In this document: positions 1-43,513 of the stretch, in pieces | How the letters are laid out: every line of letters begins with the position of its first letter | Position numbering within the stretch: the stretch's first letter is position 1 | Sequence record: NZ_CP058956.1 | DNA: 43,513 nt | Reading direction: 5' to 3' (one strand) | Origin: a plasmid | The notes under the pieces: generated by a model | Database searches by the model: none | Told to the model about the DNA's origin: nothing | Seen by the model: only the letters and a program-made list of their open reading frames with translations | Made by a program: the position numbers and the translations under genes

Positions 1-1482
1 ATGAGTGGAAATCGTGACAAAATAATAAAGATTCTGTCGAAAAGCGATCGTTTTGTCACAGCCGATGAGTTGGCAAAGTCTATTGGCATCTCGACAAAGA
101 CGATTTATCGAGCCGTCAATGGGATCAATGACCACTATGACGAACCAATCATTGTCTCCGAGCGTGGCAAAGGGTTGAAGTTGAATTACGATCGGTATCT
201 CGAATTGACGAAGCAGACTGGTTCTGAAAACGACAAGCTGGACAGTACGCCATTGGAGCGACGGAACCAGATTCTTACCAAGCTGCTGTTCAACGCGCCT
301 TTGGCCAATCGAGTGTCAGAGATGTATGAGGACTTCTTCGTAAGCATTGAGCTGATTCATCAAGATTTGACGATTATCAGCAAGCAGCTTCAAAAATATG
401 ATCTCAGCTTAAAGCGGGATGGCAGCTTTGTTTCGGTAGTTGGTGATGAGCGGAACATCCGGCGAGCCATCAACGCAGTCTTGATGCAGAGCAATGCCAT
501 GAACCAAGAGAGCATCAACGATTTCGTCAGTGAGTTTCATGATCTGAGCCGCTTTGACAATCAATTCATAACCACGCAGTTGGAATTGATTCAGCGCCTG
601 CTTAATACAACGATCCCCTATCCTTATAACGTAAACATCTTTTCCCATCTCTACATTCTTATGAAGAGAATTCGTCAAGGAAAGATGATCGACTCTAAGG
701 ACGGGCAGATCAAAAACAAGCGATATGAGAAGATCATTCAGGCCAATCCAAAATTCTATAAGGTAAGCAATGACGTGATCAAGAACGTGGCCGATTATCT
801 TAACTGCGATATACCAGCCATTGAAAGCTATTATTTATTGGAATATCTGATTTCGATGCGTTACAACAACAATTACGTATACGACAAAAAGACTTCATCT
901 GAATCGATGGAGCTGGCTGAATTCTATATCAAGCAGTTTGGATTGAATCCAGGGTCATCGCGCGTTATCTCGCTTCAGAATGATCTGGTCAGTCATATTC
1001 GGCCCATGATCAACCGTCTGAACAATCATATCGTAGTTGCCAATAAGGTACTTGCTGATATCAAGCTAGAATACGGTCAGCTTTTTAAGAAAGTCGCGGC
1101 AATTACCAAAAAGGCGGAAAACGAATTACAGCTGCCTTGGAAGATCAATGATGATGAGATTGGATTCCTTACGCTTTACTTTGCTAAATATATTGAAGAA
1201 TCAAGCCTGCCAAAGCGAGTACTGATCATGTGCGCCAGCGGGATTGGAACTTCAAAACTCCTGTACGTAAAGATTCATAAGGCATTTCCGGATCTGAATA
1301 TCGTGGGAGTCACTTCAAAGACCGACTACGTTGAGAATCCCGACAAGTACGATGACGTTGACGTGATTGTCTCAACAGTACCGGTCGTGCCGCGAAAGGA
1401 CGCTAAGGTGATCCTTTCAAGCGCAATGTTTAACGAACAGGATAGGAATCGATTGAGCAGGTTATTGAATGATGAAGACTAA
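1..1482 (+). CDS. PRD-domain transcriptional regulator of a PTS operon (Mga-like HTH, PRD, EIIB(Gat)-like domain; BglG/MtlR/LicR family)
   Basis: 493-aa ORF. N-terminal HTH-like segment. C-terminal segment 'VLIMCASGIGTSKLLYV' resembles the EIIB(Gat) phosphorylation-site loop. First gene of a co-oriented PTS cluster. Confidence 0.7.
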   Translation: MSGNRDKIIKILSKSDRFVTADELAKSIGISTKTIYRAVNGINDHYDEPIIVSERGKGLKLNYDRYLELTKQTGSENDKLDSTPLERRNQILTKLLFNAPLANRVSEMYEDFFVSIELIHQDLTIISKQLQKYDLSLKRDGSFVSVVGDERNIRRAINAVLMQSNAMNQESINDFVSEFHDLSRFDNQFITTQLELIQRLLNTTIPYPYNVNIFSHLYILMKRIRQGKMIDSKDGQIKNKRYEKIIQANPKFYKVSNDVIKNVADYLNCDIPAIESYYLLEYLISMRYNNNYVYDKKTSSESMELAEFYIKQFGLNPGSSRVISLQNDLVSHIRPMINRLNNHIVVANKVLADIKLEYGQLFKKVAAITKKAENELQLPWKINDDEIGFLTLYFAKYIEESSLPKRVLIMCASGIGTSKLLYVKIHKAFPDLNIVGVTSKTDYVENPDKYDDVDVIVSTVPVVPRKDAKVILSSAMFNEQDRNRLSRLLNDED

Positions 1483-1879
1483 GCTAATTCTGGACAAAAA
1501 CGTAATCGTGCCTAACCGCGATAAATGGCTTAAACACGTTGCGGGCATCATCCCCGATTTCTCGAATGATCCAACGCTGCTCATTCAGACGTTAAGAGAG
1601 CGAGAAGAAATCGGGAGCACAAGGCTTGCGGAAAAGTTGGTAATGCCGCATGTCGTAATGCCTGGAATTGCCGATAGCTATATCATCGTTAGCCAATTGG
1701 GATCCCCAGTTGAATGGTTTGATAATCATTCAGTGGATACCGGAACGTTTCTGGTCGTAAAAGGCAACGATGAAGCGATAAGTAATTTTGTGGTTCATAT
1801 GGCAGATGATTCTTTTGTAGAACGGCTGTGTGAACGAGGCATAGAGAAGAAAACTATTGAAAGTCTTTTAGAAGAATAG
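1469..1879 (+). CDS. PTS EIIA component (type-2, fructose/mannitol family)
   Basis: 136-aa ORF overlapping the regulator stop by 14 nt. Contains an 'MPHV' His loop typical of EIIA-2. An in-frame TGA immediately upstream of its ATG rules out a fusion with the regulator by frameshift. Confidence 0.6.
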   Translation: MMKTKLILDKNVIVPNRDKWLKHVAGIIPDFSNDPTLLIQTLREREEIGSTRLAEKLVMPHVVMPGIADSYIIVSQLGSPVEWFDNHSVDTGTFLVVKGNDEAISNFVVHMADDSFVERLCERGIEKKTIESLLEE

Positions 1880-1889
1880 AGGGAAACGC

Positions 1890-2345
1890 ATGTTGTTTGA
1901 TAAAGAGGTTATTTTATTTAACCAAGATGCTTCTGACAACGTAAGCGCCTTAACTCGGCTGGCTGACAGTATGTATGCCAAAGGAGTAGTAACCAGCGAG
2001 TACAGGGATGCCTTACTGAAGCGTGAAGAAAGTTTTCCCACCGGACTGATGACTCAAACGATTGGGGTTGCGATTCCTCATACGGATCCAGATAAGGTGA
2101 TTGAGCCGCAGATTGGATTCATGAGTCTGAAGCATCCAGTGACTTTTCATCAAATGGGCGATAATGCCGAGATTCAAGTAAAACTGATCTTCATGCTTGC
2201 ACTCAAAAAGTCAGACGACCAATTGAGCATGTTGCAGAAGCTGATGGCGCTCTTCCAAAACCAAGAAGCCATGGACGCTTTGCAAAAAATTGATCAGAAG
2301 AATGATTTTCTCGATTTGATGAAGAAGAACGAAATAATTGAATAG
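1890..2345 (+). CDS. PTS EIIA component (type-2, galactitol-type GatA-like)
   Basis: 151 aa with an 'IGVAIPHT' EIIA-2 phospho-histidine motif. RBS 'agggaaacgc' lies upstream. Confidence 0.65.
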   Translation: MLFDKEVILFNQDASDNVSALTRLADSMYAKGVVTSEYRDALLKREESFPTGLMTQTIGVAIPHTDPDKVIEPQIGFMSLKHPVTFHQMGDNAEIQVKLIFMLALKKSDDQLSMLQKLMALFQNQEAMDALQKIDQKNDFLDLMKKNEIIE

Positions 2346-2365
2346 AGCTAAAGGGGGATAAAGAT

Positions 2366-3727
2366 ATGAGTGCTATAGCATCAGGACTCCAATGGTTCGT
2401 TAACCTTGGGGCAAGCGTTATGCTTCCAATACTGCTGTTTATCTTTGCTTTGATTTTACGGATCAAGCCAAGCAAGGCCTTCAAAGCTGGTTTGATGGTT
2501 GGGATCGGGTTTATTGGCTTGAACCTGGTCATTAGTCTGTTAACCAAGAATCTTGGCCCTGCCTCGCATGCCATGGTTAGAAACTTTGGGATGCACCTTG
2601 GCACGATTGACATTGGTTGGCCGGCTGCTTCTGCCATTGCTTACGGTACCGTTCTGGGGAGTCTGGCTATTCCGGTTGGCGTTATCACCAACGTTGTACT
2701 GCTGCTGTTGGGATTGACGCAGACGCTGGATGTTGACGTTTGGAACTACTGGCACATTGCCTTTACTGGTTCCCTCGTCTACGCGGTTTCACACAGTTTC
2801 TCGCTTGGGATTTTTACGATGATCGTTCACGTAATGGTTATCTACCTGCTTGCTGACATGTCCGCTCCATACATTCAGAAACAGTACGGTTTGGATGGTA
2901 TTTCATTCCCACAAGGCGCCTCGGCACCAGGCTACGTATTGGCTCTGCCGTTGAACTGGCTGATGGACCGCATCCCTGGCATCAACAAGATCAAGCTGAC
3001 GCCAAAGACGATTCAAAAGCGTATGGGAATCTTCGGCGACTCTGGCGTGATGGGTCTGCTGATTGGTATCGTAATCGGTATTTTGGCTAAGTACTCCGTT
3101 ACCAAGACGTTGCAGCTTGGTGTCTCAACGGCTGCCGTTCTGGTCTTGATGCCGCGGATGGTTTCACTGCTGATGGAAGGTCTGACTCCTATTTCTGAAG
3201 GTGCCAACGAACTGGTTCAAAAGCACTTCCCAGGCCGGAACCTTTACATCGGGATGGACAGTGCGCTTGCTGTAGGTAACGAAACGGTTCTGTCCGCCTC
3301 ACTGCTGCTGGTTCCAATTACGCTGCTGATTGCCGTAATCCTGCCAGGTAACCACGTGCTGCCATTTGGTGACTTGGCAACCATCCCTTACATGATTGCC
3401 ATCATGGCTGCCGTATTCCGCGGCGACATTTTCCGGACGCTGGTTGGTGGGATCGTGGACATCATCTTGAGCCTGTACATTGCTTCTTGGGTTGCTCCAC
3501 TGGTTACGGCTTCCGCAAAAGCTGCCAACTTCAGCCTTCAAGGCAACACCTCAATTTCCGTTCTTAGTGACGGTGGTGTCTGGACTACCTGGGTCGTCGT
3601 TGGCCTTGGCAAGATTATGACTTGGGGCGGTATCGGTTTGATCGGTGTCGTTACCTTGGCATTGATGATCTGGTACAACAAGTTCCACAAGAAGAACCAA
3701 GCTAAGAAGGCTAAACCTGCTGCCTAG
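2366..3727 (+). CDS. gatC: PTS galactitol-family EIIC permease
   Basis: 453-aa polytopic membrane protein with an EIIC-GAT-like N-terminus 'MSAIASGLQWFVNLGASVMLPIL'. RBS 'aagggggata' lies upstream. Confidence 0.8.
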   Translation: MSAIASGLQWFVNLGASVMLPILLFIFALILRIKPSKAFKAGLMVGIGFIGLNLVISLLTKNLGPASHAMVRNFGMHLGTIDIGWPAASAIAYGTVLGSLAIPVGVITNVVLLLLGLTQTLDVDVWNYWHIAFTGSLVYAVSHSFSLGIFTMIVHVMVIYLLADMSAPYIQKQYGLDGISFPQGASAPGYVLALPLNWLMDRIPGINKIKLTPKTIQKRMGIFGDSGVMGLLIGIVIGILAKYSVTKTLQLGVSTAAVLVLMPRMVSLLMEGLTPISEGANELVQKHFPGRNLYIGMDSALAVGNETVLSASLLLVPITLLIAVILPGNHVLPFGDLATIPYMIAIMAAVFRGDIFRTLVGGIVDIILSLYIASWVAPLVTASAKAANFSLQGNTSISVLSDGGVWTTWVVVGLGKIMTWGGIGLIGVVTLALMIWYNKFHKKNQAKKAKPAA

Positions 3728-3758
3728 ATTTGTTTAAATTTGGAAGGAGATTATTACT

Positions 3759-4046
3759 ATGAAGACGTTAATGGTTGTTTGCGGTAGCGGTGTTGCTACT
3801 TCCACTGTTGCTGAAGGAAAGATTCGCGACTTTTTGGACTCAAAAGGATTGCTGGACAAGGTCAAGATCTACAAGAGTAACATTGCCGAACAGATCAACA
3901 ACATTGATGACTACGATGTGTTTGTCAGCACGACGGTCGTTCCAGAAGACGTTCGCGACAAGGTTATCAATGGCCTTCCGCTGCTGACTGGTATCGGTGT
4001 AGATAAGGTATACGATCAAATCCTGGCAAAGCTGGGTGAAGACTAG
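3759..4046 (+). CDS. gatB: PTS galactitol-family EIIB
   Basis: 95 aa with a 'VVCGSGVATST' active-site Cys loop. RBS 'ggaaggaga' lies upstream. Confidence 0.8.
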   Translation: MKTLMVVCGSGVATSTVAEGKIRDFLDSKGLLDKVKIYKSNIAEQINNIDDYDVFVSTTVVPEDVRDKVINGLPLLTGIGVDKVYDQILAKLGED

Positions 4047-4061
4047 ATTAACCTACGAAAA

Positions 4062-4098
4062 GCAGGCCCGTGGAAATTCCGCGAGCCTGTTTTTTTTG
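4062..4098 (+). terminator. rho-independent terminator of the PTS operon
   Basis: Stem 'caggcccg' / 'cgagcctg' followed by a T8 run, immediately after the gatB stop. Confidence 0.6.
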
Positions 4099-4510
4099 AT
4101 TGTTGATGGAGTGTGTTGAACAAAAATTGCTGAGCTGCTAAGGCATATTTATATCCCTCTGCTGTCGTAAAAATTAATAAGATGGCAGTCTAAAAATGCC
4201 CAAAAATGGCAGCGTGAAATTGTACAAGAATGGCAATTTCAAAATGTACAATGCCCCACGTGCCATGCAGAATTCGTAAATCGCTGATGGACGCATTGCG
4301 GAGTCATTTTGGGCAGCGAAACGTACTCGTTGAGGGTGCATTATAGGCGCGAACCGAGAAAATTAGTATCCACGTCAAATCCCCGTCACTGGCGGGTCCA
4401 TGAGCATTCATGGATCGATTTCCCTTATGCTCTTTAAATTACAGAAAACCGAAAAAGGAGATTTTTTAGCTACTTGAAAAATCTTGTCATTGATCGGCAT
4501 CGTAGAATTT

Positions 4511-5862
4511 GAGAGTGTCAATAATTTTGTGTACTTTTGAAAATCCTTCTTTGTATGAAATGCTTACTTAAATAAACATGGAATCCAAGGTATCCTTGCT
4601 TCCTCGAAATCCACGATGTGCTCGTTCTTCGAACTTGTCATTGTATTCTAGAATTTGAGTTGTCACGAATCGTTGAAGGGCATCCTCATTTGGAAACTGC
4701 TCCTTCTGGCGAATTTTCTTCTTCAACTTTTTGTTGAAAGCTTCAATCAAATTTGTTGAGTAAATTGATGCCCGAATGCTTGGCGGAAATTCGTAGAAGG
4801 TGAATAAGTTACTTAACTTACCCAATTTTCGCATCTGGTTGCTATATTTGCTTTTCCATTTCAAAATGAAGTTATCTAAAGCTTGTTTTGCTTCTTCAAG
4901 TGATTCAGATTGGCGAATTTCTTTAAATTCGCTCATCAAATCTCGCATATCGCTTTTTCGCACATGTGATGTGAGGTTACGAAGCACATGGACTAAGCAG
5001 CGCTGAAACTTAGCGGTTGGATAAATTTCTGCAATCACATTTTCGAGCCCAATAAAACCATCGGCGATGAATAACTGAACCTGTTCAATTCCTCGATTGC
5101 GTAAACTTTCAAGTAGTTCACGCCATGCTTCACCATTTTCGTTTGGTGCTACCGAGAAGTCTAAGACTTCTTTACCGCCGTCACTACGAATTCCAATCGC
5201 GATATTAACCGCTTCGCGCTCAACAGTTCCGCGCTTGAGCGGAATATAAGTAGCGTCTAAGAACACGCAAACATACTGTGAGTGCTTAAAGGTCCTGTTA
5301 TGAAACTCTTCAACCAAGTTGCCAACTTGCTTAGTAATATTTGAAACGGTAGTTGGTGAATAGTAATCGCCATACATGCGCTCAACTAAATCAGCTATTT
5401 CACGAGTCGTGATGCCTTTGGAATACATTTTAATGATCATCGATTCCAGAGTATCTGTCCGCCGTGAATATGGTTCGAATAAAGCGTTACGAAATTTATT
5501 CTTACGATCGCGCGGAACCGTAATATTGATTGGTCCAAATTCAGTATCGATGGTTCGCTGATACGATCCGTTTCTGGCGTTGTCCCCATGAGCGGAACTG
5601 TCGTTACGCTCATAGGGTTGGTAGCCTAAGACTGCCGACAATTCTTCTTGAAGTAATGTATTGACGGTTTGTTCTAACTGATTGCGAAAGACATCTTTTA
5701 ATGATGTTTTAGAGTCAGAAGATAGCGCGTCAAGAATTTCTTTGTTAAACTGGTTCATAGGGAAAGCCTCCGTTTTGATTGTGTTTAGCGATTTAATCAT
5801 ACGGGGAAGGCTTTCCCTTTTCAATTTAATTTAGAAATTTACACAAAATATTTTACACTCCC
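4511..5862 (-). mobile_element. IS256-family insertion sequence, copy A (1352 bp)
   Basis: Imperfect terminal inverted repeats 'GAGAGTGTCAATAATTTTGTGTAC' and 'GGGAGTGTAAAATATTTTGTGTAA'. Flanked by the 8-bp direct repeat 'tagaattt' at 4503-4510 and 5863-5870. The 8-bp duplication is the size expected for the IS256 family. Confidence 0.9.
4568..5824 (-). CDS. IS256-family (Mutator-type) DDE transposase
   Basis: 418 aa, identical to the ORF at 23758-25014. Typical IS256 transposase organisation. Confidence 0.9.
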   Translation of the reverse strand: MKRESLPRMIKSLNTIKTEAFPMNQFNKEILDALSSDSKTSLKDVFRNQLEQTVNTLLQEELSAVLGYQPYERNDSSAHGDNARNGSYQRTIDTEFGPINITVPRDRKNKFRNALFEPYSRRTDTLESMIIKMYSKGITTREIADLVERMYGDYYSPTTVSNITKQVGNLVEEFHNRTFKHSQYVCVFLDATYIPLKRGTVEREAVNIAIGIRSDGGKEVLDFSVAPNENGEAWRELLESLRNRGIEQVQLFIADGFIGLENVIAEIYPTAKFQRCLVHVLRNLTSHVRKSDMRDLMSEFKEIRQSESLEEAKQALDNFILKWKSKYSNQMRKLGKLSNLFTFYEFPPSIRASIYSTNLIEAFNKKLKKKIRQKEQFPNEDALQRFVTTQILEYNDKFEERAHRGFRGSKDTLDSMFI

Positions 5863-6003
5863 TAGAATTTTATATCGCATATATAATTTGCGCCAACATT
5901 CCTCACGATCAAGCAGAAGATATCGCTGAATTGAGTTATCCTTAATATACAAACAAGCATTCCCGATCTGATTGGGAACGTGAAGTAAGACGTTAGGGGC
6001 GGT

Positions 6004-6456
6004 ATGATGAGTATTGCGGTAAGAGCTTTAGGGATTGCGGTTATATTGATGATGGCGGCATTGGCAGTTCGACTTTTAAATGAAAGAGAACAGTTGTCTC
6101 GTAATTTAGAAAACAAGTCCAGATTCGACAAACGCAGTCGATTGAGATGGAAAATGGGGATCCTAGGGTCGAGAAGAAAGCTTAAGCAGGGAAGACTTGC
6201 TTTGGGTCAGATGGTACTAGCTTTTTTGGTTGGTTTCCTAACGATGCGCGCCTACGCGAATGAGTATTTCTTTATGATTGGCGGCAGCATCAGTGTGATT
6301 GTTTTTGTGCGTTCGTTCTTCGTTTGGAAAAGGATTACGCGCGAGAGCAGGCCAGTCATTCTTAGTGGTTCAGCAGCCAGGATCATCAAAGAGTTCTTTG
6401 ATGACGGGGCTAAGAAAAACTCACAAAATGATGACGGATCTAAGAAGGACGATTAG
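6004..6456 (+). CDS. hypothetical membrane protein (about 3 TM segments, acidic C-terminus)
   Basis: 150-aa ORF with hydrophobic segments. A -10-like 'tatataat' lies at about 5879-5886, immediately beside the IS copy-A end. Confidence 0.4.
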   Translation: MMSIAVRALGIAVILMMAALAVRLLNEREQLSRNLENKSRFDKRSRLRWKMGILGSRRKLKQGRLALGQMVLAFLVGFLTMRAYANEYFFMIGGSISVIVFVRSFFVWKRITRESRPVILSGSAARIIKEFFDDGAKKNSQNDDGSKKDD

Positions 6457-6565
6457 AATAAATGAAAGCGTGATTGTTGCGAAACTATTTATTATTTTCG
6501 GTGTTAACTTTGGGAGACTAAGATCTGTAATTTGTTCAGCATAACTTGAAAGAAGGCATGATGAA

Positions 6566-6784
6566 ATGACTGATGATGAAATCATGGAAATCTATCGAGG
6601 TTGGGATGACAAAACTTATGCGGCGATCAAAGAATATGTATCTATGTTTCACCAACCATGGCCAGTTTATGGTCCTCACGATATTGAACTGATTGAATGC
6701 TGTATCAAAAAGAAAATGTCAATTGATGACCTGCTGACAGATGATGAAATATACGATAAGTATTATAAGGACATTATTTATTGA
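6566..6784 (+). CDS. hypothetical small protein
   Basis: 72-aa ORF. RBS 'gaaagaagg' lies upstream. Confidence 0.35.
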   Translation: MTDDEIMEIYRGWDDKTYAAIKEYVSMFHQPWPVYGPHDIELIECCIKKKMSIDDLLTDDEIYDKYYKDIIY

Positions 6785-6802
6785 TAAAGTTGAGGTTAAT
6801 AC

Positions 6803-6979
6803 ATGGCAAGAGCAATTCCAAAGGGCATGAAGTTTTATGATGATCCCGGAAAAGAGCTAGAAAAAGCGTTTAAAGAATATGAAGATAGATTTGGCAAAGG
6901 ATCAGTTGAGAGGCTGATGCCACTTGTTGACCCATTAAATCCCGATCCAGTGGCAGACATGATAGCAATTCAAAATTAA
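6803..6979 (+). CDS. hypothetical small protein (58 aa, below the ORF-track cutoff)
   Basis: ATG at 6803 preceded by RBS 'gaggt'. It lies 18 nt downstream of the previous ORF. Translation: MARAIPKGMKFYDDPGKELEKAFKEYEDRFGKGSVERLMPLVDPLNPDPVADMIAIQN. Confidence 0.3.
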   Translation: MARAIPKGMKFYDDPGKELEKAFKEYEDRFGKGSVERLMPLVDPLNPDPVADMIAIQN

Positions 6980-7160
6980 GAAAAGCTGTCAAGACAGGCA
7001 GGCGTTTGCCGGAGATACCTAAGGAAATGAGAGACACTATGCTCTATTAGATTGCTCTTCATGCTATGTTAAGTACGAACTCAGTGCAATATAATTAGCT
7101 ACACTGGGATTCAGAATTATCATGAGTATCACTGGAACAACTAAGAACTTATAACTTTAA

Positions 7161-7200
7161 AAGCAGACACACCAAAACCCTTGGCGCGTCTGCTTTTCAT
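7161..7200. terminator. bidirectional hairpin terminator
   Basis: Stem 'aagcagac' / 'gtctgctt' with A/T runs on both sides. It abuts the integrase stop on the minus strand. Confidence 0.5.
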
Positions 7201-7794
7201 TTACCCAAAATCAATCTTATCCAGCATATGCTCACGGCTGACCTGATCAAGCCCCAGGTATGCCAAGGTCATGGCTTCGCTGGAATGGTTCAGCAGCTTC
7301 ATGACCAGACCAATGTTGTAGTTGGACTGGACGTACACGCGATAGGCTCCAGTCTTGCGCATCGTGTGCGTGCCCAGGTAGTTGATATCCAACAGATCCC
7401 CGACCTTGGCCATCACGTTATAGAACTGGCGCTCGTCAATATGCTTCTGCGGCCGCGTGGTAGAAGGAAACAGCCATTCCGTTGTACCCTCATAGCTGTT
7501 GCGCTTAAGCCACTGCTGATACATCACCAGGTCCATCATCACCGGCTTGAGGTAGAGCGTGTTCCGCTTGCCGGTCTTCTTGTCCTTGATGAACGCGTGC
7601 TGCTTAATGGCGCCATAGTCATCGAAAACGTCCTCCTGCTTAAGCCGCAGTACGTCACTGACCCGCAGCAGAGTTGCCTTGCCGACTTGAAAGATGGTGT
7701 AGTTGCGCCGGCCAGACTTGAAGTTGTTCAACAGCGTGTCCTGTACCTGCTTGAGTACCTCATCATCCTTGATTGGCAGTACGATTTGCCGCAT
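7201..7794 (-). CDS. short tyrosine recombinase (phage-integrase-family catalytic domain only)
   Basis: 197 aa. 'GTHTMRKTGAYRVY' supplies the H-x-x-R ... Y catalytic residues, and an upstream Arg ('LLRVSDVLRL') fits box I. There is no N-terminal core-binding domain. Confidence 0.85.
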   Translation of the reverse strand: MRQIVLPIKDDEVLKQVQDTLLNNFKSGRRNYTIFQVGKATLLRVSDVLRLKQEDVFDDYGAIKQHAFIKDKKTGKRNTLYLKPVMMDLVMYQQWLKRNSYEGTTEWLFPSTTRPQKHIDERQFYNVMAKVGDLLDINYLGTHTMRKTGAYRVYVQSNYNIGLVMKLLNHSSEAMTLAYLGLDQVSREHMLDKIDFG

Positions 7795-7798
7795 TTAA

Positions 7799-7975
7799 TC
7801 ACCCCTGCTTTCCCGTCAAACGGAGGCTTTCATCAATCAGTCTCATTACGTTATCATCGTCCAGCTGATCGTCAAGTACGACTGAAATCCAGTACTTATG
7901 ATTCATATGGTAGGCCGGAAAAACGGACTGACCGTCAACTGGCAGCGTGTTGCTTTTCAGATTTATGATATCAAC
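7799..7975 (-). pseudogene. 3'-terminal remnant of an MmcQ/YjbR-family gene
   Basis: Open frame with no start codon. Translation: '...LPVDGQSVFPAYHMNHKYWISVVLDDQLDDDNVMRLIDESLRLTGKQG*'. It matches the conserved C-terminal 'HMNKKHWITV..LDG....ELIDESY' signature of YjbR proteins. The N-terminal part is absent. Confidence 0.4.
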
Positions 7976-8067
7976 GTTTCCGGCGTTAACATACGGCCAT
8001 GCCTCTTATCATCCAGCAGCTTCTGGTATTCTTCATACTGCTTATTTGTAATCTTTTTTATATTCAC

Positions 8068-9429
8068 CTAATTATAAATCACGATCTTATCATGGGTGTA
8101 TTCGGCAAAATTACGGTCCACTTGATCAAATACTTCCTGCATCTCGTTATAAATTTTGCCACTGACATAATCCGCCCGCATTTCTGGTTTTTCAAGCAGT
8201 ACCCATTTCATCTGTGAGTAAACATATTTCGCAAATGCCAACCACTGCGGGTAATTAATCGACATTGGGTTTTTAGAAAAATATACCTTTCCGGCATTAG
8301 CTGCTGTAGCAAGAGAATGACTTATAAAAAGCATTGTAGCCAACTTCGGATGCGTTTCTCGTTTTAACGATACAGGTATAGAGTCTTTTACAGAATGCCC
8401 TTCATTAATTCTTTTTAAGGCATATCCCATCCGTGTAATAACCTCTATCAACATCACCGGCACGGACATTGAGCAGAAATGAATAAAATCATATCCTTCA
8501 TAGTACATTCCTTGAACGATTTCAGCGATGGTCTGATCATAGTCACCAATTTTCCCGAACTGAAGCAGATTAAGCAGACTCATAAACGGAGCTGGTAACC
8601 CCATTGATGTAGTGATATCAGATTTAAAATGTATGATTTGTTTTGCAAGAGCCAGAAAGGTATCGCTCTCCCTTCTGTCCGCGTAGTTTTCCATCACTTG
8701 ACATACAACTTTCCCATTTTTATCGATTGTAGTCATTGTTCCGTTCAGAATATCTGACACACCGAATATGAAACCAAGAACCGGATCATGACCAAGTTGT
8801 AATAACCGATGATAATATGCTGACAGTCCCTCAACATAGATTCTCGTATGACGATTGTCCTGTGCATCAAAAGGAACTTTGCTTATCTTGGAATTGGCTA
8901 GCTTCTGCATTTCCTCTTCGGGATATTTTTTATCAAAATAATCCCTGACAAAATCTGATAATGGTCCGGCTTTCAGACCATCCGGCGTTTTCTTCGGAAT
9001 GCCAACGAGTAAAATATCAACCGCTGAACCAACCAAACCGGCAAGAATGGAAATCGCATAGTCAACCTTGTCCATGTGATAGATCTGTTTGAAATCTCTG
9101 TTTAACAGACGAATGGCTTCTTCATTTTGCCTCAGCTCATCTTCTGTAAATAGCGCTCGGATATCACATTTCCCTGTTATATATTGATTTGCCTCTGCGC
9201 ATAGTTCATCCCAATTCGGCACTACTATTACTTCGTTATTACGTTTATTTGCTACCTCATTCTTTGAAGGCAAATCATATCCAAGACTTTTAAGAAGCAC
9301 TTCACTGCGTCGGATTTCATCATCCGTTGCAGACGAATCAGGAAAATGAATGTTTTTTAACTGCTGATCATGATACATGATCACCTTTGCCATTTGTTGA
9401 TCAGTGTCATTATTTTTATTCCTGTTCAT
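8068..9429 (-). CDS. hypothetical 453-aa soluble protein (no recognisable P-loop, DDE or HNH motif; one R-x4-H 'RINEGH' HEPN-like motif)
   Basis: Long AT-rich ORF. It is co-oriented with, and overlaps by 14 nt, the upstream small ORF. Third gene of the cassette. Confidence 0.6.
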   Translation of the reverse strand: MNRNKNNDTDQQMAKVIMYHDQQLKNIHFPDSSATDDEIRRSEVLLKSLGYDLPSKNEVANKRNNEVIVVPNWDELCAEANQYITGKCDIRALFTEDELRQNEEAIRLLNRDFKQIYHMDKVDYAISILAGLVGSAVDILLVGIPKKTPDGLKAGPLSDFVRDYFDKKYPEEEMQKLANSKISKVPFDAQDNRHTRIYVEGLSAYYHRLLQLGHDPVLGFIFGVSDILNGTMTTIDKNGKVVCQVMENYADRRESDTFLALAKQIIHFKSDITTSMGLPAPFMSLLNLLQFGKIGDYDQTIAEIVQGMYYEGYDFIHFCSMSVPVMLIEVITRMGYALKRINEGHSVKDSIPVSLKRETHPKLATMLFISHSLATAANAGKVYFSKNPMSINYPQWLAFAKYVYSQMKWVLLEKPEMRADYVSGKIYNEMQEVFDQVDRNFAEYTHDKIVIYN

Positions 9430-9646
9430 CTGATCCCTCGCTCTTTTCTTTCTCAGCCTCTAGTGCTTTAACCAATACCTCGTTTATTGTCCCAAGATGC
9501 TCAGCCTTCTCGGTTTGATTTGACAGATCTTTTATCTCAGCATCTTGTTTCTGGATTGCTTCCTGCTCTAACCGCTCTTCCTCGCGATGGCGTTTCTCTT
9601 CCTTTTTACGTTTGAATAGCTGAACTAAACCCAAATACAGTGCCAA
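9416..9646 (-). CDS. hypothetical small coiled-coil protein (hydrophobic N-terminus, then a K/E-rich helix)
   Basis: 76 codons with no in-frame ATG; it would need a TTG start. Its end overlaps the start of the 453-aa gene. Confidence 0.3.
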   Translation of the reverse strand: MALYLGLVQLFKRKKEEKRHREEERLEQEAIQKQDAEIKDLSNQTEKAEHLGTINEVLVKALEAEKEKSEGSDEQE

Positions 9647-9774
9647 CAGCTGCTGCCGCCCAAGATATTATCGTTCCCCATTCATTTCGTGGCGGTTCTG
9701 GATAATTAGAGTTGTATTATCGGCTGGTGTGTTCTTATAATCATCATCTTCGTTATTGTTCACTGCGATCGTTC

Positions 9775-10326
9775 TCAAGCAACGCCCAGGTCATTTTTCA
9801 AATCAATAATTGCCTGTTGTAGCAATATATTGAGACTCTGCAAGTAATCCATTCTTTCCTTATCAGCGTCTGCTTCCTTTTTGAGAGCCTCAATAATTGC
9901 TTCATGTTTTGCTAGGGCCTCTTTATACAATCTTTCTTTTTCCTGCTGGAGCTGCTTATTTTTCAGATGGCTGGCTAAGCCCACACCACCTGCAGCGAGA
10001 ATAGCAACTGGTGCGGCTAATACAAAAACGCCGGCAACCATTCCTCCACCGATAAGCGAACCTGCTGTTGCAAGTCCTGATGTAATCCCAGCTGCAGACA
10101 AACCAACTACTCCCAATCCATACAGCGCTGCAAAAGAGCCAACACCACCGATTCCGGCACCTAATGCACCCGCCAAAACCTCCGGTATAGAGCTTTCTTT
10201 AATGGTTCTGTTTTTATCATTCAGTGCCGCCGCAGCTTCATTAATTACATTCACAACGGGCTGAAGTGAATCCACACTCTGAAACACCATATCTTTCTTT
10301 TTTATGCCCTTAGTATCCGAATTCAT
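9775..10326 (-). CDS. glycine-zipper membrane protein with a C-terminal coiled coil
   Basis: 183 aa. The central roughly 70-aa 'GALGAGIGGVGSF...AAGGVGLASHL' segment is a GxxxG/A repeat transmembrane region. The C-terminal 'QQEKERLYKEALAKHEAIIEALKKEADADKER' segment is predicted coiled coil. Confidence 0.6.
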   Translation of the reverse strand: MNSDTKGIKKKDMVFQSVDSLQPVVNVINEAAAALNDKNRTIKESSIPEVLAGALGAGIGGVGSFAALYGLGVVGLSAAGITSGLATAGSLIGGGMVAGVFVLAAPVAILAAGGVGLASHLKNKQLQQEKERLYKEALAKHEAIIEALKKEADADKERMDYLQSLNILLQQAIIDLKNDLGVA

Positions 10327-10438
10327 TTTTTAACTCCATTCTTTCCTGAATCTGTTATTGCCTTTAAGAGCCACGAACTTGCTACAGCCACTCCAGTAAG
10401 AGCCGATAATACAGTAGAACTGAAGATACCAGCTGTTT

Positions 10439-10989
10439 TTATCCATTCATCAGACACTTCTTTTTGAAGAACCTGTAGTTGTTTGCATAGTTGCTTTTCC
10501 AGTTGTCATCAACGATACCGGTTTTCAGAATATTGAGGAACTGCTCCTTGTCGCTGTCAGTAGCAACCTCTGAATCAATCTTTAAGGCTGACTTATTCGG
10601 CTCGTCGAACTCATCCGTTTTCCAGATGCACTGTTCGATGAGCTTGCTCGTCTTGAGTGCTTTGTCGTTTTTCATGCTGCCGTACTTGTCGTAGAATGCG
10701 CGGAGTAGGAGCATGAGCGTCGTTAATGTTGCTGACCATCGATGATTTCCTTTTTGCCGTCCTCGTTCTTGAATGTGACTATCGGGCCGAGGAAATCCTC
10801 GTCAGTGTCGCTGTCGAACTTGTCGCAGTCGTTGTCCGGGAACGCAAAGAGAAACAGGTCGTCCTATAATGTCTGGCATTCCTTTTCTCCCCAGGCGTAT
10901 GGCCTCTGATAGTCCGGTATCGGAAAATCCGTGTTCTTTTCAGTGAAGAGATTCTTTATACTCTTCTAATTAATATTTAGCTTTGACAT
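10439..10989 (-). pseudogene. decayed N-terminal fragment of a DUF262 (GmrSD/ParB-nuclease-like) gene
   Basis: ATG at 10989 with RBS 'ggagaaag'. Translation 'MSKLNIN*KSIKNLFTEKNTDFPIPDYQRPYAWGEKECQTL*DDLF...KKEIIDGQQH*' carries two in-frame TAG codons. A 1-nt frameshift follows, with the continuation '(R)LTTLMLLLRAFYD...' in the next frame (this is the 91-aa ORF at 10439-10714). The DUF262 signatures 'DYQRPY' and 'DGQQRLTTL' are both present. The gene is truncated after about 180 codons. Confidence 0.7.
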
Positions 10990-11567
10990 TCGCTTCTTTC
11001 TCCATCTCAGCGTATTATTATGATTTCTTCCCGTATTCCGCTGTATAAGTATCCTTAGTTTTCTGAAAGCCAAATTCGCTCATCAGCTCGGGGATGAATT
11101 TTTGGTTTTTAAATACATCGTCAATCAGTCTGGTCATCCTGTCACTCCACTCAATTTTTCGAAAAATCGATAGGTATCATTTTTGCTATATAGAAATAAA
11201 TAACATGTCTTAATTTTATCATAAAAACGGATGCCTTTAAACCACCTTTTGCGAAGTGTTATTTGATAGAAATAACACTTTCTATCATGATCATGGCCGA
11301 TCAAGCAGCCCAAATCTCCGAAATGCAAAAATCGCCTCTCAGACGCACTGAAACTTAAATAGATGGGTAAGTTATCCATTACGTTTCGTCTGAGAGGCAA
11401 TTATCGAAATGCACTAAAAAATCGAGCCAGTTAGCCGCTGACTCGATTATGGTATAATATTTTTGTCCAAGAACATTGGCGGTGCTTCGCTTTTCGAAGG
11501 GAGCGATGCCAATGAAGGAGTTGAAAAAACACACGACGCTTCCCATCATTATGAAAGGGATCCATAA

Positions 11568-11732
11568 GTGTCAAACCGACATCAAGATGGCGCCGACTTA
11601 AAAGGTCTTGCCGCTGTTCTTCACGAACTGCATGGCTTACCGATCGGCGTTCAATATGCAGCTTTGGCCACGGTCGTAATCATTGTGATTGCTTCCCTCA
11701 TAGCCGGTTGCTACATGGTCAGTCATTTCTGA
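11568..11732 (+). CDS. small single-TM membrane peptide (54 aa, GTG start), paralog of the ORF at 14245
   Basis: RBS 'aaaggga' lies 7 nt upstream of GTG. Translation: VSNRHQDGADLKGLAAVLHELHGLPIGVQYAALATVVIIVIASLIAGCYMVSHF. Preceded by a 31-aa leader ORF (11510-11605). A promoter-like extended -10 'tggtataat' sits at about 11451-11459, and a terminator follows downstream. Confidence 0.4.
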   Translation: MSNRHQDGADLKGLAAVLHELHGLPIGVQYAALATVVIIVIASLIAGCYMVSHF

Positions 11733-11834
11733 CCAAAAAGAAAAACCATCTTTATGAGTGGCAGCTCTAAGATGGTGTTGTACATTCTTAATTTAGTTTA
11801 AAGTGTAAGCACTGTCGATTTTCAAGGACATTCG

Positions 11835-11869
11835 GGCTAACGTGTTCCCTCACGTTAGCCTTTTTGTTT
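11835..11869 (+). terminator. rho-independent terminator
   Basis: Perfect 10-bp stem 'ggctaacgtg' / 'cacgttagcc', loop 'ttccct', then 'tttttgttt'. Confidence 0.65.
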
Positions 11870-11910
11870 ACGCCATAATTATAGCTGATTTCAATCGTCA
11901 TTGCAATTTG

Positions 11911-11938
11911 AAAACGCCTTGCCAGACCAGGCAAGGCG
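11911..11938 (-). terminator. rho-independent terminator of the AAA+ ATPase gene
   Basis: 9-bp stem 'cgccttgcc' / 'ggcaaggcg' with a TTTT run on the minus strand, about 150 nt downstream of the 12087 stop. Confidence 0.55.
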
Positions 11939-12086
11939 CTATATGAATGGTAAGTGCTAGTTATATAAGGATTGAATAATAGCTAGCAGACAATTTAAGC
12001 GAGGGGAAACCATACCCTCAAGAATGATTATACTCTAGTCTAAAGCGTTTTTAAATTAGCCGGTCTGCAAAAAAATGTCATTGCAG

Positions 12087-13835
12087 CTAAGCGAGTTCGG
12101 CATTGGCCAGATCAATGGCTTTAATGATCGAGAGGCCCTCATCAAAGTCATTTTCGGCAGCCAGACGATTAGCTTGCGCGGTTAAGGCATCCTCAAAGAA
12201 GTTTCTGACCGCGCGACCATTGGCAAAGTCGTCTGGTCGGTTGGCACAGGTCGTCTGAAAAAGATTCATGGCGTAGTCGCGTGCTTCGTCAGTCAGCTCT
12301 ACCCCATACTGGGCGCACATCTTGTCTAACATTTCCAACAGTTCAGCAGGTTCATAGTCCTCAAACTCCAAGTACTTGTTGAAGCGTGACTTCAAGCCGG
12401 GATTGGATGCCAGGAAGGTGGCCATCTGATTTGGATAGCCGGCAACGATCACGATAAAGTCATCACGGTGATCCTCCATGGCCTTCAAAAGCGTATCAAT
12501 GGCTTCCTGACCAAAGTCGCTGCCGCTTCCCGATGCGAGCGTGTAGGCCTCATCGATAAACAGAATCCCGCCCAGTGCCTGATCAATCACGTTCTTGGTC
12601 TTGATCGCTGTCTGCCCGACATAACCGCCAACCAGTCCGGACCGATCGACTTCAACCAGCTGACCCTTGGAGAGAATCCCCATTTTATGGTAGATTTTAG
12701 CCAACAAACGCGCAACGGTGGTCTTGCCGGTCCCTGGATTGCCATAGAATACCAGGTGCAGCGACATGGCAGGCTGCTTGATTCCGCGCTGTTCCCGAAT
12801 CTTGCGGACCTTGAGCAGGTTAATCAATGAGTTAACATCTTTCTTAACGGAATCGAGACCGACCAGATCATTCAGCTGAGCCAGAAGTTCTTCTAAGGTA
12901 GCGTCATCCTCTTCAGCAGTAGCAGTTTTCGTGATGCTATTATCATCAGCCGTCTGTTCTTCATCAGCCATCGTTGAAGATTCTACGCTATCCGTACCAT
13001 CATCGGTTGATTCTGCCGGTTCAGCCATTGGATTTTCTAACCAGAAGATGAACGAACCAGCGCCATTGCCATCAAGAGAGCCTGCAAAAACACTTTGTTG
13101 ATCATCGCTGACAGTAAGCAGACAAGGCTCATCGGAAAGCTTCAGATTCTCCACGCTGCCTGGATTATCCTCCAAGTCGAATTCCATTGCTTCCAAAAGA
13201 TCACCATAGTCAGACGCGCTTGGACCATCGACCAAGTAAAGCGAGGATGAATCATTATGAAGCAGGTACAGCTGTTTTGAAGTGATTTCTTCATATTCGG
13301 GATGATTTTGCATAAATCGTTGGTAAAAATTCAAGTTAATGTTGAAGATACCTTGCGCGCTGCGTTTGATGCTATCGGCACCATCGGCATTTCCACTTAG
13401 ATGACAGATGGTACAGATATTATGAATCAGCCGCAGAACCAAGTCATTGAAATCGATATCTTCAAAATCGGCATCCCCCATTTCGGCACGCCCCAGCTCC
13501 CATTTCAAAATGCTGTGATATATATTACCTGATGTTTTCCAATCTCCTCGAAAGAACAAAGCCTGCGCGAACTGCAGATTGATCAGCATTGAAATGTCAT
13601 CATGATTGCTGTCCAATAACACTTCAATCAGCTTCTCCAGCATCAGTCGCTTATTGACTAGAATCTGGTTAATTTCTTCATCCAGAAACAGGTATTCTAC
13701 CGGACTGTAAATGTAGTCAGACAGGAACCCAATCAGATTTCCCATGGCCACGGTATCACCTGGATTAAACTCGTAGTCATCCAGCAGCTCTATATATTTA
13801 TCCTTATACTCTCCCAATGGATATATCTCTGACAT
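12087..13835 (-). CDS. AAA+ ATPase of the CbbX/SpoVK type with a long acidic N-terminal domain
   Basis: 582 aa. Walker A 'GNPGTGKTT', Walker B 'ILFIDEAY', and a CbbX/SpoVK-like arrangement 'LHLVFYGNPGTGKTTVARLLAKIYHKMGIL'. The N-terminal roughly 300 aa is unassigned. Confidence 0.85.
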   Translation of the reverse strand: MSEIYPLGEYKDKYIELLDDYEFNPGDTVAMGNLIGFLSDYIYSPVEYLFLDEEINQILVNKRLMLEKLIEVLLDSNHDDISMLINLQFAQALFFRGDWKTSGNIYHSILKWELGRAEMGDADFEDIDFNDLVLRLIHNICTICHLSGNADGADSIKRSAQGIFNINLNFYQRFMQNHPEYEEITSKQLYLLHNDSSSLYLVDGPSASDYGDLLEAMEFDLEDNPGSVENLKLSDEPCLLTVSDDQQSVFAGSLDGNGAGSFIFWLENPMAEPAESTDDGTDSVESSTMADEEQTADDNSITKTATAEEDDATLEELLAQLNDLVGLDSVKKDVNSLINLLKVRKIREQRGIKQPAMSLHLVFYGNPGTGKTTVARLLAKIYHKMGILSKGQLVEVDRSGLVGGYVGQTAIKTKNVIDQALGGILFIDEAYTLASGSGSDFGQEAIDTLLKAMEDHRDDFIVIVAGYPNQMATFLASNPGLKSRFNKYLEFEDYEPAELLEMLDKMCAQYGVELTDEARDYAMNLFQTTCANRPDDFANGRAVRNFFEDALTAQANRLAAENDFDEGLSIIKAIDLANAELA

Positions 13836-14244
13836 GAAGTTTTCCCCTTAGTATATGTAGTTATCTTTAATATATCATATGAAGACGACCAAAAACGCCC
13901 GCGCTGAGGAAAACGCGGACGTCAGTGACTACTATTATATGAACGAATGACCAACAATGATTAGTCGGAACATGCAGCAAACTATTGATATACAGGCGTT
14001 TGAGTTGGGCGAGAATGGGGATAACCGTCCAACCGTTAATAATTATACTATATTATAACAATAACTAATAATAAAATGACTTATCACGCAAAAGAATTGG
14101 TATCCCCTATTGAAGTCAATATAATTAAGGTGTTGTCTGATGGCAGCGCTTTGCTTCTTCTGGAAACATTATGAGGGGAGGCGATTGCCATGATGAAAGT
14201 CGTTTTGACTGCTCTGGGCCGCCTTCTTTCGGGAAGGAGCTCGC

Positions 14245-14403
14245 ATGATGTCAGACCTTGATCCGTTCGCGGGCTTGGCAAAAGTGCTCAGTGCGCTGCC
14301 TGGCCTGCCGGAAACCGTGCAACTGGCCGCGTTGGGAACCGTCTGCTTTCTGGCGCTGGTCATCGCGGTAGTCTTTCTCTGGCCGAAGAAGCCGAGAGAA
14401 TAA
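14245..14403 (+). CDS. small single-TM membrane peptide (52 aa), holin-like candidate, paralog of the ORF at 11568
   Basis: Strong RBS 'ggaaggag' precedes the ATGATG start. Translation: MMSDLDPFAGLAKVLSALPGLPETVQLAALGTVCFLALVIAVVFLWPKKPRE. An overlapping 23-aa leader ORF (14190-14261) has its own RBS 'gaggggagg'. The peptide lies just upstream of the endolysin gene. Confidence 0.45.
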   Translation: MMSDLDPFAGLAKVLSALPGLPETVQLAALGTVCFLALVIAVVFLWPKKPRE

Positions 14404-14629
14404 AAAAGGCATCGTCCCGCAGTTTGGCGACTGGGACGGTGCTTTATTTCTGCTATTCATGAAGTAAGGCGCTGTCGATGATGACAACGTGGGCTTGGCG
14501 CTGTGCAGGCGTCAGGCCCTTTTATTTACGTCTTTATTATAGTCGGGCATGGATTGCTAATCAAGAATCGTGGTTCGGCTTTTTCATATCAGTCTATTTA
14601 TAATATAACAGCAAAAGGAGGATGTTTTT

Positions 14630-15574
14630 ATGACCAGTTTTCCGTTAGTTGCCGACATCAGCAGCTATCAGCCTGATGAGCCGGCATTTTTCCAAGCATT
14701 GAAGAATCAAGGAGTCAAGGCGGTTATCGTCAAGATTACGCAAGGCTCTGCGGATGGGGATGCCTATATCAATCCTAAAGCCAAGGCGCAGATAAGCAAC
14801 GCGCGGGCAGCAGGACTGCTCGTGCATGGCTATCACTATGCTCGTTTCAACGGTCGGCAGGATGCCATCAATGAGGCCAAGTGGTTCTACCAAAATGCAA
14901 CCGCGCTGGGATTGGGTAAGGAAAGCGTCTTGGCGGTGGATGCGGAAGATGACGCCCTTGCCCATTACGCGACCGCTGACGTCAACGCGTTTCTGCAGTA
15001 CTTGATCGATCAGAAACACTTAAACGTGGACGTGTATTCGATGGCGTCCTGGTTCTGGGAAAAGCGGCTGATTCAATCGGAGCTGATTGCCAAAAACGAT
15101 TGGGTGGCCAACTATGGTAAGTCGCAGCCTGGCGTTCCCAATGTCGGTACCTGGCAGTTCACCAACAGCTTTTTGGTACACGGCATCGGCATCGACATGT
15201 CCTACGATTTCCATGGCTACTACACCGACCCTAAGATTGGCTACGCGGATGGTCAGCTCGCGATCCAGGTTGAACAGGCACCAACGCCGAAGATTGAGAT
15301 TCCCGTTCCCGATTCATGGGTTGATGAGCTGGGCGATACTTGGCACAAGGAAAAAGGCAGCTTTCTGTTGGGCATGCCGCTGCACCTTCGCTGGGGAGCG
15401 CGAACCAATTCAGCAATTATCGCCATGCTGCCGGCGGGCGTCATCGTAAGCTATGATGCCTGGTCGCGTCACGGCGGCTTCGTCTGGCTCAGACAGCCGC
15501 GCGCCAACCATCAATACGGATATATCACCTGCCGCGATGCACGAACCAATCAGGCATTTGGGACATTCGCCTAA
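14630..15574 (+). CDS. phage-type endolysin: GH25 muramidase with a C-terminal SH3b-like cell-wall-binding domain
   Basis: 314 aa. The N-terminal 'VADISSYQ...GVKAVIVKITQG...YHYARF' matches the GH25 fold signature. The C-terminal roughly 80 aa is SH3_5-like. RBS 'aaaggagga' lies upstream. Confidence 0.85.
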   Translation: MTSFPLVADISSYQPDEPAFFQALKNQGVKAVIVKITQGSADGDAYINPKAKAQISNARAAGLLVHGYHYARFNGRQDAINEAKWFYQNATALGLGKESVLAVDAEDDALAHYATADVNAFLQYLIDQKHLNVDVYSMASWFWEKRLIQSELIAKNDWVANYGKSQPGVPNVGTWQFTNSFLVHGIGIDMSYDFHGYYTDPKIGYADGQLAIQVEQAPTPKIEIPVPDSWVDELGDTWHKEKGSFLLGMPLHLRWGARTNSAIIAMLPAGVIVSYDAWSRHGGFVWLRQPRANHQYGYITCRDARTNQAFGTFA

Positions 15575-15845
15575 TCTCGCAACAAAAAATCGCCCCACTG
15601 GCAGTCAGTGAGACGATTCTGGATAATCAACTAAGCGGAATGAGATCGTTAATCATCTATCTAGCGAAACAAAATCAATGTGAATTGGGTGAAAAATTTC
15701 GTGAGATGAAATTTCTGAAGGGATGGGCTAACCCTTCATTGATATTACAGCGCTTTCTTTTGTCTTTTTAAATATGTTGCACTATATTATAACTACAAAA
15801 ATTCAACACAAATAGAAACGCCCATGTCTGGACGCTTTTCTATCC

Positions 15846-16703
15846 CTATCTGCGTTTGCCGCCATTTTTGAGATAAAGTTTGTAGCTGGTCGTTGAATAG
15901 ATTTGAGAGACAATGCTGCGTACCTTACGAGAAAATAACCGCCACATCGCGTCATCTGGCAGCTTCTCGACTTCAAATAGAGTCTTGGGACGCAAACCTT
16001 TGCCAAACTTCCACTCAATCGTACTGCCATTGATCATATATGCTCGGCGCGTCATCGTGATTTCAGACATATTACCCTTTGGCAGCGGCTTGACATCTCC
16101 CACGTGATCCAGTCGAAAACGATACTGCCCGTCTTGAATTTGAACAGGTGGATAGATTGCCGTGCGATCAGGTGTTTCTACCGGCTGAAACATGGCCATG
16201 CGGCGGTTAGCCTGCTCATGACCGATATAATCAACCCATTCCTTGCGCATATCCTTGATAAATTGCTTTTTCTCATTTGGATTTCGTTTAAGGTTTAGCT
16301 GGTTTGCCCGTTCGTTGTATCGATTGGCAAATCCTTTAACCCATTCCTGCTCTTCGGGGGTCAAATCACTGAGACAAAGCGCGATCGTTCGTCGGTATGG
16401 CAGAAAGTTGTCAGCCACCCACCGATCAACATCCTCCTTGTTGAAATAGGTCCGGCAGCCCAGCACCGGCGCGTTAAAATAACGGACCGAACTCATCAGG
16501 TTGCGTTTGAGGAAATCCGCGCCAACCCAGAGCTTTTCTTCCAGTTCAAACTTCTTATATGAGTACTTCTCAAATGCGACAAAGCGCCGTTTCTGCTTGT
16601 GACTGGCAACCTCAACGTACTCGCCGGAATCGATAAGTTCGCCAGTTGCCTTGTCAAAAGCCTTCAGCGTATTGCCATCACGTTTGAATTCAAAATCTTC
16701 CAA
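15846..16703 (-). CDS. hypothetical protein (285 aa)
   Basis: Long ORF convergent with the endolysin gene. No recognisable motif. Confidence 0.45.
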   Translation of the reverse strand: MEDFEFKRDGNTLKAFDKATGELIDSGEYVEVASHKQKRRFVAFEKYSYKKFELEEKLWVGADFLKRNLMSSVRYFNAPVLGCRTYFNKEDVDRWVADNFLPYRRTIALCLSDLTPEEQEWVKGFANRYNERANQLNLKRNPNEKKQFIKDMRKEWVDYIGHEQANRRMAMFQPVETPDRTAIYPPVQIQDGQYRFRLDHVGDVKPLPKGNMSEITMTRRAYMINGSTIEWKFGKGLRPKTLFEVEKLPDDAMWRLFSRKVRSIVSQIYSTTSYKLYLKNGGKRR

Positions 16704-17051
16704 TGGTATATGTATCTCTCCCTAATTCTTGATGCCTAATGAATTGATTATACTATATTATAATGATTTTGAAACACCTATTTGTGCCAAGATTGAGGAA
16801 GTACGTCCTTGATTGCTGAGGATTGTTTTGAGAGTGAAGTGAAAGTAAATTTATACCACTTTAACTAACCTAACATCTAAATTCCCTTCAAACTATCTAT
16901 AAACTTGGTTAGGTATCGTGCTGCTTACCGCTTCATTACGGAAATATTCCGCGATGAGGCTCTTTTTGTTTACTGTAAACCGGAGAGCTAAAGAGAATAA
17001 AAAAGGGACCCCAAGCCGTGTTTGACGACTTAAGATCCACAGAAAGATTCT

Positions 17052-17226
17052 CCCAAAAAAGGAATTGCTTATGTTATTCAGAACTACCAGATGAGTATGC
17101 AGGCCCCATCACCAGGCTCGGCGACACGGAGCAGCAATAGGGCTCACCCGAGGCGACGGTAAGCATGGCACATGCGGCCCGCCGGAGGGGAGACCAGAGC
17201 GCGGAGTAAAGCCGAGCCTGGCAGCC
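17052..17226 (-). repeat. GC-rich structured repeat, copy 1 (shortest copy)
   Basis: Homologous to 28795-29006 (same orientation) and, in reverse complement, to 36901-37108 and 38861-39020. Shared core: 'gggctcac(c/t)cgaggcgacgg(t/c)aagcatggcacatgcggcccgccggag'. Confidence 0.7.
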
Positions 17227-17286
17227 AAATATTTTGACTGGTCCCCTGTCAATAAAATAGACAATTTAAATAGAGACTTTTTTGTC

Positions 17287-18165
17287 CTATGCCACGACTA
17301 AATTTTGAATTTGAGTTTGATACTCATCTTCAAGTTGCTTTGGTGATTTGAATCCACAGTGACTGTGAATTCTAACTGTGTTGTAAAACGTTTCAATGTA
17401 CTGAAAAACTAGTCGTTTAGCTTCGGAGTATGAATGGATTTTAAACCGATTTATCCATTCACGCTTAATCAAGGCGTGAAACGACTCAATGCAGGCATTA
17501 TCCCAAGGATAAGCTTTCTTTGAATAGCTTAATGTCATGCTAGCTGTAACTTGATTGTAAGCTTCAGACGTAAACTGACTACCACGATCACTGTGCATGA
17601 TTAATGGCTTGCTAATATGGCGACTGTGCTTAGTCTTTTCAATAAGTGGGATGACATTCGATACCTCCAAGGTTTCAGATAAGTCCCAACCAATGATCCG
17701 TCGGGAGTACAAGTCCATAATACTGGTTAAATAAACGAATCCGTCATGAACTGGAATATAAGTGGTGTCAATGCACCAAACGGCGTTTGGTCGCAATGGA
17801 TTGAACTGCTCGTCTAAAATATTTATTAGCTGTTTATCAAACTTAGAATTGCGAGTGGTAGTCGTCCAAGGGGTTAGGTAAACGGCGTGAATGCCAAGTT
17901 CACGCATATACTTACCAACAGTTCGTTCAGCGATCTTATATCCTTTTGAGCGAAGTTCTTGGGTGATTTTGCCGGCACCGTAAATACAAAGGCTTTTGAG
18001 CCAAATTGCTTTAATTTCACCTTGAATAAACTTCTTCCGAAGCTTTCGCGGTGATTGGTGATTATGACGCTTTTCTCGTTGATAGTAACCACTTCTTGAG
18101 ATTCCAACATAATCACACATACCATTGATGGAAGGGTGGGATTCCAAAGCGTGCTGAACGTCCAT
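17287..18165 (-). CDS. IS3-family transposase OrfB (DDE integrase domain)
   Basis: 292 aa with the DDE region 'WCIDTTYIP...HSDRGSQFTS...DNACIESFHALIKRE'. Confidence 0.85.
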   Translation of the reverse strand: MDVQHALESHPSINGMCDYVGISRSGYYQREKRHNHQSPRKLRKKFIQGEIKAIWLKSLCIYGAGKITQELRSKGYKIAERTVGKYMRELGIHAVYLTPWTTTTRNSKFDKQLINILDEQFNPLRPNAVWCIDTTYIPVHDGFVYLTSIMDLYSRRIIGWDLSETLEVSNVIPLIEKTKHSRHISKPLIMHSDRGSQFTSEAYNQVTASMTLSYSKKAYPWDNACIESFHALIKREWINRFKIHSYSEAKRLVFQYIETFYNTVRIHSHCGFKSPKQLEDEYQTQIQNLVVA

Positions 18166-18188
18166 TTCTTGGTATACCTTTTCGGTAG

Positions 18189-18491
18189 TTACTTGCTCAG
18201 AATCCCGATTGATTTTTTTAATACTTCGATCGCTCCTTCAGCGTCACGAAGTTGACGCTTTAGTCGTGCAATCTCCTTGTCCTTATCGCTGGCAAAATTA
18301 CCAGAGCCACGGCCAAACTCCCCAGTCTCAGTAAACAGCTTAATCCATTTATGTAATGTACTAGCCCCAATACCTAGATTCTTACTTATTTCATTCATGG
18401 TCATGTGATCCTTGTTATCTAAGTAATACTGAACGGCCTGTTCCTTAAATTCCTTGTCATAACTGTGCTTCGTCATTATTTGATCCTCCAA
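18189..18491 (-). CDS. IS3-family transposase OrfA (HTH)
   Basis: 100 aa with HTH 'MNEISKNLGIGASTLHKWIK' and a leucine-zipper-like C-terminus. Confidence 0.85.
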   Translation of the reverse strand: MEDQIMTKHSYDKEFKEQAVQYYLDNKDHMTMNEISKNLGIGASTLHKWIKLFTETGEFGRGSGNFASDKDKEIARLKRQLRDAEGAIEVLKKSIGILSK

Positions 18492-18619
18492 TTTACTTCC
18501 TTAATTATACTAAATCAGAGTCTCTATTTAACTTGTACACTTTTTATTCTAGGCCCAACAACTCCAAAAAGAAGGACAGGTTTCGATAAATCATGATGGA
18601 GTATTTGAAGGAGGAACTA

Positions 18620-19087
18620 ATGACAAAACAGCAAGGCCACATACGTTTTGGGGTGACTGCAAGAAGAAACCATCCAATTAAAATCAGATATTTCAAACGT
18701 CTAAATGAAACGTTTCCAGATAATCGAAACCATATTAATGCAAAAGGAGACTTCTTCGTATATGCACAATTAAGGGCTAATAGCAACGGATCGAAGTATT
18801 CGGTTGTATTCATTTCCAAAGGATGGAGCATATCCGTTAGAGTCTATAGTCCTTTTTTTCAAAAAGAAGATCTCCTCAAAATTCCACACATTTTTGTAAG
18901 CAAGTCAAATTCAGAGCATGGTTATGTTTCACTATGCCTATATAAAAATAATTTTGGCCATGCTGAATTCAGATTTGGGGACAGACTGGATACTTCGATC
19001 ATAGCCTGGACAAAAGAATGGCTTTATTTTTACGAACTATTTTTAATTACTGGGAGATGGTATGGAAATGGTGAGCATCCACAATAA
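18620..19087 (+). CDS. hypothetical protein (AT-rich cassette, gene 1)
   Basis: ATG at 18620 with RBS 'aaggagg' 6 nt upstream. The ORF track shows an alternative upstream start at 18593. About 155 aa, with no motif I can assign. Confidence 0.45.
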   Translation: MTKQQGHIRFGVTARRNHPIKIRYFKRLNETFPDNRNHINAKGDFFVYAQLRANSNGSKYSVVFISKGWSISVRVYSPFFQKEDLLKIPHIFVSKSNSEHGYVSLCLYKNNFGHAEFRFGDRLDTSIIAWTKEWLYFYELFLITGRWYGNGEHPQ

Positions 19088-19919
19088 CAAAAATAATCTA
19101 AGAGAGGTAAAGACTTATAGATTTATAGCTCTCCAAACTAAACCTCTCATAGCAACAATTTCATTAGCATCCACGATTTACTATTTTTTTCGAAACGTTT
19201 CAAAAGTCACTCTCAACACTCTTGGTATTGACTATAAGCTATCAATACATCCCTGGTTTATTAGGCTCTTTATTTCCCTAATCCTATCCTATTACGCAAT
19301 GCTCATTATCTTTAAATTCATCGGAAAAGAAAGATTATTGCTCCCAAACACGTATTACTTAGTACCTTCATTTATCATTAAGCTTGCAGCTGCGATAGGT
19401 TATTGTCATAAGGGGAGCGCGGCCAATATTCCAACTTGGCAATATATTGATTACCTATATAATAATTGGGCCAGATTATCTATTGACGTTCCAGAAGTAA
19501 TAGATGCCAGTAAAGATACTTCAATCAAAGTATCAGAAATAAGGAGTGATGCTGAGGATGACAAAATCCTTTCAATTATTATTTCCGATACCTATCCTAT
19601 AAATTTGAATACATTACCTTCAACTATCAAAAACCATAGCTATGTCGTCTTGCAAACTATGATCAATGGCAAAGTTAACCTAGGAAGACGAGCCTATAAT
19701 CCAGAATTAGTCAAAATTTTCATAGATCAAGTAAATAAATCTAAGGAAAATGGCATTACAACAATTCAACTGTTGTCTAACACCAATCCTAAACACATTA
19801 AGGAAATAATGAGGGAAGCCTTTTGCAATGCTGGACGCAGTCATATAAAACACCTTGTAGTATATGAAAATCCTAGAGAGAATAATTATAATTTTACAAA
19901 ACGCCACAATATTTTCTAA
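19062..19919 (+). CDS. hypothetical membrane protein (2 N-terminal TM helices plus a soluble domain; AT-rich cassette, gene 2)
   Basis: 285 aa. RBS 'gggagatgg' lies upstream. Its start overlaps the end of the previous ORF by 26 nt. Confidence 0.5.
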   Translation: MEMVSIHNNKNNLREVKTYRFIALQTKPLIATISLASTIYYFFRNVSKVTLNTLGIDYKLSIHPWFIRLFISLILSYYAMLIIFKFIGKERLLLPNTYYLVPSFIIKLAAAIGYCHKGSAANIPTWQYIDYLYNNWARLSIDVPEVIDASKDTSIKVSEIRSDAEDDKILSIIISDTYPINLNTLPSTIKNHSYVVLQTMINGKVNLGRRAYNPELVKIFIDQVNKSKENGITTIQLLSNTNPKHIKEIMREAFCNAGRSHIKHLVVYENPRENNYNFTKRHNIF

Positions 19920-20044
19920 ATCGTCCTACTACACGTTTAAAAAATTCTAAAATCGTAAATTTATAGACTCATTTTCCAAATAATCATTGAAAAAATACCG
20001 AGCAGAACTAGCTAAAGAGACTATTTCCGTTCGGTATTTTATTA

Positions 20045-21238
20045 TTAATTCAATTTATCCAAGAAACTCGTGCCGTGTAGGGCCTTGAGATGGAAGTTAT
20101 CCAAAATCGTGGCGCCAAGATCGGCATACGTTGAGCGAACGCCGAGGCTGCCGGACGTCTGCATCTTTGCCGACCAAGCCAGCAGCGGTACTTCCTCGCG
20201 CGTGTGATCCGTGCCCTTGAAACATGGATCATTGCCGTGGTCAGCCGTAATCAGCAGCAGATCATCAGGACGCAGCGCCGCCAGAACATGACCCAAACGC
20301 TGATCAAAGTCCATCAGCGCCTGACCAAAGCCCTTTGGATCGCGGCGGTGGCCATACATGGTGTCAAAGTCGACCAGGTTCGTGAAGCAGAAGCCAGTGA
20401 AGTCCTTTTCCAGCGCCTCATCAACGTGATCCATCCCGTCCATGTTGCTTTCGTTATGGTAAGCCTGATCAATGCCGCGACCAGAGAAGATGTCGTTGGT
20501 CTTGCCAATCGCGATGACCTTGTAGCCAGCCTCGTGCAGCAGGTCCAGATCCGTCTTGCCGGTTGGCTCTAGACTGAAGTCATGTCGGTTGGCTGTCCGT
20601 GCGAAGTGGTTCTTGTCCGGTCCTACGAAAGGCCGCGCGATGACCCGACCAACGATGTACTCCGGCCCGTTTACAAGCGTCCGCGCGTAACGGCAGATGT
20701 CATACAGTTCTTCCAGCGGGATGACGTCCTCATGCGCCGCGATCTGCATCACAGAATCGCCGGAAGTGTAGATGATCAGCTCGCCAGTGTCCATTTGACG
20801 CTCGCCATAGTCATGAATGACCTGCGTGCCAGAGTATGGTTTATTGACGATTACTGGGCGGCCCGAGTACTGCTCAATCTTTTCGATAATCTCGTCTGGA
20901 AAGCCATCAGGGAACGTCGACAGCTCTTTTTCAACGGGCAGGCCCATCATTTCCCAGTGACCGTCCATACTGTCTTTACCGGCGGAAATCTCATCCATAC
21001 GGCCATACCATCCCAGCGGCTTATCAGCGGCGGGGATGCCCTCTATTGGTGCCACGCGCAGATTGCTCAGACCCAGCTTAGCCAGGTTAGGCAGCTTTAG
21101 CGCACCCTTCCAGGCATGACCAAGATCGCCCAGCGTATCAGCGCCCTCATCACCAAACTTGGCCGCGTCAGGCGCATTGCCCGTCCCAACCGAGTCCAGC
21201 ACGATAGCAAAAACGCGTTTGAATTTTGGCTCCGTCAT
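20045..21238 (-). CDS. deoB: phosphopentomutase
   Basis: 397 aa. '[30 protein letters not shown]' matches the DeoB alkaline-phosphatase-superfamily N-terminus. Confidence 0.85.
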
Positions 21239-21978
21239 TACTTGTCACCGTCCTTGCCGGCACCACCTTCATTGTCGGCCTCACCGCTAGCCCAAACCTT
21301 CGTAGCGTACAGCGAGTTGAACAGCAGCGCGAACTGCAATGCGATTTGTGACAGGCTGGCACCCAGTGAGCCGATGTGGTTGGTCCCCATCATCGTTTGA
21401 ACGGCTAAGATGCCCCAGTAGATGATGTTGGCACCGTTGACGATGATCCACAGCGACCAGTTTTCTTGGTACTTCATAATGTAGAGCAGCTGTGCGATAA
21501 AGCTGACGACAAAGTTGATGGAGTCAAAGTATGGCAGCTGGCCGTGAACCATCGCCAGAACCCACCAGCCGATTGCCCAGGCAACGAACGCGCCCAGGAA
21601 GATCAAGCGGCGAACTTTTGGCGAAAAGCGCTTGGTAGCCTCATCATGACCCCACATGTACCATCCAATCGGCTGCGAGATTACGTAGAAGATGTCCATC
21701 GCAAACGATCCATAAGCGTGACTGATCCACGCAATGTAGGTCATGGCCAGACATTGAACGATCCCGAAGATGAACGTAATCTTACGCCCTTTCATCCCAT
21801 AGACCAGACAAAGCGTCCCTGCGACCCCAGAAATCATCCCGATAATGCTGTCGGGAACGATGAGATAGACGATAATCTGCAATGCCACCAATACGCTAAC
21901 ATAAATAATTTCAAACTTCTTCCAGTTGGTAAACAGCTGATTGTACAGCCAGCTGTGGTGTGCTTGCGTTTGTCCCAT
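21238..21978 (-). CDS. pnuC: PnuC-family nicotinamide riboside / nucleoside transporter
   Basis: Polytopic membrane protein. I prefer the ATG at 21978 with RBS 'gggggaa' over the GTG at 22023 used by the ORF track. Confidence 0.65.
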
Positions 21979-22023
21979 TATTGATTCCCCCGTTTCTTTT
22001 CTATTCTTTAATTGAATCGTCAC

Positions 22024-22734
22024 TCAGAATGTCCATGGCCAGTTTGAGCGATGCGATTTCCCTTTAGCCATCAGTTCCTCGCCATCGACCAGACTGTTGA
22101 CGCCGGCCGCCAAATCACCTTCATAGAGCACGACATTGTTTAGAATCGACAGCGTCTCCATGCCACGCAGGCGTCCAATCGTCATCATCGCGCCAGATTC
22201 CATGTCTGCGCCCACGATGCCCTTGGATGACCAGTAGGCTTCGGTTTCCGCGTTGTCATCCATGTAGAAGCCATCGTGCGAGCGAATAATGCCATAGACT
22301 GCGTCAGAAGCGTACTTGTGAGCCAGTGTCATCAATTTGAAAGAAGGTACGGCTGGGTACATTGCCGGCACGTATTGCTTGGTCAGACCATCGTCACGAA
22401 CGGCGCCTTCGCCAATGATCAGCTCGCCCAGACCGATTCCCGTCTGCATGGCACCGGCTGAGCCAACCCGAATGACTTTTTTGACGCCAACGTTGTGCAG
22501 CTCTTCAACGCCAATTCCGGCTGATGGCGCGCCGATACCCGTTGACATCAGCAGAATGCGCTGACCGCGATATTCGCCGATCACAGACTTGTATTCGCGG
22601 TTGTATGCCCATTCCTTGGCATTATCCAACAATTTAGCCGCTTTGTCGACACGAGCCGGGTCACCCATGATGATTGCCCGATCAGTATTGATTGCCGTCG
22701 TCAGTTGCGTGTGTGGTTGTACTTCTTCACTCAT
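22024..22734 (-). CDS. deoD: purine-nucleoside phosphorylase, DeoD type (the last roughly 15 codons are probably frameshifted)
   Basis: 236 aa of the PNP/UDP_1 family ('MSTGIGAPSAGIGVEEL...VGSAGA'). An alternative frame from about 22063 to 22001 gives a more plausible C-terminus '...IASLKLAMDILSDDSIKE*'. Confidence 0.75.
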   Translation of the reverse strand: MSEEVQPHTQLTTAINTDRAIIMGDPARVDKAAKLLDNAKEWAYNREYKSVIGEYRGQRILLMSTGIGAPSAGIGVEELHNVGVKKVIRVGSAGAMQTGIGLGELIIGEGAVRDDGLTKQYVPAMYPAVPSFKLMTLAHKYASDAVYGIIRSHDGFYMDDNAETEAYWSSKGIVGADMESGAMMTIGRLRGMETLSILNNVVLYEGDLAAGVNSLVDGEELMAKGKSHRSNWPWTF

Positions 22735-22736
22735 TG

Positions 22737-23402
22737 CTATTCCTCCGTTTTGATAATCCGCTGTAGTTCCTCAACATTCAAAATCTTGATGGCAGGCTTT
22801 GAAGCATCAATGATTCCAAGCTCTGACAGCCGTTTAAGAACCCGATTGATATTGCGGTATGACGTGTCGACCTCGTATGTCAGCTGCTCGCGCGAGATTA
22901 GCCGTTTTTCCTTAGCCGAACGCATCAGCTCCAGACCGATCTGCTGCATGGCTGAATACAGGCTGTAGCGCTCCGTCCGTTTGGTAAGATGATAGACCTG
23001 TTCGGAAAGGTAGCTGATCATCCGGTTGGCAAATTGCTGATCGTTATTCAGCCAGGCCACGAAATCCCGGTTGTCAATCTTCAGCAGCCGCACCGGCGTG
23101 ATATTAATGATCGACGCGCTGTAAGGCTTGTTGATCACCGCTTCCTGCTCGCCAAGAAACATCCCCGGCCGGTAGACATCCAGCACTACCGACTTGCCGT
23201 TTGCCGAATCCAGATACACCTTGACTCGACCCGCGACCAGCAGATACGTTTCATCATATGATTCGCCTTGCCGCAGATTAAATTCACCAATCTCAAACTC
23301 GACGACCCGCATGCGCTCAATGATTTTTAAAGGAGCGTTGGCCATGACTTTATGAACGGCTGGGTCCGAGTTGATTGCCGCGTATATCTTTTCAATGCTC
23401 AT
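22737..23402 (-). CDS. Crp/Fnr-family transcriptional regulator (cNMP-binding plus HTH)
   Basis: 221 aa with C-terminal HTH 'SYRNINRVLKRLSELGII'. First gene of the deo operon. Confidence 0.8.
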   Translation of the reverse strand: MSIEKIYAAINSDPAVHKVMANAPLKIIERMRVVEFEIGEFNLRQGESYDETYLLVAGRVKVYLDSANGKSVVLDVYRPGMFLGEQEAVINKPYSASIINITPVRLLKIDNRDFVAWLNNDQQFANRMISYLSEQVYHLTKRTERYSLYSAMQQIGLELMRSAKEKRLISREQLTYEVDTSYRNINRVLKRLSELGIIDASKPAIKILNVEELQRIIKTEE

Positions 23403-23719
23403 AGTTCTGCCCTCTCATTACTTAATATGATACGTAAATCTACTTACTGATTCTATGACACCGGTCCCTAAAATGATAGCGGTTTCAGAAAAATGGTGGA
23501 TTTTTTGTTCGTTTTTGAGGACATATGTCTTGAGCATAAAAATTGTCGAAATGATTGATTAAGAAGTACCAGAAATAACTTGAGCCCTTAGAATTAGTAC
23601 TACCTAACTCTAAGGGCTCGACTTTAAGCAATATTCCCTTTTCCTAAACTTACTGAAAGTTTTAAATTGAACCTAAAATATTATTTACTGTATCATTTTT
23701 CGAACTAATCTCCAAAAAT

Positions 23720-25071
23720 GGGAGTGTAAAATATTTTGTGTAAATTTCTAAATTAAATTGAAAAGGGAAAGCCTTCCCCGTATGATTAAATCGCTAAACA
23801 CAATCAAAACGGAGGCTTTCCCTATGAACCAGTTTAACAAAGAAATTCTTGACGCGCTATCTTCTGACTCTAAAACATCATTAAAAGATGTCTTTCGCAA
23901 TCAGTTAGAACAAACCGTCAATACATTACTTCAAGAAGAATTGTCGGCAGTCTTAGGCTACCAACCCTATGAGCGTAACGACAGTTCCGCTCATGGGGAC
24001 AACGCCAGAAACGGATCGTATCAGCGAACCATCGATACTGAATTTGGACCAATCAATATTACGGTTCCGCGCGATCGTAAGAATAAATTTCGTAACGCTT
24101 TATTCGAACCATATTCACGGCGGACAGATACTCTGGAATCGATGATCATTAAAATGTATTCCAAAGGCATCACGACTCGTGAAATAGCTGATTTAGTTGA
24201 GCGCATGTATGGCGATTACTATTCACCAACTACCGTTTCAAATATTACTAAGCAAGTTGGCAACTTGGTTGAAGAGTTTCATAACAGGACCTTTAAGCAC
24301 TCACAGTATGTTTGCGTGTTCTTAGACGCTACTTATATTCCGCTCAAGCGCGGAACTGTTGAGCGCGAAGCGGTTAATATCGCGATTGGAATTCGTAGTG
24401 ACGGCGGTAAAGAAGTCTTAGACTTCTCGGTAGCACCAAACGAAAATGGTGAAGCATGGCGTGAACTACTTGAAAGTTTACGCAATCGAGGAATTGAACA
24501 GGTTCAGTTATTCATCGCCGATGGTTTTATTGGGCTCGAAAATGTGATTGCAGAAATTTATCCAACCGCTAAGTTTCAGCGCTGCTTAGTCCATGTGCTT
24601 CGTAACCTCACATCACATGTGCGAAAAAGCGATATGCGAGATTTGATGAGCGAATTTAAAGAAATTCGCCAATCTGAATCACTTGAAGAAGCAAAACAAG
24701 CTTTAGATAACTTCATTTTGAAATGGAAAAGCAAATATAGCAACCAGATGCGAAAATTGGGTAAGTTAAGTAACTTATTCACCTTCTACGAATTTCCGCC
24801 AAGCATTCGGGCATCAATTTACTCAACAAATTTGATTGAAGCTTTCAACAAAAAGTTGAAGAAGAAAATTCGCCAGAAGGAGCAGTTTCCAAATGAGGAT
24901 GCCCTTCAACGATTCGTGACAACTCAAATTCTAGAATACAATGACAAGTTCGAAGAACGAGCACATCGTGGATTTCGAGGAAGCAAGGATACCTTGGATT
25001 CCATGTTTATTTAAGTAAGCATTTCATACAAAGAAGGATTTTCAAAAGTACACAAAATTATTGACACTCTC
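23720..25071 (+). mobile_element. IS256-family insertion sequence, copy B (1352 bp), identical to copy A and inverted relative to it
   Basis: Same IRs as copy A. Flanked by the 8-bp direct repeat 'ccaaaaat' at 23712-23719 and 25072-25079. Confidence 0.9.
23758..25014 (+). CDS. IS256-family transposase
   Basis: 418 aa, identical to the ORF at 4568-5824. Confidence 0.9.
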   Translation: MKRESLPRMIKSLNTIKTEAFPMNQFNKEILDALSSDSKTSLKDVFRNQLEQTVNTLLQEELSAVLGYQPYERNDSSAHGDNARNGSYQRTIDTEFGPINITVPRDRKNKFRNALFEPYSRRTDTLESMIIKMYSKGITTREIADLVERMYGDYYSPTTVSNITKQVGNLVEEFHNRTFKHSQYVCVFLDATYIPLKRGTVEREAVNIAIGIRSDGGKEVLDFSVAPNENGEAWRELLESLRNRGIEQVQLFIADGFIGLENVIAEIYPTAKFQRCLVHVLRNLTSHVRKSDMRDLMSEFKEIRQSESLEEAKQALDNFILKWKSKYSNQMRKLGKLSNLFTFYEFPPSIRASIYSTNLIEAFNKKLKKKIRQKEQFPNEDALQRFVTTQILEYNDKFEERAHRGFRGSKDTLDSMFI

Positions 25072-25188
25072 CCAAAAATCGCAAATAGAATTAATATGCT
25101 TGAACAAATAAGTAATTTCTTCTTTGGCATTAATGATTCATACCAATCGTGATCTTACTTATTCAAAAGGCCTCAACAACTATTTATT

Positions 25189-25824
25189 TTAAAGTTTATG
25201 TTTAGAAATAGAATTAGATACCAATTGAAGCTTTTGATCAATATAATCTTGTGCTTTTTCCATTTTTACTTGGATTCTATATTTATATATCTGTATGTAG
25301 GTACCATACATTCTATTCATAATTGCCAATGCTACATCCTCATCCAAAAGGCTATTTTCTCCATTTGTTCGTAACTGATAATCCTTTTTAAAAAATTCTA
25401 AAAAATTTGCTTCACTATACTCATCGCCTTTATCTGCATTCATAGAATAGACAGACATCGTAAACACATTATCATCATTAAAATTATTAGCTATTATCTC
25501 TTTAGTATCATGTACCGACTCTCTGTAACTAGTAAATTCGTTTTCAATATTGATTATCTTAGACATGCTATTTTTTAAAAAAATCGGTGCAATCTTCTTA
25601 TTATTGTCTTTAATTTCAAGATTCCAGTTATCCATAAGTTCATTAAACTCTGACCATTGTTCGATAAGAGATGCCAGGTTATCTGCGTAATTTTTAAGTT
25701 GATTATATATTATCTTATTTTTTTCTCGTCTATTTCCAAGATGTATATTAATAAAATACGAGATAGCAACCGATATAATTCCCGTCAAAATGCAACTAAT
25801 TACCATGCTCGACATAAATAACAT
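25189..25824 (-). CDS. hypothetical N-terminally membrane-anchored protein (very AT-rich)
   Basis: 211 aa with an N-terminal TM helix 'MVISCILTGIISVAISYFINI'. Confidence 0.45.
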   Translation of the reverse strand: MLFMSSMVISCILTGIISVAISYFINIHLGNRREKNKIIYNQLKNYADNLASLIEQWSEFNELMDNWNLEIKDNNKKIAPIFLKNSMSKIINIENEFTSYRESVHDTKEIIANNFNDDNVFTMSVYSMNADKGDEYSEANFLEFFKKDYQLRTNGENSLLDEDVALAIMNRMYGTYIQIYKYRIQVKMEKAQDYIDQKLQLVSNSISKHKL

Positions 25825-26028
25825 AACCTCTTTCTATGACGGTCCTTTATTGATATATAAAAGCATACCATAATGTCGATGGCAGTCTTAAAATATGTGA
25901 AAAATAATGAGGCACCTCTTTACTTATTACTTAGCGAGGCACCTCATTTCTTCTTACTATATTTATTAGCCGTATTCATAACATAATGACTTTTTAACTG
26001 CTCTCATTTTATCAATTGATTGCCCATC

Positions 26029-27954
26029 TTATCCCATTGGGTACTCGATTTCCTGACCACTTTGCTCATCGGATGGCAGGTTGTTTTCAGCCCGATACAG
26101 CGCACGGCAGAAGGATTGCGTCGACATCTTGTTGCTTACGGCAAACTTGACGCCGTACTTCTTGCAGGCCTTAGCAAGCGACCAGGACGATGGATGGTTC
26201 GCGTAGGACTTGATCATGATCACCATATCAAGATTCTTGACCGCCTTTTCGATCTTCTTGCTCTTGCCGGCGAACGCGTTGATCAGCCGTGGATCCCCGT
26301 TGCAGGCCTTAACCGTGGCTTTCAGAATCTCGCCGTTTTGACCATTGCCGATCGCGATGCCGACTTTTTGTCCTTTCAGATCGACCCTCAGCTTCTTGGC
26401 GTCTTGAGTTCCTTGCTGCATGCTGCCAAAGATCTGCTTGCTTAAACCAAGCGCGAGATGCATCTTTTCCTTTTTAGCGGGCTTCTTTTCCGCGGATTTC
26501 TGCTTTGGTGCCTTTTCTACCGGCTGATTATCGTCTTCAAGCGGGTAGACCCAGCGAATCGTCATACTGTCCTGGGCGTTGTCATCGTTGGCGTACCAGG
26601 CCAGATCCACAATATCGCCATCCTGCACCATGAACTGAATGCGGTCATCCTTGACGTGATAGGTAACCTTGGATCCATTGACCTTCAGCCGCTTTCCATA
26701 GATGTTATGGGTAACGACCAGCTCGCCATCCTTGTTTTCGACTACGGCTTGGCGGAATACCTCAATCGGATCATAGTCCAAATCCAGATGGCCAGTGACC
26801 CGTTTGATATATGCCTTGGATAATGATTGGTAGGGCTCGCCATCAGCTGTAACGATATCGCCATCTTGCAGATTCAGCATTCGGATCATCTTCTCGCTGA
26901 TAAAGAACGCCTGCTGACCGTAGGCATCCAACAGCTGAGCCCCAGTCAGACGACGCTGCACGACGTATTCGCCAGGATCCAGATCAAACACTGACGATTG
27001 ATCAAGCAATTCGGCAAATGATGGCTCAGTTTCTGGTTCGGAACGCGTTGGCGAAACCTGCTCCGTATCAGCTTCGTTCTCGGCAGGCTTCTCAACTGGT
27101 TCATTATCAACATTGACCATGTCAGCCGCTTTAGGTTCTTCGGCCGGTTCAACGGTCTGCTTGTCCGCTGCGCTTTGCCGTTCTTTCAATAGCGCGTCAA
27201 ATCGTTGAGCCGTCTCTTCCTTGATCAGCCCCTTCATCTGCACCTCAGCAACTGCTTCTTGAAAGGCGGTCAGCTTGGAAGCATTATCGGCTTTCTTGGC
27301 CAGATCAATGCCGGTCGCGATCAGGCGCTCGATCAGCTGACTAATATTTCCCTTACCAATCAGCATGTCCTGATATGTTTGCCGTGCCTGTTTCAGCTGC
27401 TGCGACGCGATCAGATAGTAAGCGTTGGTCGTTGCATTGTCTTCATCGCCCAGATTATAGTGGCAGTCCTCGAGATTCTTCTTCAGCGTGCCAAACGATG
27501 GCTGATATTCTGAATCCTTGACTACTCTGCGCAGCTCGTTGGCGGTCGTTTCCATAATCGACTTAAAAATATGAATCGCGTCATACTGGGCCAGCGTCAA
27601 GGCATCGCGCTTTTCGGCTGGATTTTCAGTATTATCCTCGTCAGAAACTGATACCTCATCCTGCTCAGTCTGAGTGCCCTCATCATTGTCAGCCATCTCA
27701 GTTTCTTGAATATCTTCAACGGCCTCGCTTGCTTCATTCTGCTCAATTGCCGTGTCTGGCGAGGATGCCGTTTCAAGCGGCTCAATCGTCTCTTCATTTC
27801 TTTCAGGCTCGCTTGGCAATCCGCTGCTCATCGGATTCTGATAGCCGGACTGATGCCGTAACAGATTCACGATCGACTGGACTGCTTCAATTCCTTCAAT
27901 GCTGGGATTAGTGCCCTTAATAATATTAATTATATCTTTTCGATAATCATACAT
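26029..27954 (-). CDS. hypothetical 641-aa protein (acidic central region, basic C-terminal domain)
   Basis: Long ORF immediately upstream of the iteron arrays. No motif I can assign. Confidence 0.55.
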   Translation of the reverse strand: MYDYRKDIINIIKGTNPSIEGIEAVQSIVNLLRHQSGYQNPMSSGLPSEPERNEETIEPLETASSPDTAIEQNEASEAVEDIQETEMADNDEGTQTEQDEVSVSDEDNTENPAEKRDALTLAQYDAIHIFKSIMETTANELRRVVKDSEYQPSFGTLKKNLEDCHYNLGDEDNATTNAYYLIASQQLKQARQTYQDMLIGKGNISQLIERLIATGIDLAKKADNASKLTAFQEAVAEVQMKGLIKEETAQRFDALLKERQSAADKQTVEPAEEPKAADMVNVDNEPVEKPAENEADTEQVSPTRSEPETEPSFAELLDQSSVFDLDPGEYVVQRRLTGAQLLDAYGQQAFFISEKMIRMLNLQDGDIVTADGEPYQSLSKAYIKRVTGHLDLDYDPIEVFRQAVVENKDGELVVTHNIYGKRLKVNGSKVTYHVKDDRIQFMVQDGDIVDLAWYANDDNAQDSMTIRWVYPLEDDNQPVEKAPKQKSAEKKPAKKEKMHLALGLSKQIFGSMQQGTQDAKKLRVDLKGQKVGIAIGNGQNGEILKATVKACNGDPRLINAFAGKSKKIEKAVKNLDMVIMIKSYANHPSSWSLAKACKKYGVKFAVSNKMSTQSFCRALYRAENNLPSDEQSGQEIEYPMG

Positions 27955-28104
27955 AATTCTTCACCTCAATTTTGATTTTATCAACCAATCCGGACAATAA
28001 GCGTCTATGTATGAAAAAAAGCCCTAAAAATTTTTGAAATTATGACAAATAAACCAAGTCAGCGGAGTGTAAGTTGAACCAACTCGGAACCAATCTTTTA
28101 TCGT

Positions 28105-28296
28105 GGATTATTTACTTTTTACAATTCACAATTTACAATCTACTATTTACAATTTATTATTTACATTGTAGAAGTTTTCTGCAACGGGATATAAATGCCC
28201 ATATATCAGCATATCTTAACCGTAAATAATCCACTTTCCACAATTTACAATCTACTATTTACTATTCATAATTCATTATTTACATTGTTGGAGTTT
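28105..28296 (-). repeat. iteron array A1
   Basis: Tandem degenerate 11-14-bp units. On this strand they read 'ttacaattcacaatttacaatctactatttacaattt', the reverse complement of 'AATTGTAAATAGTGAATTGTAAA'. Confidence 0.7.
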
Positions 28297-28535
28297 ATTA
28301 AATAAGCAAAAGTCTGCCGATAAAGATATCAAAAAACAAGAGATACCTGCTCATCATTCATCAAAAAAGACGACCCGTTATGATCAGCGGATCGTCTTCT
28401 GATATTAAAAAATCGGAACTGGCTTTTGCCAATCCCGATTCAATCAATTAATATGGCAGCTCTTTAACCTTTGGCGAGTTTTGAAATGGCCTTTAATCCT
28501 CTTTTATCAACCTCGATCATTGATGATAATTTATC

Positions 28536-28722
28536 ATTCACAATTAATTGTTTACAATCCACTATCTACTATTAACTATTTACATTGTAGAAGTTTATAA
28601 CATTATCACTTAAGACCCTTTGTATAGCGGTTTATACTACGTTAACATTTTACAATTCACAATGCACAATCTATTATTTACAATTCATTATTTATTATTT
28701 ACATTGTATAAGTTTACAAACA
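28536..28722 (-). repeat. iteron array A2
   Basis: Same unit family as A1, in two sub-clusters separated by about 55 bp. Confidence 0.7.
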
Positions 28723-28794
28723 GCAACGAGCAGTATCGCTTAACCGACGTAGATATTATCCCAAATCCGTCAATTTCGGTCCTGTAATTTTTAA

Positions 28795-29006
28795 CCCCAA
28801 AAAGGAATTCCTGATGTTATTCAAGACTACATGCACTCATATATGACTAGAACTTCCTGTATATAAATATAAAGAGGGTGTATATGCATCCCCCAAGCCG
28901 GCGGAGCATGAGCGAATCATGGGGCTCACTCGAGGCGACGGCAAGCATGGCACATGCGGCCCGCCGGAGAGGAGACCCGTGGAGCGGAAGCGGAGCCGGC
29001 CTGGGG
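28795..29006 (-). repeat. GC-rich structured repeat, copy 2 (adjacent to the tnpB 3' end; candidate omegaRNA/right-end module)
   Basis: It lies between the iteron arrays and the tnpB stop at 29173. The interval 29010-29170 holds further perfect hairpins, for example 'ccaccgatt aaa atcggtgg'. Confidence 0.6.
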
Positions 29007-29172
29007 AGCGTCTAAAACCAAAGAAAAAGCCAAGCCGTCAACTACCACCGATTAAAATCGGTGGCTTGCAGCTCACAAGCCTAACGGCTTAGAAGTAGTA
29101 ACGCACTAACGTGCTTCTTCTGCTGTGGCTACATCATCGGGTGGTTGACGACACCCGTTTAACCAACGAGGT

Positions 29173-30417
29173 TTACTCATTAGTCGTTAATTTACTAAAA
29201 GATGGACGTTCATTGCCGCTAATATACTGAGTACCCAAGAGTTGAATGTTCATGGCGCCAATCCGATCGTCATTAGATTTGTACCCGCATCGATCGCAAA
29301 CATACAAATGTTCTTGATGGTTACGATTGTTTTTCCAGATGCGACCACATTTTGGACAACGTTGGCTCGTGTATTTAGCTGAAACTTGAATTACTTCGCT
29401 CCCGACTAAACGAGCCTTATAAGTTAAAAATTGGCCTAGCTGATAGAAAGCCCAGGATACTTGTTCGTAGCGCTTTGCTTTTGTAACCTTTTCAGTCGCA
29501 AATCGTACATTAACTAGATTTTCCAAAACAAAAAGGGTATCAGCACCATAACGGTTAACGAGTGTCTTTGACAACTGATGATTGACATCAGTCATCCAGC
29601 GGTTCTCTCGTTGACCAATCTTCTTTAATCGGCGCTTGGCTGATTTAGTTCCCTTGCTTTGCAGCTGTTGGCGTAATCGTTTAAATTTACGGCGCTTGCG
29701 TATTACTTCTTGACCCTGGAAAAACAACGTTTTCCCTTGCTCATCATACGCAGTTGCCAAGAATCTTAATCCTCGATCAATACCGACTACATGTTGTGAT
29801 TGTTCTTTTAGGTAGTCTGGCAGTTCCTTGGTTGCACTAATGTGCATGTACCACTTACTGCCAATATGTAATATCTTAGCTATACCAAATTGCCAAGTGC
29901 CGTCTAAATATTGATCAAATCCTTGGCAAGTAAATGGTGCTTTTATACGACCATTAACTGTATTGATAGACATTACATGATTGTCTTTAAGTGACCAATC
30001 ACGATTGCGTTGTAAATCTAATTGAGGTCGTTTAAAACTGATAGGATACCACAGCCACTCTAGAGTGCGGGACTCACTTTCCCAAATATCATTGCCGTAT
30101 TGATCCTGCCTGCCTGTGTTATAACGATAAGGCTTTTGAGCCAATTGTGTTTTAACGGTTCGGTAACGAGCAACGACATTACGAATTGCTGACTGAGCCA
30201 TTTGCGCTTTTAATCCATAATCGCTTCGCAATTGATGGTACAACGCCTTATTTAACTTCGCTTGAGCCATTTCAAAGTTATGGTTAAACATATACTGAGA
30301 AACTGCATTACAAGCCTGCCGGTAATTCTCTAAAGATTTAGCTAAAGCTGATTCATCGAGTGGTGACTGTAACTTTAATTTACATTTAATAGTAATGGCT
30401 TGTTGCATTAGGTTCAC
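29173..30417 (-). CDS. tnpB: TnpB (IS200/IS605-family OrfB, RNA-guided nuclease; tnpB-only, IS1341-type)
   Basis: 414 aa. RuvC-I 'VVGIDRG', RuvC-II 'VLENL', zinc finger 'CPKCG...CDRCG' and RuvC-III 'NDDRIGAMNI' are all intact. Confidence 0.85.
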   Translation of the reverse strand: MNLMQQAITIKCKLKLQSPLDESALAKSLENYRQACNAVSQYMFNHNFEMAQAKLNKALYHQLRSDYGLKAQMAQSAIRNVVARYRTVKTQLAQKPYRYNTGRQDQYGNDIWESESRTLEWLWYPISFKRPQLDLQRNRDWSLKDNHVMSINTVNGRIKAPFTCQGFDQYLDGTWQFGIAKILHIGSKWYMHISATKELPDYLKEQSQHVVGIDRGLRFLATAYDEQGKTLFFQGQEVIRKRRKFKRLRQQLQSKGTKSAKRRLKKIGQRENRWMTDVNHQLSKTLVNRYGADTLFVLENLVNVRFATEKVTKAKRYEQVSWAFYQLGQFLTYKARLVGSEVIQVSAKYTSQRCPKCGRIWKNNRNHQEHLYVCDRCGYKSNDDRIGAMNIQLLGTQYISGNERPSFSKLTTNE

Positions 30418-30720
30418 CTCACTTTCTTCATAGCTTAATTATACTATATTTATATATGAAGTTTAAGAAAGAAAAAAGGTAAAAAAGAAGAGGTTGGAAA
30501 AAAAGTCTCAAAACTAAAGAATCGCTAGGAACCACGTTGCTGAAAACGTTGATTTCTAGCGATTTTTAATATTACTATTCTCTAAAATTCATCTGAAAAT
30601 ATAGTTTTTTCCCAACCTCTTGAATGGGGGGTTCCTCCCGCCACTAAAGTAGCGGGTATCCAGCCTATGCATTATCAATGAACTCGTCACGACCTGGCTT
30701 ATTTTAAATTAACGTCACCA

Positions 30721-31913
30721 CTAGCCGAAATACTTCAGCAGCGCGGTAACCTCTTCCTTGGTCAGCTCAAAGGACGTATTGCCGGCAAATCGTTCATGAA
30801 GCACCTCATCCGCGTTCTTGGCCAACTCTTCGTTCGAGACGCCATAGTCGGAAAATGGATGCAGTCCGACCTGCTCGTCACGGAACTTCAGATAGGCCTG
30901 CTTGGTGATCGCGCCAATTTCGTCTGGTGTTTCATCTCCAGTAAACTCGGCGCCCAGAATCTTGCCAATCTCCTTGACCTTCTTAGACAGTACAGAGACC
31001 GACATCTCAAGCACGGAAGGCAGAGCATAGGCAACCGCCTCACCATGGACGAAATGATACTTGGATCCCAGAATGTGAGCTTCTGAATGCGCCACGATGG
31101 TTCCAGACTGGTTAAGAATCCAGCCCGCCAAGTTGGTAGCCACCATCATTCGCTCACGATACTCAATGTTCTGGCCTTCCGCAACCGCTTTAGGCAGATA
31201 GTTGGCACACAGGAACATGATCTTTTCTGAGATGGCATAGGCCACGGGACTGCTTAGATTGGACAGGTAGCCTTCTGCGGCGTGCGAGAAGACGTCCAAA
31301 CCGCTGGCAATCGTTTGGCGCTTTGGCAGACTCAGCGTCAGTTTAGGGATCAGCAGCGCGTAATCACTCAAGATGCGGTCCGATAAGATAGCATTCTTCT
31401 CAGGGTCGTTTCATCGGTAACTACGAGCGCGTTGGACATCTCGCTCCCAGTACCGGCCGTGGTAGGCACGCTGATCAGACACTTGAAGTCACGGATAAGC
31501 GATTCGTCTTTTACGTAGTCGAGGATATCGCGGCTGTCGCCATTGCTGGCCACGATGTCGATTCCCTTGGCACTGTCCAGGCAGCTCCCACCACCGATTG
31601 CGATCACGCAGTCCGCGCCAAAGTTTTTCATTGATTCCGCGCCCTTATTGATGACGCTGGCAGGCGGGTCTGGTACGATCTCGCTGTAGACCGCCGTCTC
31701 AATGCCATTCTCATCCATTTCGGCGAGCATTTCCTGTACGGCTGGCACGCCCATCAAAAACTGATCGAGCACTACCATTACGCGCCGTTTATCCTCTAGC
31801 TTGAGAATCTCCATGATTGATTTGGCCAGATCGTGTTCGACGACGACCTTGATCGGTTGCTGCATTCTGATTTTCATATTCCACGCCCCTCGCATTCTCT
31901 TGATTGATGACAA
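30721..31913 (-). pseudogene. iron-containing alcohol dehydrogenase, split by a 1-nt frameshift near 31400
   Basis: The 181-aa N-terminal fragment ('GGGSCLDSAKG' NAD motif) and the 216-aa C-terminal fragment overlap at 31368-31371. Restoring one G in 'ctg(g)agaag' rejoins them as '...TTLEKNAILSDRILSDYALLIP...'. Confidence 0.75.
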
Positions 31914-31964
31914 TCAGAGCCTCCCCTGACTCTGGATCGCGTTAATCGTCTCGCTTTTTGGATT

Positions 31965-32671
31965 CTACAGACCAATCTCCGCTGCGGCTTTGTCAGCGGC
32001 CTCGCAGAACGCCTTGACCTTTGGAATGTCTTTTTCCATGTTGCCGTGGTCGTACTCGATGCTCGTCTTGGTCAGCGAGTCGACGCCGTATGGACGAATC
32101 TTCTTGATCGCGTCCGCCACGTTATCTGGTCCCAGTCCACTAGCTTCAATTACCTTGGCATTGACCGACTTGACGATTTCAGCATCGATATTCCAGTCGT
32201 GCGTCTGACCGGAAGTACCAATCCCCGTGTCAGGAGCCAGGCCAGAGTCCAGCAGAATGTAGTCGACGAATGGATCAACCTTCTTGACGCGCTCAATGGC
32301 TCCCTTGCCATCAACCAGCACTGCCTGCATCAGTTCAGTGTCAGGAGCGACTTCTTTCAAACGCTTGGCGAATTCCTCGTCAGCCGTGTAGCCATCCCCT
32401 GCCACGTGCAGAATCTCTGGCCGCAGGCGCTTGGCCAGGTCGATCATCTCATCTGGATCGTTCGTCAGCATGATCAGAACCATCTTGGCTCCGCGCAGCC
32501 GACATTCTTCATGAATCTGGTCAACCCGGTACAGCGGTACCAGCCGATGTCGACTCGAGATGCACCCACCGACTGAGCATTGGTCTTCTTGTACAAGGTC
32601 GCCATGGTGTTGCGATAGACATGATACTCCTGGGACAGCTCGCTGATCAGTTCCGAGTACCGTCGCTCCAC
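31965..32671 (-). pseudogene. TIM-barrel family protein, split by a 1-nt frameshift near 32566
   Basis: The 65-aa N-terminal fragment and the 172-aa C-terminal fragment rejoin if G3 becomes G4 in 'gtgggtgc', giving '...SVGGCISSRHRLVPLYRVDQIHEECRLRGAKMVLIML...'. Confidence 0.5.
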
Positions 32672-32729
32672 GTTCAGTAAGCGTCCACTGGTCTAGTCGC
32701 CCGACGAGAATTTTATTGCCGATTTTTAC

Positions 32730-34265
32730 CTATGCCATTCCCGGATTGAGACCGTTTTGCTTGAAGCCGAAAATCTGCTTTTTGAAATCCTTAAGCGAAA
32801 ATGGCGGCTGGAATTTCTCATGCTCTGAACTTGGCGACTGCTGCTCCGTGTTTGCTGATGACGCGAAACGACGCTTGTCATCTGGCGCGGCTTTAGGATA
32901 GGCGTCCATAAATTCAGCCGCGGTCTGCCCAATGGCCTTTTCCACGATTCGCTGTTGAGCGTCGTTGGATTGCGGCACGTTTTTTTCGTTGGCGATCCGC
33001 TTCGTCAGCCAGTCTACCGGATAGTCGGCAAATTGATTGTTTTGAGCGCTTGGCTGGGTAATGGCATCGTTCATCGCGTTAGATGTCTGAGCGTTCCGAT
33101 CAAAGTTACACGTGAAATTTGAGCTGTTTGCGTCAACGGGATTGCTGGACTGCCAATTCTGCTTTGACGGCATGATCGGCACTTCACGGAACTCGTATTC
33201 TGATTCAGATGCTGCATGGCTTTGTGCGGGACTTGGCGCGTCGTCTTCCGGCAGTTTGAGAATTGGAATCTTAGGCGCGCTGCGGAACTGGCTAAGCATC
33301 TCCTGCGTCATGATCCGGAATTTCTTGCGATTCTGGTTCATAGTCGAAAAGCTTGCGTCCAGGAATTCAGCAGCCTTGAGATGATCATAGACCATGTCGT
33401 CCAGATTGGTGATGCCATTGGCGCGATCCGTGTAGAGAATCTGGGCGATATAGGCCGGTGGATTGCTGATTGAATATCTTTTGCTGAGTTTGATGGCACA
33501 GCTCAGCATTCTGGCGCCAAACTGCTTCTGCAGACTTTCCAGATAACGAGCCGTGTAGTTGGTAAGATGCCCAAACTGCGAACGATACAGGGCGAACGCG
33601 AAGTCCAGATCATTATCGTCAACGAGTCCTAAAGAGCGTTCTTCAACCGGCTCATTCGATGGCTTCGTTTTTTGATCATCAGCGGCTGTTGGCTGGTGCG
33701 TGTCGTCAGATTTTGCGGACGCGATGTTGATGGCTTCGTTTTGAATTTTTTCCTCGCGATTTTTCGCGGAGGAATCAATCGAATCTACGTTGTCTAGATA
33801 GTTATGTAATAGCTTTGTCTTACTTGTGTTCACATTTTGCACGTTACGGCGTTCAGATTCTGTACTCCGGGTGAATTGTTGATATGACGAGGTTTGATAG
33901 CTGTTTTGGGTGTTTTCGCGGTGTTCACATTTTGCACTCCGCACGTAATTGTTGACATACACCCGATATTCACTCATTCCGGTTCGTTCAACATGAATCA
34001 GACCAAACTTGATCAGCTTTTTCCGAGCGTTGGTCACGGTATGGCGAGACGTGTGCAGCAAGTCGGCCATCTCATCGTTGGTGAAGTAGATAAATGGCTG
34101 GCCGTTGCTATCGATGAAGCGTGGGTTGCCGTTTTGCGCGTTGCGGATTGAGCCATCAAGCCGTGAGCGGTAGAGAGAATACATCAGCATTGAATTGCCA
34201 TCGAGTTTTCGATAGTTGTCATTTTGGAGCAGGTCCAGCTCGACTTTAACAAATTTTGAAGTCAT
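32730..34265 (-). CDS. repA: plasmid replication initiator, RepA_N family, with a DnaD/DnaB_2-like C-terminal region
   Basis: 511 aa. The N-terminus 'LLQNDNYRKLDGNSMLMYSLYRSRLDGSIRNAQ...FIYFTNDEMADLLHTSRHTVTNARKKLIKFGLI' is RepA_N-like. 'FALYRSQFGHLTNYTARYLESLQKQFGARMLSCAIKLS' is DnaD-like. RBS 'ggaaggag' lies upstream. Confidence 0.8.
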   Translation of the reverse strand: MTSKFVKVELDLLQNDNYRKLDGNSMLMYSLYRSRLDGSIRNAQNGNPRFIDSNGQPFIYFTNDEMADLLHTSRHTVTNARKKLIKFGLIHVERTGMSEYRVYVNNYVRSAKCEHRENTQNSYQTSSYQQFTRSTESERRNVQNVNTSKTKLLHNYLDNVDSIDSSAKNREEKIQNEAINIASAKSDDTHQPTAADDQKTKPSNEPVEERSLGLVDDNDLDFAFALYRSQFGHLTNYTARYLESLQKQFGARMLSCAIKLSKRYSISNPPAYIAQILYTDRANGITNLDDMVYDHLKAAEFLDASFSTMNQNRKKFRIMTQEMLSQFRSAPKIPILKLPEDDAPSPAQSHAASESEYEFREVPIMPSKQNWQSSNPVDANSSNFTCNFDRNAQTSNAMNDAITQPSAQNNQFADYPVDWLTKRIANEKNVPQSNDAQQRIVEKAIGQTAAEFMDAYPKAAPDDKRRFASSANTEQQSPSSEHEKFQPPFSLKDFKKQIFGFKQNGLNPGMA

Positions 34266-34389
34266 AAAAAAAATCTCCTTCCTTACCAGCGGCAGTGAAA
34301 GAGACTATCTCAAAAACACTCAAGCACTTTCAGCAATTCGCAAAAGTCATGCGACCAAGCCAATTGCCTTTGATGAACGCACTCAATAA

Positions 34390-34537
34390 TGCTATAATGT
34401 GACTACATTAAAAAATAAATCAAACTGGATATCTCAATCTTTACATTCAATCTTTACATTATAGCATCATGATTGCAGTGCTTGAGTATTCAGGATAATC
34501 TCAGAATCATGAGCGGCCACTCATGATTCTTTTTTTA
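34390..34537 (+). ncRNA. candidate antisense counter-transcript in the repA leader
   Basis: A plus-strand extended -10 'tgctataat' (34390-34398) is followed about 105 nt later by a perfect 11-bp hairpin 'agaatcatgag cggcca ctcatgattct' and a T7 run (34503-34537). The transcript would be antisense to the repA 5' region. Confidence 0.35.
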
Positions 34538-34807
34538 TTGCCTGAATCTCTAATTCGTTTTATGTTTTATAAAGAACATTCTGCTGCTTATTCTAACCAT
34601 TTTGATTAAAACGGTTACAAAGACATTTTAACCGATATCGATTAAATTTTGCAGTCTTGATCTAACAAAGTTCAAAACGATTTACGCCTTCAAGACCAAC
34701 CGTTTTGGATGATCGATTCTCTAACAACTCCATGTGGTTTTCATATCGATCATTAAAGTAATAATTACACATAAATATTCCTAAATCAATAGCGATTTTC
34801 GGGTAGT

Positions 34808-34957
34808 TAACTATTTACAATTCACTATTAACAATTTACAATGTGGAAGATGAATGAGAGAAAATTGGCAGATTCGAAATCCCTTGTGTCAGAATAGATT
34901 AGAAAAACTCTGCTAATGTTAACAATTCACAATTAATTATTCATTATTTGCTATTTA
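34808..34957 (-). repeat. iteron array A3, between repA and parA
   Basis: 'tatttacaattcactattaacaatttacaatgtgg ... aacaattcacaattaattattcattatttgctatttacag', the same unit family as A1 and A2. Confidence 0.65.
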
Positions 34958-35031
34958 CAGCGAGAAAGTTTGATATAATATTTTTGATAACTAGCGAAAC
35001 AGCGAAAAAACTATTGATGAGGTGAAAAATA

Positions 35032-35867
35032 ATGAGTGCTACCGTAATGTCCTTTTGCAATCAAAAGGGTGGTGTCGGGAAGACGTCGACGACTGCTTTG
35101 GTCAGCTACAACCTGTCCAAGCTCGGCTACAAGACGCTGGTCATCGACTTTGACCCCCAGGCAAACATCACGCAGCTCTTTTGAAGACCAAGACGCGTGG
35201 CCAGTCTGCCGTGGCAACGATCAACAAGTCTTTGATGACGGTGTTGCAGAATGAGGAACCGCTGACCAACGCGATTCTGTCAATCAATGAAAATCTGGAT
35301 CTGATTCCAACGGCGGTTGACTTCTCTTTGTACGGTCGTTTTCTTGAGAACAAGGAATCTGATGAAAAGAGCCGTGTTTCCTACTTCCGCAAGCTGCTTG
35401 AAGATCAGCTGATTGATCGTTACGACTTTATCTTTATCGACGTTCCGCCTACGCTGGGACTTTCCAACGATACGGCCTTCTACGCCTGCGATCAGATTAT
35501 CATCGTTCTGCAGACGCAGGAACGTTCTCTGGTTGGTGCTGAATACCTGATTGAATATCTGCAGCGGGTAATCATCAATTCCTTCCAATCCAAGGTTGAC
35601 GTTATCGGCCTGCTGCCAGTGCTGTCCAAGCGCGACTCTTCCGTTGACGCCAAGATTCTTCAGTCAGCAAGCGAGGAATTTGGCGAGGACAACATTTTCA
35701 ACAGCCACATCACGATCATGGAACGGGTCAAGCGGATGGACATGACCGGGATCACCGACAACGACAAGGATGCTTGGGACCGCAAGACGCAAAACGCGTA
35801 CAAAGCGGTCGCCAAGGAAATTATCGAACGACTGAACAAGGGCAAGCAAGAAACGGATAATCAATAA
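35032..35867 (+). pseudogene. parA: ParA/Soj-family partition ATPase, interrupted by a 1-nt frameshift in the T run at 35179-35182
   Basis: Walker A 'NQKGGVGKTSTT'. Reading T4 as T5 joins '...DFDPQANITQLF' to 'LKTKTRGQS...' (the ORF at 35181-35867). RBS 'gaggtg' lies upstream. Confidence 0.8.
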
Positions 35868-35882
35868 AAGGAGCGATTTAAA

Positions 35883-36212
35883 ATGGGCTTGTTAAATCAC
35901 GACATGAAGAAGGATGAACGTCCAGAAATGAAGCACGGCGCGGACTTTGTTGTTGAAAAACAGGTCAAGCGCGAAGACATCGTTCAAAACTCTGAACAGG
36001 TTACCTACTCTACCAACGTGCGGGTCGACAACCACGTTCGCAATCAGCTGACGGCATTGGTTAACGTTGGCGCGGCCAAGAACGTGCGCGAGCTGGAAAA
36101 GAAGATGATCAGCACGGCCGTCGACCAGCTGCCAAACAGTGATCAGTCACGCTTCTACCAGATCCTGCGTATTCTGGAAGAAAAGGACATGCTGACATCA
36201 CGCAATAAGTAG
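35883..36212 (+). CDS. small ParB-like partition / DNA-binding protein (putative)
   Basis: 109 aa, 15 nt after parA, with RBS 'aaaaggag'. The position and size fit a type Ib partition adaptor. Confidence 0.5.
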   Translation: MGLLNHDMKKDERPEMKHGADFVVEKQVKREDIVQNSEQVTYSTNVRVDNHVRNQLTALVNVGAAKNVRELEKKMISTAVDQLPNSDQSRFYQILRILEEKDMLTSRNK

Positions 36213-36900
36213 CATTTGCTGCGTGAACGCGACACGTTAAATAAATATGTAAGCTAAAAGGCCTGATTCCACGATCAACTGGAGTCAGGCCTTTAGTAGT
36301 TATTGAAGAATTGGGGATTGCCGAAGCTGACACGCCGTAGTAGCATTAGACCCAGATGTAAGAACGGAAAAGCAGCGCTATAAAATGACTCTCATTAAAA
36401 AAGAGAAATACCCCCTATATTGACTAATCCAATGTCGAGTTTTTATTTCTCAATTATCGATAGTAGAGAAAAAGTAATTTAACATAAAGAAGTTGAAAAA
36501 TTGGAGCAAAAGGAACATCCAGAAGATTCCAAGAAGCCAAAGAAGCGTCCGGGATCATCGGAGCAAAAGCAGAAAGCAGATTCGGAAAACACAGGCCGCG
36601 GTTTAGAGTTCTGGCTGCATCGTCATCCTAGGTCGGTATCTGAATCATACATGCGTTTCTACGCGAAGAAACAGTATGAAGAGGAGCAGAGAAAACGGTT
36701 AGGGATTCCAAACGAGCGGAACCACGACAGGACTAGATGGTATAGAAGTCAGAAAAAATAAGTGAAGCAGACGCTGACATTAAAAATCTTTAATGATGAA
36801 ATCGCGTCGATGCAACATAAAATATCATAGTGATGGACTAGCAAACCCCAGAGTCGAGCAAATCGATTCTGGGGTTTTTATGTTCCATAGTATTAACGCT

Positions 36901-37108
36901 CCCCCAGGCCGGCTCCGCTTCCGCTCCACGGGTCTCCTCTCCGGCGGGCCGCATGTGCCATGCTTACCGTCGCCTCGAGTGAGCCCCATGTTCCGCTCAC
37001 GCTTCGCCGGCCTGGGGGATGATGCATATACACCCTCTGCATATACAGGACGTTCCGGTCATGTATGAGTGCATGTAGTCTTGAATAACATCAGTAATTC
37101 CTTTTTGG
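36901..37108 (+). repeat. GC-rich structured repeat, copy 3
   Basis: It begins with the 13-nt terminal inverted pair 'cccccaggccggc ... gccggcctggggg' enclosing about 95 nt. It is preceded by a hairpin-plus-T-run at 36848-36882. Confidence 0.7.
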
Positions 37109-37192
37109 AGCTAAAAATTTCAAGACTGAAAATCAGCAGATCAATGGTTGATTTTGTAGATGAAAAGAAGCTTTTAATTTCATCCTTTGAAA

Positions 37193-37375
37193 ACTTCTAC
37201 AATGTAAATAGTGAATTGTAAATTGTAGATAGTGGATTATTCATAGTGAATAGTAAATTATTAACGTCACAAAAAAGCCATTATAAAGGCATTTATAGCA
37301 CATCTATATAAACTTCTACAATGTAAATAGTGAATTGTAAATAGTTGATTGTGAATTGTAAATAGTGAATTACCA
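37193..37375 (+). repeat. iteron array A4
   Basis: 'tacaatgtaaatagtgaattgtaaattgtagatagtggatta ... tacaatgtaaatagtgaattgtaaatagttgattgtgaattgtaaatagtgaatta'. Confidence 0.7.
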
Positions 37376-37551
37376 GCCATCAATAATGATTTAGATTAGT
37401 CCGTTGTTTGAGCAGCATGTTTATAACCCGTGAATTAGATCTAAAGCAAGACAAGAGGCGAATGTCTGGCGAATCATTAAATCTCATCATCTTGCTTCGA
37501 TGCTTTATCAAAATGTATATACAAAATAGTCAAGTGTATCGGGGATGTGGT

Positions 37552-38568
37552 TTAGAGCTTATGCGCGGCCTCGATTGCCCAGTTGAGATGCTCATAAGGG
37601 ATGTCACGCGGTACCGTACAGTCAGCACCGAGAATCACGCCTTTTGTCCCGGCTTCAGAAATCAGATCGCGTACGTAGGCTTGAATCTCTTCCTTGTCGC
37701 CAGAATAAAGAACGCCCTTGCGACTGTTGTCAAAGCCGCCGAGTACGACGCGACCGCCAAACAGTTTCTTGCCCTCGCCAAGCGTATAGCCGTCTGCTTT
37801 GGTGGCCCAGTTGATTACCTGCAGCGGATAGTTGGTGAACCATTCCAGATGATTGGTGGCGCCATCGAATCCGCAGATGTGAAGGATATTGATTTCGAAT
37901 TCCTGATTGATGGCGTTCTGCACCTTCAGATCAACCGGCTCCATGACTTCAGCAAAGAACTCATGATTGTCCGCGCGCTGATCCTGAATGGACTGAGTGC
38001 TGTAGTAGATGCCATCAATGTCAGTCTGTGCACGCAACGCCTTAACGACTTTGATCTGATCATCGGCTATTACGTTCAGCACGTGTTTGACGATTTCTGG
38101 ATTCTGCTCGTACAGATCAAAGAAACGCTCGTCAGCAAGAGTTAATGCCTCTTCGTAGTGTTTGATGAGTGCCCATTTGAACAGAATCAATGGCGAGAAT
38201 ACCGTCACGAATATTGGCCTGTCGCCAACAATCGCGCGCTGTTTCTTAGCCAGTTCAACCTGTCCCGTGATCCATGGGTCGTCTTCATTTAACGTCTCGA
38301 CTTGTGCCAGCTGGCTGAGGTCGCGCGGATCGCCAACTTCATGAAATGGGTATGGAAAGTAGCCGTCCAGCATCGTTTTAACCAGATCGACATCAACCGC
38401 CTTTAGATAATCTTGGTGACCGTCCAGATTGGTTGTGATGACTTTCGGATGTTTGGCCGCATCGGTAAACTCGTTGTCGGCAAAATGTCGCCAGAATGAG
38501 ATTGGTACGCCCTCCGTTGATGATTCATTGTGCAGCACTTTTAAGACTTCTTCTTTACGCATAATCAA
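37552..38568 (-). CDS. uroporphyrinogen-decarboxylase (URO-D)-family protein
   Basis: 338 aa with URO-D/MtaA-like TIM-barrel sequence. The plus-strand 245-aa ORF at 37408-38145 is its shadow. Confidence 0.7.
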   Translation of the reverse strand: MIMRKEEVLKVLHNESSTEGVPISFWRHFADNEFTDAAKHPKVITTNLDGHQDYLKAVDVDLVKTMLDGYFPYPFHEVGDPRDLSQLAQVETLNEDDPWITGQVELAKKQRAIVGDRPIFVTVFSPLILFKWALIKHYEEALTLADERFFDLYEQNPEIVKHVLNVIADDQIKVVKALRAQTDIDGIYYSTQSIQDQRADNHEFFAEVMEPVDLKVQNAINQEFEINILHICGFDGATNHLEWFTNYPLQVINWATKADGYTLGEGKKLFGGRVVLGGFDNSRKGVLYSGDKEEIQAYVRDLISEAGTKGVILGADCTVPRDIPYEHLNWAIEAAHKL

Positions 38569-38860
38569 AACCTCCCATGGTAAAAGAAAAAGGACCGTCG
38601 ATCAATAAGGTATGATCGGCAGCCCATAGAAAATAGGGAATATTAATCGTTTCTTGTTTAGAATGCGTTGAGTGCTTGTGCATCCTAAAAGAAACGCCCC
38701 GCCGAAATCATGTCAGCTTGACGAATAATTAGAATGCACATGTCCAAAGCTTTATTCAGAAAATCAAACTTGATCATGATCTCGACCCCCTTTGTACAAA
38801 ATAGAGTTGGCATAATACTAGGCTTATCCTTGCAGAATGTCAACGAGATTTTTTGTTCGT

Positions 38861-39020
38861 CCCCAGGCCGGCTCTGCTTCCACTTCACGGGTCTCCTCTC
38901 CGGCGGGCCGCATGTGCCATGCTTACCATCGCCTCGAGTGAGCCCCATGTTCCGCTCACGCTCCGCCGGTCTGGGGTTATGCATGTAGTTTTGAATAATA
39001 TCAGTAATTCCTTTTTGGGG
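38861..39020 (+). repeat. GC-rich structured repeat, copy 4
   Basis: 'ccccaggccggctctgcttccacttcacgggtctcctctccggcgggccgcatgtgccatgcttaccatcgcctcgagtgagcccc...'. Confidence 0.7.
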
Positions 39021-39102
39021 CCAAAAATTACAGGACTGAAAATGACGAATTTAGAGTAGTATCTATGATGGCTAAGCGATACTGATTGTTGCTTTTCGAA
39101 AA

Positions 39103-39290
39103 CTTTTACAATGTAAATAGTGAATAATGAATTGTAAATAGTAGATTGCGCATTGTAAATTGTAAAATGTGAACTCAGCTAAAATGGCTATATAAAGGCA
39201 TTTAAGTGATAATGTAATAAACTCATACAATGTAAATAGTGAATAGTAAATTGTAGATTGTAAAAAGTTGATTAATAATGAAGGTAATGT
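39103..39290 (+). repeat. iteron array A5
   Basis: Same two-sub-cluster architecture as A4, with the conserved inter-cluster segment 'ctatataaaggcatttaagtgataatgt'. Confidence 0.7.
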
Positions 39291-39569
39291 TGTACAATTT
39301 GGGACTGCCATAACCATACATTTTCAAGTTGCCATTGATTCAGAAAAAATTGAAATAAAAAAGTGCGAAACTCAATACCTTGCATAGAGTATAGATAGAG
39401 GGGCAGAAGAGAAGATGCTGTTTGAAATATGTTTTGCCAGATGAACGATCAAGCAAGTATCCCCTACCTCTCATGCTTTTTCAGATTATCTTCCTCGCCG
39501 CGTTCCATCCCAGGGCGCGGCTTTTTGTTGATAAAAAAGCATGACGCGTATCATGCCATGCTTAACTGT

Positions 39570-40321
39570 TTATTTAGTTAAAAAGTCGCAGACGATTGCG
39601 ATGGCCTGTTGACGTTTCTCCTCATCGAGATAGGAGTGATCACAGTTTGGAATCAAGTTTAGTGTGCTGTTTTTGTAAACATCATGGTACCGAAGCGAGG
39701 CAACTGGATTAACGATGGTATCGTCCGTGCCATGAACCAAACATACGGGACTCTCATAGTGTTTGGCGATATCGTACAATGGCAGCAGCTGCGCAGTTCT
39801 AAAGTAGAAGCCGCTGATAGTTTTCTGTTTAACCGTAACCGTATTGGGAATATGGTGCGGATCATAGACGCTGCCCTGACAGATACCAAGTCGCGCGTCA
39901 TCAATCAGCGTGGCGGCTGGGGACATTAGAACCAGTTTCGCGATCAAGTCAGGATAGTATGCCGCCATCAAGCTGGCAATCACGCCACCTTGCGAATGTC
40001 CTAATAGGTAAATTCGACGAACGCCTTTCAGCTGCTGAGCAAAACTAAGAACTGCATTGGCATCAGCAAGCTCATTGAAAATCGTCATTTCTGAAAGCGA
40101 GCCCTCACTTTTACCATGTCCGTTAAAATCAAAGCGGAGAGTACCGAGCCTTTTTTGCGCAAGGCAGGCGTTAAGTCATAAAAGACCCGGCGTTTCGTAT
40201 AGCCGAGGTCGGAGGTAAAGCCATGCATCAAAATAACCAGATCGAACTCATCTTGCTCGGGAAGATCGATCAATCCGTGCAACGACAGACCGTCCCGCTT
40301 GATTGTAATTTGTTTTTCCAT
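39570..40321 (-). pseudogene. alpha/beta hydrolase, split by a 1-nt frameshift in the A6/T6 run at 40151-40156
   Basis: The 78-aa N-terminal fragment ('ILMHGFTSDLGYTK') and the 172-aa C-terminal fragment ('GHSQGG' nucleophile elbow) rejoin if A6 is read as A7, giving '...LRKKRLGTLRFDFNGHGKSEGSLSEMTIFNELADANAV...'. Confidence 0.75.
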
Positions 40322-40741
40322 TAGTAAATCGCCTTTCTGTATTTATTAATATCGACAATATATCGCGACCGCAAATTTTTTAGTCTTCTTGCCTATCTTA
40401 GCAGTAAAATCATTATTTCATAACAGTATTTTTAAACAGATCATGAGTGGTGGCTTCTATTGATTTAAGTAGCTTTAAATAGTCAATTGTACTATAATAT
40501 AACTATATTTAAAACTATCAATTTTGAATGTTCAATCAGGTTTAAAACTGATAGGCACGGCTGATAATAATGTTTTATGATGCAGACAGCCGGTTGGATA
40601 TGGGGCTGATCGGCGGCCGATGATCATTCTATCTCAAGGCTGATTGCTTGGTGATAATTTACTTTCATTAAGTTCCCTTAAAGAAGCCGCCCAGGCCAGA
40701 GTTGGTCCAGGCGGTTTTTATGTTCAAAGGAGGACTTTGCG

Positions 40742-41095
40742 ATGTTTGATGTTTCCGCGATGTTTACTCAGGTCTATGACGCAATGATGGAAAAGTTTGA
40801 ACGCCTCAGCGCGATGAACGATCATAACGTTTATAATCAGCAAATCTACGACATGTACCTTGATTGCTTGATCTTAGCGGAGCGGGTGCTGACCAGATCC
40901 AAGCAGACCGATGACATGACGCTTGAGACGCACATCTATGTCTGCACGCTGATGAATGGTTTGATTGATGGCGAGACTGATCTGATGAAGGAAGGTCCCG
41001 CGTCCTATAATCGACCAGAGCATTATCTGATTCTGTGCCAGGTACGCGCTGAGCTGCAGCAGAAACTGGCCATGGTCGATAAACAGGCAGCCTAA
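40742..41095 (+). CDS. hypothetical protein (117 aa)
   Basis: ORF with RBS 'aaaggagga'. Confidence 0.45.
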   Translation: MFDVSAMFTQVYDAMMEKFERLSAMNDHNVYNQQIYDMYLDCLILAERVLTRSKQTDDMTLETHIYVCTLMNGLIDGETDLMKEGPASYNRPEHYLILCQVRAELQQKLAMVDKQAA

Positions 41096-41413
41096 ACATC
41101 CCCTTCCTGGCTATGTCTAATCATTGGAAATTCTGGTACTAAATAGTTGTATACAATAATGCAGTTATTTATCTGATACGGTTAATTACATGACACAATA
41201 AATAATGCGATACAACAATTGAAAAGTTGCGAAGAATTCAGTAACAGCGCTGTTTTAGGCTCGAGAAAAGCTTGAAGCAGCGCTATTTTCTTTGAACAAT
41301 TTGTAGTCGATAAAAGCAAGAGTACCTTACGCAAAACACGGACTGAGCAATGATTAAACAATTTGTAAACGTATATATTGAATTTTTTAATGTCTTAAAT
41401 GATTTCGTTCATC

Positions 41414-41446
41414 AAAAAAATGGCCCACGTCGAAATGACATGGACC
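41414..41446 (-). terminator. terminator of the polymerase / YolD operon
   Basis: Imperfect stem 'ggcccacgtc' / 'gacatggacc' (8 of 10 positions pair) followed by T7 on the minus strand. Confidence 0.4.
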
Positions 41447-41526
41447 GTAAATTAATATAAACAGGTGTGCATTATTTGGCACAGACGCTATTATATCACG
41501 ATTTTAGCGCGGATCTTGTTGAAAAG

Positions 41527-41700
41527 CTATTCTTGATGTTCAGCATCCTGTTCCTTATCGATTTCCTTTTTCAGTGCGGCGGTATGTTCCGAAAGCAGGA
41601 AACCGCCCCATTTCATCTTGCCGCGATCGTGATAGTAGTATTTGAAAAACTGCGTGGCCACCTTGTCAGCCTCTTGATCATCATAAAACTGCATTCTCAT
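41527..41700 (-). CDS. YolD-like protein (short)
   Basis: 57 aa. Translation: MRMQFYDDQEADKVATQFFKYYYHDRGKMKWGGFLLSEHTAALKKEIDKEQDAEHQE. The 'RGKMKW..F.LSEH' motif is typical of YolD partners of Y-family polymerases. Confidence 0.5.
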   Translation of the reverse strand: MRMQFYDDQEADKVATQFFKYYYHDRGKMKWGGFLLSEHTAALKKEIDKEQDAEHQE

Positions 41701-41909
41701 CGAAATTTCCTCCTCATTTCGCGGAGCTGGTCATCAGGAAAGTTTAGGTAGTTGAGCGTGAAATGATATGCTTGGCGAACCTCAGTTATAATATCAAGCA
41801 ACTCAGAATAATCACAATCAGCCAGTCGAGCAATGGGGATGGACCGGCTGTAGGCGTTGCGTGGCTGAATGTTGAAAAAGATTATAGCCATGCTCCGGCT
41901 CATAGTAGA

Positions 41910-43372
41910 CTACGGAGACCCAGTACCTAGTGCGCCAGCGATTGGTAAAGCAGCGCTTGATTCGCTCACAGATCCTTTCGCTTTCGGTTTCTTTATTCCA
42001 AGCTTTGTCCACCCACCGGCATGACCTCCTACCAACTGACTTCTTTCGATAAACGTGCCACCCTTCTCCAAGCTGGACGCCCGCATGATTGACGTCTTGC
42101 CAAAGCGTTTGCGGATGGCGTCAACGGTATCTTCCAGCTTAACCATGTCGTACTTGGGCGAATTGAACAGATCGAGCTGCTCGCCATAGCGGTCGGCCAA
42201 GCGAGTTGCGGCCACGCTGATGCGGCGAACCGGCGATACTCCATCCCAATATGTATAGAACAGATAAAGCAGCTGCTCGTTGATGAGATTCGAATCGACC
42301 GTTGAATCGGAAAGCTTCAGCGAATGGGCAAAGCCGGTTTCTTCCGTTGGCGTGCTCAGCGAATAGCCGATTGAAAGATACACGCCCCTGCCTGCTTGTC
42401 ATGCGCCCGGAGCCGAGAAGCTACCTGTGAGCCGATTTCTCGAATGACGACCTCAATCTCCTCGGCTCTCGTATAATCGCGCGGCAGGACCTGTGAGTTG
42501 CCCAGGCTCTTGTCTTTTGGCAGGACTTCCTCAGCCAGGTCGGTGCGGTCGATTCCCCAGGCAGAGGCATACAGCTGCGCGCCGATAACGCCCATCTTTT
42601 CCTTGAGAATGAACGGGTCGGCATGAGCCAGCTCAGTCATGGAATGAATTCCCAGTCCGGCAAGACGTTTGGCAGTTCGCTCGTTGATGCCCCAGACGTC
42701 AGTGATCTCAGGGATGGACCAGATCTTTTCTTTGACCGTGTCATAGGTGATCTCGCCAATGAAGCGCGGATCATGCTTGGCATAGACGTCCAACGCAATC
42801 TTGGCCTGCAGCGGATTCTCGCCCACGCCTACCGTGGTAACCAGCTTCAGGCGGTCATGAACGGTCTTTTGGATCTTTTTAACGACCGCAATTGGATCAT
42901 CCCCGAACAATTTCCAGGAATGAGTGATGTCCAGAATCGACTCGTCAATCGAATACGGCAGCAGGTCCTCATCGGCCACGAACTCGCGATAGATGTTGTT
43001 GACCTCAATGTTCTTTTCGATGTACGTATTCATCCGTGGCGGCACCACAATCAAATGGTTGTTGCGCGGCAGATCACGCTGACGATTGACGTTGGAGATG
43101 CCATAAAGCTTTTTGGCCATTGGGGATGATGCCAGCACCAGCCCGCCATTGGTATTTTCGGCTTCCGACATAACTACGAGCGGCGTGGTGAGCGGATCCA
43201 GCCCGCGCATCGTGCACTCAACCGTGGCATAGAATGATTTATTGTCGATGACCAGGAAAATCCCCCGCGGCTCTTCTGAACTGTCCATCTTGCTGCCCTC
43301 CTCGAACTTCTGTTTGCATTCTATTATAATATGCGAATGAGTGTTCGTAAAGATAGAAATTAAAGTGGTCAT
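41910..43372 (-). pseudogene. Y-family DNA polymerase (UmuC/DinB-like), split by a 1-nt frameshift in the C4/G4 run at 42385-42388
   Basis: The 338-aa N-terminal fragment ('FLVIDNKSFYATVE', palm domain) and the 157-aa C-terminal fragment rejoin if G4 is read as G5, giving '...HDKQAGGVYLSIGYSLS...'. Confidence 0.8.
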
Positions 43373-43513
43373 ATTTAACTACTGGAGAATGAAATCAATT
43401 TGATAATCGTTTATACTTTGATACGATTTTTAAAAGAGTGTCCACAACAATGGACATTAATTTATTTTTAGCGCTTACATTGACTGATATAGTTTAGATA
43501 AGGAGGGAGGAAG

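Follow-up and report, generated by a model that had tools for sequence, protein, structure and literature searches.

Bunzi is one of 21 anti-phage systems presented by Millman et al. 2022 (bioRxiv 10.1101/2022.05.11.491447), who attributed to its BnzA protein TerB, transmembrane (TM) helices, and a lipid-interacting domain, and hypothesized a role in 'membrane surveillance'. A canonical lactococcal Bunzi failed to protect against the lactococcal phages used to challenge it (PMC11381338), and no mechanistic study of Bunzi was found in a literature search. In PADLOC the system is represented by models PDLC03833 and PDLC03834; the reference lactococcal BnzB scores 508.7 bits against its model and is paired with a BnzA of full length (421 bits). 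The RexA/RexB pair of phage lambda is a prophage two-gene module, composed of a membrane protein and a larger partner, which depolarizes the membrane on superinfection. RexB is a four-TM channel protein, whereas the membrane protein described below (gB) appears to be a Gly/Ala-rich hairpin; no sequence or structural relationship was found between the two modules, and the likeness is one of analogy only.

The window analyzed here is a stretch of 43,513 nucleotides of a Limosilactobacillus mucosae plasmid (NZ_CP058956.1). It contains part of a conserved operon, delimited by recombination junctions; of the genes in this part, gB and gD are complete, gA is truncated, and gC is frameshifted (Table 1). 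The limits of the block are defined by L012, a relative in an unrelated context whose homology to the window is confined to exactly this 2.5-kb region; window positions 10464-7971 align with L012 1576-4069 in a single blastn alignment of 2495 nt that is 86% identical at the nucleotide level. There is a junction at the downstream edge as well, where the L. mucosae variant L007 departs from the window at position 7979. An earlier sequence-only reading was therefore right in treating the block as discrete, but overstated its composition as conspicuously AT-rich: the GC content of 0.409 is below that of the whole window (0.443), although the adjoining segment (10465-12086) is at 0.418 and 16% of 2.5-kb windows are as AT-rich as the block or more so.

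Table 1. Features of the operon fragment and its upstream flank, in window coordinates.
Feature	Coordinates	Strand	Description
Decayed GmrSD_N/DUF262 restriction-like pseudogene	10465..10960	-	Pfam PF03235; ends at block junction
Whole homologous block	7971..10464	-	Recombination junctions at both edges; fragment of four/five-gene Bunzi-related operon
gA remnant	10323..10464	-	Last 47 codons of ~158-aa XRE-type HTH + TM regulator; C-terminal TM tail
gB, intact, 183 aa	9775..10326	-	Putative short counterpart of BnzA membrane core
gC pseudogene	9416..9763	-	115-codon frame from GTG 9763; alignment to intact L012/L013 copies
gD, intact, 453 aa	8068..9429	-	BnzB family; mostly helical; hydrophobic helix 122-146
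Fifth-gene stub, 34 aa	7963..8067	-	3' of gD; 78 aa in L012; ATG -> ATA

The DUF262 gene said to be cut off at this cassette is indeed present upstream in decayed form (E 1.7e-22, profile positions 3-152 of 199, in a conceptual translation joined across an in-frame stop and a frameshift), but the junction lies at about 10464 by DNA homology and not at 10439. A clean insertion splitting one DUF262 gene was considered and ruled out: the DUF262 fragment lying downstream in the sister plasmid L007 is a second N-terminal piece (profile positions 1-37), and the region is thus a mosaic of decayed defense-gene fragments. Fragments of an MmeI methyltransferase and of Lon_C are found in the nearby DNA, together with IS elements. 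A PLSDB megablast with window positions 7000-12000 as query and an Rfam scan of the window each gave zero matches.

Intact relatives, found on metagenome contigs and 89% identical, have the gene order gA, gB, gC, gD. All three of the co-oriented minus-strand orfs reported previously are confirmed (gB, a 76-aa orf at 9416-9646 with a TTG start, and gD, the last two overlapping by 14 nt), but they are not a three-gene unit; what remains is the remnant of a four-gene operon, truncated at its 5' end and frameshifted, with the tail of gA at one end and the stub of a fifth gene at the other. The 76-aa orf is the downstream remnant of gC, whose intact product is a shortened paralogue of gB (E 2e-25; 86 aa aligned at 53% identity). 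The reading frame of gC is shifted twice, first by a deletion (-1, ~9712) and then by an insertion (+1, 9629), so that the TM helix is out of frame, and it is also interrupted by an in-frame TAA at 9670-9668; the indel pair and the stop are common to all L. mucosae copies. Homology of the fifth-gene stub to L012 g5 is limited to the first ~30 codons, where its translation VNIKKITNKQYEEYQKLLDDKRHGRMLTPETLIS corresponds to MKKITNKQYEEYQKLLDDKMHGRILTPDGL... in L012.

The gA gene of L012 encodes a 158-aa product matching Pfam HTH_3 (E 6e-9), and this DNA-binding domain is absent from the codons left in the window, in which the start codon is also missing. Homology to gA covers only L012 1576-1717 by blastn, and tblastn with residues 115-155 of the L001 gA protein locates the remnant at window positions 10457-10341. 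A 44-aa orf at 10323-10457 is the tail of the truncated gene, its C-terminus a hydrophobic segment and its stop codon overlapping the gB start (ATGA). With the 5' part of gA the native promoter has been lost too, and a promoter search upstream of gB found none above chance. Upstream of gB, the DNA codes for the end of an HTH-TM gene and not for the N-terminus of BnzA, and a full-length BnzA is absent from the locus.

The cassette had been left without assignment to any named system, but it does match Bunzi, as a variant, its gD product being a member of the BnzB family. It matches the PADLOC BnzB model (PDLC03834) with an E-value of 4.7e-65 and 218.6 bits, residues 7-428 aligning with profile positions 52-486 of 504, and is 31% identical over 304 aa to the canonical lactococcal BnzB (BLASTP E 3e-27). 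A representative search recovered homologues forming 935 clusters at 50% identity, and in 59 diverse homologues the invariant residues are D188, H207, H214, G223, H267, D271, P281, and M308, most of them His or Asp. The solubility ascribed to the protein in the sequence-only reading is in doubt, as the stretch 122-146 is strongly hydrophobic (Kyte-Doolittle 2.27); hydrophobic segments are predicted in all four operon products. A structure prediction, as proposed in that reading, gave a confident AF2 model (pLDDT 92.5, pTM 0.84), which matched no PDB chain above noise in the structure libraries searched, HEPN proteins included, and a PDB sequence search with the 59-member gD profile returned coiled-coil noise only. 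With gB, gD, and what is left of gC as queries, Pfam, NCBIfam, and PHROGs gave nothing significant; the homology to housekeeping or plasmid-maintenance proteins that was to be checked for therefore has no counterpart among Pfam and NCBIfam assignments.

The predicted gB protein begins with a short helix, followed by a hydrophobic core of 72 residues rich in Gly and Ala (49-120) and then by a helical tail that is charged and heptad-like (121-183); GGAG is located 9 nt 5' of its ATG. Its description as a glycine-zipper protein is not borne out by motif counts, with 10 GxxxG/A motifs where shuffling of these 72 residues gives 8.6 on average (sd 1.9), nor by Pfam, in which gB matched neither TerB nor any other family, glycine-zipper families included, at E-values up to 1. 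The core is nonetheless 49% Gly/Ala and almost invariant across homologues, and packing of helices through small residues is therefore still plausible; the pore-forming effector role proposed in the sequence-only reading is speculative. Both gB and gD behave as real genes under selection, with dN/dS values relative to L012 of 0.049 and 0.096, respectively.

Similarity of gB to BnzA is weak and partial. The PADLOC BnzA model aligns with gB at positions 307-406 of 544 only (18% of the model), and BnzA segment 301-414 is matched both by gB of the window (E 7.5e-4) and by the IncHI2 plasmid orthologue (E 1.6e-6). An hhalign comparison places gB at BnzA 299-335 (E 2.2e-3, probability 13%), in a segment that is compositionally biased, and BLASTP of gB against BnzA gives an E-value of 0.22. 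Because the match is weak and covers so little of the model, a detection rule that demands the complete BnzA would be unlikely to report this locus as Bunzi. TerB is not detected by Pfam in the canonical lactococcal BnzA either (E up to 0.01), so its absence from gB is judged mainly from length and profile coverage.

Conservation of gene order identifies the core of the operon. Among 80 loci belonging to other species, 78 have gB directly upstream of gD, with gB identities of 73-89% across Bacillota. Of the two exceptions, L040 is on a contig that reaches only 396 nt upstream of gD, such that gB could not have been visible, and at L075 gB is missing and the gD orf is shortened. Fifty of the 78 gB-gD loci have neither gA nor gC, and 28 have gC, with which gA co-occurs (Fisher p 3e-6). 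The expectation that the genes travel together is thus borne out for gB and gD, but not for the trio as the unit, given the 50 loci that are without gC. A natural fusion (P0286), in which residues 10-167 resemble gB 24-180 (30% identity, E 2e-12) and are joined to a BnzB-like domain, also leads us to a two-gene module as the core; in its predicted structure the gB-like part has a pLDDT of 47-62 and is uninformative as to how gB and gD might pack. A second fusion of 691 aa (P0375) combines a glycine-rich membrane region like that of PDC-M09A (E 4.2e-10) with a BnzB-like domain. This fusion, together with a faint match of the gC remnant to PDC-M09A (E 0.029), is the link to that PADLOC candidate system; the PDC-M09 models match neither gB nor gD. 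Alternative gD partners in the Streptococcus suis phage record L098, which is outside the 80-locus set, were rejected, as gB is disrupted there by a Tet(M) element. A lead to the Pepco/EACC1 protease-effector (PMC12642450) was also dropped, its 'TerB' match being to 'terbium'.

Since most loci carry gB and gD only, we regard the pair, from these sequence comparisons, as a minimal form that is related to the two-gene Bunzi system but lacks TerB, with gB probably corresponding to the membrane core of BnzA. The two systems share a two-gene core with a membrane-protein gene immediately upstream of a BnzB-like gene, and the weak gB match falls on the glycine-rich TM core of BnzA (~300-414). They differ in that the canonical BnzA is ~545 aa long, with a TerB-containing N-terminal region and a C-terminal extension that are both absent from gB, and in that BnzB is 504-511 aa long and thus larger than gD; furthermore, gA and gC, carried by some loci and by the ancestor of the window copy, have not been described for Bunzi. 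The same short two-gene architecture is seen on IncHI2 plasmids (for example pEC-IMP NC_012555, WP_000340139/WP_012695445), where a 165-aa 'membrane protein', to which gB is 47% identical (E 1e-29), is paired with a 462-aa protein that matches BnzB at 178.6 bits and is ~31% identical to gD. That pair differs in being from Gammaproteobacteria, in having no gA or gC, and in its neighbors, which are a HipA toxin-antitoxin pair and a gene for a trypsin-like protease.

The module is found in a variety of mobile contexts. In S. suis it is located at prophage ends, after lysis genes and integrases, and some relatives lie next to ICE genes and to genes for large serine recombinases; 489 plasmid records carry it, mostly conjugative IncHI2-type, as do 35 IMG/VR contigs. 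Sampled neighbors include type I R-M, GmrSD, and NERD genes; the picture is mixed, however, as at some chromosomal loci no mobile-element or defense neighbors were seen. A genome scan with a 16-sequence alignment as query matched 305 of 185,579 species genomes. BnzB family identity, synteny, and mobile contexts together support the suggestion that this is a cassette of the defense or abortive-infection type on a mobile block.

We favor, with moderate confidence, the reading in which the block as a whole is a fragment of a Bunzi-related operon whose gB-gD core would act by membrane-linked abortive infection. In the scheme we envisage, gB would assemble into oligomers in the cytoplasmic membrane by means of helices rich in small residues, and gD would dock on it by way of the cytoplasmic helical tail of gB and its own hydrophobic helix. 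Infection-associated perturbation would activate the complex, with gB then compromising the integrity of the membrane or, alternatively, a reaction taking place at the invariant His/Asp cluster of gD; in either case the infection might be aborted in the manner of lambda RexA/RexB. Where they are present, gA may repress the operon and gC may modulate gB assembly. A bolder version, that gB-gD is the minimal functional core of Bunzi with TerB an optional sensor, that immunity is carried out by a complex of the almost invariant gB with gD, and that gD is a new fold in which D188, H207, H214, H267, and D271 form a catalytic or metal site at the membrane, is offered only tentatively and may well prove wrong.

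A serious contender, to which we give somewhat less than an even chance, is that the window copy is a dead relic, a recombination leftover amid decaying defense genes in which gB and gD are intact only for want of time. The losses from gA and of its promoter fit this view, as do the frameshifted gC, which in L007 has acquired a further stop (CAG to TAG within the 76-aa orf), and the gene fragments and IS elements around the block. In the lineage of L007 and L011, gB has six nonsynonymous and two synonymous changes, including G70E in the membrane core. Intact orfs, moreover, would be expected by chance among L. mucosae copies that are 99.4-99.8% identical, and thus tell little about ongoing selection. 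Yet it is precisely the universal core that has remained intact, in a family in which the majority of loci dispense with gA and gC anyway, and both of its genes have kept Shine-Dalgarno sequences. The window lineage retains the ancestral gB sequence. The L. mucosae copies of gD differ by two synonymous changes and one nonsynonymous, and the length is 451-453 aa in all 17 of the full-length L. mucosae variants listed. The genes might also be transcribed by read-through from upstream. We consider the chances that the window copy is expressed and active to be roughly even.

Carriage at prophage ends, on serine-recombinase ICE-like elements, and on conjugative plasmids beside a HipA pair would also suit a role in maintenance or competition of mobile elements, with gB as the membrane toxin and gD as its restraint in an addiction pair, or with the pair excluding rival plasmids, ICEs, or prophages. 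The small, highly conserved membrane protein and the translational coupling of the two-gene operon are in keeping with such a role. We nevertheless think it unlikely: Bunzi, the sole relative to have been studied experimentally, was identified as anti-phage, a 453-aa protein with invariant His and Asp residues would be atypical as an antitoxin, and several chromosomal copies have no recognizable mobile-element genes nearby. Addiction and defense roles can, in addition, coexist.

The predicted membrane association of all of the products, and the location of some loci among ordinary metabolic genes, could instead indicate a housekeeping or envelope-stress membrane complex with a TerB/Psp-like role outside of phage or mobile-element conflict. 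This is very improbable in view of the patchy distribution among species genomes, the horizontal transfer across phyla and replicon types, the frequent decay and disruption, and the lack of any housekeeping assignment by NCBIfam or Pfam. Finally, the proposal that gD is a HEPN-type RNase toxin acting through its single R-x4-H match, 'RINEGH' at residues 340-345, is effectively refuted, as the motif is not conserved (R340 in 23 and H345 in 6 of 59 homologues) and, besides the lack of structural matches above noise, the HEPN families in Pfam, NCBIfam, and PADLOC do not match gD.

A widespread natural variant composed of only a putative BnzA membrane core and BnzB, along with its fusions, narrows the search for the essential machinery, and the short form argues that TerB is dispensable for the core activity. 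It also provides a two-protein system for biochemistry, with clear targets for point mutation. Relatives on prophages, ICE-like elements, and the clinically important IncHI2 plasmids carry no defense label, being listed in the annotated records examined as hypothetical or membrane proteins. The window copy itself, a degraded remnant among decayed defense genes, illustrates the rapid turnover of defense cargo in lactobacillus plasmids; and if the bolder version above is true, the gB-gD pair would be a widespread, unannotated defense module on Gram-positive prophages, ICEs, and IncHI2 resistance plasmids.

The block at window positions 7971-10464 is a degraded copy of an operon related to Bunzi, a two-gene (BnzA/BnzB) anti-phage system. 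Its 453-aa product, gD, belongs to the BnzB family (PADLOC E 4.7e-65; residues 7-428 against profile positions 52-486 of 504), where a sequence-only reading had matched it to no named system; searches of Pfam, NCBIfam and PHROGs gave no match for any of the three proteins recognized in that reading. The canonical Bunzi pair on the Lactococcus plasmid pLLUC029A scores well (BnzA, 549 aa, 421 bits; BnzB, 511 aa, 508.7 bits), and gD is 31% identical to this BnzB (E 3e-27). The 183-aa product of the upstream gene, gB, matches the middle of BnzA alone (PADLOC positions 307-406 of 544, E 7.5e-4). BLASTP detects no significant similarity between gB and the pLLUC029A BnzA (E 0.22), the best alignment lying on the same BnzA segment, and a gB profile aligns to BnzA residues 299-335 (hhalign E 2.2e-3, probability 13%). 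BnzA has been described as a TerB protein with two transmembrane helices and a lipid-interacting domain, with a suggested role in 'membrane surveillance' (Millman et al. 2022, bioRxiv 10.1101/2022.05.11.491447); because gB matches only a middle segment of a protein of this design, it is at most the BnzA membrane core, without the TerB part. A lactococcal Bunzi showed no activity on the phages tested (PMC11381338), and the literature searched contains no mechanistic study of the system.

Three minus-strand ORFs lie where they were first read, the last two overlapping by 14 nt (see table). The block was also said to be conspicuously AT-rich; its GC content is lower than that of the window (0.409 versus 0.443), but the effect is weak, with 16% of 2.5-kb windows as AT-rich or more, and the DNA just upstream has a GC content of 0.418. 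The window is plasmid-like, with a RepA_N initiator, several IS elements and PTS genes, and gD shares 100% identity with a hypothetical protein from a plasmid of Limosilactobacillus mucosae. Beside the block, a 246-aa ORF runs antisense over the whole of a tyrosine-integrase gene (GC 0.527) and is most likely a GC-rich shadow ORF, not a gene.

Features of the block and its surroundings, with the corresponding products of intact relatives
Feature	Window position	Strand	Product in window	Intact relatives or remarks
gA tail	10323-10457		44 aa	158-169 aa; XRE-type HTH and C-terminal hydrophobic tail (HTH_3 E 6e-9)
gB	9775-10326	minus	183 aa	183-187 aa
gC frame	9763 (GTG) to 9416			115-116 aa; one hydrophobic helix and a charged helix
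gC remnant ORF	9416-9646	minus	76 aa	TTG start
gD	8068-9429	minus	453 aa	453-454 aa
Fifth-gene stub	7963-8067		34 aa	rest of gene absent from window
Tyrosine integrase	7201-7794		197 aa
Antisense ORF	7228-7968	plus	246 aa
AAA+ protein	12087-13835	minus	582 aa	SpoVK/CbbX/EccA type
SUa-2TM protein	19062-19919	plus	285 aa	PF18179
418-aa ORF	4568-5824	minus	418 aa	TTG start
418-aa ORF	23758-25014	plus	418 aa	TTG start

A scan of one genome per species identified 305 genomes with a relative, from which 80 loci were retrieved, mostly from Bacillota (the Streptococcus mitis group, Lachnospiraceae, Erysipelotrichaceae and Enterococcus) with a few from Atopobiaceae and Coriobacteriia. The pairing of gB and gD is obligatory: synteny holds elsewhere, and gB immediately precedes gD in 78 of the 80 loci. 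Of the two exceptions, one (L040) has a contig that reaches just 396 nt beyond gD on the upstream side, and the other (L075) has no gB and a shortened gD ORF (428 aa). At 50 of these 78 loci gB and gD are adjacent without a third gene, and in the remaining 28 a small ORF of the gC type lies between them. Well-preserved copies of gC are plainly truncated paralogues of gB (53% identity over 86 aa, E 2e-25), and the presence of gC is associated with that of gA, a regulator gene identified at 14 of the 28 gC loci versus two of the 50 others (Fisher p 3e-6). The two proteins also occur as natural single-chain fusions: P0286 (619 aa; gB-like region 30% identical, E 2e-12) and P0277 (622 aa) join an N-terminal gB-like region to a BnzB-like domain, the region corresponding to the membrane core being much less hydrophobic in both, and P0375 (691 aa) joins an N-terminal glycine-rich membrane segment matching PDC-M09A to a BnzB-like domain. 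The dN/dS values between the window and L012, a close relative, are 0.049 (gB) and 0.096 (gD). Both genes are genuine, have been under purifying selection in the past and act as a pair. Outside the 80-locus set, the S. suis phage record for Streptococcus phage phi-SsuFJNP8_rum (MN270261; L098) has a Tet(M)-carrying element inserted in gB (4367-5004), and a chimeric 71-aa ORF with the last ~20 gB residues stands directly upstream of an intact gD homologue.

The block had been taken for a three-gene unit; its relatives show a four-gene operon around a conserved two-gene core. The packed operon gA-gB-gC-gD is present in Lachnospiraceae contigs (gD 68% identical) and in L012 and L013, the closest relatives outside L. 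mucosae (gD 89% identical). Window and L012 DNA form a single alignment (window 10464-7971, 86% identity) that takes in just the final 47 codons of gA and stretches to ~97 nt past the gD stop, within a small fifth gene. Given this starting point, the 44-aa ORF upstream of gB is the tail of gA, and its ATGA overlap with gB is kept. The gC frame is collinear with the intact 115-aa gene but is interrupted by two indels, a deletion (-1) near 9712 and an insertion (+1) at 9629; as a result the transmembrane helix is out of frame and a TAA arises at 9670-9668. These lesions are common to all L. mucosae copies, and the variant lineage L007/L011 has a further CAG-to-TAG change within the 76-aa ORF; gC is therefore a pseudogene in L. 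mucosae, and the ORF first counted as a second gene is its downstream remnant.

The gD family comprises 935 clusters at 50% identity (E below 1e-3). Among 59 diverse members D188, H207, H214, G223, H267, D271, P281 and M308 are invariant, and about thirty further positions are nearly so, in motifs such as HRxxSLGHDP and GYDFxHF; the HEPN-like RINEGH singled out earlier is not conserved among them. The AlphaFold2 model of gD is of high confidence (pLDDT 92.5, pTM 0.84), is mostly helical and has no meaningful Foldseek match in PDB (best E 0.23, TM below 0.2) or BFVD (best E 0.054), nor does a gD sequence profile match PDB. Residues 122-146 form a strongly hydrophobic helix, so that the former label 'soluble' is unsafe. 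The conservation of gB is unusually high and far exceeds that of its partner: across Bacillota gB is 73-89% identical, versus 56-68% for gD, and it is 47% identical (E 1e-29) to a 165-aa 'membrane protein' preceding a BnzB-like 462-aa gene on Enterobacteriaceae IncHI2 conjugative plasmids. A 40-residue stretch, SAAGITSGLA.AG...GGGMVAG..VLAAP, is almost invariant even there (alignment A5; loci L018-L097), and GxxxG/A-type motifs in gB are no more numerous than expected from composition.

Upstream of the block a decayed GmrSD_N/DUF262 gene (profile positions 3-152 of 199) ends at the junction, as first read. On a sister L. mucosae plasmid (L007) the block is followed at once by an additional 1.84 kb (9452-11293) holding pieces of Lon_C, a second piece of GmrSD_N (profile 1-37), part of an MmeI methyltransferase and a complete YjbR gene; at this point the window has just a short remnant. 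With these pieces in view, the idea of a clean insertion into one DUF262 gene gives way to that of a patchwork of remains from defence genes, and the region resembles a graveyard of them. Several L. mucosae contigs (L007, L009) link the block to the 582-aa AAA+ gene (TIGR02881 E 1.5e-88, below cut-off), whose product has an extended acidic N-terminal part and matches PADLOC IetA weakly. Alone in the part of the window richest in AT (GC 0.31-0.35) stands a gene for a SMODS- and ubiquitin-system-associated 2TM effector domain protein (E 3e-20), which may be another orphan defence effector. The two 418-aa ORFs are inverted, and the translation of that at 4568-5824 looks like an IS256/mutator-type transposase; if both belong to the same IS, a composite element that takes in the block could lie between them.

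Elsewhere the module travels in mobile contexts: at a S. suis prophage end, where it follows holin, endolysin and two serine integrases; next to ICE genes and large serine recombinases; close to where phage and IMG/VR contigs end; and on conjugative plasmids. A short gB-like and BnzB-like pair, annotated solely as membrane or hypothetical proteins, is carried by the IncHI2 plasmid pEC-IMP (NC_012555; L099, 3394-6143) and 488 other plasmid records, on large conjugative resistance plasmids of Enterobacter, Salmonella, Klebsiella, Citrobacter and E. coli; the pair is preceded directly by a trypsin-like serine protease gene and followed by an HTH/HipA toxin-antitoxin pair. The module also occupies chromosomal sites without obvious mobile-element genes. 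Neighbours at 26 sampled loci (131 genes, without a background control) include recombinases, transposases, type I R-M, GmrSD and NERD as well as ordinary metabolic genes, which fits a mobile accessory or defence cargo. A tRNA (uracil-5) methyltransferase gene accounts for six of the 131 and is present at L101-L104 too; its recurrence among unrelated Bacillota hints at a favoured hotspot for insertion in the chromosome.

All four products are of predicted membrane character. We propose that gB would assemble in the membrane through its Gly/Ala-rich helices and that gD would dock on it; infection would then trigger membrane permeabilisation or a reaction at the gD His/Asp site, either of which would abort the infection. 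gA may be a membrane-tethered repressor and gC a modulator of gB. The lambda RexAB pair is a functional analogy for gB-gD, not a relative.

The chances that the window copy is active are roughly balanced. The two genes that survive intact, gB and gD, make up precisely the universal core, each has retained its ribosome-binding site, and the window's lineage retains the ancestral gB sequence; however, the native promoter was lost along with gA, no above-chance promoter is found upstream of gB, gB of L007/L011 has six nonsynonymous versus two synonymous changes (including G70E), and the L. mucosae copies are too similar (99.4-99.8%) for intact ORFs to prove selection. The gradient of differences along the block in the L007/L011 comparison could also reflect a recombination tract. 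The two-gene, TerB-less core is widespread and, in the literature searched, undescribed as such.

Follow-up and report, generated by a model that had tools for sequence, protein, structure and literature searches.

When a GC-rich, structured repeat is found beside a tnpB gene, the question arises whether the one is the guide RNA of the other or merely its neighbour. The repeat considered here occurs four times in a 43,513-nt stretch of plasmid DNA (hereafter the window), and an original prediction, made from the letters alone, placed its second copy, in the interval 28,795-29,172, exactly at the 3' end of a tnpB gene and on the tnpB-sense strand, where the omegaRNA scaffold and right end of an IS200/IS605 element are expected. 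Three explanations were offered: omegaRNA-derived miniature elements, orphan TnpB guide modules, or a plasmid-associated structured non-coding RNA. The observation of the repeat is here partly confirmed and its interpretation partly supported. The repeat belongs to a previously unrecorded structured family restricted to plasmids of the Limosilactobacillus mucosae group, and it stands at a fixed distance from partition-type heptad arrays.

A polar GC-rich repeat and its relatives

A repeat search and a covariance model bore out the four copies at the positions originally given for them. The model placed the hairpin of each, scoring 76-145 bits on the sense strand and at most 34 bits on the opposite strand. 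Every copy has a clear polarity, in which an AT-rich box of ~40 nt is followed by a rod-like hairpin of 118 nt and ~70% GC:

17022..17051, + strand: promoter-like site of copy 1 (type B), TTGACG-18 nt-GATTCT, a consensus match only
17052..17106, + strand: AT-rich box and linker of copy 1 (type B)
17107..17226, + strand: GC-rich rod hairpin of copy 1 (type B), covariance model 76.5 bits
28796..28886, + strand: box and ~45-nt insert of copy 2
28887..29010 (stem 28890-29007), + strand: GC-rich rod hairpin of copy 2, covariance model 130 bits
36898..37021, - strand: GC-rich rod hairpin of copy 3, covariance model 144.8 bits
37022..37110 (box 37070-37110), - strand: insert and box of copy 3
38857..38980, - strand: GC-rich rod hairpin of copy 4, covariance model 134 bits
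38981..39020, - strand: box of copy 4, with the insert absent and the mini-ORF start mutated to ATA

That the element stands out from AT-rich surroundings proved correct, for only four 120-nt windows exceed the mean GC by more than 2.5 standard deviations, and these are the four hairpins (GC 0.67-0.72, against a window mean of 0.44). Paralogous hairpins in the window share 91-95% identity over ~120 nt, and the predicted 13-nt inverted ends, CCCCCAGGCCGGC and GCCGGCCTGGGGG, are present, without a change in copy 3 and with slight variation elsewhere. The minimum free energy (MFE) of copy 1 is -60.6 kcal/mol (z -3.4), and in type B, to which it belongs, both strands fold equally well. Owing to three consensus G-U pairs, the sense strand folds better in copies 2, 3 and 4 (-68.8, -79 and -61.4 kcal/mol, against -60.4, -65.7 and -54.4 on the other strand; GC 0.70 in copy 2, z -7.4 in copy 3).

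The promoter-like site of copy 1 ends on the first base of its box, which holds AAAGGA, 7 nt, and then ATG TTA TTC AGA ACT ACC AGA TGA. In copy 2 the box spans 28796-28836 and the corresponding mini-ORF 28814-28846. Wherever its start is kept, changes in the mini-ORF are synonymous (CTA, AAA, ACC) or conservative (L to I, K to R); the start codon also changes from ATG to GTG, and is lost in copy 4 of the window and in two further loci (L012 and L019). The longer ORFs that run through the hairpin were suspected of being artefacts, and rightly so, since their frames differ between copies and one of them acquires a stop (TGG to TGA in L012, L014 and L019); with the ATG lost in 7 of 22 copies, a small protein gene was rejected as the identity of the hairpin.

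The family numbers 36 copies in three subtypes (A, B and C), with one to four copies per contig, and was found only on plasmid-like contigs of L. mucosae and L. allomucosae (scaffolds 19 and 32 of L. mucosae DSM 13345 among them) and in gut metagenomes. Loci were fetched with an exact 21-mer word, giving 286 kb, so the invariance of the apex, where that word lies, is partly ascertainment; a covariance-model search of the same 286 kb returned no copies beyond those with the exact 21-mer. The cassette is absent from Rfam, PLSDB and phage records, and searches of public plasmid and phage records with the cassette or its arrays gave only chance 32-nt matches in Thermus. The Rfam scan that had been proposed matches the hairpin to no known riboswitch or ncRNA family: Rfam 15 gives nothing at gathering score across the window, and a permissive search (E <= 10) of 28000-29400 misses the hairpin. 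A HEARO match (E = 3, + strand, 29037-29180) was set aside as noise, lying on the insertion-sequence right end and on the wrong strand. A tRNA/tmRNA search found none, no viral contigs were found, and a search of the literature on the element and on DUF5388 turned up nothing relevant.

The flanks had been said to diverge right at the boundaries of a discrete unit. They do so at the 3' boundary only; 5' of the unit, similarity among copies 2-4 continues for another 300-900 bp through arrays of 7-bp repeats (one such stretch measuring 302 nt at 83%). Type B is indeed discrete, for three distinct sequences follow it, each across a sharp border; no empty site turned up for it. Type A belongs to a larger module, of which the arrays are a part.

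The TnpB insertion sequence beside copy 2

The neighbourhood of copy 2 on its downstream side is made up as follows:

29017..29036, - strand: flank at the insertion-sequence right end, GGCTTGGCTTTTTCTTTGGT on the - strand, outside the repeat
29037..29230, - strand: true omegaRNA scaffold region (tnpB 3' end and right end, several hairpins), from its fold and the pMP118 alignment
29037..30677, - strand: tnpB-only insertion sequence of the IS200/IS605 family, 1641 bp, no target duplication
29173..30417, - strand: tnpB, 414 aa, RuvC and zinc-ribbon motifs present

The tnpB product carries the Pfam domains OrfB_IS605 and Cas12f1-like_TNB and matches solved TnpB/Cas12f structures at E = 1.7e-20. 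Mapping the right end of its element had been named as decisive, and two independent comparisons put it at 29037, away from the repeat. At the orthologous sites of L. allomucosae (L002 and L005) the hairpin is present and the insertion sequence absent, the alignment running without a gap across GCCAAGCC/ATGAACTCG once the insertion sequence is removed, and homology to the TnpB element of pMP118 stops at ...GGTAGTTGAC, which is position 29037. At the other end, the 5' flank of the insertion sequence finishes in ...GAGTTCAT. Copy 2 is therefore not exactly at the TnpB 3' end: its hairpin edge, at 29010, lies 163 nt past the tnpB stop codon (29173) and 27 nt outside the right end, so that 29010-29172 of the interval first noted is not repeat, consisting of 26 nt of flank and the insertion-sequence right end. 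Nor is it on the tnpB-sense strand, its box-to-hairpin polarity being + (130 bits, against 26.5 on the - strand) and that of tnpB -.

In the architecture described for ISDra2-type elements, the reRNA consists of the tnpB 3' end and the right end, with only the last ~16 nt coming from the flank (PMC8612924), and by analogy 29017..29036 is the stretch that an omegaRNA guide would copy. In this plasmid the omegaRNA role falls to 29037-29230; the region is conserved with pMP118, and the alignment of the two shows compensatory changes in its hairpins. The insertion site is a terminator shared with a convergent alcohol-dehydrogenase gene; a candidate TAM of the element, TTCAT, and a putative target, GGCTTGGCTTTTTCTT, were also noted.

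A repeat derived from the omegaRNA or right end, whether as a PATE/MITE or as an orphan guide module, is thus a refuted reading, to which we give next to no credence. Its attraction is proximity, for the repeat resembles an omegaRNA in being non-coding, structured, rather rich in GC and close to the 3' end of a tnpB. Yet the hairpin stands outside the element in opposite polarity and points towards tnpB, has no similarity to the insertion sequence (the longest word in common is 9 nt), exists where the insertion sequence does not and, as originally stated for the other copies in the window, has no tnpB beside it in 35 of the 36 copies. A PATE/MITE would share the subterminal hairpins of its parent's ends and sit 3' of a fixed tetra- or pentanucleotide; the repeat is unlike the left and right ends of the only IS200-IS605 member present, and the flanks of the copies have no nucleotide motif in common. 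The TnpB element is a later and unrelated insertion 27 nt downstream of copy 2, so the repeat is not its guide RNA. The result is negative but useful: a GC-rich hairpin adjoining tnpB is not automatically its guide RNA, and an empty-site comparison fixes the right end, the guide-donor flank and the candidate TAM to the base.

Partition arrays and the nature of the cassette

Arrays of a 7-bp repeat lie upstream of copies 2-4, and the same heptads recur at the partition locus:

28097..28715, + strand: four 7-bp repeat (ATTTACA) arrays upstream of copy 2, each ending ATTTACATTGTAGAAGTTT
34795..34957, + strand: two 7-bp repeat arrays upstream of parA, with an extended -10 (TGATATAAT) at the end
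35032..36212, + strand: parA (split ORF) and DUF5388 gene, Pfam AAA_31 and DUF5388
37191..37384, - strand: two 7-bp repeat arrays upstream of copy 3
39100..39280, - strand: two 7-bp repeat arrays upstream of copy 4

Tandem Repeats Finder reports period 7 and consensus ATTTACA at 28110, 28240, 28652, 37203, 39112 and 39232. The flanking arrays are heptad arrays in the sense that they are contiguous 7-bp repeats at several promoters, including that of the par operon, where they overlap the parA promoter, and the DUF5388 protein is presumably what binds them. Where the sequence upstream of a type-A copy is available, a co-oriented ATTTACA array is nearly always there, and in the 24 copies where both landmarks could be located the end of the array lies 82-84 nt from the box. 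The spacers themselves form three families only 55-65% alike, and they fold weakly and without consistency (-13 to -29 kcal/mol), with no conserved RNA structure. The arrays of copy 2 contain many TTTACA-17-TACAAT promoter-like sites directed at the hairpin; sigma-70-like sites number 12-14 in arrays against 5-6.5 in shuffles, all of them directed at the hairpin, and a decent -10 follows ...AGTT in only about half of the proximal arrays. Type B instead brings a promoter-like site of its own, which ends at the box, and other type-B loci have TTGACT-18-GATTAT in the same place.

Of the options originally offered, the plasmid-associated structured non-coding RNA survives and now leads, qualified by thin covariation and the absence of a terminator of its own. 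We tentatively favour a cassette for a small structured RNA, whose predicted promoters are those of the partition operators and whose hairpin would confer stability or serve in binding; transcription of the cassette, the regulation of that transcription and the role of the hairpin we infer as follows. The cassette would be the gene, or a 5' module, for a structured RNA of ~170-230 nt that starts just upstream of the box, transcribed in type B from the cassette's own TTGACK-18-GATTMT site and in type A from promoters inside the ATTTACA arrays. If the parA promoter of the plasmid and omega-type heptad operators are a guide, the arrays may be repressed by the small partition/centromere-binding protein (DUF5388), in which case cassette expression would follow the partition regulator. 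The 5' part of the RNA would be AU-rich, with a ribosome-binding site and a mini-ORF of 7-10 codons (MLFKTT...), and its 3' end would be the 118-nt GC-rich rod with purine-rich internal loops. Such a rod might block 3' exonucleases, thereby defining and stabilising the 3' end, and might present an invariant face (GGAGAGGAGACCCGUG and the apical GCAUG-GCA-CAUGC hairpin) to a putative partner.

The hairpin itself supports this picture in part. Across copies one strand scores 76-147 bits with the covariance model and the other no more than 34, and the box is 5' of the hairpin in every case. Pairing is retained in 95.9% of cells across 22 distinct type-A copies, against 35-45% when partners are slid. 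Between types A and B about half of the lower-stem bases differ, yet the rod is the same, with U-A replaced by C-G at one apical pair; type C, too, shares the rod despite a differing lower stem. The rod contains purine-rich internal loops and ends in the apical hairpin GCAUG-GCA-CAUGC, with GCA as its loop. Outside the search word (GGAGAGGAGACCCGTG), 16 columns are invariant in types A and C, and ~40% of lower-stem columns vary. As to compensatory changes among the copies, a two-position change is mirrored on both arms in L020_5399 (CCCCCCAGCC / GGCTGGGGGG), but covariation within type A is thin (three double changes, a number reached by 25 of 500 shuffles). Variation rates are similar in paired and unpaired columns, and because C-to-T and G-to-A changes are about equally common among single changes in the stem, there is no sign of strand-specific selection on its lower part. 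No copy has an intrinsic terminator on the sense strand and no group a T-run after the hairpin, the sequences 3' of the stem being GAGCGTTAAT, ACGAACAAAA, AGCGTCTAAA and CAGCCAAATA; terminators nearby face in the direction of the convergent genes. Nothing in the window complements the repeat over more than 12 nt, so that no antisense target was found there and the idea of a countertranscript to rep or par controlling copy number lacks support.

Several of these features would suit a role for the hairpin as DNA, extruded as a single-strand hairpin or cruciform beside the partition arrays. It might then, for instance, signal lagging-strand priming or primosome assembly, mark a site of recombination or form part of the architecture of the centromere complex. 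We regard such a role as rather unlikely. A 118-nt near-palindrome of 70% GC in surroundings of 25-38% GC fits it, as do the missing terminator and only weak promoter case, the equal tolerance of both kinds of stem transition, the orientation of all four window copies towards the rep/par region, and an array spacing that is strict in length and not in sequence, as nucleoprotein phasing would have it. A cruciform, however, has no need of a polarity fixed relative to arrays and box, and the arms are both purine-rich on the same strand, with G-U (G-T) pairs that favour one strand. Copy-2-type loci elsewhere are not oriented towards rep, the motifs of ssoA-type origins are missing, and the RepA_N replicon shows neither a rolling-circle Rep nor a relaxase. 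A comparable GC-rich hairpin is, moreover, absent from the DUF5388 par loci of pMP118 and of C. futsaii and L. reuteri plasmids, and it was rejected as a general feature of such loci.

Alternatively, the repeat may be decaying and functionless, or selfish: a backbone segment of arrays, box and hairpin that was duplicated by recombination and IS-driven rearrangement among related plasmids, with gene conversion or a recent common origin keeping its copies alike. In favour are the very small size and youth of the family (95% mean column identity, L. mucosae group only), the abundance of insertion sequences and split genes on the plasmid, the uncompensated transitions accumulating in the lower stem, a 12-nt internal deletion in L026, two losses of the mini-ORF start, and several copies with nothing co-oriented downstream. 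Decay of this kind would not be expected to spare the 16 apical columns outside the search word while so many others vary, to keep the rod in three subtypes with differing lower stems, to mirror a double change across the arms, to hold the array spacing to within 1 nt across diverged spacers, or to leave the 21-mer in every covariance-model-detectable copy of the 286 kb, and we judge this reading, too, rather unlikely.

The box raises a further alternative, a cis-acting leader in which a translated leader peptide and the hairpin control a downstream URO-D-like operon, copies 2 and 3 being orphans. A Shine-Dalgarno sequence with a mini-ORF whose substitutions are biased towards synonymous ones speaks in its favour, together with a URO-D-like gene ~300 nt downstream on the same strand at six loci, window copy 4 included. 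We nevertheless find it improbable, because a TTGACA-17-TAGTAT promoter and a 30-codon ORF intervene between hairpin and URO-D-like gene, there is no terminator/antiterminator alternative and no T-run, and the operon is absent at ~18 of 24 type-A copies and at all type-B and type-C copies.

The RNA cassette is still our preferred reading. A bolder version of it, which we consider doubtful, is a new class of plasmid RNA wired to partition, in which each extra centromere-like array drives a GC-rich rod RNA with an invariant purine-rich face; this RNA would titrate or guide a host or plasmid factor, say one that governs copy number, stability or incompatibility. Were that wiring true, an RNA regulator would be tied to segregation control in the RepA_N plasmids of lactobacilli. 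More generally, the cassette would be a new plasmid RNA under partition-regulator control if it is transcribed, and an unusual DNA element of plasmid centromere regions if it is not. The scope is narrow, a single species group, and the element is in that sense a modest curiosity.

Likeness to known systems

The nearest parallel to the arrays lies in the omega-type ribbon-helix-helix regulators and centromere-binding proteins, which act on heptad operators (pSM19035 omega; compare the iteron clusters flanking repBC of pAD1). In both, 7-bp units are repeated directly up to a last, inverted one, and the runs overlie promoters or immediately precede them at several sites per plasmid, the par operon promoter included. 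The likeness concerns the arrays and not the hairpin, and the heptad (ATTTACA) and its presumed DUF5388 binder differ; we know of no heptad-operator system with a GC-rich hairpin cassette at a fixed downstream distance.

Single-strand origins of the ssoA type belong to rolling-circle replicons and are marked by an RSB at the foot of the stem and by CS-6 (TAGCGT/A) in the loop at its tip. They resemble the repeat, as do primosome assembly sites, in being long imperfect hairpins of 100-150 nt whose orientation matters and of which one plasmid can have several. The repeat lacks both RSB and CS-6, neither a rolling-circle Rep nor a relaxase lies nearby, and its orientation follows the arrays rather than a demonstrable replication direction; an ssoA identity was rejected, the loop being GCA, AGCGT occurring only outside the stem in some copies, and the replicon being RepA_N. 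Integron attC sites have R''/R' core sites (RYYYAAC ... GTTRRRY) at the hairpin ends, and the ends found here do not conform to them. AGCGG and GAAGCGG are the Chi sequences of B. subtilis and S. aureus, and occur three times and once, respectively, on the type-A sense strand; a Chi-site cluster was rejected because type B has none and copy 4 has lost two. A MOBQ-like nick site was likewise dismissed, the resemblance of GGTAAG...GCGGCCCGCC to TAAGTGCGCCCT being too loose, four oriTs being implied and no relaxase being seen.

A further likeness is to the structured intergenic repeats that stabilise transcripts, namely REP/BIME of enterobacteria and BOX and RUP of pneumococci. Like these, the repeat is multi-copy, GC-rich, stably folding and intergenic, often lies between convergent genes and could shield upstream RNA from 3' exonucleases. 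Those repeats are chromosomal, shorter or modular, and present in tens to hundreds of copies, whereas the hairpin repeat is plasmid-only, much longer and polar, occurs in one to four copies per contig and is tied to partition arrays.

Structure and distribution of the hairpin repeat

The four-copy repeat of the original prediction holds in its core: a repeat finder recovers two copies in each orientation (copies 1 and 2 at 17137-17195 and 28887-29006 on the plus strand, copies 3 and 4 at 36902-37021 and 38860-38976 on the minus strand), 91-95% identical over ~120 nt. Four-way alignment resolves each into two conserved parts, an AT-rich box CCAAAAAGGAATTnCTGATGTTATTCAAGACTACATGCA and a GC-rich segment, which together form a cassette; a 45-nt insert splits them in copies 2 and 3 and is missing from copies 1 and 4. 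When folded, the GC-rich segment forms a single long, imperfect hairpin (MFE -60.6 to -79 kcal/mol; z-scores -3.4 to -7.4 against dinucleotide shuffles), and the hairpins, at 0.67-0.72 GC, are the sole 120-nt stretches in the entire window above the mean plus 2.5 sd. The ORFs running through them are not genes, as the original prediction had thought probable: the frame is not the same across copies, one frame has TGG changed to TGA in three loci, and a candidate ATG is missing from 7 of the 22 distinct copies.

Among 185,579 species-representative genomes, 3 (two L. mucosae and one L. allomucosae) contain an exact 21-22-nt word taken from the hairpin apex, and they do so on short plasmid-like contigs; the word is also present in 21 metagenome stretches, but no viral contig carries it. 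Counting the window, there are 36 copies with 34 distinct sequences. A covariance model based on type A recovers exactly the known copies and none further in 286 kb of fetched DNA, with scores of 76-147 bits on one strand and no more than 34 on the opposite one, and the hairpin has no match in Rfam (a scan the original prediction had proposed), PLSDB or phage records. Even the nearest DUF5388 homologues from PLSDB fall below 50% identity, and a hairpin of this kind is absent from their par regions.

We distinguish three subtypes. Type A (24 copies, including copies 2-4) has repeat arrays upstream and stem ends CCCCCAGGCCGGC/GCCGGCCTGGGGG. Type B (copy 1 and seven others) has no arrays; a TTGACK-18-GATTMT site of its own ends at the box. 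Its lower stem differs (CCAGGCTCGGCG/GCCGAGCCTGG), and it is found with sharp borders in three distinct downstream contexts. Type C (loci L017 and L028) comprises the hairpin alone in another setting. The hairpin of type A is built of five short GC helices totalling 42 pairs, with purine-rich internal loops between them (GAAG/GA, GAG/GAA, GAA/GAG, GA/GGA) and the apex GCAUG-GCA-CAUGC; its sense strand, with the box 5' of the hairpin, is the better folder because of three consensus G-U pairs.

Pairing is kept in 95.9% of cells across the 22 distinct type-A copies, against 35-45% with slid partners. The compensatory changes that the original prediction had proposed to look for exist, as three double changes, but with copies 95% alike true covariation is thin and 25 of 500 shuffles reach that count; the clearest alters two adjacent positions on both arms (CCCCCCAGCC ... 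GGCTGGGGGG, copy L020_5399). Between types, one apical pair is U-A in one and C-G in another, and about half of the lower-stem bases differ, yet both form the same rod. Single stem changes are C-to-T about as often as G-to-A, and columns vary about equally whether paired or not, so the lower stem shows no strand-specific purifying selection. That the family is a young repeat without function is unlikely. Invariance of the apical 21-mer is partly due to ascertainment, this being the word behind locus retrieval; 16 columns outside that word (GGAGAGGAGACCCGTG) are invariant in types A and C, whereas ~40% of the other columns do vary.

The neighbouring tnpB element

Copy 2 lies beside an insertion sequence with these features:
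29173-30417, minus strand, tnpB (Pfam OrfB_IS605, Cas12f1-like TNB domain)
29037-29230, omegaRNA scaffold, folding into several hairpins

The tnpB is genuine: its product matches solved TnpB/Cas12f structures (E = 1.7e-20), with the GIDRG, E and zinc-ribbon motifs aligned. At the empty sites of L. allomucosae (L002) and L. mucosae 6A (L005), the hairpin leads into ...GAAAAAGCCAAGCC|ATGAACTCGTCATGACC..., a terminator and an Fe-alcohol dehydrogenase (ADH) gene. Without 29037-30677 the window aligns to L002 gapless across this junction; this sets the element's length at 1641 bp and leaves no target duplication. Read along its top strand, the element has a 5' flank ending ...GAGTTCAT; its left end begins TGATAATGCATAGGCTGGATACCCGCTACTTTAGTGGCGGG and the right end closes CCACCGATTTTAATCGGTGGTAGTTGAC, all as expected of IS200/IS605 elements. 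A second, independent comparison, with the TnpB element of L. salivarius pMP118, gives an alignment that runs from within tnpB to GGTAGTTGAC, where similarity ends, and shows compensatory changes in the hairpins.

A reRNA/omegaRNA corresponds to the tnpB 3' end and the right end, the flank supplying only the last ~16 nt (PMC8612924). In the window the guide-donor flank is GGCTTGGCTTTTTCTT.... The original prediction had taken the GC-rich hairpin for this omegaRNA or right end and had proposed mapping that end. Both the empty sites and the pMP118 alignment place it outside the hairpin, which stops at 29010, 27 nt past the right end, has no word >9 nt in common with the element, is opposite in polarity to tnpB and occurs at orthologous empty sites. 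This reading is essentially excluded; the repeat itself stands and its main interpretation falls. The insertion sequence is the newcomer, landed in a shared terminator beside an existing cassette.

Within its left-end side, a ~130-nt stretch (30489-30622) is flanked by the inverted repeat GAGGTTGG(G)AAAAAA. Many L. salivarius megaplasmids have unannotated stretches 88% identical to it, and L023 and L025 have stretches 98% identical that are not near any tnpB; it has the appearance of an independent nested miniature element. In pMP118 (L030, 4787-6141), too, the related TnpB element is sited directly downstream of the parA-DUF5388 operon, and its omegaRNA region differs from the window's by compensatory changes.

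Partition-type arrays and plasmid setting

The plasmid is of the Lactobacillaceae RepA_N type:
32730-34265, minus strand, RepA_N initiator
35032-35867, ParA-type ATPase
35883-36212, DUF5388 gene

Sugar PTS and further accessory genes are also present, as are an IS256-like pair and one IS3-family element. The two IS256-like copies (Mutator-family transposase; 4511-5862 and 23720-25071), 100% identical and inverted, bracket 17.9 kb including copy 1, the IS3-family element and accessory genes, a layout resembling a composite transposon. The IS3-family element (17227-18500; ORFs 17287-18165 and 18189-18491) abuts copy 1 and was inserted beside a pre-existing cassette, since the flank departs from L008/L016 right after ...AAATATTTTGAC. 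Two products may be defence-related cargo: one (19062-19919) has a SMODS- and ubiquitin-system-associated 2TM effector domain, and the other is a 582-aa AAA ATPase (12087-13835). The parA, Fe-ADH (30721-31913) and umuC-like (41910-43372) genes each consist of two overlapping ORFs, intact in related loci (ParA 278 aa, ADH 385-391 aa), reflecting either pseudogenes or homopolymer sequencing errors.

Arrays of a 7-bp repeat (consensus ATTTACA), each ending ATTTACATTGTAGAAGTTT, precede copies 2, 3 and 4. This 7-bp repeat is also found upstream of parA, its final units there running into an extended -10, TGATATAAT. Ten arrays occupy four sites (28097-28715, 34795-34957, 37191-37384 and 39100-39280), four of them in a row between a divergent DUF2325 gene (26029-27954) and copy 2, which points to several centromere/operator sites served by a single partition protein. 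Heptad operators are known from omega-type regulators, and iteron clusters flank par operons of enterococcal RepA_N plasmids; because of this likeness, the arrays most likely bind the small partition protein that the plasmid encodes.

Both landmarks could be located in 24 type-A copies, and in these 82-84 nt separate the last array end from the box, across a spacer of three families only 55-65% identical. The arrays contain 12-14 sigma-70-like matches, against 5-6.5 in shuffles, all directed at the hairpin, and in about half of the proximal arrays a TATAAA-like -10 directly follows ...AGTT, as at parA. A DNA-level role, as a hairpin or cruciform at centromere regions, is improbable. Terminator scans found no sense-strand T-run after the hairpin at the copies; nearby terminators serve convergent genes.

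The box reads AAAGGA, 7 nt, ATG TTA TTC AAG ACT ACA.... In copies retaining the start, codons 1-6 show ATG to GTG, three synonymous kinds of change (CTA, AAA, ACC) and two conservative replacements (L to I, K to R), a pattern suggestive of a translated mini-ORF; the start is gone in copy 4 and L012/L019.

Downstream, copy-2 type hairpins converge with the Fe-ADH gene, and copy-3 type hairpins with a small ORF followed by parB and parA. In six loci including copy 4, the order is hairpin, separate promoter, 30-codon ORF and URO-D-like operon; there is only a slim chance that the cassette is a leader for that operon. In the window the promoter-like site (TTGACA-17-TAGTAT) and 30-codon ORF (MIKFDFLNKALDMCILIIRQADMISAGRFF) lie at 38685-38843 on the minus strand, kept in L001 and more loosely in L004. 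On the plus strand, 39340-39540 is a conserved ~200-nt non-coding stretch, directed away from the copy-4 arrays, with a good terminator at its end (GCCGCG...CGCGGCTTTTT) overlapped by a small hydrophobic ORF (MLFQIIFLAAFHPRARLFVDKKA). It recurs in L001, L007, L017, L020, L023, L024, L025 and L028, also adjoins type-C hairpins, and may be a small RNA or type I toxin-like gene.

A candidate RNA gene

The cassette is polar, discrete, lineage-restricted, at a fixed distance from partition-type heptad arrays and independent of tnpB. Our leading, though tentative, reading is a partition-coupled RNA gene: the array promoters in type A, and the cassette's own promoter in type B, would drive an RNA of ~170-230 nt, whose 3' rod would stabilise it and carry an invariant purine-rich surface for a partner. 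Transcription from array promoters would tie expression to the partition regulator. The repeat is an unrecorded structured family of narrow distribution with an unusual, putative link to partition arrays. It is a new family in a familiar class, that of plasmid structured repeats and candidate small RNAs, rather than a new kind of system.
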